A stretch of 64,000 bases of DNA from Paragordius varius. Its lineage: Eukaryota; Animalia; Nematomorpha. The DNA lies in the NCBI GenBank assembly GCA_964247055.1, contig OZ176054.1, positions 2,480,001 to 2,544,000 of the forward strand, in the 5' to 3' direction. A model generated the notes under the pieces. That model saw only the letters and a program-made list of their open reading frames with translations, was not told the DNA's origin and did not search any database. Position 1 is the first letter of the stretch, and the number at the start of each line of letters is the position of its first letter. Shown here in pieces: positions 1-64,000 of this stretch. Made by a program: the position numbers and the translations under genes.

Positions 1-12900: not shown

Positions 12901-15900
12901 CGATTATGGATTTTTTTTTATTTTTGCTGTATTTCACAATGTGTTTCTGAGCCTATAGTTGCTTTTTCAATGGCTTGATTTGCGAATATGAATTGGATTT
13001 AGTAGTGAAGCGTGGTAAAATGTCTTTGGACATTTGCTTTTGTAGGCAATGCCAGGTTGGAATTGCATATTAACAAGTAAATTTATCATTATTCATTATA
13101 AAAAGATAATCTACTTCCCATTCATTTTTAACGCTATATTATAGCATTTTTCTGGCTTATTTTATTCATACCAAAATATAAGTTTAAAGGATTGCTTCTG
13201 TTTTTTGCTAATTTAAACTATTTCCTAAGGTAATCACAAATGATTTAAAGTTCGAATAAAATACATATGATTAAATAATATATTAATTAAATATCAAATT
13301 AAAATTTTTTGTTAACAAGTTAAATTTTTCAAACGATTAATAATTTTTGTGGATAAAAAATTGTATGCAAAATATTTTTTACATTTTTGAAAAAATTTCA
13401 GGCTGTCACGTTTTTAAATCTCGCGATCACGAAGTCGACCGTTTGGCCACCCCTGCTAGAAAATATCATAGTCGTAATTTTACAAATATAATTTGAGAAA
13501 AATTAAAAACGCCTTCTTTTAGTGTTGATAATTGGGACCATGTTGCGGGGCTATAAACCCAAAATTTTTAATAGTCACTTGTGATTTTTATAATAAAATT
13601 TTAAGTTATGGATATAATTAGCTAAAAATTATCAATCAGAAAGTAGAATGCCAAATATAATTAAATATTTAAAAAATCATGTAAAAAGAGCTTTAAGATT
13701 TTTTAATCATTAATTATTTAAAAAATGTGATTTTTCTTACGGTGGTTTCGATTGTTGATATTTACATTTACTTTAGGTGTTTTTAAAGTTTATAATACAA
13801 CCGAGCATCTTTTTACTTAATAATAACATATTATTACAAAAATATAAGGAATCTTGATAAAACACTATCCCTTCACCTTAAATTACGCCTCAACACTTAA
13901 AATTCACCATATTCCTAAAAATAAACTATAGTTTTGCTAATCAATATTAAATTACATGTATTAAAGAATAAACTTATATTTTTTAAAGCTTTGTGACTTC
14001 TAGAGTCTAAAAATGGGACTACACGACGGAAACGAACAGCTGATATCGAAATCAAAATAGCATCAAAACTTTTTAAAGTTAAATATTTGCATTTTCTCAC
14101 CATAATATACGATTATTTTCTGTTGCAGCGATTTCAAAAAATTATAGAAAAAAATGATGGCTAAAAAGTTATTTTTTTATAATTTTAATTTTTTTAAAAA
14201 AAGTTGTAAAATGCAAAGGCTAGCGAAAGCATTTTTAAATTCGGTTTAATACCTTATATACTTTTAAAGATATTATTGCTATGGGATAGAAACACCCCAA
14301 AAGGTAATTGTTAACAAAATCAAAAAAATGTAAACTATAACACATAATTTATTTTCAGGGTGAATTTGAAATGTTCCTAGTTGATAATGTTTAAATGTGA
14401 ATTTTAAGTGTTGAGGCCTTTATTTCAATTAGGAAAATACACTTTGATACCAAAAACATCTTTTAGATTTCAATTTTAAAAAATATTTTCCTCTAAAACG
14501 GTAACGAAATTGCTTTAAGACTAATTATTTTTCAAGTGCGTCTAAAAAATTGTGTTTATGGATAATATTTATGAAGACAATGATATAAGTCTCTGACTAA
14601 AATGACCGGTACTTTACATATGTAAAATTTATTTCGTTCCTTTATATGGGTTTTACCAACTTTTTCTTTAAACAATTATAGTTAGTTTTAAATGTCAACC
14701 GTTTTGTCGCAATCATAATAATTAGTCGCTCACTGCTTTTAGTAAATTAATAAGTTTTTTAGGGAACTTAAAACTTTTAATGTAAAAAAAGATAATTAAA
14801 AAGTTGAAAAAGGACATGTCAAAATGTCATATAAATAAAACAATTTTTTCTATACAATACTTGTTGTAATTTATTAAAATTTAATTATTTTAAAACCATG
14901 TTTTCATTCATTGATGACACAAACTTATGTCAGTTGACAATAATTAAACATTGTTGTGTAATATCTAAAAAAACACGAAAACTATTAAAATTGAATCGGT
15001 GTTTTTTAAAAATATAGGTCAATGGTTAATTAATTTATGAAACAAAGCAGTTCCTATTCGGTTAGAAATCATTTAAAACTATATTTTATCAATAAAAATT
15101 TTTTATCAATAAAAGTATTGCCAAATATGAGGGCTGACAAAGAAAAAGACTTCGTTTTGAAGTATATGTATCCGGCAATTACTGGTCCTTAAATGCACAA
15201 ATATTCATTGATGGTTTTTATCTAATTACAAAAATGTCCATATATTGTAATAGTTATCTTTGAGTTTTATATAGATTTTTTATTGTTTGGAGACGGTAAA
15301 CATAACTTTTAATTTTTTGTAGCGCCTGAAAAATACCCAACATGGGTATGATGATATAACTTTAACAGTCAGCTTTATTGCGCTTAGAGGCGATTATATA
15401 TTATAGAACCAGATATTACACCATATAAATGATTTCACAAAAAAATCGATTTCGCATTTGCAAAATGTTTTGACATTATTTCTAATTAATGGGGTTTTTT
15501 AAATTTTTTAGGTTTTTCTGAGGTGACCACAGTTCGTAGTTTGTGTTGGTCCTGAATAATGTTATTTGGCGGTTTTGTAAATAACCCTATCTATGTTTAA
15601 CTTTATTTTTTCGATAGGGGGTGCGGGGGTGAATTTCCATTCTTTTATTAAAGAAACACGGCTATCATTTACCCTTTTCTGATTTTATGTGTAAAATTAA
15701 TACCTATGGGTGTTTATATTCTAACAACCTCTATCATAGTAGTTTGACAACAAACATCGAACATTCTTTACACCTATATTAAAAAGTTATTTGTTGGTTA
15801 TTGTGAAAATTTTTCAATTTATTCCACCTGCTTAAAAAAAATGATAACAGGCATGGAATGACGTAAATCCCTTTTATAAATAATTTTCTCTTATTTATTA

Positions 15901-18900
15901 TTATAACGACAATAATTACTCATATTAATATTATTAATGTTTATTACATAGCTCTATTTATGATTGGAGGTGATAATAGCTCAAAATTATCTTAGAAAAT
16001 AACTTTTTCGCAACACCAAATTTGGTGACAAAATATGCGATATATAGTAACTTTTTGAGACAATGATTTCAAATACTGTAAATCATGTACTAATATTTAT
16101 AAATTAGGGGTAGTTTATATAATTTATTGAATTTTCTAATAATAATAAACATGAAAACAACTCTTAGTTTAATAATAACTATTTCTATCCAAAAAACATT
16201 TTTCATCAATTATTTATGATAATTATTAATCACTCCATTTATATTCAATTGATAGCTAGATAGTTAGGGATATAGTAAAAACAAAAAAAATCTAATTTAA
16301 TGAAATTACAATTTGGAGCAGATTAAAGTTATTTTGCGTGAAAATATTATAACAAGAAATTCGAAAATAATGATTGATGAAGATTTTATAGCTTGCCTAC
16401 TTGCTCGCCTTCAATTTTCTTATAAATTTTAATCGAAATTTTTTTTAGAAACCTATTTTTTTGTAATGATAAAAAGTTTTTAAAAATTAGCGTATTATAG
16501 TATAATAGAGTTTTACCTGATAACTTTTTTTGTATAAAGATTTTTTTGGAAGAAGTTCAAAAGGTGCAAAAAATTAACTTGGATAAATTACACAAGAAAA
16601 ATCCATTAGTTAATTTATTTTCTTTTACAGAATGGTGGTTTTTGGACGACACCAAAAACGTAGCTAATCTATGTAAACCTTAAATTAATCAAATAGAATT
16701 TTGTAATTTTATCGATAAACCCATCTATATGGTAGTCAAATGAGTTCACCTAATAATTAATTTATGAAAATGTGTACCGTACCGTGTTGGAAAAATTTTA
16801 ATTATGTAATGGTTTATGTGTTCATAATTTCAATTTCGCTTTTAGATTTTTAAGAGGACAAAAAATTTTAATTATCCATACATTGTGAAAAGAATAATTT
16901 CCATCGAGACCCTAAAATAAATAAATATTTGATATTAATATTATTTGATGAGATTTAAAATACTTATTACAAGGTAAATTTCATGCATGCTCTAACTTAA
17001 GAAATTTTCTTGGTATGAAATATTTAACTAATAAAATACTGCCAAAGGTTTTTTACATTTTCAAACAAGGATTAGTAATTGCGGTTGTTTTCTGCAATAA
17101 TTTGACTAGCTGCTCAATCCGAATCGATAACTTCGCCAAAATCTGTTAATATGATCCAAAAAACCCGGCTGTTACAGCGATTCACAATTACAGTAAAGTT
17201 AAAATTTTATAACAGAACTTAAAAAAATAATGACTATTCAAAAAATATAACTTATCGTTTTGCAGTGCGAAATATAAAAAGAGATGTATCTAAACACATA
17301 TAATTTTATATTTAATTTAATCATGTAATAGGTTATTATGGTATACTTGTTTATATGGCTCGTGCAAATATAAACATAATTTGCATGTTTATTGATGGGT
17401 AATAAAACTAAAAATTTTATAAATAATATTAAAATTGGGTATCAAAAATTACTTAAATAATTGTTATACAATTACAGTAATTGATAAATTAGAAAGTTAT
17501 AATTCAAAATTAAAACCATTGATAAATAAACAGGTGTTTAACACATAGTCATTTGCATTTGTTTTACTCCTATGGCCGCTTACACCCATTTTTTTCAAAC
17601 GCAGGAAGCCATTTCCCTCCATTTAGTAAAACTTTTATAAATCAACGGACCACAAATTTCGTTACATTATTAAATTTATAAACTGCTCTTTTTAATTATT
17701 TAAAAGGTAAAAACTGAACTTGTAATACCAGACCCATGAAAGCGTTAAGATTCTCCTGCCCAGAGAAAACAGTGATAATACATGACAAACTGTGTATTGT
17801 AAAATTCCCCTCTCTCCTTACCTACTTTCACTGTCCCTTTATTGTTTCAAATTTATTTTATATTAAAGTGGTAGGTAGTTTTCATGTGATTAATTTTATT
17901 TAATTGAAAATAAATATATTTTTTGTTATAAATAATATTATGTAATAACAAGTTTAATAAACTCATAAATAAGGGTGCGTATGCAATTGGTTACGTGACC
18001 AATTACAATAATTGTTATGCTCTATGGTTTATGATCCATTTATGTATTATAATACTATTAATATGGTTGGGGAATTACGGAACTTACCCTTTCATTATAT
18101 TATAATATTTTCAATTAATCCCCCCATCCCCCTTCCCTAAACACACCTTATTTATTTGGGAAAAAATTAAAACAAAACTAGGGCAAATTTTTTAATAATT
18201 AATGTTAAAATGATACATTATATTGATTTAGATTCATATTATGGTAAATGGTAAAAAAATTAAATATATTACAAATATTATTTACGATACTATTTAACAG
18301 TGTTGCCAAACTATAAAAAACGACAAAAATAGCATCAATAAATAACCATTAAAAATTGTCATAAAAAATTTGACATCTCAATACATATGTATATATGTAT
18401 GATATTTCACGAGCGAGATCACATCTCTGAATAAGTAATGATATAATCATAAAATTATCAACCATAAAACCTTATATAATTGAAAAATTACATATTTTTT
18501 AATTGTATATGTAATTTCTAAAGCCTTTTAAAAACGAATAAATGTTTTGATATTATGACCAGGGAAGGGCAAGCACGCATTTACATAAATTATTAAAAAG
18601 CTTTTCACGTTGAATAATGGGATGTATATTTAAAGCTATATTTGCAATGGATAAAATTAATGTTAAAATGACATTAAGCTGGCCTAGATGGATATTTATA
18701 TATGTATAGGTTAACTTAATTGCAAAAATTCATGTTCATATTTGTCGCTTTTTACCAGAGAGTGTTTGTTCTTTTTTCATTTATTTTATCCCTGCTAAGT
18801 TTTTTTTACTATTCATTAAATAATAATGGAATGAAATTACAAGAGCCTTAAAAATAGATTGTTGGTTTGCGCCTATAAAAATCTATCAATTTTATAGCCA

Positions 18901-18928
18901 CACATAAAATTATTCCACAGGATTTGGC

Positions 18929-18930
<2 letters not shown>

Positions 18931-18962
<32 letters not shown>
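18931..18962. repeat. (AT)16 microsatellite
   Basis: Direct reading of the dinucleotide run. Confidence 0.95.
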
Positions 18963-18964
<2 letters not shown>

Positions 18965-20580
18965 GAAAAAATATTTTATTTGTAAAAACTTGAATAAAAT
19001 TAAAAAAATATATCGCCGATGTTATTTATGTTTTAAATGGCCATGATATTAAAGACAAAAGTTATATGTGCTTAATTAAACAAATAAAACTAAAAAATAT
19101 TGTTTCAATTATCTGAATTATTTTTTTGAATTGACTATTAGATAAAATTTTTAACAACAGCCAATAGTCGTAATACATATTTTATTAAATTGTGTACCAA
19201 AATATCATTGAAAATAAAATTTATATATGTTAGATATAATTTTTATGTCGTTGTCCTACTAAAATTTTCATTATCCAATTAATTGATGCTATTTTTGTTG
19301 AAAAAGCAAAACATCCGATATTACATAAAAATCCTGAGTTATATAACATTTTAATTGAATGTTATGGTTTTAAAACAGTTAACTAGCAAAGGCATCAAAC
19401 CATCTTATATATGTATATATTTTCATTATTTGTAAAAAAATGGCGTCTTAATCTTTTTGCGTGCGAAACAGAAACAAATTGCGCCTAAATAATCGGTTGC
19501 ATCACGATTAAATAAAAATTACATTTGATTTTACTTTGAAAATTATAAAACCGTATTTAACTCAGAAGAATCCAAAGTAAAATCCACACTGCAGGAATTT
19601 TTCAATGATGTATTTGACTGATTATTTTTGATTATGAGCATTATTGTTTTATTTTGCACAGAGCATAAGAGCGTTTTTGAGGTAAGCCATACACCTTTAG
19701 CATACAAGTCCTTTTAAGACATTTTATAAAAAAAAAGGTATATGATCATTTGAGTCTAATACATTCCAATGATTATCAATACAGGCCTGTTAGAATCTGA
19801 GAAAAATTAAACTTTTTTTTAGGTGCAAAAAATTAATCCAATTATATATCAATATAAATAATATATTTCTTCTGGAAATTTTGTAATCATTTTACACAGT
19901 TTACATAAAATATTTTGATTTAAAACATATACTGAAATTCTCAAGGTCGTCTTGGTTTTGGTGAGTCGTTTTAGTACATTATTAGCCTCGTGGTTATAGC
20001 TCCATATCGAAAAGTCGTAGAGTTAGCGCACATTATATTAAATAATTTATTGTTAAGGAACCCAAAATAATAAAATATGTATATACTATTAAATATATAA
20101 TTAATACACAAAACAATATCTATGGGGAAATTTTAATAATTAGGTGTGGACTCCGCGAAAGTCTTAAAAAATAGTCCGATAAAAATATTTTTTGATAGGA
20201 TGATGGCTCAGGATTATCAGGGTGCCTATAGTTTTGGATGTTACTACTGATTAGGAATTGCAATTTTTATGATAATTATTTCATTTAAAAAATGGTAATT
20301 AGCTCACTTTTTGCAAAAAGTTTTTATTAAGAGAAGCCATACTTTTCTTATCATTAAATATTTCCTAAACTATATTAACACCTCATTACCTGTTAATGTG
20401 GTTTTATACCCTAAAGAGATTTAAGATTTACGTATCAAAAGTATTGAGGTATTGGACCAAGTTTAAAATATGCTTTTTTTGGCTTTTGGGATCACAATTC
20501 AAAAAAAATTGAAATAAAATTTCCATCTCAAACCTTTTGGCCGCCATCTTTTTCTTAAGCTTTTTTATGTCACTAATATT

Positions 20581-20770
20581 AGCTTTAGCCATCGTATCCA
20601 TCTTGAATTATTGTACCAAAACGTAGAAACACCTATATTTTCCAAATTAATCGAAGTCAATGGAATTTATTTTATTATATTTAGTAAATTTAATTTTGTG
20701 ATTCAAATGGACAAAAAACATCTAAGCTGAAAAACAAACTGCAAAAATTGATAGAGAAACTCAAATCATA
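20581..20770 (+). pseudogene. PIGT: Remnant of PIGT exon 9 (3' part), intron 9 and exon 10, copied in the inverted duplication
   Basis: GCTTTAGCCATCGTATCCATCTTGAATTATTGTACCAAAACGTAGAAA aligns to the PIGT exon 9 end and donor (GCTTTAGCTTTCGGATCAATCTTTAATTATTGTACCAAAAG|GTAGAAA). TTTTGTGATTCAAATGGACAAAAAACATCTAAGCTGAAAAACAAACTGCAAAAATTGATAGAGAAACTCAAATC aligns to exon 10, with a 1-nt deletion and a stop. It sits in the mirror position relative to P4HA copy B. Confidence 0.85.
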
Positions 20771-21258
20771 AATAAAAATAAATATATGGTTTTTAATTGG
20801 TTAATAAAATAAATTTATTGATATTTTAAATGAAATGCATATTTAATATAGAATGATAAATTATAAAGGTCATAAATGGGAATTGTATTGACTAGTTAAT
20901 ATTTGCAATGGCTTGTTTAAACAATATTATTATAAAAAAATCTAAAAATATATGTATAACACTAAAGGTAAAAGGCGCAATAGAATTTACAATAATAGGT
21001 ACCTGTATGCATTAAAAAATATTCAAATAAAATATTTATTTACATCCGCATATTTGATAAAGTGGAATGCACATATATATTGTTTTTGAATAAAAATTAG
21101 AAAAATATGGTCAAAAAGAGTATTATTGCTATTGATTGAGTTATTGAGTCAATAATTTTTGATTTTTTAGTTAATTTTCATGATAATAATTCCGTGTAAA
21201 CCAAAAATAAGAGGGCGTCCGATAACAGTTGAGCCAGAAAATTGTGTTTACGGATTTT

Positions 21259-24200
21259 TTATTCTTTTTCTTTTCTGCGACAAGGTGGCAGAGCCCCCGT
21301 TGATAGAATCCATTTGTTGGCAACTAATAGATGTTGGTTCGTTTTTATTTATATATATATAATTTAAAAATATGATTGAATTTTTCGCTTGGCAATTAAA
21401 TAACCCAAAATCTTGAATTGAAACTTAATTACTTTTGATGGTTTATAAAGAAAACAAATACATAAAAAACTCAAAATTTTCATACTCGTGCACAATAAAA
21501 TAGCGTATAATAATTTTCCAATCATATTTTTTTTCAAAAAAAAAAATTAAAAAAAATACAATGTTTATGTATTTACCCCATTTGCTACCAGTCAGGACGG
21601 GACAGGCCGCATGCTTTGTGTTAACGTGACCAGCGCCAGAAGCCTTAAAATTGTACCAAAATACGGCAGAACCCTATAATAAATATTTGGATATAGTATT
21701 TTTACTTGATAAATTTTTTCTATTTACTTATATTTGTGAAATATAATCTAAGAACCATATTAAATTAAGTATGTAAATAAAACTTACGTGCTCAGTGTTT
21801 TTACTCTTGATTACATTTTTAAATAAATGCATACATTTATCAAAAGTTTGCTCCTAGTAGACTTGTTAAAATTTTAAAGGAGCATAACCTGAAAATTGCG
21901 AATTGAATTCATTAAATTGGAGGATCGAACGTCAAGTATATTCCATAAATATATAAGGTTTGCTAAAATTGTTTCACAAATTTGATACTTAGCTCCTTTC
22001 TAAAATAATTAAATCACTACATATATAATCCAAAACTTTAGAAAAAAGCATGAACGAGATAAATGGCAGACCCAAACTAGGTTCGAATTTCGCGATTAGT
22101 ATATTGATTGTATACATTTAACAGAAAAAAATTTAGTTGCAAAATCTCAAAAAATGCAAAAAAAACACCCGATAGTAAATCAAATACTAACTATGGTTGA
22201 ATGAAGAGTATAAAAAAGAAATTGCGGTTTTTCTATTAAGTAAATGTTATTGAAATAAATATGAGAATCTATGCATAATAATTGTAGCATATCGATAGCG
22301 CTATAGTTAATGGAGACATAGCTACGGTCCTGTGCTCAGGAGAAAACAATTTGTAAAAGTATTAATACGGCTCAACATATTTTTGTAAAGAGCACTTTTT
22401 CAAATATCATTGCATCATGTGTTATCCTTCCAGTTACTAAAAATTAATAAACCATCTACACTATCGGATACTTTTGGTTCATTTTTTATTATTTATTCGC
22501 AACTTAATACTTTTTCAGTTAAATCTAATATTATCGAATAAAATACCAATATCAAAATTCTTATCTTGTTTGAGTGTGCTAATTATCTCACTACTGGAAG
22601 AGTCTAGTAACGAAAATATTTTTTTATATCCAAAACTTGGGAAAACTTCTGTTTCATGTTTAATTAAATTTTTGCAGTTTCTTTTTTATGGCAAATTTCA
22701 CGTTTTATTCGCTTTAAAATTATATCTTCTCGCAATTGTGGGTGTAAGCTAAATATAACATGTCCAATAATATAATCTTGGAATCTAAAACTTAATTTCC
22801 TTTTACTTTTCTAAAATATTTGCCAAAACTTCTCTGGCTCTGCTATTGTTTTGCATGTTTTATCAATGTAATTCAAGAATGTAATAAAAAATAGCGTAAA
22901 GGAAGGGTATAAATTGGCGGAATAAGGAATGAATTAAAATAAAACAGAATTTACGCTTGTAAGCAATAGAAATCATATATTAAAATCCAAATATTGTACG
23001 GACCTATTGAGCAAATATTTCAATCGCCATACATCAATTAAATCTAAAAATATAGTTCAATAAAATGCGCATCTAGTTTTGCTAAACTTTGGATTATACA
23101 CACGTATAATTAAGGATATATCTATGTAAAGTAATTAAGTTAACTTAAATTTGGTCGAAAGATTGAAGCAATTTTACTCAAACTAACCTATATATTATTT
23201 GTTAAATGTACTTGACTTTCTATCCTCCAATTTACACAATTAAAAAACTCGCATTTTTTCAAGTTATGCCACACTTTGAAATTTTAAAAAACCTACTAGG
23301 AGTAGCCTTATGATAACTGAATGATATTTATTTAAAAATGTAAGCATATATAAAAAATCAATAATCATAAAGTATGGAAGTATTACTTTTAAGCTTACTC
23401 GAATAAAGGTTTCTAACACTGTAAAATGTTCTGACCTCTAATCCTTATTTCAAAACCGGATAAGTATTAAGATTTACCACCAAAAATTAATTCATTAACA
23501 TATGGACATTATAAAATTATTATGACACAATATTCTTTAACTTTTTAAGCCATACTTTTTATGTGAAAGATATTTAATTGATACATTTTCTGTATATATT
23601 TTAAAATTAAGTTTAAATTTAGAAAGTAGATAAGACTTGCTTACTTTTCTAGGTACTGAACGAATACCAGCCAAAGGAAAAACTGTTGCTCCACCGGCTA
23701 AAACATCACTTAACTAAGGAGTTCGTAAAGTAGGAATATAATAAAATAGGTTATTGTTTTTAAAAAAATGACATCGAGTTGTGCATATAAAGAGAAAATA
23801 TTGTTATTATATAAGCTAATTATTATAAAATTATTTATTATTAATCACGGATAATTATTAAAATCTTAATTAGATTTAATTACCACTCTACTTAACAATA
23901 TGATAAAGTTATTACTTTGAAAGCGTTTTTTTTTCAAAAAAAATCTAAAATAATTTTTTTCCTATGCCAAAAAAATATGCTAGATCAGGGGTGTCCAACA
24001 GGCGGCTTGCGTAAAATTTCGAAAACAAAATTTTATCCAATCTAAGTTAATTTGATTTTTTCAAAAAAAATTCTTTATTACATTTGTCCGAATTTTGGCA
24101 ATGAACAAGCAAAAATGTTAAAATAAATAATAATTTTTACAATGTTATATTAAAAGTTTGATAAAATATTCAATATAATTTGCGAATACGGCCTGTCAAT

Positions 24201-27200
24201 TTCTTTGATCTGAAAAAGCGGCCCGCGAAGCCATTTGTGTTGGACACCTCTGAAATATATTTTGATTTTTTTAGTACTTATATATATATATATAATTACT
24301 TTAAAAGATTTAGCCTATAAAAAATATATAAAACTAAAACTAATATCCCAATTTTATGTATAATAATAAATTTATTTCCAAAAATTATATTTTATTGCAT
24401 CCTAAAAGTTAAATCAAATTATGTTTTTCTTCAAACCCCCTTTGAAACATAAAACATTAGCAAGCCATACAAAAAACAAAACATACATAAAACATCCATG
24501 TGGCAATAGGTTGTTCAACCAAATTTCCATCAACATCATATTCCGGTTCCTAAATAAAAAAAAATAAAAGCGAAAATTAATTTTAGCGTTTTGAAAAAAA
24601 AAAGTTCTTAACATACCCCTGTGTTCGTTTTAATTATCATAATCAATTAAAAGCCACTCTTTTTGATATATTTGCAAACAAGATAAAAAAATGGTAAAAC
24701 ACCGTTTTTGCAGTAATAATGTCTTTGTAAATCTCACAAATTTTATAAAAGCGTAAGGCGCGGCTTAAAAAAACACTCTACATGGTATAATATGCTGGGA
24801 ATTAAACTTACGTTAAACATGAAGGTAGAGTTATATACAGTTTCCTTGGCGTTCATTAAAGGCATCTTTTTCTATACTGTGTATAAGATTGAGGTGTTTG
24901 GAAATTGACACGTTTATAAAAAAATATATAATAAATTAGAAAAATGTTTAATATACTTACTATATGGAGGGGTTAGTTTATAATTTTAGGTTAGTTAAGG
25001 AGCAAACAATAGATTGCTTTTTCATCAATGGTTAATTTTAATAAATAGATAATAGATTATATAAAATCATTAATATAAAAAATTATCTTAAGCTGTAATA
25101 ATATATACATATATGTATTATTCTAATAATATAAGGCATGCAGAATATATGTAAAATTTAGGCAAAGGCATGCAAAAACGGTGTTTCACCTTAAAAATTA
25201 AAAAGTAAAGATTAAGATAGTTTTAGTTATATTTACGAACTCTTGGGGTGTTAAAACAAATAAAATATTAGTATTGTCACATGCATAAAACTTTTTCAAA
25301 ATATGTAACATAACATAACAAATAATTATTTTTTGTATTTGTAAAATTTTTATTTATTAAATTAATGTCTTAAAAATATTTTCTATATATAAAAATATAT
25401 GAGATTAATAAACTTAAAATTGATTTTAATAGTATAAACATTAAACAGTTTTGATAAAAAAAACATACCCATGTAAAATCATAGTGTGGATCAAATTGTC
25501 CACCAATGCCATAATTTGCCACCTAAATAAAACAAATTCAATTAAAATTATTCTAAGTTAATAAAATAATTTTCTTATACAGTATTTACTCAAATTTCCT
25601 CATAATTCTATATATAGTTTCAATTTACTCATTAAATTATAGGAATAACCTCTATGGCTAAAATATCATTGTTTTTTAGATTAAACATAATATTTTTATA
25701 CCTGTAAAGGGTAATTTTGCACAGAAAGACCCGTTATAGCTAATATGCGTTTATTAATATCTTTGATAACTGTATGATCTTCCTCCCTAAGCCATGCACT
25801 AAAAAACATAAAAATACAGGAATTTTAGAGAGTCTAGATAGAAAATAAAAGTAAAATTACCAACACAAATGACTTCTATAGCCACATTTTTGTATAAAAG
25901 ATCTCCTCCGCCGCATTTGCAAATCATATATGGGATAATTAATAAATATAATATTTGATTCTATCTAAACATAAGACGCTGCAAAAACAACCAGTGTTTA
26001 TTTTAACGAGATTTTTCGGAGTTTATTGCCACGTCGGAAAAACTTATTCAGAAAATTTGTTTAGGAAAATCAAATTCACTTAGATCTCGTAGAATTTTTC
26101 GTGGGCTGCTTAAATATTTTTGAGGGCGCAAGCGGCCCGCGTGTTAAAAACCCCGGTTTTAGATTAAAGAACGAACTGCAATTCAAAAAGAAAGGTCAAT
26201 TACAAATTTTAAATTTTAAATAAAATTTGAGATAGTTGTATATGGGGTTAAGGGAATTTTTGCACATTGAATTTTTTATATTTAACGAATGGTGAATCAT
26301 ATGAATTATATAGAAATATTCAAGAAGCTAAAATATAGTTTAATATTATACTATTTAACTTGCGGCACATTTTTAACAAAAACTTTTTTTTTCAAATTTT
26401 TACAGAGTGATTATAATTATTATTATTAATAATAACAATAACCAATTTTTAAAGTCAATTTCTACTTTTTTTATAAACAAAATTTTATTGAAACAAAAAT
26501 TTTATATCGCAAAATAATTAGTTTGAGAAAAATATAATTAATCACTTTTTACTAATTCGGTGATCTGCAGTGCCATATTTTCGTGTATTTGGATCGAAAA
26601 CAGTAGATCGTTCAAGCTAAAATATTGATCATACACAAATATGGAATACATAACGTTTCACAATAATTTATATTTTTTATAAATAGATATCGATCCTTAT
26701 CTATCATAAGATATTCAATAAAATATACTTTTTCTCGTAAAAACTACCATTCTGAAAAATCAACTAATTTAACAAATATATATATATATATATATGGTAA
26801 ATAATTTCAAGTAATATCAATATATATATACCATTTTTCATGCAAAAACATAATTTTTTTAACCAAACGCACTATTTTTTCAAGCAAAGACAACATTATT
26901 TCCTAACGCAACATTTTAACAACATTTTTTCATCCAAGCGCAACATTTTTTCAAGCAAAAACAACAATTTTTTTACAAAAAAGTTTTTTTATTTCATGAC
27001 AATTTAATTAATTTTTAAGTTAATGTTATTAAATGTTAGCGTTGAATTATGATTTTATTGTTTTATCATTAATATTTGATGGTAAATTGATTGATTCCAA
27101 ACAGTTTAATTTCCCCCCATTAATTGCATTATTATTTATCTGTATTAATGATTCTTTTCTAAAACTTTAGTTTCACCTTATCAATCTATACTATTTGAGC

Positions 27201-27887
27201 TTCAAGAGTGGTGTCTTTAAAAATTTAAAGTTGGTCCTTACATTTTTTGCAGTTTGCATACAACCGTTATTTTTGTATGAAATCATCTTTTTTAAATTAG
27301 TATTTTTACATTCAAAATTAATATTTTCATAGCAAAAACAACCTTATTTTTTTTTAATTATCAATATATAAACTTATTAATGTTTTAATATTACGGATCC
27401 ATAACCCACAAAACCTAGATATTTTGATAATATAGTTAAAATTTTATAAAAACTAATATGGATATATGGTTCTTATGAAAAAAATGGTACTCACTTTAAT
27501 GTTTAGGTTAAAGTTAATAATGATAGGATGGATGAATACTTTATAAAAGTTAAAATCAAATTAAAATATTGAACCAATTTTAAATTTTCAAGAACAATCG
27601 CGCAATTTATTGATTAAGTGAAACTGGTGTAAAAGAAAGATAATATAAAATAATGTAATTTATGGGCAAAAAAATGTTGCAATTTACCATTAAATATTGA
27701 TGGTAAAACAATAAAAATCATAATTCTATGCTAAAATTAAATTATATTAACTTGAAATTTAATATGTCATAAAATATAAAAATGGTTTTGATTTTTTAAA
27801 AAAAGCGTTGTTTTTGCTTGAAAAATAGTTGCATTTGCTTAAAAAATAGTTGCGTTTGGTTGAAAAAAATGATGTTTTAAATTAAAA

Positions 27888-27940
<53 letters not shown>

Positions 27941-30900
27941 CCTAAATCATTTAAAAAATTTTTTGCAAAAATATATAGTAACCCTTGGAGAAGCAAGTTG
28001 TTTAACAACCATCATTTCATGATCATTGATGACATGGTGATAAAGATAAACTTTAGGATTAATTCCAATCTGTTCCTGCATAGCAGGAGCCAAAATTAAC
28101 AGAGGTGATTTGTGATTATTAACGTATTTGCATTTTAGTCTACGGGCTATGAGGGGATCCTTTCTTTCACAAATATAGTATAGTAGGGGTAGGTAGAAAG
28201 TAAAAAATAGAATAAATTATTCAAAAAAAAGTTAGTGCGTAGTTTAAAAATATGTCTTAATTTAACTATTACACGATGTGACCTATGGTATGTTAATTAA
28301 CGCATTTACATTTTAGACTACGAGCTCTGAGGGGACCCTTTGTTTCACAATAAATAAGGTACAAAATTTTGGTATTCAAAAAAATGGTTAAATACGCATA
28401 TATATATATATATATATATATAACACTGTTAAAAATATGAATTTGACCATTAGCAGAAGTGATCTATGCAATTTTATTGACGATTCTCCAACAAATAATG
28501 TAGTAAAAAATTGGTTAATTAACTATTATCATGAAAGAGTTTCTTTGTTTATTAACTATCTAAGCATAAATCTTTTGGCATACAACTTATGATTGGAAAT
28601 GTCACCTAGACACTCACTAAGATATATTATGATTTCTGAATTGATAAATTTTTATATCTAACAATTTGACAACAACAATATTCAAAAGCGAAAAAAATTC
28701 ACTAAACCTAAAAAAAAAATACAAAAAATTATTTTTTTAAACAAAACAATATAAAAACATAATTTAATTTTTAGAAAACTTACAAAATTTAATAGCCTAA
28801 ATACTCATATAATTAAATAAAAAAACCTTATATATATATTTATAACCATTTATAATTTATCCCACATTCCAAAAAAATTAATTGTATTGACAAAAACATA
28901 TACCATTCGAAAATCACCTCGGCACAAACTATGATAGTTCATAATTTCAGGGTTAGAATATTCGTCTTCTAATTTAGCATTTGTAGGTTCCCATTCATCG
29001 CCCTTTTTAACACCGGATCTTTCAAGTTCATCCAATTCTATTAGGAACGATTCTTTATTCGCTTGGGCTCGATCATGGAAAGGATCTAATAAATATATAA
29101 AAACATAAATAATATATATTTGTAAAACTAACTTTGGGTAGCTATTTTGACAGTTTTGTTCTAAACTTAAATAATAAATTGTCGAATATTTGTTATCTGC
29201 TAAAATTAATGTATATTTGAATGATAGTTTTAATATTTATGTTTTAAACTTAAATAATAAAAAGTCTCAAATTTTTATTATCTACTAAAATTAATTTATT
29301 GAATAATAGAAAACTGTGTATTATATTTACTTTTGGTTTTGGGTTTATTAATTTTTGCAAATTTATTTAGAACTATAAAAAAGAGTTTTTTGTGTTACAT
29401 TTGGGTGAAAAATTATTATAAATTATGGCAAAATCTTAATTGCATACTTAAAGCCAGTAATTCTTCAGTTTTCTTCATGGCGCCATTCACATCCCCTTGC
29501 TAACCAACAACACATTAAATATAATATAAATTCATATGTAAAGTTAGGAAAATTAAACATGAAAAATCATAAATATATATGGTTATATAAATTTCTTTAA
29601 AATGCAATTAATTTCTAATTAAAACTTTAAATTTATCAAAATTTGATAACTTTCTGCCATTTATAATATATAACTTTTACAGATTGCTTGGAATCATCAG
29701 ATTTTCGTGTTTTGTATAAATACCGTTAACACTAAATTCATATAATTTCAATTATTAATAATATAAAATATCGGATGAGTTTACATAATTTCTATTAACA
29801 ACATGAAAAAAATAATATGTAAACAAGTAATAATTATTATAATTAAACTGCAAATATACTTAATTAAAATATTAATTAAAATCAAAATCAACCTTATGCA
29901 TAACAAAAGGCACAAATATTTGTCAAATGTGATGGAACTTTGCATATATCACTCCAAAATTTTATATAATTCCATAATTTTATAAACACATCGCGCAATA
30001 TTAAATCAAATAATCTAACATGCAGAGATCGGAGAATTTTATATACAATCCAAACAAATTTTAATAATTTACCACCTTATATAGCGCAAAAGCTAAATAT
30101 TCCAAAATATCTTCAAGCAAAACACTTTTTTCCTCCTCAGATTCGTATCTGATTAAGGCTTCCTCCATCCAAATCTGCATGTGATAAAAATCATCGTTTA
30201 GATATGATTGTCGACCCAATTCAAAACATTGTTCAGCTATCGATAAAAAAAAATTTAAATTTTATAGACGACAAAAAAAAGTAAAATTAATCAGCAATAA
30301 AACCGCATATTAATCCTTAATTTTTTTAAACACCCTTAACTCAATTATTAAACATATTATGGAAATTATTTTTCTTAGACAATGAAGATGGCGTTTTCCG
30401 CTAATAAATTTATGATTTAACCTTAACTCAATTGTTGTTTTTTTACTATGAAAGATATACACGGTTGACGACCCAATTCAAAACATAAAATTAACAGACA
30501 AAACAATCTTCTTAAGGAATAAAAAAACCATATTTTTTGATCCTTAACTTTTTTTTTATTACTACCTGAAAAAAATTAATGAATACAGAACATATAGAAA
30601 GTAAAATATTAAAAAAATTCTGATATAATCAATTTTTCAAACGCTGCATTTTTTTAAATATAAATTACATGTGATTACAAATGTATGAAATATATAATTG
30701 AGTCGTGTGTGTTAACCATTTTACATTTCCAACATTCCTTTTTTTCTAGACAAGTTATATTAGCAATCATATTTTAAAATATTGTTTTTTGCATAAATAA
30801 TGTCCTTTTACTTTATAATTTGACTGTACATTTCAAGTTGGTCCTTGAAAAGTTCAAGTTGGTCCTTTAAATTTTTAAATTTTGATTTAACCATAATTTT

Positions 30901-33900
30901 TGCATTTATTTTTTTTCTATTATTTATTAATCTAATTTTCTTTATTTATGATATATTTATTCATTTAAAAATAAAAAATTTTATTGAAAAACCACTTTTT
31001 TGTTTCTTATTCATTCCGTGTTAAAATTTTACAAATCCAAAATTATTTTAAGAATTTAATAAAAATATACGGTTTCTCAAAGATTAAATGATATCTATTT
31101 AAAATTTATGTTAAATAATAGAAAATAGGTTAAAAAATAGATGTATTATTTACGATTTGATTGATAAAAGTTAAATACAAAATAAAAAATCAAACGACCA
31201 ACTTGAAGTGTTCACGGACCAACTTGAAATGTTCAAGAACCAACTTGAAATGTTCAAGGACCAACTTGAACTGTTCAAGGACCAACTTGAACTGTTCAAG
31301 GAAATTCTTGAAGTTCAAATGGTATATATTAAAAATCGTATTGGATCAATGTTTAAAAGATAATTTCTCACAAAAATTGAAAAAAGCTAAGTATAGTAAA
31401 AATTAATTATACGGAAAAAGAGACAAATATTTTTTTCAAAAGACAGCACCGCTTTTCTTAACATTTATTTTCCTATAAAAATTATTTAATAAAGATTGTA
31501 AAATATATAATTGATTGTGTTGCCAATATACATATCTATTCCGTACTTTGCAATTTCAAACAATGAGTTTTATTTAATACATGATTTACAAGGTTTGATT
31601 GTCTTTTATAAAAGAATATATCTCTTTATATTTTTACATTTTGTCCGAATAATTTCAACTTTTACTGTATACTCATTTTCCTATTTAAAAACTATAATAA
31701 TTTTGATTTCCCTTAAAAGGTAAAAAATTTGTATGTGGTAGCACTAAGATATAACTTTAAAATCAATATAAATTTAAACAGAAAAAACCCAGGCACCATT
31801 AAAAAACAACAAAAATTTTTAAAAATTGGTCAACTCATATTAGTGTAATCTTATATCTATTATACAAGTTATTAACCATCATCTATAAAAACCAGTCTAT
31901 AAAAATATAAATTTTTTTAGATCAGAAATTTATCAAAAAAACTTTTTTATTTATCTATAATTTAAACAAGCCAGAAATTTTTAAAAAAACGATAAAACAT
32001 AAAAAATATATCCAAATATTTGATCCAATTATTAAATTTTCATCTATTTATTATATACCATTTCCCAGTCTAAATAAACGTTTTCCCAGTCAATCGAAAC
32101 ATTTTCCCAATCAATCGAAACGTTTTCCCAGTCAATCGAAACGTTTTCCCAGTCAATCGAAACATTTTCCCAGTCAATCGAAACGTTTTCCCAGTCAATA
32201 GAAACATTTTCCCAGTCAATAATAACATTTTCCCAATCAATAAAAACGTTTTCCCAGTCAATAAAAACGGTTTTATTTTTGATGATAAATATCAAAACAA
32301 GAATATAAAAACACCTTTTAACCATTATTAGCGTAATATTAGGATATAATTTTTTATAAAAACACAATTATTGAATGACAATTTTTCCAAGTATATTCCT
32401 GTGCACAATCATTAATGATTTATTCTTTAAATATTATATTTTTGGAATTTGAGTTAAGATAATATTTTTTATTTTATCGACGTTTATATATGCGGCTAAC
32501 TTATAAAATCTATACTTACGGATTAAATAATAAAATTTATAAAAATATACCATTTTTATCACAAAGTCATTTAACACTTTATTGGATCTAAACATAAACT
32601 TTACGCCAAGTTTTTTTAATATTTATAATTTGATTCATAGGAGGCCCAACGCTGCCTTCTGATAATCTTTGTGCGGCCCGCGAAAAATTTGGAAAACCAT
32701 ATGCAAAAATATGCCCACAAAATCTTAGTAATAATCATATTTCTTACGTATTATTATGAATGGGTCTATTAAATTGGTAAAAAATTGTTATATTGTGTTT
32801 GTATTTTGCAGTCTTATAAAATTATGTGAATGCCCGTATATATTTCGAATAGAAAACCGTGTGCTTTTTGAGTTAAAGATGCGGCCCGCGAAAGCATTTA
32901 GTTGGACACCCTTGTTTTAGTAAAATATCCTTTTTATTAAATATTTTTAGCTCAAAAACATTTTTATCAAAAAAAATTTCGTTAAGATTTTTTTCCGACA
33001 GTATATTTATCGACAAACCGAAGATATTTAAAAACTATTCTGAAACGTTCCGCAAATATTAATGCGGACTATCGATAAAATAAAAAATATTATCTTAACT
33101 CAAATTCCAAAAATATAACATTTAAAGAATAAATCATTAATGATTGTGCACAGGAATATACTTGGAAAAATTGTCATTCAATTGTGTTTTTATAAAAAAT
33201 TATATCCTAATATTACGCTAATAATGGTTAAAAGGTGTTTTTATATTCTTGTTTTGATATTTATGATCAAAAATAAAACCGTTTTTATTGACTGGGAAAA
33301 CGTTTTTATTGATTGGGAAAATGTTTTTATTGACTGGGAAAATGTTTCTATTGACTGGGAAAACGTTTCGATTGACTGGGAAAATGTTTCGATTGACTGG
33401 GAAAACGTTTCGATTGACTGGGAAAACGTTTCGATTGATTGGGAAAATGTTTCGATTGACTGGGAAAACGTTTATTTAGACTGGGAAATGGTATAATTCG
33501 TGTTTTTGAAAATCACATCAAATTATTTTGGAACTAAATTGTAAAATCATTGATCAATATTTAAAACTATTAATTTATCTCCAAACTAAAAAAACTCGTT
33601 TCTAAAAATATTTTCATCAAGTTATAAAAAAAAATTTACCATTTAGACTAGGGGAAGTTTCAACGCCCGAAATATTGCCTTGAGCCATTTTGTTTGTGTC
33701 AACTTTGTACATATCTTGCAATCTAAAGAGTGCAACTGCAGCCCCATTCAAGTCCTGCTCGCCGGGCATAAATACATTGCTTGAAATTATATTGATGTAC
33801 GCTATATTATAAATTATTATGTGCACTTTGAAATAAAATTACATTGTGTTTGTTGAAAAGAGAGAAATTTAATGTTGGATAAAGGATATTCAATTACAAG

Positions 33901-36123
33901 CTCAACAACATACCTTTGACAAAGATATTTGTAAATATTATGAGTAAAGTAAGCCAATTGAAATATCCAACATATATATATATATTGAATTTGTTCTTAA
34001 ATAATTTTATTCCGAAGCGGTGATAATTGGTTATAATTTTATGGTTTAAATACCCATCCCTAATTAGAAAAAAAACATCCACAAATATTTTTGAGAAATC
34101 CTTCTCACAAATTTTAATGGATGTCTAATATTTTTTTAAATTCACACGTATACCATCAAATGTAAAAAAACCTATACTATTGTTTTTCTGGGGTAAAAGA
34201 AGTAGTACTAATATAATTTTGCTCAGTAACGATTATTTTTTCACAATAAAAAATATCCAAAATCAAACAATCATAATATTTCAAAAAAACTGTAACTGCC
34301 GATAATTATTCCGCAAAAACATTCTTTAGAAGCAAAACTATATGGGGTGAAACCGTTTTTTAACATAACTAAAATTGATATAAAAATTGTCAGAATATAT
34401 TATTATTATGAGTTATATAAAAAAAACATTTTGTCAATTACCCTTTGGCATTACATCAAAATTGTCAGAATATATTATTATTATATTATATGAGTTAAAC
34501 AGTACAATTTATATATATTATAAATCTGTAAAGTTTAGAGCATTTTTATTCAAAGAAATGTTATGTAAGGTTAAAAAAAGCTGCTAGGCGAAACTCATTG
34601 TAAATTTTAAAAGGCACGTATCATACTTATATATAGGTATCTTTTACAATGTATATGATACTTAACAATTCATAAATACACTTTTTTCGTCCCATTTTAC
34701 ATAATGTTGTAGTTTTATATCCCAAAGCCCGATTTCGTAAATAAATAAATTACAGTTTTAAAAGTTATTTTAGTTAAAATTTAATTATTAAACATAATTG
34801 TTATGAGGTTTTAGATAAAAAAAGCTTATATTTTTTATAGGTTTGTGACTTGTAGTGTTTAATTTTGGATAGTCCCTAAACCCGATTGAAACAAACATCT
34901 GATATTCAAATCAAAATATATCAAGTATTTGCTGGTAAAGTGTAGCCTTAAAGCTTTTAAAGCTTTAAAATAACCATATAATTATATGCCTGTTGCTTTA
35001 GCGATTCAAAAAAAATCAAAGAAAAAAATGGCGGTAAATTGGGGATAAAGATTTTACTTTTTTAAAAAAATTGTATATTGCGCCTAAAAGGCTAAAGAAA
35101 GAAAGCATTATATTATTTAATTCGGCTAATTACCTTAAATACTTTAAAGATATAAATTTAAATCGCTCTGGGATATAAAACTATCCCAAAAGGCAAAGGC
35201 GTATTAATTTTGCCTACTATTAAAAAACCAAATTAAAATATAAGATAATATATTAAATAACTTTCTGAAACATTGTTTCGCATGAAAGATTCTAGCGTTT
35301 TCCAATCCTTAGTGAGACTTTTTATGAGCAAATATGCATTGATGGGATTACTTATGTAATATTCGGCGTCCTCTTCCCCATACCTTTCCTCATTTTGTTT
35401 GATTAACCTAATTATAATAAAATTTTCAACAAAAATTCTAAAATTATCTTTACAAAAAAAACTTATGTGTCACATTTAAATTAAACGGTCGCACATTTTA
35501 AAATATAATCAAACGGTATGTTATAAAATATTTTTCAAAATCATTAATTTTATATTATATAAATCTACACTTTAGAAGAATTGATACATAAATTCTAAAC
35601 GATTATCTAATATTATAGCAATTTATTCTTTTTATTCATTTTTCATTAATTAAACCAGGAGATGATTTTTGAATTATCTGATTACAGTAAAATTAAAAAA
35701 GTTTATAAATCTTTTGAGAAAAAAATGCAAAATGACAGTAAAATTATTAATATATACGGAATAGTGAAAAAATGGTAAAACTATGTGTGGGTTCAAAAAG
35801 TAATTTTTAACTTATATATTATGCATTTTAATACACATAGAAGAATACCAAAAAACTCTATATAGAAAAATAGGATATTACCAAAGTATATTAACCATAA
35901 CATCACAAAAATAAGTTAATTAAGTAGTATACTCTTTGATTTTGGCTAATCTTTGTTCTTCCTCAGCTATATAGTCATTTAATAGGTTAATATATTCTTT
36001 TTTAAAATATAAAAGATTTTGGACATCTACCATAGACGAAAATACATCTTGAGAAAGAATGAGATCGATAGAAGATAAAATTAACACATTAAGTAAAAAG
36101 GCTAAGCAAAAATTTAAATTCAT
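21259..36123 (-). CDS. P4HA: Prolyl 4-hydroxylase alpha subunit, paralog B (528 aa, divergent catalytic-domain substrate contacts)
   Basis: 14 exons (high-low): 36123-35933, 35407-35262, 33801-33640, 30236-30076, 29499-29448, 29085-28904, 28159-27983, 26616-26546, 25798-25702, 25522-25469, 24549-24487, 23713-23645, 21673-21577, 21323-21259. Total 1587 nt, all GT-AG, no stops. Signal peptide, NPINAYLLIK, GAAVALFRLQDMY, TPR-like region, PHYD, HAACPV and GSKW are present. Confidence 0.93.
23986..24252. mobile_element. hAT-type MITE in P4HA-B intron
   Basis: TIRs CAGGGGTGTCCAAC ... GTTGGACACCTCTG with subterminal GCGGCCCGCG motif; TSD not preserved. Confidence 0.65.
24693..24712 (-). promoter_or_regulatory. 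Intronic element II (between alternative exons 11a and 11b) of predicted RNA duplex, P4HA-B
   Basis: RNA UGCAAAAACGGUGUUUUACC is complementary over 20 nt (one G-U) to element I at 25171-25190, and is conserved in paralog A. Confidence 0.7.
24812..24878 (-). pseudogene. P4HA: Decayed alternative exon 11a of P4HA-B
   Basis: AGTATAGAAAAAGATGCCTTTAATGAACGCCAAGGAAACTGTATA...ATGTTTAAC|GTAAG is homologous to 45930-45992. The acceptor CAG has become CAC, a net 4-nt insertion gives 67 nt with an in-frame TAA, and GNR has become GNC. Confidence 0.85.
25171..25190 (-). promoter_or_regulatory. Intronic element I (upstream of exon 11a) of predicted RNA duplex, P4HA-B
   Basis: RNA GGUGAAACACCGUUUUUGCA; lies in a roughly 80-nt block conserved with 45515-45595 of paralog A. 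Confidence 0.7.
26831..27890. mobile_element. Foldback-type non-autonomous element (family D), long TIRs with 21-bp subrepeats, (TA)n flanks
   Basis: TA|CCATTTTTCATGC start; units such as AAGCAAAAACAACAATTTTTT and their inverted copies near 27805-27870. Inverted homology extends roughly 250 bp inward. Contains a degenerate family-B element around 27190-27630. Confidence 0.7.
27891..27936. repeat. (TA)23 microsatellite
   Basis: Direct reading; abuts the right end of the foldback element. Confidence 0.95.
30829..31322. mobile_element. Foldback-type element family B (GGACCAACTTGAAATGTTCAA 21-bp arrays), left end eroded
   Basis: Inverted units at 30830-30870, about six direct units at 31196-31320, ending TTCAAATGG|TA. 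Internal sequence is shared with 58666-59269. Confidence 0.75.
31394..31667. mobile_element. TA-flanked MITE, CAGTAAAAATT family (pogo/Tc1-like)
   Basis: Left end (T)AGTAAAAATTAATTATACGG, right end TTTGTCCGAATAATTTCAACTTTTACTG|TA; homologous to 48770-49066. Confidence 0.6.
32058..33491. mobile_element. Young foldback-type element (family A) with about 420-bp near-perfect TIRs containing ten 21-bp repeats
   Basis: TA|CCATTTCCCAGTC ... GACTGGGAAATGG|TA. Arms 32058-32480 and 33072-33491 are almost identical inverted copies (one 3-nt indel). Unit GACTGGGAAAACGTTTCGATT explains the spurious (IDWENVS)n ORFs. Confidence 0.9.
32636..32914. mobile_element. hAT-type MITE nested in the spacer of the family-A foldback element
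   Basis: Two GCGGCCCGCGAAA motifs, right TIR GTTGGACACCCTTG, degenerate left TIR. Confidence 0.65.
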
Positions 36124-36588
36124 ATTTTAGCCCGGTTGAATGATGTTATGCAAATCAGCTATTTAAGAAAGAATGTCATAACACTTGGTTCCCACCATCT
36201 CAGTCCGATTCAAATTAGGGTTGTGAACCACAGGACTGTTTAATCACTTATTTTGTAAAAAATATGGAATATAGCTATTTAAAAGTTTGCACTTTATAAC
36301 AATGATGCCCCATAATAGGAAATAAAATTTGATACGACTTATTTATAGAGAAACCTGATCGTGAAAATTTAGTCAACATAACTAACTAATAAAATACCGC
36401 AAAAACACTTTTTACTGTTTTTATTAACACTATTAATTAACTTTTTTGTTCTAGTTTACCTTTTGGGGTAGTTTTATATCTTATAAATTTTATGACAAAT
36501 AACAGTGTTAAAGATTATTTTTGATAAAATTTAATTAAACATCTTTCTCATGCTTAATATAGAAATTCTATACGAAAGCTAATATTAA

Positions 36589-37150
36589 CACTTCGATTCA
36601 AATTGGGGTATCAAAATACCCCAGACTAAATTAGAGTTAGAATTTTTAAAAAACTACTGAATGAAACGGTCCTAATTTATGCTTCTATCCTAAAATTATA
36701 TAAATATGCCAAAACTTCTAAAAAAAATTTTGGTTTGAAAAGAAAGTTCCATGTCAAACTACTTCGACGCCATTTTAATTATACAAAATTTTTGTAAAAT
36801 ATCGTCTTCATTTGATTTAAAGGGTAAAAATAAAGCTAAATTTTTATTATCATATCTAACATTGGTAGAAATAGAAGGAGCAGTTTATTTTGTTTTATTT
36901 TTCAATATTACCATTGCATACATATCACGTCACTAAATTTTTACCTTTCGGTTTTAGCTTAAAATAAGTAATATCATGTATTTTTGAATAAACTTTTTTA
37001 TATATTTTGGTTCATTAATGTTTTAAGTGCAAGATTTTGTCATGGTTTCGATTCCTATATTTTTGAAGAATTTAGTTTTAAACAGGCCTGGGGTATTTAA
37101 CTACCCCAATTTAAATCGAAGTACTAAAATGAATGTGTTGTATCCAAGTG
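36589..37150. mobile_element. TTAA-flanked piggyBac-like MITE in the P4HA intergenic region
   Basis: TTAA|CACTTCGATTCAAATTGGGG ... CCCCAATTTAAATCGAAGT-(about 30 bp)-CCAAGTG|TTAA. The asymmetric terminal plus internal inverted repeats resemble piggyBac end organisation. Confidence 0.6.
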
Positions 37151-37478
37151 TTAATCAAGCGTCAGGTCAATATCCATTTTAATATAAAAGTTTTAATATA
37201 TAAAAGTCAATAATTAATTTATAGTGCATTTTATTTCTTATATTATTTACTTAATCACAAAAAAACCGTAATATATTTATTCTGATAGGGAAATGCAATA
37301 TGTTTTTGGTTTTGACAATTATGATATTACGAAATTTATTCACATTTTTGCAGTAATTTCAGAGAAGTGGTAAAATTTTACATTGTATTAAATTAATTTT
37401 TTTGGTAAAAACAAAACCTTTCCCAAAAAATATCCCTAAAAAATTATTAAGCAAAAGCTTAACAATATTTAAATTTAA

Positions 37479-37597
37479 CACTTCGATTCAAAATGGGGGA
37501 TCTAAATATCCCAGACTATTGAGTTCAGTATGTTTAAAAACTACCCAAGACCCAAATTTGAATCGAAGGACTAAAATTAGTGTGTTGTATCCAAGTG
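37479..37597. mobile_element. Internally deleted 119-bp copy of the same TTAA element
   Basis: TTAA|CACTTCGATTCAAAATGGGGG ... TGTGTTGTATCCAAGTG|TTAA. Confidence 0.6.
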
Positions 37598-38437
37598 TTA
37601 AACGATAATAAATATATGCTAAATTTAATACCAAAATTTTTTTTACAAAAAATAGATATCATATAAACTCTATCTATAAAATTTTGATGAAGCGAGTTTT
37701 ATCGTGTTTTGAAACACATGTAAGGGTATAAAAGTTTTCAAATATTTTAAAAATATTTTTTCCTATGATGCCACATATTTTTATTGTTATTTTATGAATA
37801 ACTAAAAACAATAACTTAACATAAATTTTGAGAAAAGCGAATTTTATAATCACAGTCACAGGTGATAAATATGTGCTTCATTAAATTATATAGAAAAATA
37901 GTGTTTTATTTTATTTTCAAGCGTTTTTATACGTTTGCATGATGCCTAATAGCATGAAGTACTCTTTACCAATTTTTCCAAAAATTATATTTTGTAAATA
38001 ATTCTCAGAAAAAACAAGCTTGACTTCAAAATTTAACATATAATTAAATATTTTTTCTCGCAATCTCGGTCTTTTCGCCTTTATTTAAACTGAATCTGCT
38101 TATTTTTAACGGATTAATTTTATGCAACCCGATTTCTGACGCAGTAAAATCTGCGACATATTAAAACTATACGCAGTATCTCGAATTCTAATGGATATCA
38201 GAATCATTTATTAGGGTTTCCTTCCGATTCTATGCACTGTTTTTATTTTTTTAAGCCAATGTATAAAATATTTGAACCAGAGAAAAATCAGAGATTATCG
38301 ATAATTTTGCTACACGTATTTAACAATATAATATAAAATTAAAAAAATAAGTCACTATATAAATATTTATAATTTACATCATTTCTCAATATTTTCAGTT
38401 GATTGCCATAACATCATTAATCAACCGAGAACAAAAT

Positions 38438-38854
38438 ATGGGTTTGAATTTTTATTCAGCCTTTTTTATTAATGTGATACTTTTATCCGCTATCAAGCTC
38501 ATCCTTTCCCAAGATGTATTTACATCTATGGCAGATGTCCAAAACCTTTTATATTCCAAAAAAGAATGCTTTAACCTAATAAATGACTATATCACTGATG
38601 AAGAGCAAAGATTAGCAAAAATCAAAGAGTATACTATTTATTTAATTAATTCTTTGAAATTTGGTTTTTATTAAGCAAAAATTTTTAACCAATACAAATT
38701 TATATTTTTTTCAGTATTTACCTATTATTACTTTCTCTTAATTACAGAGTAATTAATCGATCAAATATTTTGAAAGCGAAAGTTTGTTTTTTTTTCAATC
38801 AATTTTACAGTTATTTGATACTACATTTTATATAAAATCATATAATACATTGTA

Positions 38855-38887
<33 letters not shown>

Positions 38888-41800
38888 CATAAGATATATT
38901 CGACGTGATTGTATATGACCTAAATAAGAAATGAAGTTGTTTGATGCAATGAATATTTTACTTTTTAATTATTACATATATATTATAAAAACGGGTGTTT
39001 TATACCAATGAATAAATTATGTAATAAACATATTTTTACATTTGAAAAAAAAAATAAAATAAGGAAATATATTTTTTGTGGAAAAATTATGAGAATATAC
39101 GGAAGAATATTCTATATCTTTTTTACAAAAAAATAAAAAATGTTAAAACCACACGTGGGTTTCAGAATGTACTTCCTAACTTATATAGGCATATTTTTAA
39201 AAGTATATAAATATATATATTTTTTTTAATTAATAATATTAAAAGCTATGTAAAATCATTTTTTTGATTTAGTTGTTCATCATTAGCCGGGGTATGTCTA
39301 AAAATATAAAATATTTACACTAGATTTAATTTAATATTTTTTTCTTTTTTTGCATAATTTGGAATATGTATTATAAAATTTTGAGAGTAATTGATTAAAA
39401 ATTTACATTTTTTTTAAAATTTAATATTTTTTTAAAAAAAATTTAATATAAAGACTTTTCTAAAAAAATTTTTAAAGGTTCATCAAACAGAATGAAGAAA
39501 AGTATGGGGAAGAGGATGCCGAATATTACATAAGTAATCCCATCAATGCATATTTGCTCATAAAAAGTCTCACTAAGGATTGGAAAACGTTAGAATCTTT
39601 TATGCGAAACAATGTTTCAGAAAGTATACTATTTATATTTTAATTTTAAAAAATTCAGTTTTATTAAATAGATACCTTATGTTTTAAATGTTTGAATTTT
39701 TTTATGTAGTGTGGTGCTAAGTTAAATAACCTACATTGTAAATTATATACACATATAATACATTTTGTAATGAACGATGAGTTGAGTTTACTTTTGCCTG
39801 GCAGCCTTATTTTCGCCTTATGAACATTGAGATAACACATTTCTTTGAATAATAAATAAATGCTGCTTTTTAACTTTTTGCAGTTATAATTTAGTGCAAT
39901 TCAATATTTAAATTACGGCAATTTTGATGATTTTAATAATAACACTAACAATATTTCACGTTAATAAAGGTTTTTTTAGCTCTTCTATAAATTATTCCGA
40001 AAATTTTTTGGTTCCGGCTCCAATCTTTTTTTGGTAAAACGGTTTTTTGATTTTATTTTTTGATTATACAAATGGGTTAAATAGTTGAACAAACATCTAT
40101 GTATGCCACTTTTTTAAAAACAACAACAAAATACTCTCAATTTAAAATTAATTATTTTATGTTTTTCAACACTTGATGGTTTAATTTTTAAATAATATTT
40201 GCATACCTTATCATAGATTGAAAGGGTTTTTTCTAAGCAATACTTTTAGATATGATGAAGTTTTAATGACCTTTATACACTCTTTTCTCCTTCCTTCCAA
40301 AGGAGGTAAGCGTGTTAAAGTATTCCATTTATTTTTGTATGGAGGAATTATAAATTTTCTTGAATAGTGAGTGGATTGCCAGGTTTTACGAGGTCTACCT
40401 TTTTTAATTAGTTGAATATGATTGTATAAACTTTATTCAGTTTGTGTCTTGGGGACTCTGTGGATGTGACTCTAGCCTAATGTAAACGATATTCACGGAT
40501 AGCTGCATTAATTGGTTTAATTTTTAGGGTTTGATAGGGACAGAATTTGGATAAGAAATTATAGATGTTAGGATTATGTGCGAAAAGGATGGTGTTTAGT
40601 ATTTTCGGCTGACCCTTTTGCCTTGATTGGATGGACATTTTATTTAGTCATAGGCCACGTTAAAGTATGTCAAGCGGCCATAAAAGTTTTAGCCTTTGGA
40701 TATGTATTTGAACGGTTAAAATATAACGGTTTATGAATGCAGTCGTTTACGATCGTTCGCAGTCACGTAAGAACATTTGTAGATCCGTATGCTGATGCTA
40801 AACAAATATTTTGTTCCAATGGGCTATTATTGTCAATGTTATAAATGTCTTCTCATAAACATATATCATATCATATCATATCATCAAAAGACAAAATTAC
40901 AATTTTTCCTTTCAGTAAAAACCAATGAATGTAGTAGTTTTATTTCAAATTATACATATTATAATCATTATAATATAGCCTACATCAATAAAATTTCAAG
41001 CAATGTTTTTATGCCCGGAGAACAGGACTTAAATGGGGCTGCAGTTGCACTCTTTCGATTGCAAGATATGTACAAAGTTGACACAAACAAAATGGCTCAA
41101 GGCGATATTTCGGGCGTCAAAACTTCCCCTAGTCTAAATGGTAATTTTTTTATAATTTGATGAAATTTGGAAATAATTTGTATCATATATTGATAAATTT
41201 ATTTATAATTTTAATCTTTTTATTTAAATTTTATTGACAAGATTTTATTTATAGATAAATTGATAGTCAATAACTTGTAACAAGTATTGATGAATTTATT
41301 ATGATTAAATGATTTTTTTGCGATTTTAAAGACGAATTTTTAGTTTATAGAATTATTTGATAGTTGCGAATTTGTAAAAAATATATTAATTATGAGTTAT
41401 TTGTTTTAAGTGCCCTACTTTACAAGTATAGTAGTTTTTTAAAGAAAACTAAAATTTTATTTAAAAACTTAATTTCGGTTTTTAGCAATAAAATTATACC
41501 TTTAATTATTGGCCCAATAAACCTTTTTGATATAAAATAATTAAATAAATATTTACAATAGTCTATTAGTACGATCAGTTAATTTTCATTCTGATATTTT
41601 TTCATTAAATAAACAATATTTGTTAACTCTAATTTTTATATATAACTTGTCGTTTGGGAAAATAAGAAATAGATATATAAAATGGGTAAAACACCTAATT
41701 TTAGAATTTACAGACTAAATCAAATAGGTTATATAGAAACTATCATGGCTTAAAAATATGATTTTCTTAGTAAAAGAAATTTTGTCAAAAATTATATGGG

Positions 41801-44223
41801 TTATAAAGAATATAGGTTATAAAGAAAAAATTATATATTAAATTTTATGGTTTTTTATCAATTTTTTTTATTATTGTAAATTCAAAATTTTAATTTAGTG
41901 AGTAACGATTATAGTTTCGTAGGGTGAACGATGTGAACATCGCCGTAAGATAAGCTTAAAATAAAATATGAGCTAATTTATTGATACTCAAATTTTCGTC
42001 AAAGGCATCGTTAGGAGATTGATTCAATTATAAAATGGAGAAATAGATGCTTAAATATTTATTTATTGTATTGTTTTATATATAGCTATAAAAATGTTTT
42101 AAATCGCGTCATAAATCATATCTTTTTCAAAACAACGGTGTAATCATCAAATAACAAGGATATATCGAAAAAATAAAAAAAATTTTATGGTTATATTTTA
42201 TTTTCAAAAATTTTGACTAAAATGTGTCTTTAATGGTATATCTTATATAAAACACAATAATGTAATCATTAATGATACCTAAATAAACTAAAGCTTTAAC
42301 TTGGTTATTTTATTATCAAAAATTTTGTCTATAAAATAATTTTTTTTTATAATATTTCAATTTCTTTATGTATAGCTGAACAATGTTTTGAATTGGGTCG
42401 ACAATCCTATCTCAATGATGATTTTTATCATACGCGGATTTGGATGGAGGAAGCATTACGTAAATACGAATCTGAGGAGGAAAAAAGTGTTAAGCTCGAA
42501 GATATTTTGGAATATTTAGCTTTTGCGCTTTATAAGGTGACCGTATTTTTTTTTTCAAATTAAATTATTAAAAGTTAGAATTATCAAATGTTTAATATAT
42601 TATTACTTGTTTACTTTATCATTTTGTTACTTATTTATACAATGATTAAAATAATGGAAATCCCTCCAAATTAGGTAAATTCCGCAGTAATCAAACTTAT
42701 ATAAAACGTGATTTTTCGATTACTACTTTTAGTCTTTGTCAAACGTAAGTTAAATATATATCAAAATTAATACTCGATATGCGGGAAACTATATAATTGA
42801 CATAAAAAATTAAGATTGATATAGCATTTATAGATTAAGCCTGTTGATAAGTATAAATTTTTTATAGACTAAATTTTTAATTTTTTCAAATTTTTGTTTA
42901 TATGTTATATATTAGCAAGGGAATGTGTATGGTGCATTGAAGAAAACGGAAGAATTACTGGCTTTAAGTATGCTTTTTCGATTTTAATTTGCTTCTTAAA
43001 GAGAGAGATTAAAATACCCTAGTTTATTGATTAAAATTATAGTTTTTTATTATTTAAGTATAAACTAATTTTAATGATGATATAATTTTCGATATTTTAT
43101 TATATAAAAGATTAGAACATCAATCATAAAACTACGCAAAGTTATTTAAAAATTTTTTATAATTATTAGATCCTTTCCATAACCGAGCCCAAGGGAATAA
43201 AGAATGGTATCAAAAAGATTTGGATGAACTTGAAAAAGCCGGTAAAAAGGGCGATGAATGGGAACCGACTAATGCTAAATTAGAGGATGAATATGCCAAC
43301 CCTGAAATCATGAATTATCACAGTTTGTGTCGAGGTGATTTTCCAATAGTAAGTGTTGTTTGTCAAAAATATTTTATTTGAAGAAGAGTTTTTTTTTAAA
43401 TGATTTTTTGTGATTGTTTTATTTTTGGGATCATAATTATTAGGGTATAGGTTATCAAAGTTAAATTTATAATTTGCCAATCCACAAATTATATTGTGTC
43501 TACGTCATTTCCTAATGGCATGTTGTGTTTAATAATATTTTTATTTATTTTCATTTTTTTGGATTGTTAACCTTTTGTATTTTTTTATATTTTATTCAAC
43601 CTTTTAAGCATTTTTTGAAGTGTATTTTAATGTATCTATCTTAAATATTTTAATCAATATTTAAAAAGTTAGTTTAAGTATATTAGGATAACAATTTGTC
43701 TTAATTTTGAGGCAAGGTCCAAACTTTCAAATAGCCTTATTTTTTTACAATTGACTGTAAATAAAATTATCATCAATATTTAATCTTTTTATACCTTAAA
43801 TTTGGTTGAGCAAAAATAAAACTCTAGGAACTAGAGTTTTATAAAATATTACTTCATTGTAACAATAGTCAATGCTGAATCAGTCAATTTTGTTTCGAAT
43901 AAAACCCTTTTTTAAAACCAAATATAACATATTTTCTACGTTTTTATTTGTCAACCGTCATAACTTGTAGATTGAAATTTTATATATGTGAAAAAATTCA
44001 AATCATTACTTTCAATGGTTTTTTTTATTATGTGCATAGGATCCCCTTATAGCCCGTAGACTAAAATGCAAATACGTTAATAAACACAAATCACCCCTGT
44101 TAATTTTGGCCCCAGCAATGGAGGAACAGGTCGGAATGGATCCTAACGTCTATCTTTATCACCATGTCATTAATGATCGTGAAATGAGTGTTGTTAAACA
44201 ACTTGCTTCACCAAAGGTTTTTT

Positions 44224-44265
<42 letters not shown>

Positions 44266-47200
44266 AAGTAGAATAAAAGTTTGAAATTATTATTTAGTAG
44301 TAGTAGGCATTTTTAGTTTTGAATAACTGCTTTTAAGAATAATTTTTAAAATTTTCATTAAGCTCAACAAACTCAAACGTTGTATATGTAGCAAAGGACT
44401 AAATTTTTTGCCGATATTTTTAGGTATTTTATATAAAAATAAATTATTTAGCTTAAACGAGCCACGGCTTTCAATGCAAAAACGCAAAGGTATGAACCCG
44501 CCGATTACCGAATTAGTAAAAGGTAATTAATTATTTGTTTTTTCTTATTTTGTGAATCATTTTACATTTAATTTTTAATTTCATATATGTTTTTTTAGCG
44601 CTTGGCTCAAAGAGGAAGATCACACAGTCATAAAAGATATTAATAAACGCATATCAGCTATAACGGGACTTTCTATGGAAACAGCCGAAGATTTACAGGT
44701 ATTAAAGGATTTTGTAAATAATTTACCAAAATTTATTTAATTTTTGCGCATATTTAGGTTTTATAATCCTATTTTTTGAAAATATATATTTATTAATTTT
44801 AAGAAAAGTTAGATATATTTTATAAGAAAATATTATTTAATTTGAAATAATTTTAAATGAAAAAATTATATTATTTAGGTGGCAAATTATGGCATTGGTG
44901 GTCATTATGATCCGCACTATGATTTTTCACGGGTAAGTGTGTGTGTTTTATTAAAAGTTTAATGTTTATATTTTAACGATATAATTAATATTTTTGGACA
45001 AGTGATTGCATGCGTAAAGATAGTTAGTTTTGAATTTTTTATTAATCATATTTTATACATATATATATAATTAAATATAAAAATCTAAAATTAAAGTGTT
45101 GGAATTTTCTAAATCAAGGGTGTTTAACACAAATAAATGGCTTCACTAGTTGCATTTCAAACTCAAGAAATCTGGCGGGCCGCAACCAGAAAAATATAAA
45201 TATTTTAGATAGATTTCAAACAGACTGTAAAAAAATGTATACAGTTAGTTACCAATAGAAAAGATTTATATTCATGAAAATTTGCCAATTTTATTGCGAT
45301 TTTGTCATTCACCATTTTATCCCCAAATTTGATTATTCATATATGGTAATTTTTTTTGATGTCTCAGAGGGCCAAATGTTGGACACCCTTGTTTTAAATT
45401 GAAAACATAAATATCATATATCTTAAAAAGTTTTTTGCATGACAATAATATTTATGTAGAATTTGTCTTAATATCCCAAGTTCGTAAATAAAAATTTTTT
45501 TACTCTTTAATCTTTAAGGTAAAACACCGTTTTTGCCTGACTTTGCTTATATTTTGCATACAACCTTATTTCTCTGCATGCTTTATATAATTTATTATAT
45601 GTCTATCTTAAAATTTTCTGTATTTTTTATATAAAATAATAAAATATTTGGACAAATTTTATCTTTATATAATTTTATGATTAAATATTTTATATTCTAC
45701 ACATTAATGTTTTTTGGTTTTCATTCCTCTCACTAACAATTTCTATTACTTTAAAAAGACAAAAAATAATTGTAACGTTTATATTCCACCTTTTTTCGCA
45801 ATAATTTCTATATCAAAGAAAATGAAATTTAACATAAAACTAGCACGCATATGCATGTACAATTTTTTTAACAAATTATAATTTTAAAATTCATATAAAT
45901 CTGGAAATTCCCAATTACATGTCATGCAGAGCATAGAAAAGGATGCTTTCAACGAACGCCAAGGAAACCGTATAGCTACTTTTATGTTTTACGTAAGTTT
46001 ATTTCAGCTTATTATACCCTTTTTTATTGTGGGAACAGTAAAATTACATAATTTAGGGTGGTGCTTTTTGTGGGCTAGCTTACGCTTTAATAAAATTGTC
46101 AAATTATCAGTGACTTTATTGCGAAAACGGTGTTTTATCTTTTTTTATCGCTCTAGTGATTTTTAATTATACGAACGAAGGGGTGTTAAGTATTACTCAA
46201 AAAATATAAAATTAATTTTCGCTTTTTTCTGCTTTTTTTGGGCGGATGAATGTTTAGGAACCCGAATATGATAATGATGGAAAATTACTTGATCAACGTA
46301 TCGCTACATGGATGTTTTATGTATGTTTTGTTTTTGTATAGCTGTGGTATTTTAAAATTTTAAGGGGGTGGTGAAGTTTTATAAAACGAAAATTGAATTT
46401 GACCGTAGGGCAAAATAATTGGTGAAAACAATAATGATTTTTTATTCACACAATGAATACCATTTTGTATCTACTAGTTTTTTTTCCCTCGTATTGAAGT
46501 ACAAGGTGATTGGTTTTTATTCTAAAACCACGATTGCTGTTAAACTAATAAAATCAATATTTGCATAAAAATTCCAAAATTAAGAAGCTTTTGTTTATAT
46601 TTTATAATTCGCCCATGTTTAATGGGGCTATATATTAAGTTTTACGATTTAAAAGGTTTGTTAGATTATCCATAAATTTAATTATACAAACAAAATTTCA
46701 AAAGATTATCAGTTACTGGTTTTTGAAATTTTAAATGTTAATAAACCATTTACTTGAGTAATTTCTTTTTAACCCAACCCATATCTTACATCAAAATTAT
46801 ACCATAATATCTATTTATAATTAAATTTTAAATCATTTTAACTCTTTTATTTATTAGATGAGTGATGTTTTGGCCGGTGGTGCGACAGTTTTTCCTTTGG
46901 CTGGTATTCGTTCAACTCCTAGAAGAGTATTTATATCAATTTTTACTTTCGAAAATTTTAAACTATTAAAAAAATACAAAAATATACGGAAAAGTAAAAA
47001 AATGTCATTTAAGTATGCAGACAATAATTTAAACCCAAATGTTTCATAAAATCTTTATGACTATTACTATTATGTGATAACTAATTGAAAAATAACATTA
47101 CATCCCTCTTTTTTATTTCCATAATATAGGAGGTGGGTGCATTAATGATCAAAAATATTATATGGTTTTTACAAAATGATAATCTTTTACTTTTTGGTTT

Positions 47201-47871
47201 ATTTTTTATATAAAATAATTTTATGTTCACTACATATATTTTACAATTTTTTAGAATGTATGTAGCATTTTTTAAACCTTTGATTTACCTTTCTAGGGTT
47301 CTGCCGTATTTTGGTACAATTTAAAGGCTTCTGGTGCTGGTGATTTTAACACAAGACATGCGGCATGTCCCGTCCTTGCTGGTAGCAAATGGGGTAAATT
47401 CATAAAATTTTATCATTTTTTTTGAGTTATTTAGTATAAGTATACACTAAAAAATATAATCAAAGAACTATACAAGAAACTTTTTAATATACTAATTTTT
47501 ACATTGCAGTACGTGGAAAAGGCGCCATATTTTAATAAAAAGCCACACCACTTTAACTAATTCTTCCAACCATATTTTTAGATTATTAGACTATAAGAGT
47601 AAAAATATTATATACGAGAGTTGTAAAATATGAATTCGAAATTTGTATGATAAGCGTTTCGGCTATATAAAATAATTTAAAAATATAGTTAATTTATTAA
47701 ATCTGCGGTTTTAAATAAAAAAAAACCGTGACTTTTATCTTACATTTTTACGCCTTATATTTTCAAATTTTACATTAAAAAATATAAAAACACCCAATAG
47801 TTGCCAACAAATGGATCCATGAAAGGGGTCAAGAATTTTTGAGACCTTGTCGCAGAAATCCTGATTTGTAA
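38438..47871 (+). CDS. P4HA: Prolyl 4-hydroxylase alpha subunit, paralog A (530 aa, canonical collagen-P4H-type motifs)
   Basis: Exons 38438-38628, 39478-39623, 40979-41140, 42376-42536, 42916-42967, 43170-43348, 44040-44216, 44452-44522, 44599-44698, 44879-44932, [45930-45992 or 46258-46320], 46858-46926, 47297-47393, 47801-47871. Total 1593 nt, all GT-AG and in phase. Motifs YRISKSAWL, AEDLQVANYGIGGHYDPHYD, GNRIAT, GGATVF, RHAACPVLAGSKWVANKWIHE. Confidence 0.96.
40250..40640 (-). mobile_element. Degenerate non-LTR retrotransposon (LINE) 3' fragment in P4HA-A intron 2 (boundaries approximate)
   Basis: Minus-strand reading IREYRLH*ARV...KKGRPRKTWQST resembles the RLRWxGH...GRPRKxW C-terminal motif of LINE ORF2; contains stops. 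Confidence 0.5.
44227..44262. repeat. (TA)18 microsatellite 10 nt from the exon 7 donor
   Basis: Direct reading. Confidence 0.95.
45115..45391. mobile_element. hAT (Buster-type) MITE
   Basis: TIRs CAAGGGTGTTTAAC / GTTGGACACCCTTG; 8-bp TSD TTCTAAAT / TTTTAAAT (7 of 8, central TA). Confidence 0.75.
45520..45536 (+). promoter_or_regulatory. Intronic element I of predicted RNA duplex around exon 11a, P4HA-A
   Basis: UAAAACACCGUUUUUGC pairs over 17 nt (one U-G) with 46121-46137; conserved in paralog B. Confidence 0.7.
45930..45992 (+). CDS. P4HA: P4HA-A alternative exon 11a (SIEKDAFNERQGNRIATFMFY)
   Basis: CAG acceptor, GTAAGT donor, 63 nt, phase 0-0, homologous to exon 11b. Confidence 0.9.
46121..46137 (+). 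promoter_or_regulatory. Intronic element II of predicted RNA duplex, P4HA-A
   Basis: GCGAAAACGGUGUUUUA, complementary to 45520-45536. Confidence 0.7.
46258..46320 (+). CDS. P4HA: P4HA-A alternative exon 11b (EPEYDNDGKLLDQRIATWMFY)
   Basis: TAG acceptor, GTATGT donor, 63 nt, phase 0-0; its orthologous exon is intact in paralog B (24549-24487). Confidence 0.9.
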
Positions 47872-48403
47872 TGAAAAAGAATCAAAAATCCATCCAATTT
47901 GTGGTTCAATATTATAGGAAAGATTTGATCTAAAATTGGAAAATAACCCGAAAATCAAAAATTAATAACTCATACATTAAATGACACAATAACTAAATCA
48001 ATAGCAATAATATTATTTTTGACTATGTATTTTACTATATTATTTTTATATTCATAATCAAAAAATATGCACCCAACTTGTCAAATAACCCATATTTTTA
48101 AAAATCATACAAATTATTATCTTATTCTTATAATATATTTTTAACGCATAAAGGTATTTTAATTAGCTTAAATTTTTAATTTTATTGGGCATTTCATCCA
48201 AGTTATACGTATATTTTTAGATTTTTATTTAGAAATTATATTATTTTATTTATTATGTATTAATTTCAACAAGGCATTACAAAGATTATTATTAGTCCCC
48301 AGACTACGTTTTCCATTTAAGACCTTATCAATTTATAAATTATGCATTTCATTCATAAAAAATGTCAATAAATTTATTTTATTAGCTATAAAGAATATTT
48401 ATA

Positions 48404-48541
48404 TTACATTATAATAGATTTGAGTTTTCCAATCAATTTTTGAAGTTTGTTGTTCGGCTCAGATGTATTTTTATCCATTTGAATCACAAAACTAAATATA
48501 AAATAAGATACATATATTAAATAGAAAACTTTAATTATTTT

Positions 48542-48577
<36 letters not shown>

Positions 48578-51500
48578 CTACCTTTTGGTACAATAATTAA
48601 AGATTGATCCGAAAGCTAAAGCCAGCAAGGTGCAAGAAAAGCATAGCACATTGTATGGCATACTAAAATCAGGGACTGGAAGCATAACTAAAAGCGGGAA
48701 ATCAAAATTTTCTTTTGTTATGTTGTGCTCGTTGTCAATACTATGTGTAAAATAGATTATATATATATACAGTAAAAATTGGAATTATACGGACAAAACG
48801 TAAAAATATAAAGACAAAATGGTTTTTTTTTTCAAAAGACAGTCATACTTTTTCAAACTTGATTTTTTTGAATATAAACTCATTGTTTTTAATTCATTGG
48901 TAATTAGAGATGTAAATTAATAACACAATCAAATGTAATTTGCGATTGTAAATAAATAATTAAAATAGGGAAAAAATAAGGATTAAAAAAGTATAATTTG
49001 TCTTTTAGAGAACAATATTTGTCTTTATATTTTTACGTTTTGTCCGTACAATTTGAATTTTTACTGTAATTTTGAAAATTTATTAATGATTAATACATAT
49101 TTTGGATTGGAATAAAAATTATGGATAGTAGGACATAGGTAATCAAAATTATAGATTTGTTTATATTGATATCATAACATTGAAAATACATGGCATTATT
49201 GGATTTAAATTGTATTTTTGTGTTTGGGAAGATTAATATTTCATATTTAATCAATCATAGCAATGATTACAATTATCTGTGTCAAGCCCCCAAAATCAAT
49301 GATATCCAATTTTTACTTCATAGTATTTTGAAGCATGGTAAAAACGGTATGAAAAAGTTTAGGTTTTCTTAACGTATAAAAAAGACACTAAAATTTAATT
49401 GAACTAAGCAGCTAATTTTGTTTTAGATTTAAAACATTACCGTGTATTTTATTGACCATATTTTTCTTTTATTTGGAACCTTTTTTTCGATTTAAACAAA
49501 ACATTTAAAAATATTTGATGGCTAATTTGTGTTGAAGATTTTAACAAATTTACATCTTTTGTATGATGTGCCAAAAACGCCATAGAATGTAAAATATTAT
49601 CCGTGCTTTAATATCTCGAATAGTTATATAATTATCAGTATTATTACATTTTGAAAATTCAAAAGGAAATGGCAATTTTAACATCTATTGAATCTTTAAT
49701 GGAACAAATATGGAATATCTCCGAAAAATGATTTACATGAAACTCAACAATGGCAATCCCGTGTTGTTATCTTTATAATTATTAAAAATACATGGAAAAT
49801 ATTATCCTTGAAAACGGCACCAAACATAATTGTTCATTACCCTGCTTATGAAAAATTTTGTCTTATGATCTAAAATTTGCAATTTCTTAAAAATGAAACA
49901 TTACTTCCTCTGTTGGATATATGACAGTTCAGAATAAGACTAACTAAATATATACATCTCGATTCCTCTCGGTTTCAATAAAGCAACTATTATTAAAACA
50001 TTATTTCGGTTTAAATGATAATAAATTATCATCTATGTATGCGGTCAAATTAAAAAATTTATAAAATATTGAAGCATTACCGCCCTGTTTGAAATATGAT
50101 TATACAGTTTAACACATCCATTTCCTAACGGTTTAGGATGAAAAAAACAAGGTTACACATTTTTCGGTTTAAAATGATCCTCTTAATGTTTGTTTAAATT
50201 AGGGGTGTTTTTTGAATGCCCAATATAAGTAAAATTATTAAATAATCCATAAATAATTAATTGGAATGGCGATATATGGATATTAGTAGTGTAAATATAC
50301 TGTTAGTTTTTTTAGTTTTCTAAAATATTTGTATTATCTACAAGAGTCTCTAATTTAATCAAAAAATGCTGCTTTCATTTTGGTTTACATTGAGTTTCTA
50401 TGCGTTTACATGTGGTTAAATATCATTATTTTTTTAAATAAATCTCCAAAAGAATGTTATGGTCTCTTAGTTAAATTGTGATTTTTTCGTTACAGCATAA
50501 ATTTATTATCAACATCTTATATTTTAATGTCTTAATGTGCTAAAAACAACATTCTAGCATAAACAATAAGTCTAAATATATTAGATCAAATTATACGGTA
50601 AAAATTGAAATTATACAGACAAAACGTAAAAATATAGGCAAATTAAGGCAACCGTACTTTTTTAAACCTTATTTTTTTCTATATACATTATTCAATAACA
50701 ATTGCAAAATAAATGATTAATTGAGCTACCAATATACATCTTTATTTCATATTTTACAATTTTAGAGTTATATTTTAAAAAAATTAATTAAAGCACGTCA
50801 GTTTTTTGAATAAAAATAATGTGTGTATATTTTTTGTCCGTATATATACCATTAGTTCAAGCTCACCCTTGAACAATTCAAATTCACCCTCGAACAATTC
50901 AAATTCACCCTTGAACAATTCAAATTCACCTTCGAACAATTCAAACTCACCCTAAAAAATAAATTAGGTGTTTTCGAACTAGTCATTATTAATATGAAAT
51001 ATATGTTTATGGTATAGTATATTATTTTTTCAGTATTATTTTAATTTAAAACAAAACTTTCATTTTTAAAAAATATATAAAATATTTTATTATTATTATT
51101 ACATTACATGTTTTCACTCGTGAGAGCGGTCATGTTATACAACCTGTCTCGCCATAAAACTCTATCTATGGCGTCCTCTGCATTAAGCTCGTATTCTGCT
51201 AGCTCTCTTTTTACTGTATCTATCCATTTTGTTTTAGGTCGCCCACGTCCTCGTTTTCCCTCAATTATATAACCATCTATTATTTTTGCAATATAATTAG
51301 AATCTCTCCTTTCAATGTGCCCGAACCAACGTAGCCTATTTTTTGACATTCTTTCCACTATTGGTTTAATATCTGTGCTCCCACGAATAAATCTATTCTC
51401 GATTCTGTCCTTTCTAGTTACCCCACACATCATTCTGAGCATTTTCATTTCAGTCACGTTAAATTGTATTTCTTCGGATTTTTTGACACCCCATGTCTGT

Positions 51501-53871
51501 GAATTATACATCATTGAGGGCTGGACAACTGAACTGTAAATCTTACCTTTCACTCTAACATCAATATTTCGATCGCATAATACGCTCGAAATTTTCTTCC
51601 AATTTACCCAGCTGCTCTTTATTCTTAAATTAATATCGTCAGTTAACGAACCATCTGCACTTAACATAGCTCCCAGATATTTGCAACTTTCTTTACCCTT
51701 CAGAACCCAACTATCATCAACTACCATTTCATGTTGTGGACCCCCAAAAGTAATAAGTTCGGTTTTTGCTTTGTTTATTTTCAGACCATATTGATCCAGC
51801 ATAACAACCCATCTGTTTACCGTTCGCTTTAACTCAATTAATGAATCAGACAAGATGATTATGTCATCTGCATAAATTAAGTACCATCCTGAACTCACAT
51901 TAACAACCTTGGCTACCTCGTCCATACAAATTATAAACAATAAGGGGCTGAGTGATGAGCCTTGGTAGACTCCATAAAAAATATATAAAATATAGGTAAT
52001 TTTAAATCTTAAAAAACATATATTTTTATTTGTAGGAGGGTGAATTTGAATTGTTCAAGGGTGAATTTGAATTGTTCAAGTGAATTTGAATTGTTTAAGG
52101 GTGAAATTGAAGTGTAAATGGTTTAGTATATACTATTTCAAAATTTATTAAATCATCAAACCTTTTGGAAGTTTTGCTTGCTTTTGACGATTCAAATTTG
52201 TACCGTACAATCCCGCTAGGCAGTAAAAACCCATGTTTACTATCAGGTGGATATTCATTCCAAGGTAATAATTTATATTTTACGCGAAAACTTAAATGCA
52301 TTTTGGTAAAATTTGTTAAGAGTAATGCTTGTTTTTTTCTTGTGGTCCATAAATTAAAGATGAGAGTTGATGGATATTTGTTAGTTTTTGTATCTCTTTT
52401 TATCAGGGAAAATGTTCGCTTTCGATCAGGAAAGTGCCAATTAAATGATATTTCTAAATGATATTTTATGTGATATGCAAATTAAAAAAATGATTTTACA
52501 GTAAAAATTGATATTATATTCAACTTAAAAATCAAAAGACAAATATTTTTGAAAAAAAAGAACAATACTTTATTAAACCTTAATTTTTATGCAACTCATC
52601 GTTTTGGTTAACAAAGTAGGGAAAATAGAGATGTAAATTGGTAACGCGCTTAATTCTATATAATTAAATTGTAATAGTAGGAAAAAATCAAGGTTTTACA
52701 AAAGCATGGTGGTTTTTTTTTAAAAAAATATTTGTCCATTATTTTTTACATATTATCTATATAATATCATTTATTCATATTTGGATATAATAAATGATGA
52801 TATCTTTTAATCATTCTGAGATTTAGTTTCATAATCTTACAAATTATTAATATGATAGTTAATTTTTAGATGATGGCTTTTTTGAAAATTTCAAAAATTT
52901 ATAGAAGATAATCATAAAAATATTACCGTTTGATGGTATATGCACAAATGTTCTATTCACATAATAAATATGCAATCTTAGGGTATGTAAATATGGTGTC
53001 AAAAAATATGGCATAATTTGCGTGTATGTCAAACTTTGTAACTCTTTAACATTATTTTCTTGAGAGATTGCGGATAATTCCTTATGTGCAAAAATTTCAA
53101 CATTCAATGTATTTATATAGCTTCCATAACCTAAACAATAAAATATAAATATTATAGATAGTTACAAAAAACTCTAAAATTTTATAAACTACTTTGTCCG
53201 TCCGGAAAAGATAAAAAGTTTACCACTGAAAATAAGGTAAATAAAACTATTCTCGTTAACCACAGTTTGTTTTTTTAAAAACAATCTACTTTTTCGGTTT
53301 CAAAATGATTTTAAAAACGGTTTCAAAAACGATAAAAATAAATCCGGTTCAAATCCCAATAATTATTTTTAAACTTGTAACAAATATAATGATAAACAAA
53401 CCTGTCATATATTTCTGACTACTAAAATATGGCAATGAAAAGGTTGTTTGAGATTCATTCTGAGAAGCAGTTGAATTCAAAATAAATTTGTTCAAAAATG
53501 AAAAATTTGATAAAACGATAGGATCTGACAAATTTCGGGTCCCCAGTACATCATATAAATTCTAAATAAAATAAAAAAATTAAACAGAAAATTCTTTCAA
53601 AAAATATCAAAATTTTAGTTATTTTTTTAAAAAAATTTATACATGCGCATTTGGTTGTAATAGATGTAACATAGGGCTTTCTTTAACTAATGGACATGCA
53701 AGGGATTTTTCATTACCATTGTGATAATGGTCGGAATGGCCATAGTTTTTGTGCAAAAATTTAACTGCACATGCAAATTATAAATATATATTTATGTATA
53801 TATATATCACCCATATTTTGGAAAAACTTATATTTGCTAAAATGCAATGTTAAGCACTATAAAAAATAAAT

Positions 53872-53911
<40 letters not shown>

Positions 53912-55543
53912 AAAAGTCTTGATAAATTTGTTTGTAGCATTAAATGGATAAATCATAACATTAAAAAATGTAACTTTTCATTCTTTTTATATTTGAAGTA
54001 ATATGTATAAAATAAATAAATTAAAATCAATTTTAACATAAAATCTCAAATTTTACTTAAACTAAGCGATTGATCAGATCCGGAGATAAGGTTTAAACGA
54101 TCTAAAACATCAAATCGCGACACGTATTCAACATTGATGGAATTGGTATCTTTGTCCACTTGCGTTTTAACATGGATGCAAAATCCAAAATATGCTTTTA
54201 AGAACCATTTACTTTCCATTATTAGCGTTGCTAAACCCGACTATATTTATTTAAATATAAATCTAAGATATTTTAATTTGTAAAAATAATTATTGAAGAT
54301 GTATCGTAGACCAACTCACTATTACCAGATTGTGTGTACACACATTAAAAAGGTTATTAAAATTTTAATTAAATTTTTTTCAACATTAACTTACTAAAAC
54401 GAAAAATATAATAAATATTTATATTGTTTTTGGTTATGGGGCTCTTTAAAATTCCCACGAGCTCGTGAATTTGTGGAAAGTTATATTCAACTATCAATTA
54501 TAAGTTAAAAACTAAGTGCTTATATATAAAAAAGCATAATTATCAGCAGGAGAATTGATTTCAAATTCAAAGATATCAATTAGGAAGAAAATTAAACTAA
54601 AATTGTATATAGAATCCCTAGATTGTGCCACCAATTAAAAAATAAAGTATCACAAAAAAAGAACGGATGTTAGCACAATTTTATGGAAAAAAAACTAAAT
54701 TAAGGAAAGCAAAAATTACTTGAAGCCCGCATGGCATCATTTTTTTCCATTTACTCAAATTTTCAATGCAGACCGCTTCAACCGGAACTATTGTCATTTT
54801 TGTCACGATAGAATTATCTGTAATCGTGTCATTAATTGAATATATGGTTGACGATGTGGAGAGAGATGTGCAAAATACACCACCCAAAATGTTCAGTAAA
54901 AATTCCCATTTTTCATCGATATCCAGAGTTCCTTTTCTATAACATTTATAATAAAATTTAAGACAAATGTTAATGTACATTAGAACCAACCATATTTTCC
55001 ACCCTGTTATTTTAGAATTTACTCTAACTAATAATAATAGGAAATATGTGATTGAGTTTGTTATTAAATTACAACCCTAAACGATAAGTTAACTAAAAAA
55101 AACTAAGATTTGAAAACGTATGGCTGCAAAATTTATCTTTCAGTTAAGTTTTCTTTTAAATTTAATTTTTCGTGTGTATTAAAGTTTTAAAAACAATAAC
55201 CTAAAACTAGCCTTTAAATAAAGGCCAGATGGAAAATCTTCAGGAATATGAGGTCCATATATCACATGGTCCCATTGCTTTTGAGTCATAGACAAAGTAA
55301 AATCACTGATATTATGGAATAAAATTAATTCATACAAATAGGCCGGTATATATTTTCTATAATGGGAACCTAGTCTAAATTCCAAAATTTACCCAAAATA
55401 AGTGTTTCCTCTATTTTAAATTCATACAAGGCATGCAGATAGTTTTGATCTTTGTCAATAATGTTCATATACATGTTTTCAGAATATACACTATAAATTT
55501 CATATAAAAGGTTTGAGAAATATAAAATTTTTAGGATTAACAT
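48404..55543 (-). CDS. PIGT: GPI transamidase component PIG-T (Gpi16), 579 aa, 10 exons
   Basis: Exons (high-low) 55543-55393, 55369-55201, 54936-54720, 54240-54063, 53764-53643, 53561-53402, 53130-52927, 52453-52162, 48740-48582, 48491-48404. Total 1740 nt, in phase. Motifs [37 protein letters not shown] (includes the Cys that links to PIG-K), [54 protein letters not shown] and a C-terminal TM helix. Confidence 0.95.
48544..48575. repeat. (AT)16 microsatellite in PIGT intron 9
   Basis: Direct reading. Confidence 0.95.
48770..49066. mobile_element. TA-flanked MITE, CAGTAAAAATT family (pogo/Tc1-like)
   Basis: TA|CAGTAAAAATTGGAATTATACGGACAAAACGTAAAAATATAAAGACAAA ... TTTGTCTTTATATTTTTACGTTTTGTCCGTACAATTTGAATTTTTACTG|TA; about 50-bp TIRs. 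Another truncated copy starts near 50596. Confidence 0.8.
50849..52121. mobile_element. Foldback-type element family C (GGGTGAATTTGAATTGTTCAA 21-bp arrays) carrying an RTE insertion
   Basis: TA|CCATTAGTTCAAG with about five inverted units (50860-50955), and about four direct units at 52038-52121 ending GTGTAAATGG. Confidence 0.8.
51086..51975 (-). mobile_element. 5'-truncated RTE-clade non-LTR retrotransposon, uninterrupted RT C-terminal frame
   Basis: [13 protein letters not shown]...YADD...CKYLG...[11 protein letters not shown]...[12 protein letters not shown]; (TAA)n 3' tail; 18-bp TSD AAAAAATATATAAAATAT at 51068-51085 and 51976-51993. Confidence 0.93.
53875..53908. repeat. (AT)17 microsatellite in PIGT intron 4
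   Basis: Direct reading. Confidence 0.95.
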
Positions 55544-55619
55544 GTGCTGCTGCCCCACCTTCAAATATAAATTTGCTTATTCATATAATCATGTGTGTCA
55601 AAATTTAAATTTTAACGAA

Positions 55620-58600
55620 ATGGAACGGAGCGACGATATAATCATTCAATCCCCTGATTTTAAATTGCTAATCACCAAAAATTGTCAAAACTTACATATT
55701 AACTTAAAGGATGATTCCAAAAAATATTTTAAACAACTAATAAACCAATCAAAATCATTTAATTATCCCAATAAATCATTAACCTCCATATCTATGTATT
55801 CTAGCAAGGCTTGTCAGACGTTACCGCTAAATATGTCTAAAATTAGGCCTATTTGTTATGATTCTTTTAAAATTGGCTCTAAAGCCGATCATTCCAAACC
55901 CGAGTTAAGTAAATTAAAGCATAGCGAAAAATACCCTAGAAATAACGTTAATATTCCAATAAAAAATGACACAATGACAATCAATACAAAGGTAATGTAA
56001 CGCTTTTTTATTGATTTTCTGTGGCACATTTATTTTTCTAATCATAACGATCCTATAACATTCCTATATTCCGCAAATTATATATTTATATTAAAAAAAT
56101 TTTGTAAATACTTTTTTGTTTAACACAATTATTAAACTTTTAATCTAAATATCAGAATTAATAGGTAAAGGCCCAAATAATTTTTTGATTAGTTAAAAAT
56201 GTTATTAAATAATTTAAAAACAATTTTAACAGTGAATTTAGTTTTAGGTTGTGAAGACTTATCGGTGGTATATTTTTATTATATAATTGTACGAATCTGT
56301 GGGTAAACGACGAATGTTTGATAATGCAAATGATATGGAGATCGCCGTAAAATAAAATAAAACTAATTTATTCATTCCCAAATTTGCACCATAGGCATCA
56401 TTAGAAGATTCGATTAATAAATGGAAATATACACATGAATAAACTTTTTATTTTTTTTTGTTTTTAACATTGTCCATTTCTTAATTGAATCTCCAGGACA
56501 CGCCTTTGGTAAAAATTTAGAATCACTGAATTAGTTAAATTTTGTCTCGGCTATCATAATATTAAATGGTTAACTAATTTTCCATCACTCACATCATTTA
56601 TTCGTATATAAAAACTGACTTTAATGAGCGGGAATAAATTATTTCTACTTGTCGTAAGACCGGTCATTAATATTGACGGTCGAAAAACCAATCCTACGCA
56701 AGAACTAACCTGTATTCGATATCCATTAAGGTTATAAAAACCTGAGAGTATTTAAAAGTTTTTATTAGTATAGACCAGTGATACTCAAACCGCGGCCCGC
56801 GGGCCGCATGCGGCCCGCAGTGTGCTTTAAAAATGCACTATGACTGATATTTATTTTTTTTTAAATAATATTTATTTTTTACCCAATTTGAAATGTAGAA
56901 AAATTTTCTACATTAAAATGATTTTAAAATTTATGATTTATGGGCACACGTTGTTTCTTCTTCTTTTCTTTTTGAAATTTTTATTGCATTTCTTTTTTGT
57001 TTTCACCCATTGCACATACATTTCATTGCTATCCTGCATCATTTTTAAAACTCATTCTCATAAAATATTTTCAACTCAATATCATTAAATTTCGACCTGT
57101 TTTTTATAGCATAATTCATATATATTCCTATCTTTTTTACATAATATTTAAACATAAATTCAAAGGATGACATCTAATGCCAAAAAACGTAAATTATCCG
57201 ATGAAAATCGCTCCTTTAAAAAAGAATGGGAAACTAATTTTTTTGTCGTTTTAAATAACAATGTTGCTACCTGTCTTATATGCAAAGACAATATAATTAT
57301 AAAAAAATTCAATATTGAAAGACATTTTAAATTCCATCATTCTTATAAATTACCAGAAAATCTTGAGGAAAGAAATGAAAAATATAAAAATTTTAAGGAA
57401 TTATACGAGAAAGAAAAATCTATTATGGCCATAGCTTTTTCCCAGGAAAAAGCTGTAACATTAGCTTCGTATGAAATATGCTATATTTTAGGAAAAAATA
57501 TGAAACCGTTTACTGATTCCCAACTAATAAAAGAATGTTTAATAAATGGTTGCACTTTTTTATTTGATAAATTCCATAATAAAGATCAAATCATGAAGCA
57601 AATTAAAAAACTTCAACTTTCTGATTCAACATGTGCTCGACGCATTGAAGATATGTCTAAATATATTTTTAACAATACATATTGGCTCTGAAAAATTGCA
57701 AATACCTCAGTATTGCAATCGATTCCAGCACTGATAAAGTTCAACACCTCAATGTGCGCTCTTCGTGAAATTTTGCAACGACAACTAAATCAACGAGGAA
57801 TATTTGAAATTTTTACCAATGAATAATACCACAAAAGGCAGTGATTTTCTTGAAGTAATTAGCACCTTTTTCGATAATAATGGTATATCTGTGAAAAAAT
57901 TGGTTTCGATCTGCACAGATGGCTGTCCCTCTATGATTGGAATAAACAAAGGGTATACAGAAATCGCTTAACTAATGATCATATGGACGACGTATTAAGA
58001 ATGGCCTGCCATGAGACGAAACCAAATTTGTCAAAAATTATTGGTTAATATTAAAATAAATGTTATTATCAATATATTTTAATTTTTAAAACTAAATGGT
58101 ACAAAACGAATTTTTAGCTGGATTTACATGCGACCCGCAAAAAATTTATTGTGCTGATTTAGAGTATAAATATGTGCGTTGTCAAATACCTATGGAATAT
58201 TTGCCATTATAAGGTTCATGGCCCTCGAAAAAAAATATGTTTTATTTGGCCCGTCAAATTTTTTTGGTGAGTACCACTGGTATAGACTATAAACTCTATT
58301 TTTCTAACGATAACGCTTCTAGGATTTGACTCGTTTAATTCAACGCATCGTGCACAGAGAATTGCAACACAGAGAAGGGGAAAAACACTCTCAAGTCAAT
58401 AAACCCTCGATTTCTGACGTGGAAAACGATGAGGTTCAAAGTTCCCAGGATTCAGTTGCCAGTACACTTGTAACATCTCTTCAGGACATTTCTTTAACTC
58501 AAAAATCAGAATCTCATAATAATCATCAGCAGAAACGTAGACACGAAAGGCCAAAATCTAAAAATCATAAAAGTTTATGTTACGAATTATTGCCAAAAGC

Positions 58601-61600
58601 GTTAGATATAGTCAATGAAAGCATAAAATTTGCACGTAAGACGATTTTGATTATATTAATATATACCATTTGCACTTCAAGAGTGTCCTTGAACAGTTCA
58701 AGTTGGTTCTTGAACATTTCAAGTTGGTCCTTAAAATTAATAAATTTTGGTTTAACCATAATTTTTGCATTTATTTTTATAGTTTATCATTTATCAACCT
58801 AATTATTTATTATATATTTATTCATTTAAAAATAAAAAATTTTATTGATTTTTTGTTTCAAACTATTTTTTTTCAATTGAACAAAATTATTGACTTTTAA
58901 ATGTTTTTAATGAAAAATTTTAATTATTAACCTAGAAAACTTATATATTTTTACATTTCGTGTTATTCCTTATAAATATTCAAAATTATTATAAGAAATT
59001 AATAAAGATATACGGTTTCTCCAAGATTAAAAGTTGATATCGATGAATTTATGTTAAATAATAGGAAATAGGTTAAAAACAATAAAATAGATGAATTATT
59101 TACGATTTGATTGATAAAAGTTAAAAACAAAACAGTCAAAGGGCCAACTTGAAGTGTTTAAGGACCAACTTGAAAGTTTTCAAGGATTAACTTAAAGTGT
59201 TCAAGGACCAACTTGAATTGTTCAGGAACCAACTTGAAATGTTCAAGGACACTCTTGAAGTGCAAATGGAATACATATTTTTTCGTGCCAAGATTTAAAT
59301 GTTTAGCTTCAGAATATGTAAATCTAATTGTATTATATATATCTTTTTTCAAAAATATGCAAAAAATTGACTTTGGTAATTGCCCATTTTTTATTTATAC
59401 TAATATTTTTATACATTTTAAGATACGTATCCTCCATTGATTAAATATCACCATAATACCAATAACGTTAATACCCAAACGCCGTCACAATCCCTGTTAA
59501 CAACCAATGCATACGGACAAATATATCATTCAACCCCGCTAAAACCGGAATTACTACCCAAAATATCAAACATTTCTACAGATGATTTCAATGACTCATC
59601 CCAATTTTCAGGCGGCAAACTTCAGCAGTCAAAAAAATCCAATTTTGATTACCCAATTTCAGTCTCTGCGTCTTCGATTGAAAACAATTCGACACAGAAT
59701 AGTTTTAGTACCGTAATCAAAAAAAATATCAAAATAAGTGAAACTCTATCCACAGATTATTTTGTTGAGGAAACAAAACATAAATGTGAGAATTATAATC
59801 CATCTTGGAATTTAACCCAATCTTTTGGTGATACTCGGATGAATATATCTGATATCTCCACAGTCTATGAACATCTACCAATGTCTAAAGAGCAAAGTTT
59901 GATTGAAAGTTTAAAAAACCACCATACAATCACATCTCCATGCAAAAATCAGGAAACTCCCGGTCAGAAAAAATATTGTGAAGCCCAAACACAAACCATA
60001 TTTGCAACGCCATTAAAAAGCAACGAATCAAATATAGTAGATAATACCCAAAATACAATACTAACTAATAGTTATGATCCACAGATTGTAAATGAAAAAC
60101 TTATAGTTACAAAATTCTCAGATAAAACTACACCTGATATCACAAATAATTCTCCACCAAACGTTGGTTCATGTCTTTCATTATTTAATGGTGAAGCATT
60201 TGAAACATCGACCCAAAATAATAATGAAAGCTTGGAGGAAACGTATACAGACAAACCATTAATTGAAAGTAAGAATAACATTAAAGAAATTTCAAACATG
60301 AATCAACTTGATGGCAAATCAACCGATGAAACGGATAATATTGTAGATTCTGGTATTTATACACCAACAATGCCTTATATTACAAATACTACCAAAACCA
60401 GTCAAGTTGAAAATAAACACCCTTCTTCTTTACTAAAATCCAGTGCGGTGTCATTAGATAACTTTGCTAAAAATATGGAAGAAAGTATAATCATTTCAGA
60501 ATATCCAACAAGTCCAGATAAGCTGACACTTCAGGTAAATATTTTTTTCTAATAATTCGTCCGTTTAACAATCTTGGATAACAATTTGAAAATTTGATTT
60601 TTGCAACCTTGAAACCATTCCATTTGCCCTTAATCTAAACTATTTTTGATTAAATAAATTACATAAACCATCGAAAGTTTGATTAATATCATTGTGATTT
60701 AACTTTGTCCCATTGTATTGGTAAGACCTCTCAACTCCTTTCAGTTTAATGATGTAATTAAATAATATAACTTATTTTTCAAATCATTTTAACGCAATGT
60801 TATTGAGTTATTAAAAAAATTTTCGTTTATGATTTAGAGAATATATATTTTATATATCATTATAAATGCGCTAAAATATATGTGTGACTTATTTTATTTA
60901 TTAGCTTTATAAACTTATAATTAGTCGGCCTTTAATATCGACCATCTATTAGATTTTAAGGGCATATCTCTTTCTATAAATTAGAAATTATTTATCATAA
61001 AAATATTTTTTCAGTAATATTTGGATAATTCAAACAATGGTAATTAGTCCATAATTTGTAAATTTTAGTCTTTTAAAACTTGATTTGGCCATATTATTCT
61101 TTTCTTTAAAATAATATTACTTATTTTACTTTAAAAATTTTCAAAAAGTTTTATTATGTATAAATAGCTGGGCTAACAAAATTATTTTTACCAATAAATA
61201 ATTTTAATGACAGTGTAATAGTTTTAAATCCAATTTTAATTATATTAATCAATCATTCAATCAATAATACAGGAGGCCCTGAAAACATTCCGTCCCGATT
61301 TCATAGTTAATAGCTGGTGTCGTCAACAACACATTAAACTGTTGGCCGAAAAACGCAAGTTGAAATCGTACAAAAGCCATCAACATCATTATATGAGCCA
61401 AAGTTCTTTGCATTCTGCCTCAGTATCTCCGTTTTCCGATACCTTTAGTTCAAAGACTACTTCGTATTCTCAGCCCCTGTCAAACAAACAAAGACGTGTT
61501 TTACAGCTACACTTAAGGCGTAAACAGGCACCGCTCCTCATAAATAAACGGCGGCCTACAAATTATGGCGAAAAGTCTTTTGAAAGTCGAAATATGAAAG

Positions 61601-61722
61601 TTTTAAATGGTTCAAAGCATATCTCGAACAAAACTTTAAAGGACAAAAACCAAACTCAATTACCCTTTTATGCTAATTTATCTTCTAAACGATTGTACCA
61701 TAGCAATCATGTTTTGAATTAA
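55620..61722 (+). CDS. ALMS-motif protein (ALMS1/CEP295/C10orf90-like), 748 aa, 4 exons
   Basis: Exons 55620-55991, 58323-58635, 59423-60534, 61273-61722. Total 2247 nt, GT-AG, in phase. Long S/T/N-rich low-complexity body. The exon 3/4 junction gives TLQEALKTFRPDFIVNSWCRQQHIKLLAEKRKLKS, matching the first half of the ALMS motif as I recall it (TLQESL..HRPDFI..S..R...LKL....RKLQS). The frame is also open from an upstream ATG at 55542. Confidence 0.8.
56776..58279 (+). mobile_element. Internally deleted hAT transposon (Buster/SPIN/GTF2IRD2-like)
   Basis: TIRs CAGTGATACTCA / TGAGTACCACTG; perfect 8-bp TSD GTATAGAC (nnnTAnnn). ORF 57167-57691 with CLIC...RHFKFHH zinc finger and LQLSDSTCARRI; frameshifted continuation SIAIDSSTD, ICTDGCPSMIG, then a jump to C-terminal LTNDHMDDVLRM. 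Confidence 0.95.
58666..59269. mobile_element. Foldback-type element family B, full-length 604-bp copy
   Basis: TA|CCATTTGCACTTCAAGAGTGTCCTTGAACA ... TGTTCAAGGACACTCTTGAAGTGCAAATGG; 21-bp GGACCAACTTGAAxTGTTCAA arrays in both arms. Confidence 0.85.
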
Positions 61723-62279
61723 AGGGTCAAATATATGGCTTAAAATGTGTTTAGCTTAATACTTTATATCATATCCTTTGGTTATTGACCTCATAATCAT
61801 TAATGTATAGGTACAATTTCTTGTTTTGATGGGAATTTCCCTTTTTAAAATAATTGATTTATAACCATAATAATACCTAATAAACTAGTGGCAAAGCAAA
61901 ACACTAAATCAATTAACTTGCAAAACAACCGGTTATTGACATTAACTGAAATCAAATCATTTATAAAAATAGTAATTTGGTTATTAAACTATACATATGA
62001 TAATCGATTCGGATATCCGGAGACAATCTTAACTTCTTGTTATATTTCTCATAAATGATATTACAATATTATGTAATTAAATATTTAATAAATTTGTGTT
62101 ATTACATTATTTTATTGAGTTAGATAATTTAATAAAATGGTTGATTTGAGATATTGTATATTTAGTTGTTCTTGTAAAATATTAAATATGAGGAGAGGCT
62201 ATGAGACACCATTTTTAACCCGTCCGTGCTTTTACGGGTAGATATGGCGCCACTTGTATTACTCTATTGTCTTGGGATG

Positions 62280-62558
62280 TCAAAAATTTATCCACCGTAA
62301 TTTTTCTGCGGTCCTCACAAAATATTATAATTGTTGATATTATAAAAATAAAAAGATTCTTACTTTAGAAACAATTTGTAGACTCGTTCTTTTAAAGACT
62401 TGTAAGCAACAGAGAATCCTGATACATTTTCTGTAATAAGATTATATGTCTCATCAGGATATATATATGTTTGCATTGTATACCAGAAAAGAAACAATTT
62501 CAGTTTTTTTATACCAACTATCTCAAGAGAGGCGTTATTTTTTTTCTCAATACTCTCG
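62280..62558 (-). CDS. Candidate last two exons of an unidentified minus-strand gene entering from the right
   Basis: 62558-62364 is a 195-nt stop-free AG/GTAAG-bounded segment (ESIEKKNNASLEIVGIKKLKLFLFWYTMQTYIYPDETYNLITENVSGFSVAYKSLKERVYKLFL). A 50-nt intron and 62313-62280 give KTAEKLRWINF-stop. No family recognised. Confidence 0.4.
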
Positions 62559-63534
62559 CTATAAATTATGACTTAAGCTTTTTCACAACTGGCATAAAAT
62601 AAATTTATTAATAATTTCCATTTAAATAAATATATATCAAAAATAATGCTAAATTGTAATAATTAATTTAGAAACCAATTTAAAACCTTTTAATTTTTAC
62701 AATTATTGCGTGATGGCATCGTAATACAAGACTAGTATGTAAATGTAATTATGTTTATCAAGATCATCATGCAGAATAAAAAAAATTCAAATTTAAATAA
62801 ATATTATAAAAGTGAGTTGAGTATATATGGTATTCTTTGGGCATTGTGTTTTCATGATAATGTAATAAATATAAAACTACTACTGCAATAAATTATATCA
62901 ATATAAATGTTACATACATTATTTTAATTACTAGAAAAATAATTTAAATTATATTTGTCTTCATCCGTGTCTGATGTTTTATCCAGGAGTGAACTGTGGT
63001 ACGAAATTGCGATATTACCTTCATACTTTGTTGTCTCTGTGCCTTGTTATATATAAAAAAGTTTGTAATTTTATTTAATTATGCGGCTTTAACCCAAAAC
63101 ATTTAAGAATTGACCATATAAAAAATATAAATATAAAACACTGCCAAACAGCTGAATAAATCATCAGTACATTCGCCATAATTGATTAAAATATAAATAA
63201 AAAGTATTTTAACGCAAAAAAGTGATAATATATATATTGATACAAACATGAATCAGAATTATCATGGTTGGTTTGGACCTTACGTGTGTTTTTAGGAAAG
63301 TTAATTTTACTTATGTGGTATTTTTCCATATCAATTTCAAAATTACTTGGTGAAACTTAAACTCTTTATTCAAAATATCGATCAAATATATCTATCTATG
63401 TATTAACAAAGCAATAGAATATTTATGCTAATTTTATTTTTTTATATAAGCTCCAATGTCTCAAAATTCTAAACCCTTTCTAAAATCGACTAGTTTTCTT
63501 ATAAATAGGCAAACTCAGGAGATTGCACGATAAT

Positions 63535-63782
63535 AAATTACAGTTTAAATTCACCCTTGAATAATTCAATACCCTAAAATAAATTGTGTGTTTATCTACG
63601 ATTAAAAATTACCTTTATTTATGAAATTCTTAAAATATAAAATTCTGTTTAAAATTAATTAAATGCTGAAAAAACAATAAACTATGTCGTAAAAAAATGA
63701 TGAGTTGCATTAGCCCCAAAACACATTATTCAATTTTAGGGTGAATTTCAACGGTTCAAGGGTGAATTTGAATTGTAAATGG
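63535..63782. mobile_element. Short family-C foldback copy (left end eroded)
   Basis: AAATTCACCCTTGAATAATTC at left; GGGTGAATTTCAACGGTTCAAGGGTGAATTTGAATTGTAAATGG|TA at right. Confidence 0.65.
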
Positions 63783-64000
63783 TATATTTTTAATATATGT
63801 CAAATTATAGCAAAGCATCATAAAAAGTTATTTAAAAAATGCATATTTTGCTTTTGAATATATATTTTAGCAAAATTTTTAGGGACGTGTTTTATGGTCC
63901 AAACGGTAACACTTTGAGATATTATAAAAATACTTTCATTATATAATACGATGGCTGTAAAAAAACTAGCCAATTTCAGAGCGTTCCAAAATTTTGGGAT

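Follow-up and report, generated by a model that had tools for sequence, protein, structure and literature searches.

A lineage-specific collagen prolyl 4-hydroxylase α-subunit paralog of the horsehair worm Paragordius varius with replaced substrate contacts and predicted assembly competence

The window analysed here, a stretch of 64,000 nucleotides of Paragordius varius DNA, contains two genes for the collagen prolyl 4-hydroxylase α-subunit (P4HA), hereafter called copy A and copy B, and the latter is an inverted duplicate of the horsehair worm α-subunit gene that is specific to this lineage. Its assembly modules are constrained and its substrate contacts freed, so that a non-canonical α-subunit is its likeliest product. 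More specifically, and with about even confidence, its sequence would fit an α-subunit still competent for assembly, the substrate contacts of which have degenerated, which might serve as a pseudoenzyme-like partner or competitor.

In the gene model derived from the window, copy B extends from position 36123 to 21259 of the minus strand and has 14 coding exons, with GT-AG at 13 of 13 introns (26 canonical splice dinucleotides) and an open frame of 528 amino acids when exon 11b is used. An intact frame of this length had been recognised in an earlier note on this DNA, the range of which (21259-29085) covers just exons 6-14 of a gene starting at 36123. Copy A, arranged head-to-head with copy B, serves as the canonical comparator and has every conserved residue. 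The proteins are 82 % identical, marking the pair as young, and similarity continues upstream of each ATG for about 60 nt. The genes and exons are as follows.

38438-47871, plus strand: copy A, 530 amino acids with either exon 11a or exon 11b
45930-45992, plus strand: copy A exon 11a
46258-46320, plus strand: copy A exon 11b
36124-38437, no strand: intergenic region of 2.3 kb between the divergent start codons, presumed to hold the promoters
35933-36123, minus strand: copy B exon 1, ATG at 36123, encoding the signal peptide and the beginning of the N-terminal dimerisation domain (weak P4Ha_N match in Pfam; 75 % identical to exon 1 of copy A)
35262-35407, minus strand: copy B exon 2, dimerisation domain (PF08336, E = 5e-11, 42.9 bits; 2 non-synonymous differences from copy A in 48 codons)
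33640-33801, minus strand: copy B exon 3, dimerisation domain (PF08336, E = 6e-10, 39.4 bits; 3 of 54 residues differ from copy A)
30076-30236, minus strand: copy B exon 4, peptide-substrate-binding (PSB) TPR domain (PF23558 TPR_P4H, E = 2e-17, 63.7 bits)
29448-29499, minus strand: copy B exon 5, PSB domain
28904-29085, minus strand: copy B exon 6, last part of the PSB domain (RAQANKESF) and linker
27983-28159, minus strand: copy B exon 7, the catalytic (CAT) domain's N-terminal extension, including the PDI-contacting equivalents of Cys311 and Ile324; aligns to 7ZSC (E = 8e-6)
26546-26616, minus strand: copy B exon 8, hairpin loop for substrate binding, different from copy A at 12 of 24 residues, Arg93 and Ser95 equivalents kept
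25702-25798, minus strand: copy B exon 9, ending in NYP-LQ, Glu127 equivalent lost with a 3-nt deletion
25469-25522, minus strand: copy B exon 10, catalytic loop βI-βII with H-x-D, 2-oxoglutarate Tyr kept, Phe in place of the Tyr140 equivalent and Trp in place of the conserved Arg that follows HYDF(S/T)
24812-24878, minus strand: remnant of copy B exon 11a, acceptor lost, in-frame TAA
24487-24549, minus strand: copy B exon 11b, βII-βIII loop, Arg161 equivalent changed to Pro (CGT to CCT)
23645-23713, minus strand: copy B exon 12, GGATVFP, 2-oxoglutarate Thr kept
21577-21673, minus strand: copy B exon 13, the distal His that binds Fe (KHAACP), Cys504 equivalent and 2-oxoglutarate Lys (GSKW); the copy A counterpart aligns to 7ZSC and 2JIG
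21259-21323, minus strand: copy B exon 14, KWILSTGALPPC, Trp243 equivalent kept, His245 equivalent changed to Leu, Cys529 equivalent kept, stop codon at 21261-21259

Searches with copy B were run exon by exon, and residues were mapped through the Gordionus orthologue P0151, which was aligned to 2JIG/3GZE (chain index +29) and its positions transferred to copy B. In Cr-P4H-1 numbering, Arg93 and Ser95 correspond to YRIS, Glu127 to TAE, Tyr140 to GHY, His143 and Asp145 to PHYD, Arg161 to (Q/N)RIAT, His227 to RHAACP, Lys237 to GSKW, and Trp243 and His245 to KWIH. The mapping to Cr-P4H-1 and to human P4HA2 was verified by alignment, and the numbers given in the earlier note for Glu127, Tyr140, Arg161 and His245 are correct by the alignment to 2JIG/3GZE.

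The Fe(II) ligands are kept in copy B (PHYD and KHAACP, equivalent to His143, Asp145 and His227 in the 2JIG alignment), as are the 2-oxoglutarate (2OG) ligands, namely the Tyr of VANYG, the Thr of GGATVF and the Lys of GSKW (Tyr421, Thr467 and Lys511 of P4HA2); the motifs PHYD (H-x-D), KHAACP and GSKW are present as first described. The chance of retaining all six cofactor ligands, estimated from the hit rate of copy B at conserved columns, is about 20 %, and their retention is therefore neutral as evidence on catalysis.

Four of the seven peptide contacts of Cr-P4H-1 are replaced in copy B (Glu lost, Tyr to Phe, Arg to Pro and His to Leu). The equivalents of Arg93, Ser95 and Trp243 are retained, the first and last of these in agreement with the earlier note, and its list of differences from copy A also holds: AEDLQ to NYP-LQ with a deletion of one amino acid, GHYDPH to GQFDPH, QRIAT to QPIAT, RAQGNKEWY to RAQANKESF and the replacement of KWIHERGQEF (KWILSTGA in copy B). 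Among 114 homologues the Glu, Tyr and Arg columns are 100 % and the His column 98 % conserved, and only copy B departs from columns conserved at 98-100 % by E410P, Y423F, R431W, R445P, H514L and E515S. In the PSB groove the aromatic residue equivalent to Tyr230 is W in copy A and S in copy B; the PSB mapping was made via P0151, a PDB search with exon 6 of copy B alone giving no match. Tyr140 touches the target proline (PMC9676403), and the Glu127-Arg161 pair positions the substrate, R161Q/D having been computed to be inactive (PMC5684110). Copy B shares the domain organisation and the cofactor ligands of a collagen P4H α-subunit, but with such conservation of the replaced positions, direct substrate contacts assigned to them in the literature and all of them retained in the sister copy A, it is most improbable that it works as a fully active collagen P4H isoenzyme of the ordinary kind which tolerates the replacements.

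The change to KWILSTGAL in exon 14 is real, as had been noted, and it arose from indels, not from point substitutions: HERGQEFLR became LSTGALP via a +1 insertion and then a -7 deletion, the frame being regained just before the Cys529 equivalent. Indels occur in exons 9 and 14 of copy B, and they are net in-frame throughout.

Copies A and B both hold paired alternative 63-nt exons, 11a and 11b. Exon 11a of copy B can no longer be used in its ancestral frame, since its AG acceptor now reads AC and a 4-nt insertion leads to an in-frame TAA; it also carries a CGT to TGT change, and a cryptic in-frame version of 60 nt is found at 24871-24812. As a consequence, QPIAT lies in the only usable ancestral-type exon of copy B (11b). 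Exon 11a of copy B is bracketed by the two arms of an intronic RNA helix.

25171-25190, minus strand: upstream arm, 20 nt, 95 % complementary to 24693-24712, 1 nt different from the arm of copy A
24693-24712, minus strand: downstream arm, 2 nt different from the arm of copy A (46121-46141)

The intron flanking the arms is 65-73 % identical between the copies, and the survival of the arms with 1-2 differences in such a background argues that the pre-mRNA of copy B is still under selection.

About 90 % of the protein divergence between the copies falls on the branch of copy B, which was about 10 times longer in maximum likelihood trees (0.187 vs 0.019 for copy A) and carries about 100 B-specific amino acid changes. 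Values of ω for this branch are approximations, not a codon-model fit, with synonymous changes assumed to be shared equally by the copies and 90 % of the non-synonymous ones put on copy B. Approximate ω was 0.27 in the N-terminal dimerisation (N) domain (p = 0.002 vs 1), 0.30 in the linker and CAT N-extension (p = 0.007 vs 1), 0.59 in the CAT core, 0.68 in the PSB domain, 1.04 in the substrate loops and about 0.58 overall, and by these approximate values no region showed a sign of ω > 1. Changed positions amounted to 34 of 73 in the loops vs 15 of 103 in the core (p = 6e-6), the loop segments being drawn from elements named in the literature but after the data had been seen; the DSBH core has few changes, none of them at a cofactor ligand. 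The differences reported previously for exon 8 and exon 3 relative to copy A were reproduced. A uniform ω near 1, which the earlier note had named as the mark of relaxed decay, does not describe a divergence this uneven, and the excess above 1 at the contact sites that it had named as possible support is absent, the loops standing at about 1.0 by the approximate estimate. Judged from these values, the loop ω is the pattern of relaxed constraint rather than of adaptive remodelling, and the N domain and the PDI-contacting CAT N-extension are apparently under purifying selection on the branch of copy B. Recent gene conversion as a means of keeping copy B intact was considered and found to be unsupported, no exon having a dS near 0 (range 0.20-0.69).

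With all six Fe and 2OG ligands retained, copy B could be a working Fe(II)/2-oxoglutarate dioxygenase neofunctionalised towards a new substrate, such as cuticle proteins of another class or a different sequence context. The sparing of the DSBH core and the placing of the replacements exactly on the elements that set substrate choice in the family would agree with this, as would the divergent P4HA-like proteins of other animals, which show H to R (or K or Q) or Y to F (or L) at the same positions. However, nothing in the loops exceeds neutrality, the Arg161 equivalent, Pro in copy B, is invariant even in most of the divergent relatives, the His245 strand was swapped by a frameshifted stretch and not by point changes, the PSB domain is relaxed as well and the ligand retention is statistically unremarkable; a new substrate is thus regarded as doubtful. 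Of the two proposals in the earlier note, the competitor for PDI is the kind favoured, the assembly modules being constrained, and the neofunctionalised enzyme is not, given the loop ω of about 1.0.

Disabling mutations (stop, frameshift or lost splice site) are absent from the 13 constitutive exons of copy B, and only the alternative exon 11a is broken. When neutral evolution was simulated at about 100 amino acid changes, a stop-free frame was left in 0 of 4000 runs; when the catalytic half was taken by itself, the frame stayed open with a probability of 0.02-0.035. Neutral decay is unlikely, since an open frame survives in fewer than 1 in 4000 simulated runs and the helix is conserved. Two tiny runs guessed to be RNA yielded no contig over exons 8-14 of copy B, the remaining runs being DNA, and a word search of other assemblies with exon 7 gave no candidates for B-like fragments. 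In contigs from a second individual, at least 40 differences lie between 21386 and 23391, and the 40 listed are all intronic, which is weak evidence against a pseudogene. An unexpressed or recently silenced pseudogene, the frame of which has so far escaped a hit, would account for the lack of RNA support, the overall ω on the branch and its value near 1 in the substrate loops, the broken exon 11a, the indels in exons 9 and 14 and the loss of four otherwise invariant functional residues. This explanation is nevertheless judged unlikely in view of the intact frame and splice sites despite so many changes, the significantly low ω of the N domain and CAT N-extension, the in-frame outcome of every indel, the conserved helix arms and, to a lesser degree, the intronic position of the differences listed for the second individual. 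Copy B may be expressed, the conserved helix giving indirect support.

The N-terminal dimerisation domain of copy B is recognised above the PF08336 gathering score in exons 2 and 3. The four cysteines corresponding to Cys294, Cys311, Cys504 and Cys529 of P4HA2, which have roles in an intrasubunit disulfide and in PDI contacts, are all kept (SLCRGD, LKCKY, HAACP and PPC), as is the hydrophobic residue at the Ile324 position. From these conserved residues copy B is predicted to be competent for assembly with PDI or with copy A.

According to the preferred reading of copy B as an assembly-competent α-subunit, selection would preserve its open frame and its capacity for correct splicing, and constraint would stay on the modules for folding and assembly of the α-subunit, being lifted at the peptide contacts (the hairpin loop, the Glu127-Arg161 pair, the Tyr140 switch and the His245 strand) and also on the last aromatic residue of the PSB groove. 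The protein would dimerise, with itself or with copy A, and bind PDI, and would not hydroxylate X-Pro-Gly peptides in the canonical manner, its activity probably being lost. More tentatively, copy B may be a non-catalytic subunit that either partners the catalytic copy A or ties up PDI, asymmetric tetramers then tuning the hydroxylation of cuticle collagen; the cofactor pocket could in that case be kept for stability or for uncoupled 2OG turnover.

Lineage-specific expansions of P4HA are common in moulting animals and mostly uncharacterised, and copy B shows a kind of P4HA paralog divergence that is ordinary among ecdysozoans, its pattern being unusually clean. Because the pair is young and copy B has changed almost only at substrate elements while its assembly modules stayed constrained, the two copies form a clean natural experiment on which collagen P4H residues serve catalysis and which serve tetramer assembly. 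Copy B would be a documented pseudoenzyme in the collagen P4H family if non-catalytic and would mark a change of substrate specificity if active, either outcome being incremental to the field and not surprising.

Copy B has the N-PSB-linker-CAT organisation of human P4HA1-3 (7ZSC, catalytic domain with PDI; 4BT8 and 1TJC, N and PSB domains), together with the signal peptide, the ligands for Fe and 2OG and the cysteines that contact PDI, and alternative exons encode the βII-βIII loop in P4HA2 as in the horsehair worm copies. Unlike collagen P4H α-subunits, it lacks the Glu, Tyr, Arg and post-Lys His peptide contacts and HERGQEF, and has a single usable βII-βIII loop exon of the ancestral type. 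The Cr-P4H-1 peptide complex (3GZE) is a structural template for its catalytic core, with equivalences by alignment; Cr-P4H-1 is a monomer without N and PSB domains and without PDI, unlike copy B, in which Glu127 is replaced by Pro (or a gap), Tyr140 by Phe, Arg161 by Pro and His245 by Leu.

Drosophila has 26 P4Hα-related genes, an ecdysozoan expansion which is large and poorly characterised and in which the N-PSB-L-CAT organisation is conserved (PMC12340787). Divergent P4Hα proteins of this type are 30-45 % identical to canonical enzymes, whereas copy B is much closer to its sister and its changes cluster on substrate-binding elements. Gordionus sp. has a second P4HA paralog (P0002, P0270, P0271) which adjoins the canonical gene, evolves fast (branch length 0.199 vs 0.033) and is represented by 11b-type exon models only; it keeps the Glu, Tyr, Arg, Trp and His, of which copy B does not keep Glu, Tyr, Arg and His. 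Orthology of copy B to this fast copy was rejected, as site patterns were 71 (species-wise) : 4 : 2 and the trees agree. Sites changed in both fast copies were in excess (17 vs 7.6 expected, p = 4e-4), which can be explained by rate variation among sites.

Lineage-specific α-subunit paralogs like copy B occur in other ecdysozoans as PHY-1 and PHY-2 of the nematodes C. elegans and Brugia malayi. In C. elegans, PHY-1 and PHY-2 form a mixed tetramer. The nematode subunits pair in different combinations, whereas assembly of copy B with copy A or PDI is predicted from sequence. The Bma-PHY-2 homotetramer has been reported to be enzymatically inactive (PMC3548485).

The AT-rich window (GC about 25 %) holds two genes coding for the collagen prolyl 4-hydroxylase α-subunit (P4HA), which six-frame segment comparison and DNA self-comparison of the window placed head to head, with start codons 2.3 kb apart:

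36123-21259, minus strand: copy B, divergent paralog, start codon at 36123
38438-47871, plus strand: copy A, canonical sister, start codon at 38438

Exon-by-exon DNA alignment and an explicit gene model gave 14 coding exons in each copy, with GT-AG at all introns of both. The copy A product has 530 amino acids whichever of its two alternative exons is used (11a or 11b, each 63 nt, phase 0, coding for the βII-βIII loop), and the copy B product has 528 amino acids with exon 11b. Copy B is a real, intact, divergent P4HA paralog. The earlier note had given it the range 21259-29085, which opens at the first exon 6 base, ends with the stop codon and omits exons 1-5 (up to 36123), although the difference quoted there for exon 3 (3 of 54 positions) concerns an exon outside that range. 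The motifs quoted for copy B and its differences from copy A were all found in the gene models. The coding sequence of copy B has three indel events, all net in-frame: the AEDLQ deletion is a clean 3-nt loss, and the change of HERGQEFLR to LSTGALP involved a +1 insertion and then a -7 deletion, which together regain the frame immediately ahead of the conserved C-terminal cysteine. Intron 6 of copy B contains a 54-nt fragment (28296-28350, minus strand) that resembles the 5' end of exon 7 (GPLRARSLKCKCVN vs DPLIARRLKCKYVN); it precedes the real exon by about 140 nt and looks like a partial duplication of it.

Residues of both copies were mapped through the Gordionus sp. orthologue P0151, which has 73 % identity with copy A, aligns to A and B without ambiguity, and was aligned to the Chlamydomonas enzyme Cr-P4H-1 (2JIG and, as peptide complex, 3GZE; chain index +29). 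The equivalences to Cr-P4H-1 given in the earlier note were every one borne out by this alignment. For human P4HA1, Myllyharju and Kivirikko (1997) reportedly described a further critical His that follows the 2OG lysine.

Cr-P4H-1 residues, corresponding motif of copy A, and state in copy B
Arg93, Ser95; YRIS; kept
Glu127; TAE; without the acidic residue, in VQNYPLQ
Tyr134; VANYG; kept
Tyr140; GHY; Phe
His143, Asp145; PHYD; kept
Arg161; (Q/N)RIAT; Pro
His227; RHAACP; kept
Lys237; GSKW; kept
Trp243; KWIH; kept
His245; KWIH; Leu

The highly conserved Tyr140 (Tyr427 in P4HA2) touches the target proline, 2OG is bound by Tyr421, Thr467 and Lys511, and the active-site loops are the hairpin, βI-βII and βII-βIII loops (PMC9676403). 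The Glu127-Arg161 pair positions the substrate, and R161Q/D is inactive by computation (PMC5684110). A search with P0002 (a Gordionus protein) supplied 114 full-length homologues (arthropods, molluscs and other animals); in an alignment of A and B with these, the Glu, Tyr and Arg columns showed 100 % conservation and the His column 98 %. Copy B departs at 25 of the 122 columns with at least 98 % conservation, copy A at 9, nearly all of which are common to copy B. Cluster representatives at greater distance (30-45 % identity) do show H-to-R/K/Q and Y-to-F/L at the equivalent positions, with the Arg almost always retained; divergent P4HA-like proteins with single replacements of this kind are therefore not new. 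Copy B unites all four replacements within an otherwise conservative protein.

The catalytic domain (CAT) of P4HA2 contacts PDI around Cys311, Ile324 and Cys529, and an intrasubunit bridge joins Cys294 to Cys504 (PMC9676403). Alignment to the P4HA2-PDI structure 7ZSC indicated that copy B retains all four equivalent cysteines; the position of Ile324 is Leu in B, as in A.

The pairwise dN/dS of A and B was 0.27 (Nei-Gojobori). Omega on the B branch was approximated, rather than taken from a codon-model fit, by placing about 90 % of non-synonymous changes on that branch together with half of the synonymous ones; the overall value was about 0.58 (p = 0.002 for the difference from 1).

Approximate B-branch omega by module, with significance against 1
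Dimerisation domain; 0.27; p = 0.002
Linker and CAT N-extension; 0.30; p = 0.007
Peptide-substrate-binding domain; 0.68; not significant
CAT core; 0.59; not significant
Five substrate-facing segments; 1.04; not significant

Copy B has changed at 34 of 73 positions in the five substrate-facing segments vs 15 of 103 elsewhere in the catalytic domain (p = 6e-6), 4 of these 15 being in the unconserved C-terminal tail. When the coding sequence of copy A was mutated neutrally with intron base composition to about 100 amino-acid changes, leaving out indels and the 26 splice dinucleotides, a mean of 8.4 premature stops arose and none of 4000 replicates was stop-free; for the catalytic half alone, the probability of having no stop was 0.02-0.035. 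All 26 splice dinucleotides of copy B are intact. This pattern of constraint is better matched by a putative α-subunit able to assemble but with degenerate substrate contacts than by an enzyme re-targeted through adaptation or a pseudogene in decay.

A run search under the same species label gave four DNA-like sets; the runs guessed to be RNA were all small. Introns and exons alike are covered by the DNA runs over 21200-27100, and the two small guessed-RNA runs show nothing meaningful there, which does not argue that copy B is silent. In a second individual, about 5 % divergent (run X4), 40 of 40 differences among those listed for 21386-23391 are intronic, with about 3 expected in exons, an observation of little weight.

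Exon 11a of copy B is broken in the ancestral frame: its acceptor AG has become AC, an Arg codon CGT has become TGT, and a 4-nt insertion makes an in-frame TAA. A cryptic acceptor 7 nt downstream would define an in-frame, AG..GT-bounded exon of 60 nt (24871-24812, minus strand), with the predicted peptide KKMPLMNAKETVYNSTFMFN, since the 7-nt acceptor shift and the 4-nt insertion regain the frame; by our estimate, a 60-nt open frame has a chance of about 15 % in this base composition. Exon 11a shows what unconstrained sequence looks like within copy B. A long-range intronic helix is nevertheless present there, its arms bracketing the exon as in copy A:

24693-24712 and 25171-25190: helix arms of copy B
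45516-45536 and 46121-46141: helix arms of copy A

The arms of copy B (20 nt each, 95 % complementary) differ from those of A by 1 and 2 nt, whereas the rest of the introns is 65-73 % identical, which suggests that copy B pre-mRNA is still being shaped by selection, plausibly for skipping of the dead exon 11a.

Several repeats lie in and around the genes. Intron 3 of copy B has an inverted repeat of about 400 nt (32047-32449 and 33103-33493; arms 96-98 % identical when translated) with tandem 21-nt units, which may be a foldback-type mobile element insertion. In A and B alike, a (TA)n microsatellite follows immediately on the exon 7 donor (27880-27940 in B, 44227-44262 in A), and similar tracts occur at 18931-18981, 38840-38887, 48544-48577 and 53860-53914. 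Another repeated element, with short tandem units and 86 % identity over 165 nt, is found at 30825-30987 and 31161-31403, upstream of B exon 4, and at 58583-59437.

Closest in the protein collection were the products of two neighbouring Gordionus sp. m RMFG-2023 genes, which have consecutive accessions and lie on the chromosome carrying CAK9300109-112. The canonical one (P0151, P0272-P0275) has both 11a-type and 11b-type isoforms annotated, whereas the fast-evolving second gene (P0002, P0270, P0271) has 11b-type models only. The C-terminus of P0002 runs into an intron, and isoform P0274 skips both alternative exons. Trees of the whole protein and of each half grouped A with B (99-100 % support) and the two Gordionus genes together (67-91 %), and site patterns favoured this grouping 71 : 4 : 2, spread over the whole length; the duplications are thus either independent or were fully homogenised ahead of the present divergence. 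The dS between A and B was 0.36. The B branch exceeds that of A about 10-fold in length (0.187 vs 0.019 overall; 0.298 vs 0.036 in the catalytic half, 0.143 vs 0.007 in the N half). Ecdysozoan P4HA paralogs that are lineage-specific and altered at active-site residues are a known kind of gene and not new; the interest of copy B lies in its clean split between conserved and relaxed modules.

Follow-up and report, generated by a model that had tools for sequence, protein, structure and literature searches.

The two collagen prolyl-hydroxylase (P4HA) paralogs of the horsehair worm Paragordius varius (Nematomorpha) that lie in the window, the whole 64-kb stretch of DNA analysed, are predicted to share a conserved long-range RNA structure in their introns, closing a loop around the alternative exon 11a. 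On balance we lean towards the view that this structure biases the use of 11a and, within our model, its most likely contribution would be to help the cell skip that exon.

In the first paralog (copy A, plus strand), the tandem exons 11a (45932-45994; SIEKDAFNERQGNRIATFMFY) and 11b (46258-46320; EPEYDNDGKLLDQRIATWMFY) are preceded by exon 10 (44879-44932; VANYGIGGHYDPHYDFSR, then GTAAGT) and followed by exon 12 (46858-46926; MSDVLAGGATVFPLAGIRSTPRR). Exon 11a is of the ancestral type and 11b of the derived type; the two are homologous and in frame, and both end in RIAT(F/W)MFY. The geometry given in the preliminary description of the locus held up, with two exons of equal length (63 nt each) separated by an intron of 263 nt. 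Intron 10 of copy A entered the analyses either as 44933-45037 plus 45090-45931 or with positions 45038-45089 masked by N.

The core of the structure is a helix, H3, whose pairing had been proposed from the start and was borne out by direct reading of both genes. In copy A, 45520-45536 and 46121-46137 form 17 bp, all Watson-Crick save for one G-U, and in the second paralog (copy B, minus strand) a 20-bp pairing, one G-U included, joins 25190-25171 to 24712-24693. By inverted-repeat search, the copy A arms extend to 21 nt with 90% complementarity (45516-45536 in intron 10 and 46121-46141 in the 11a-11b intron, plus strand). The same search gave arms of 20 nt and 95% complementarity in copy B, where the 5' arm is placed at 25171-25192 and the 3' arm at 24691-24712. 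The duplex energy of H3 is -29.8 kcal/mol in copy A and -32.9 kcal/mol in copy B, and in each copy the helix is present in the MFE as well as the centroid structure, with a pair probability of 0.87-0.99 in 1-kb folds. The loop that it closes is shorter in copy B (458 nt) than in copy A (584 nt); in copy A, the upstream arm lies about 395 nt 5' of 11a and the downstream arm about 130 nt 3' of it.

When intron 10 was compared with the 11a-11b intron, the best ungapped helix scored 47 in each copy, against null values of 29.0 ± 3.4 (copy A) and 27.5 ± 3.2 (copy B), a score reached by none of the 200 dinucleotide shuffles made per copy. The shuffle test returned no significant helix for control intron pairs in copy A, copy B or the orthologous gene of Gordionus. 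The region taken as a whole folds no better than its shuffles (z of -0.6 and -0.8 for the two copies).

The helix is larger than had been described. Two further conserved helices, H1 (11 bp) and H2 (7 bp), add to the 21 bp of H3, so that in copy A three helices totalling 39 bp connect a site within intron 10 with one in the 11a-11b intron. The 5' strand of H1 (45467-45477, plus strand; CUUAAUAUCCC), a helix recovered by RNAalifold with a pair probability of 0.99, pairs with 46180-46190 (GGGGUGUUAAG), and that of H2 (45480-45486; GUUCGUA; pair probability 0.98) pairs with 46170-46176 (UACGAAC); six of the seven H2 pairs are unchanged between the copies. The corresponding 5' strands of copy B occupy 25235-25255 on the minus strand (H1 25255-25245, H2 25240-25235) and the 3' strands 24607-24628 (H1 24607-24619, with a 2-nt bulge, and H2 24623-24628). 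All three helices appear in the MFE structure, with pair probabilities of 0.84-0.99 in both copies. A conserved island noted earlier, 'ACGAAC...GGGGT', now finds its explanation as the strand that pairs with the upstream 'CUUAAUAUCCC..GUUCGUA', the 3' strand of H2 lying in the island and that of H1 making up the remainder. A candidate outer helix, H0, would pair 45421-45428 (plus strand) with 46358-46365, downstream of 11b; two differences between copies A and B, on both sides of it, preserve pairing (covariation), yet the folding prediction gives it a pair probability of 0.

The 5' strands of H1-H3, together with two conserved GCAUG motifs, are contained in an island of intron 10 (45421-45595, plus strand, in copy A) that is 73% identical to 25296-25125 of copy B and is bordered by intron sequence that does not align. 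The preliminary description had called most of the surrounding intron unalignable, which is true of the flanks of this island; however, the 5' arm itself sits within about 170 nt of conserved sequence, and two blocks with 80-88% identity to copy B cover some 40% of the 11a-11b intron. Similarly, the switching between Watson-Crick and G-U pairs in the main helix does keep the pairing, but it concerns three positions instead of two. Throughout the helices, 6 of 6 substitutions retain a standard pair, all of them being one-sided transitions, and no double compensation occurs in H1-H3 between these two only moderately diverged paralogs. In total, 8 of 78 paired nucleotides differ between the copies, as against 30% of four-fold sites (identity 0.70), so that the helices have diverged about a third as far as neutral sites of the paralogs.

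These figures bear on the idea that the helix is a functionless relic, i.e., an old inverted duplication or a repeat-derived inverted repeat that both paralogs inherited and that has not yet decayed. The four-fold sites of the paralogs are unsaturated, a MITE-like element adjoins the island, and copy B retains the helix around a decayed 11a, all of which would suit a relic. Nevertheless we consider this origin quite improbable, given that the arms are about three times less diverged than four-fold sites, that every internal change preserves pairing and that the flanking intron has become unalignable. The preliminary description had raised a dispersed repeat as a possible source of the complementarity. 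In the 64 kb of the window, the 16-mer core, with up to 3 mismatches allowed, has no occurrences beyond the four arm sites and a single match with 3 mismatches, and the conserved islands match nothing further either there or in the 92 kb of Gordionus sequence that was compared, which, for the sequence covered, speaks against a relic. The independent helix of Gordionus, which is lost where 11a is lost (see below), also argues against a relic.

The decay of 11a in copy B is absent from the earlier account. The remnant (24812-24876, minus strand) has lost the ancestral reading frame: AC stands in place of the AG used in copy A, 4 nt have been inserted, and the ancestral frame contains a TAA. Measured from the nearest AG, the remnant comprises 65 nt, and a 60-nt open version starting from the next AG would drop GNRIAT. 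Exon 11b of copy B (24487-24549, minus strand) is intact, and so is the helix around the decayed exon. The retention of this helix fits the silencing of a harmful exon and also slow decay. As to where the H3 3' arm came from, a resemblance at the level of encoded residues, (I/T)AKTVFY versus IATWMFY, raises the possibility that it may be what is left of a third copy of the exon.

The comparison across species comprised two genera, that of the window species and Gordionus. For the Gordionus ortholog (L002), isoforms with 11a, with 11b and with neither are annotated, and none with both (RefSeq, ENA); since an isoform without either exon is annotated, the choice is not strictly one-of-two. In this one other genus, too, a helix of 15-22 bp (25759-25773 with 28559-28573) links intron 10 to the 11a-11b intron. 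Its score of 38 compares with a null of 30.7 ± 3.1 (reached by 7 of 200 shuffles) and its energy of -33.0 with -28.1 ± 2.1 (reached by 1 of 52); it is found in the MFE structure of the 3.2-kb region and is marginal when taken alone (p about 0.02-0.04). The topology is that of the window genes and the sequence is non-homologous; a comparison of the window islands with the introns of Gordionus detected no homology. The Gordionus paralog from which 11a has been lost shows decayed helix arms. Queries aimed at a third species gave no candidate with the exon, and no horsehair-worm transcripts with a C-terminal fragment. Of the sequencing runs on record none is catalogued as RNA, but two hold 0.21 of the words of the window, close to its estimated exon share, and may be RNA.

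Intron 10 is also enriched in GCAUG. In copy A the motif occurs at 45008-45012 (plus strand), with further occurrences starting at 45437, 45576 and 45853; the counts are 4 in copy A, 3 in copy B and 5 in the Gordionus ortholog, against a background of 0.4-0.6 per kb, and the enrichment of (U)GCAUG amounts to about ten-fold in the window genes and about three-fold in Gordionus. The two introns that follow 11a and 11b contain none in any of these three genes. Two of the sites are positionally conserved between copies A and B, and one Gordionus site falls inside the upstream helix arm.

Such observations would be expected if the islands served chiefly to bind splicing regulators (Rbfox at GCAUG, G-run binders at GGGG and U-rich binders after the 11b donor), with the complementarity either acting as an 'RNA bridge' to bring in distal sites or being secondary. 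Deep intronic clusters of RbFox motifs are known regulators (PMC12435732). Moreover, the unpaired sequence of the island is likewise conserved between copies A and B, so protein-binding sites contribute to the conservation. Still, as the main explanation this seems unlikely to us, because regulator sites alone would leave unexplained both the 39 bp of complementarity seen in two paralogs and a helix of like topology in another genus, and because the arms (90% identical between A and B) are better kept than the island overall.

The preliminary description went further and held that the helix enforces mutual exclusivity of 11a and 11b, as in a docker/selector switch based on competing pairings. 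The tandem, homologous, equal-length and in-frame exons, together with an intron too long for steric hindrance, would suit such a switch, and ATE1 offers a precedent in which an R1-R3 helix around the first exon is accompanied by a competing R3-R4 pairing. Furthermore, a weak alternative partner for the 5' arm, retained in copies A and B alike, lies just past the 11b donor (AAGGUAAAACA with UGUUUUGUUUU, 11 bp including 3 G-U). We find the claim doubtful nonetheless. A single pairing was found, whereas a docker/selector system needs at least two mutually exclusive ones; one helix around 11a accounts for the skipping of 11a, not for the omission of 11b when 11a is used; and in copy B the helix flanks an exon unable to encode the ancestral peptide. 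In copy A, copy B and Gordionus alike, neither the 11a-11b intron nor intron 10 pairs with the intron after 11b above the shuffle mean. The alternative partners form AU-rich pairings of 8-12 bp whose strength falls far short of -30 kcal/mol, and the Gordionus isoform with neither exon also speaks against a strict switch. A competitor of the ATE1 R4 type was not found, the best alternatives being a 12-bp partner present in copy A only (45790-45804) and weak AU-rich pairings with exon ends. Because no competing partner was found, it is looping-out and skipping of 11a that is supported, not enforced mutual exclusivity.

Inverted intronic complements flanking an exon are the standard driver of exon circularisation, and so the double strand might serve in back-splicing of 11a into a circular RNA or, alternatively, as an ADAR or Dicer substrate. 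We regard a role of this sort as very improbable: an exon of 63 nt would make a very small circular RNA, both arms lie in introns, meaning that no coding site would be edited, and no Rfam family matches. The sole Rfam match, to a CRISPR repeat, was below threshold and was attributed to chance. The motif 'CTTACGCTTT' was also considered as a distant branch point, which is unlikely since direct reading places several AG dinucleotides between it and 11b.

In the mechanism that we favour, looping-out of 11a, the upstream arm would be transcribed first, and the helix could form as soon as transcription has also yielded the downstream arm, some 130 nt beyond 11a. Once formed, it would conceal 11a from exon definition and draw the exon 10 donor closer to the 11b acceptor, giving the 11b form; if exon 10 were spliced to 11a before the helix forms, or if the helix were held open, the 11a form would result. 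An Rbfox-type protein might set the balance, as suggested by the conserved (U)GCAUG cluster beside the upstream arm, and the helix may also bring the (U)GCAUG sites to the 11a-11b intron.

More tentatively, helix turnover with retained function, a GCAUG bridge switch and a helix outliving 11a in copy B could all be parts of one history. The two genera would then keep helices of unrelated sequence at an equivalent topological place around an ancestral-type 11a; the fast-evolving copy B would keep its helix, tightened to 20 bp, as a means of silencing a decayed and potentially harmful exon; and the Gordionus helix would have decayed where 11a is gone entirely.

Long-range helices that steer the choice between duplicated exons have been documented mainly in insects and mammals, and the P4HA genes would provide a clear-cut instance from Nematomorpha, a phylum in which splicing has hardly been studied; our literature search found no paper on splicing in this group. 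The statement in the preliminary description that no such structure is known in P4HA genes agrees with the same literature, where we found no paper linking P4H alternative exons to RNA structure. The system amounts to a natural experiment, with two independent gene duplications, each of which left a slow copy with both exons retained and a fast one that has lost 11a. It also offers a well-defined target for mutagenesis, exact coordinates being given for the 39 bp of the three helices, and a testable prediction about the Rbfox motifs.

Among known systems, in human and other mammalian ATE1 a conserved intronic box upstream of the first of the exons 7a and 7b pairs with an inter-exon box (Kalinina et al. 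2021, PMC7797038), and co-transcriptional folding is thought to set the exon ratio (PMC7797038). The P4HA genes resemble ATE1 in having tandem homologous exons, the first of which is predicted to be looped out, as in ATE1, by pairing of intron boxes. Unlike them, ATE1 has R4, which is similar to R1 and competes for R3, as well as a 30-kb R2-R5 helix, and no competitor was found here; the ATE1 boxes lie immediately upstream of exons, whereas the upstream arm of P4HA is about 395 nt before 11a; and ATE1 was tested experimentally, whereas the P4HA helix is known from prediction. The insect docking-site/selector systems of Dscam1 exon 6, 14-3-3zeta and Mhc (reviewed in PMC6071210) likewise combine conserved long-range intronic pairings with clusters of tandem duplicated exons, but they employ one docking site and several selectors, one pairing at a time, in place of a single pairing of three stacked helices.

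The PCCR catalogue lists conserved complementary regions that loop out cassette exons (PMC8052449). As in those cases, the P4HA boxes lie in both flanking introns, are conserved above background and are predicted to favour skipping of the enclosed exon; unlike them, they come from Nematomorpha, a non-model phylum, were found by means of paralogs and one ortholog, and enclose an exon that belongs to a homologous pair. Rbfox 'RNA bridges' were reportedly described by Lovci et al. in 2013. Like these bridges and the deep intronic RbFox clusters (PMC12435732), the P4HA genes have a conserved (U)GCAUG cluster, several hundred nucleotides from the alternative exon, beside a long-range helix that would draw the cluster near; in contrast to systems where Rbfox binding is established, the P4HA motifs are candidate sites identified in the sequence alone. 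They lie upstream of the exon, a position that in known Rbfox systems usually means repression.

Within the gene family itself, vertebrate P4HA1 has the duplicated exons 10a and 10b (PMC5224494), and the two cases have tandem duplicated alternative exons in common. We take the segment encoded by the vertebrate pair, 'RAT...YR.SK', to be that of the window exon at 44452-44523, two exons upstream; because of this correspondence, 10a/10b would be a different exon pair. Moreover, the regulation described for vertebrate 10a/10b works via U2AF and the branch-point layout, not via a long-range helix (PMC5224494). Overall, the P4HA helix adds a new example to a known kind of splicing control and leaves the understanding of its mechanism unchanged.

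The DNA of the window is AT-rich (26% G+C) and carries two paralogous genes for the prolyl 4-hydroxylase alpha subunit (P4HA), arranged head-to-head: copy A, at about 38400-47860 on the plus strand, and copy B, at about 33800-21270 on the minus strand, 82% identical at the protein level. In copy A, exons 10 (44879-44932) and 12 (46858-46926) flank the tandem alternative exons 11a (45932-45994) and 11b (46258-46320), both 63 nt long and in phase 0, with an intron of 263 nt between them. The exon at 40996-41157 in copy A and 33784-33623 in copy B, together with its edges, shows about 93% protein identity and conservation in all three frames; this similarity, far above that of the rest of the paralogs, may mark a gene-conversion tract. 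A (TA)n microsatellite (44222-44262) lies directly 3' of the donor site of the exon ending at 44216, and a 278-aa ORF at 51104-51940 (minus strand) resembles a fragment of a non-LTR retrotransposon reverse transcriptase.

The preliminary description had reported, in both copies, a helix (here H3) joining intron 10 to the 11a-11b intron, and this pairing was borne out. In copy A, the 17-mer at 45520-45536 is reverse-complementary to 46121-46137 but for one G-U pair, and an inverted-repeat search extended the arms to 21 nt (45516-45536 and 46121-46141, 90% complementary); the arms in copy B (25190-25171 and 24712-24693) span 20 nt and are 95% complementary. Duplex energies were -29.8 kcal/mol (A) and -32.9 kcal/mol (B), and upon RNA folding H3 was found in the minimum-free-energy (MFE) and centroid structures of both copies. 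When the best ungapped helix between the two introns was scored against 200 shuffles, each copy gave a score of 47, compared with null values of 29.0 ± 3.4 (A) and 27.5 ± 3.2 (B), and none of the 200 shuffles reached it in either case; for this and the later analyses, intron 10 of copy A was taken as 44933-45037 plus 45090-45931 or with 45038-45089 masked. The regions as a whole folded no better than shuffles (z of -0.6 and -0.8); the folding signal is the H3 helix, not general structure. Within the window, the 16-mer core of H3 (up to 3 mismatches) matched only the four arm sites and one further site, at chance level. Within those 64 kb the conserved intronic islands matched only each other, 92 kb of Gordionus DNA contained no match to them, and no Rfam family matched.

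Most of the surrounding intron had been called unalignable. This holds for the flanks of a roughly 170-nt island (45421-45595) that contains the 5' arm of H3, but not for the island itself, which is 73% identical to copy B, nor for about 40% of the 11a-11b intron, where two blocks align with copy B at 80-88% identity. RNAalifold, run on the A-B pair, predicted three stacked long-range helices: H1 (45467-77/46180-90, 11 bp), H2 (45480-86/46170-76, 7 bp in A and 6 in B) and H3 itself (45516-45536/46121-46141). Because of these helices, the 'ACGAAC...GGGGT' element, correctly singled out before as a conserved intronic island, can be explained as the partner strand of the upstream 'CUUAAUAUCCC..GUUCGUA'. 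When each copy was folded over 1 kb, H1-H3 were all present in the MFE structure, with mean pair probabilities of 0.84-0.99.

As claimed for H3, Watson-Crick and G-U pairs alternate between the paralogs in a way that preserves the helices: all six internal substitutions in H1-H3 (e.g., U-G to C-G, A-U to G-U) retain a standard pair. Copy B has lost two terminal pairs and has a 2-nt bulge in H1. Since only 8 of the 78 paired nucleotides differ, against 70% identity between the paralogs at four-fold sites, divergence in the arms is about one third of that at silent sites. No double compensations occurred among these changes, a comparison of only two sequences having little statistical power.

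Other features of these introns deserve mention. An AU-rich 8-bp pairing (45421-45428/46358-46365; 25301-25294/24447-24440 in copy B) would place both 11a and 11b inside its loop; it was the sole helix with two-sided A-B changes (two: C-G to U-A and A-U to G-C) among 15 candidates, and its predicted pair probability was 0. The 3' arm (46118-46138; 24715-24695 in copy B) can be read in one frame as (I/T)AKTVFY, similar to the exon 3' end IATWMFY (GGUGUUUUAU vs GGAUGUUUUAU); it is a possible remnant of a third copy of the exon, an origin that would agree with the duplication model for selector sequences. Directly upstream of the conserved island, intron 10 of copy A contains an insertion of about 290 nt (45108-45398) that resembles a MITE and has CAAGGGTGT..AACA-type inverted ends; similar ends occur in copy B near 24250-23990, with partial matches at 53140-53179 and 32901-32919. 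The element is missing at the corresponding place in copy B, which explains much of the difference in intron length.

The helix had also been proposed to enforce mutual exclusivity of 11a and 11b. Known mutually exclusive systems depend on competing pairings; in ATE1, for example, R1 and R4 compete for R3 (PMC7797038). As controls, we paired the intron after 11b with intron 10 and with the 11a-11b intron, and neither combination was significant in A, B or Gordionus (observed scores reached by 39-198 of 200 shuffles). When the pre-mRNA was searched for other sequences able to pair with either arm, the only candidates were a 12-bp pairing at 45790-45804 (copy A only), a weak one in both copies between the 5' arm and a conserved U-rich stretch just 3' of the 11b donor (11 bp, including three G-U), and 8-bp matches to the UGUUUUA(C/U) at the end of each exon. 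Because none of these rivals the roughly -30 kcal/mol of H3, our results support the looping out of 11a but not an enforcement of exclusivity. The stretch of about 24 nt just 3' of the 11b donor (GUAUGUUUUGUUUUUGUAUAGC; 46321-46345, copy B 24486-24461) is nearly identical in the two copies, a conservation that splice-site function alone would not require; the stretch may serve as a U-rich enhancer or pair weakly with the 5' arm.

In copy B, exon 11a is a decayed remnant (24812-24876, minus strand). Its acceptor reads AC where copy A uses AG, and it carries a 4-nt insertion and a TAA in the ancestral frame. Starting at the nearest AG, it would measure 65 nt and have stops in all three frames; from the next AG it would be 60 nt and open, but devoid of the invariant GNRIAT motif. 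The region nonetheless retains a consensus GTAAGT donor site and all three helices, and the remnant may be a poison or decoy exon.

Orthologs were compared in one other genus, Gordionus, reached by a search with a single exon that identified a 526-aa protein of the horsehair worm Gordionus sp. m RMFG-2023. This species has two P4HA paralogs in tandem (OX940785.2), as opposed to the head-to-head pair of the window. The RefSeq isoforms of paralog 2 contain 11b (X1), 11a (X2) or neither (X3), and each exon is represented in ENA models; paralog 1 has the 11b form only, and no 11a was found in its DNA. In the tree, window copies A and B are sisters (support 100/99), implying independent duplications in the two genera; in each genus the slow copy keeps both exons and the fast copy has lost 11a. 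Other animals have a single exon here, of the 11a type, and 11b is therefore the derived copy. Mollusc P4HA isoforms (Biomphalaria P0215 vs P0220; Mytilus P0246 vs P0191) differ at exactly this position (ARGRRLSAFELANGNRVATFLTY vs ARKEEKDAFKSLGTGNRIATFLNY); several duplications of this exon may have occurred during animal evolution.

The introns of the window and of Gordionus show no detectable homology, and the arm sequence of the window is absent from Gordionus. In Gordionus paralog 2, the best helix to join intron 10 with the 11a-11b intron (25758-25779/28553-28574) contains G+C and scored 38 (null 30.7 ± 3.1, reached by 7/200 shuffles), with a duplex energy of -33.0 kcal/mol (null -28.1 ± 2.1, reached by 1/52); 15 of its pairs are present in the MFE structure of the whole 3.2-kb stretch, at a span of 2.8 kb. 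Both arms lie within islands that also align with paralog 1, where complementarity has decayed through a 2-nt deletion and many uncompensated changes. This helix of the same topology is suggestive, although one replicate with p about 0.03 is not decisive.

The motif (U)GCAUG is an Rbfox site. Intron 10 contains four GCAUG in copy A (about 950 nt), three in copy B (589 nt) and five in Gordionus paralog 2 (2.7 kb; three in the first 180 nt, one inside an arm), against a background of 0.4-0.6 per kb and none in the two downstream introns of these genes. Poisson P values were about 0.0008 (A), 0.002 (B) and 0.02 (Gordionus), those of A and B not being mutually independent; two of the sites occupy conserved positions in A and B. 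Deep intronic clusters of Rbfox motifs are known regulators (PMC12435732).

The helix is a real feature and probably has a function; what was observed is its anatomy, its conservation and the isoforms of the ortholog. We infer that it would form co-transcriptionally, once the 3' arm has emerged, sequestering 11a within a loop of 460-585 nt and reducing the effective distance between exon 10 and 11b, which would favor 11b. Rbfox-type factors bound beside the arm could modulate this effect, and in copy B the same structure might now exclude the decayed 11a from the mRNA.

The vertebrate P4HA1 exons 10a and 10b presumably encode a protein segment different from that of 11a and 11b. They, too, are duplicated exons (PMC5224494). 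In agreement with the preliminary description, the literature search yielded no publication that connects P4H alternative splicing with RNA structure. Nor did it yield any on splicing in Nematomorpha. The closest known case is that of ATE1 exons 7a/7b (PMC7797038), whose competing arm has no counterpart in the helix described here. More broadly, the P4HA helix is consistent with the known group of conserved complementary regions whose pairing loops out exons (PMC8052449), and the duplication model for structures of this sort (PMC6071210) is relevant to it.

Follow-up and report, generated by a model that had tools for sequence, protein, structure and literature searches.

A candidate 23-nt first intron in the PIGT gene of the horsehair worm Paragordius varius

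Introns shorter than approximately 30 nt, the usual minimum in animals, have long been regarded as annotation errors in animal genomes. In a survey of 51 animal genomes from 2026, in which Nematomorpha are unmentioned, introns of less than 30 bp were confined to two groups, the myxobolid Myxozoa and Dicyema (PMC13644364). The myxobolids, namely, Henneguya, Thelohanellus, and Myxobolus, have median intron lengths of 22 to 27 bp (PMC13644364), and a mean intron length of 38 bp was determined for Dicyema japonicum, a species whose reduced genome of 67.5 Mb contains almost exclusively short introns (PMC6736024). The tiny introns of ciliates measure about 25 nt in Paramecium and 15-16 nt in Stentor. 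No published account of a short-intron class in Nematomorpha was found, and neither the genome paper on Gordionus nor a comparative preprint on Nematomorpha contains information on introns.

The locus described here forms part of a 64-kb stretch of DNA, which is referred to as the window (C5:2480001-2544000). It belongs to the 110.6-Mb assembly of P. varius, consisting of 44 contigs, and is very AT-rich, with a GC content of about 25%; none of the DNA resembled human sequence. Parallels emerge with the myxobolids, which, like Paragordius, are parasitic animals with AT-rich genomes. Their GT-AG introns of less than 30 nt are located in conserved genes, like the candidate introns of Paragordius, and at conserved positions, as may also be the case for the latter. 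However, the myxobolids are cnidarians, whereas Paragordius is an ecdysozoan. In the former, most introns belong to the short class and little more than GTa is left of the 5' signal, whereas in the latter, it forms a minority with a longer donor, GTWWRT, that is common to the four introns read so far (one in PIGT, two in LAMTOR2, and one in SRRM2). All four are first or second introns, and the genome that contains them is rich in transposons and also has introns that range from 60 nt to 3.4 kb. Dicyema is also a parasitic animal, in which a canonical spliceosome removes introns of 20-30 nt, as it presumably does in Paragordius, but nearly all Dicyema introns are short, whereas Paragordius has two classes, of which the long one extends to several kilobases. 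Ciliate introns are of similar length, and their retention also leads to a premature stop, but ciliates are unicellular, show a single length peak, employ other genetic codes, and are not linked to Paragordius by descent. A third, unrelated animal lineage with introns of less than 30 nt would be a novelty, distinguished from the other two by the presence of kilobase introns in the same gene.

The PIGT locus and its frame break

PIGT is an essential housekeeping gene that is needed for the attachment of GPI anchors. The gene was identified with the Pfam family Gpi16 (PF04113; curated cut-off, 27 bits) and with a full-length PIGT profile that was built from 11 full-length orthologues (Table 1). 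An earlier, sequence-only reading of the window had assigned the gene to PIGT, and this assignment was borne out by Gpi16 matches above the cut-off, by the existence of a single locus genome-wide, and by exons that are colinear with animal orthologues. Open blocks follow each other in order on one strand and cover positions 61-240, 360-393, and 424-530 of the full-length profile, whereas the poorly conserved positions 241-359 are without a detected match at the locus. Divergence is very high in the first 110 residues of the protein; when searched alone, they had no Pfam or PDB match, and there was no usable match in either database for exon 1 or exon 2 alone. Compared exon by exon, the predicted protein shows nothing unusual.

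The two junctions that were fixed, namely, those of introns 1 and 2, are both GT-AG. The other introns seen in the gene measure between 88 and approximately 3,400 nt, and the 23-nt segment is by far the shortest. The intron of about 3.4 kb reported in the sequence-only reading is real and spans positions of about 52150 to 48741. The RVT_1 reverse-transcriptase fragment inside this intron (window 51107-52054, minus strand) is oriented like the gene.

Table 1. Coordinates of PIGT features in the window and of the other very short introns read at the sequence level
Feature	Position	Strand	Characteristics
PIGT exon 1	55393..55543	-	ATG, hydrophobic N-terminus, YEF strand; last G is first base of split Gly codon
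Candidate 23-nt micro-intron (PIGT first intron)	55370..55392	-	GT-AG, phase 1
PIGT exon 2	55201..55369	-	GT completes Gly, SHYRKY...KASF, ends with AG of split Arg codon; full-length profile positions 61-115 (55367-55200)
PIGT intron 2	54937..55200	-	264 nt, GT...AG, phase 2; junction of exons 2 and 3 exactly between profile positions 115 and 116
PIGT exon 3	54720..54936	-	Pfam Gpi16 positions 113-186, 36.4 bits; full-length profile positions 116-196 (54935-54720); 49% identity to Gordionus PIGT residues 104-175
PIGT exon 4, core (edges approximate)	54112..54237	-	Full-length profile positions 198-240 (54237-54112); tblastn with Gordionus PIGT
PIGT middle exon, core (edges approximate)	52961..53062	-	Full-length profile positions 360-393 (53062-52961); Pfam Gpi16 positions 392-421
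PIGT YPPD.HGF-motif exon, core (edges approximate)	52173..52325	-	Full-length profile positions 424-475 (52325-52173); Gpi16 positions 462-502
Long PIGT intron, ~3.4 kb (donor approximate)	48741..52150	-	Same-strand RVT_1 fragment inside
PIGT penultimate exon	48580..48740	-	PDFSMPYNV transmembrane region; Gpi16 positions 510-548, 61.9 bits; full-length profile positions 479-530 (48736-48581); 70% identity to Gordionus
Last PIGT exon, inferred	48405..48491	-	Read from sequence; after 88-nt intron 48579-48492
LAMTOR2 intron 1	L023:1802-1826		25 nt; exon 1 corresponds to residues 1-22 and exon 2 to residues 24-63 of solved LAMTOR2
LAMTOR2 intron 2	L023:1975-1996		22 nt, in-frame stop; upstream-side support only, weaker
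SRRM2 intron 1	L008:5148-5173		26 nt; flanking exons correspond to residues 1-36 and 39-81 of human SRRM2; conserved Lys from split codon

Both frames that flank the break encode the N-terminal part of this single-copy gene. The upstream frame begins with the ATG at 55543-55541 and, in the absence of splicing, runs into a TAG at 55372-55370, whereas the downstream frame opens past a TAA at 55391-55389. The offset between the two is 2 nt, so that the removal of 23 nt joins them by means of a split Gly codon (G 55393 plus GT 55369-55368). The sequence-only reading had quoted these 23 nt at 55392-55370 of the minus strand and had stated that the unspliced frame stops, and both statements proved accurate, with the segment starting with GTAAAT and ending with CTAG. 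In a survey of GT-AG removals, the 23-nt removal was the sole choice that gives an open frame while maintaining both conserved blocks. As claimed previously, the nearer AG fails, since the corresponding 18-nt intron, ending at 55375, joins G to AC and is followed immediately by TAG; with the next AG further on, the intron would measure 36 nt and the frame would stop about 10 codons later. The claim that no upstream GT spares the YEF strand was equally correct: the only other upstream GT, at 55427, is located inside the Leu-Tyr codons, and a 53-nt removal from there (55427-55375) keeps the frame but deletes this strand. The 23-nt candidate has A at intron positions 12-13 and 17, none of them in a yUnAy context, and contains no clear branch-point motif.

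Homology of the flanking exons and competing readings

The exons flanking the candidate intron were compared, exon by exon, with an N-terminal profile derived from 17 PIGT N-termini. Exon 2 aligned with positions 64-116 at 25 bits, starting exactly from the S of SHY, and BLASTP matched it to residues 56-101 of Gordionus PIGT with an E value of 6e-4. When the exon 2 frame was used for a word search in 5.8 billion proteins, there was no match, which indicates that this protein collection holds no independent assembly or transcript of the locus. Exon 1 aligned with positions 27-55 at 2.3 bits, a score that was also reached in 19 of 2000 shuffles and in 5 of 749 control ORFs (p of about 0.01), and its last 6 residues remained unaligned; the BLASTP comparison of exon 1 with Gordionus PIGT was not significant. 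The open frame of exon 1 comprises 68 codons in DNA with frequent stops (about 9% stop codons).

No alignment with the N-terminal profile was obtained for the 7 codons that precede the acceptor. The spliced product has a residue count corresponding to the profile consensus minus 1, and read-through corresponds to the consensus plus about 7. The loop that connects the F-x-F strand to the HY motif has 9-22 residues in 18 orthologues and 19 in Gordionus, and would have 10 residues in the spliced and 18 in the read-through form. Since this range covers both forms, length alone does not discriminate between them, and the match to human PIGT proposed in the sequence-only reading is of little weight because the loop lengths of the orthologues suit both. 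The predicted contiguity of the flanking blocks after removal is supportive rather than decisive.

A search with exon 3 in 1.84 billion representatives returned one close match, PIGT of Gordionus sp. m RMFG-2023, the closest relative found, whose PIGT locus is represented by XP_065313838. The RefSeq and ENA versions of this protein, which are independent annotations, are identical from PNMIHYGLF on and wholly different before, and this divergence indicates, at the level of protein models, a Gordionus exon boundary that precedes the HY motif by 4 residues. The Paragordius boundary is located 1 residue before HY (LILG/SHY), and the Gordionus boundary is thus within 3 residues of that site. In addition, Gordionus PIGT is present in both annotation sets as a pair of forms with a length difference of 6 residues, with CMKYKSD in one in place of Y in the other (P0001/P0086 versus P0088/P0089). 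This 18-nt splice alternative could correspond to a retained very short intron or to tandem acceptors.

Taken together, the 23 nt at 55392-55370 of the minus strand are likely, with a probability of roughly 0.85, to be a genuine U2-type GT-AG first intron of PIGT; their removal from the RNA is what we infer from the observed sequence, frames, exon homology, and size class. An error in the assembly appears improbable. In this case, one base more, or two fewer, in 55388-55373 would render exons 1 and 2 continuous and leave no intron. Both frames are open across this 16-nt stretch, which is composed of short A, T, and G homopolymer runs, and the resulting 18-residue loop would be within the orthologue range and close to that of Gordionus. 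In addition, a chance test in which simulated 1-nt indels were introduced into real exons of the genome revealed that, in 39-67% of trials, the frame can be restored by at least one GT..AG of 19-31 nt, so that a bare GT-AG is weak evidence. However, rescue involving the donor hexamer of the verified short introns, as present in PIGT, occurred for roughly 5% of the simulated indels (range, 0.5-18%), an argument that is based on three other introns. Furthermore, the 7 additional codons generated by such an error align neither with any orthologue nor with the profile, the Gordionus models indicate an exon boundary within 3 residues of this place, and 23 nt is a typical length for the short-intron class of this genome. 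The coding sequence inspected for pure frameshift junctions amounted to about 40 kb, including 100 domain matches in a giant muscle gene (about 20 kb) and the family tables described below, and contained none, which suggests that coding indel errors are rare in the assembly. Given this rarity, the frequency of short introns, the donor motif, and the Gordionus boundary, the odds clearly favor an intron.

A different splicing pattern is very unlikely. It would involve either the 53-nt removal mentioned above or the use of the acceptor at 55370 by an upstream exon that has escaped notice, in which case the ORF 55543-55394 would not be the true exon 1 or would be cut differently. Although the 53-nt removal keeps the frame and the homology support for exon 1 is weak, this removal eliminates the strand that aligned with the F-x-F block of the profile. 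At such a stop codon frequency, chance would hardly produce a 68-codon ATG frame with a hydrophobic start at a distance of 23 nt from exon 2, and no other PIGT-like N-terminal match was found genome-wide. We consider still less probable a real frameshift mutation, by which PIGT would be a decaying pseudogene or truncated. Horsehair worms reportedly lack many otherwise universal animal genes, but this is the sole PIGT copy in the genome, its six profile blocks are colinear and open, its two fixed junctions are GT-AG, and the break is found exactly where a GT-AG segment of class length restores the frame. The proposal that a 23-nt GT-AG intron best accounts for the frame break is supported by the separate exon alignments, the Gordionus boundary, and the matching donor.

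Very short introns elsewhere in the genome

A survey at the sequence level covered 264 kb, corresponding to the window and 200 kb beyond, and identified three further introns of 22-26 nt, namely, introns 1 and 2 of LAMTOR2 and intron 1 of SRRM2 (Table 1). LAMTOR2 intron 1 and SRRM2 intron 1 are pinned by exons that are contiguous, to within one residue, with solved human or mouse proteins. In the case of LAMTOR2 intron 1, the split codon supplies Leu 23, and the continuity is exact. The LAMTOR2 gene (L023:1734-2119; C5:2735734-2736119) begins with two consecutive very short introns, and the gene encoding the SRRM2/cwf21-type splicing factor is located at L008:5042-5303 (C5:2589042-2589303), with a first intron of 26 nt.

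Information on additional families was obtained from genome-wide six-frame exon-match tables, in which gap size was defined as the gap plus the profile overlap. Ras-family genes showed 11 gaps of about 19-31 nt between adjacent exons versus 6 of about 46-80 nt. In E2 enzymes, exon gaps of about 25, 25, 26, and 27 nt were present, and one proteasome gene had a gap of about 24 nt that is in frame and contains two stops, so that the three tables contain 16 gaps of about 19-31 nt in total. Two Ras-family genes, at C2:7964739-7965373 and C5:5361143-5361730, apparently possess only introns of about 19-29 nt, three in each gene, as judged from exon coordinates. Short introns are present in perhaps a quarter of genes.

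Other genes differ in this respect. A giant twitchin/titin-like gene at about C5:2602000-2640000 on the minus strand (L010-L013), which encodes FN3 and Ig (I-set) repeats as well as a kinase domain, has 37 introns that split FN3/Ig domains. These introns measure 61-1476 nt, mostly 70-110 nt, and their donors are mostly GTA. None of these 37 in-domain junctions corresponds to a short intron, and no short intron was found in CCT genes. Two candidates in the twitchin-like gene, one of 31 nt and one of 25 nt in the kinase domain, were found to be coding sequence and were rejected. The two paralogues of collagen prolyl-hydroxylase (P4HA) in the window contain no clear short intron. Intron lengths thus appear to fall into two classes, with few or none between about 31 and 46 nt. 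The existence of two size classes, as proposed in the sequence-only reading, is supported by the 4 introns of 22-26 nt and the 16 short gaps versus the lengths of 61-1476 nt in the muscle gene and of 88 to about 3,400 nt in PIGT.

In reference-free scans of the 264 kb, long open frames were joined by GT..AG removals no more often than by removals based on control dinucleotides, since neighboring long ORFs are abundant in this DNA and genuine cases are scarce. Filters for composition and codon usage did not separate PIGT-like exons from the background.

Proposed splicing, significance, and neighboring features

In the proposed mechanism, U1 would pair with TGG/GTAAAT, and an A within the 23 nt would serve as the branch point. 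G 55393 would then be joined to GT 55369-55368 to form the Gly codon, giving the peptide ...TLILG-SHY..., whereas retention of the 23 nt in the mRNA would stop translation seven codons on. The intron would belong to a size class of about 19-31 nt, often represented by intron 1 or 2, that coexists with introns of about 60 nt to several kilobases in the same genome and even in the same gene. A more speculative proposal, which we regard as doubtful, is that the short introns, rather than being the lower end of the ordinary length distribution, form a distinct class at gene starts with its own donor, GTWWRT, often carrying T at +3, a position mostly occupied by A in longer introns. They might then undergo a variant form of intron definition that operates without a polypyrimidine tract and with a donor-to-branch distance far below the vertebrate limit. 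If so, Paragordius would be a model for the minimal metazoan spliceosomal substrate in an otherwise normal, long-intron genome.

If the intron reading is correct, short intron length would not depend on general genome compaction, and Paragordius would offer a natural test of the minimal RNA that a metazoan spliceosome can process. The default minimum intron lengths of gene finders and RNA-seq aligners would then produce broken or mis-framed genes such as this PIGT. Nematomorpha have been claimed to lack many universal genes, and mis-framed genes with short introns would inflate such apparent gene loss.

Several other features were observed in the window. The two P4HA paralogues form an inverted pair at 42300-47900 (plus strand) and 30261-21273 (minus strand); they share the same exon order, and matching exons have about 40-85% protein identity. 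Tandem arrays of a 21-nt unit, which ends in ...TTTTCCCAG, are found at 32068-32215 (plus strand) and 33334-33406 (minus strand). These arrays are inverted with respect to each other, are about 1 kb apart, and have a frame that is open for 85 codons. Finally, a 174-amino-acid ORF at 57167-57691 (plus strand) has a weak match to a Spin-doc/BED-like zinc finger and is probably what remains of a DNA transposon, either domesticated or in decay.
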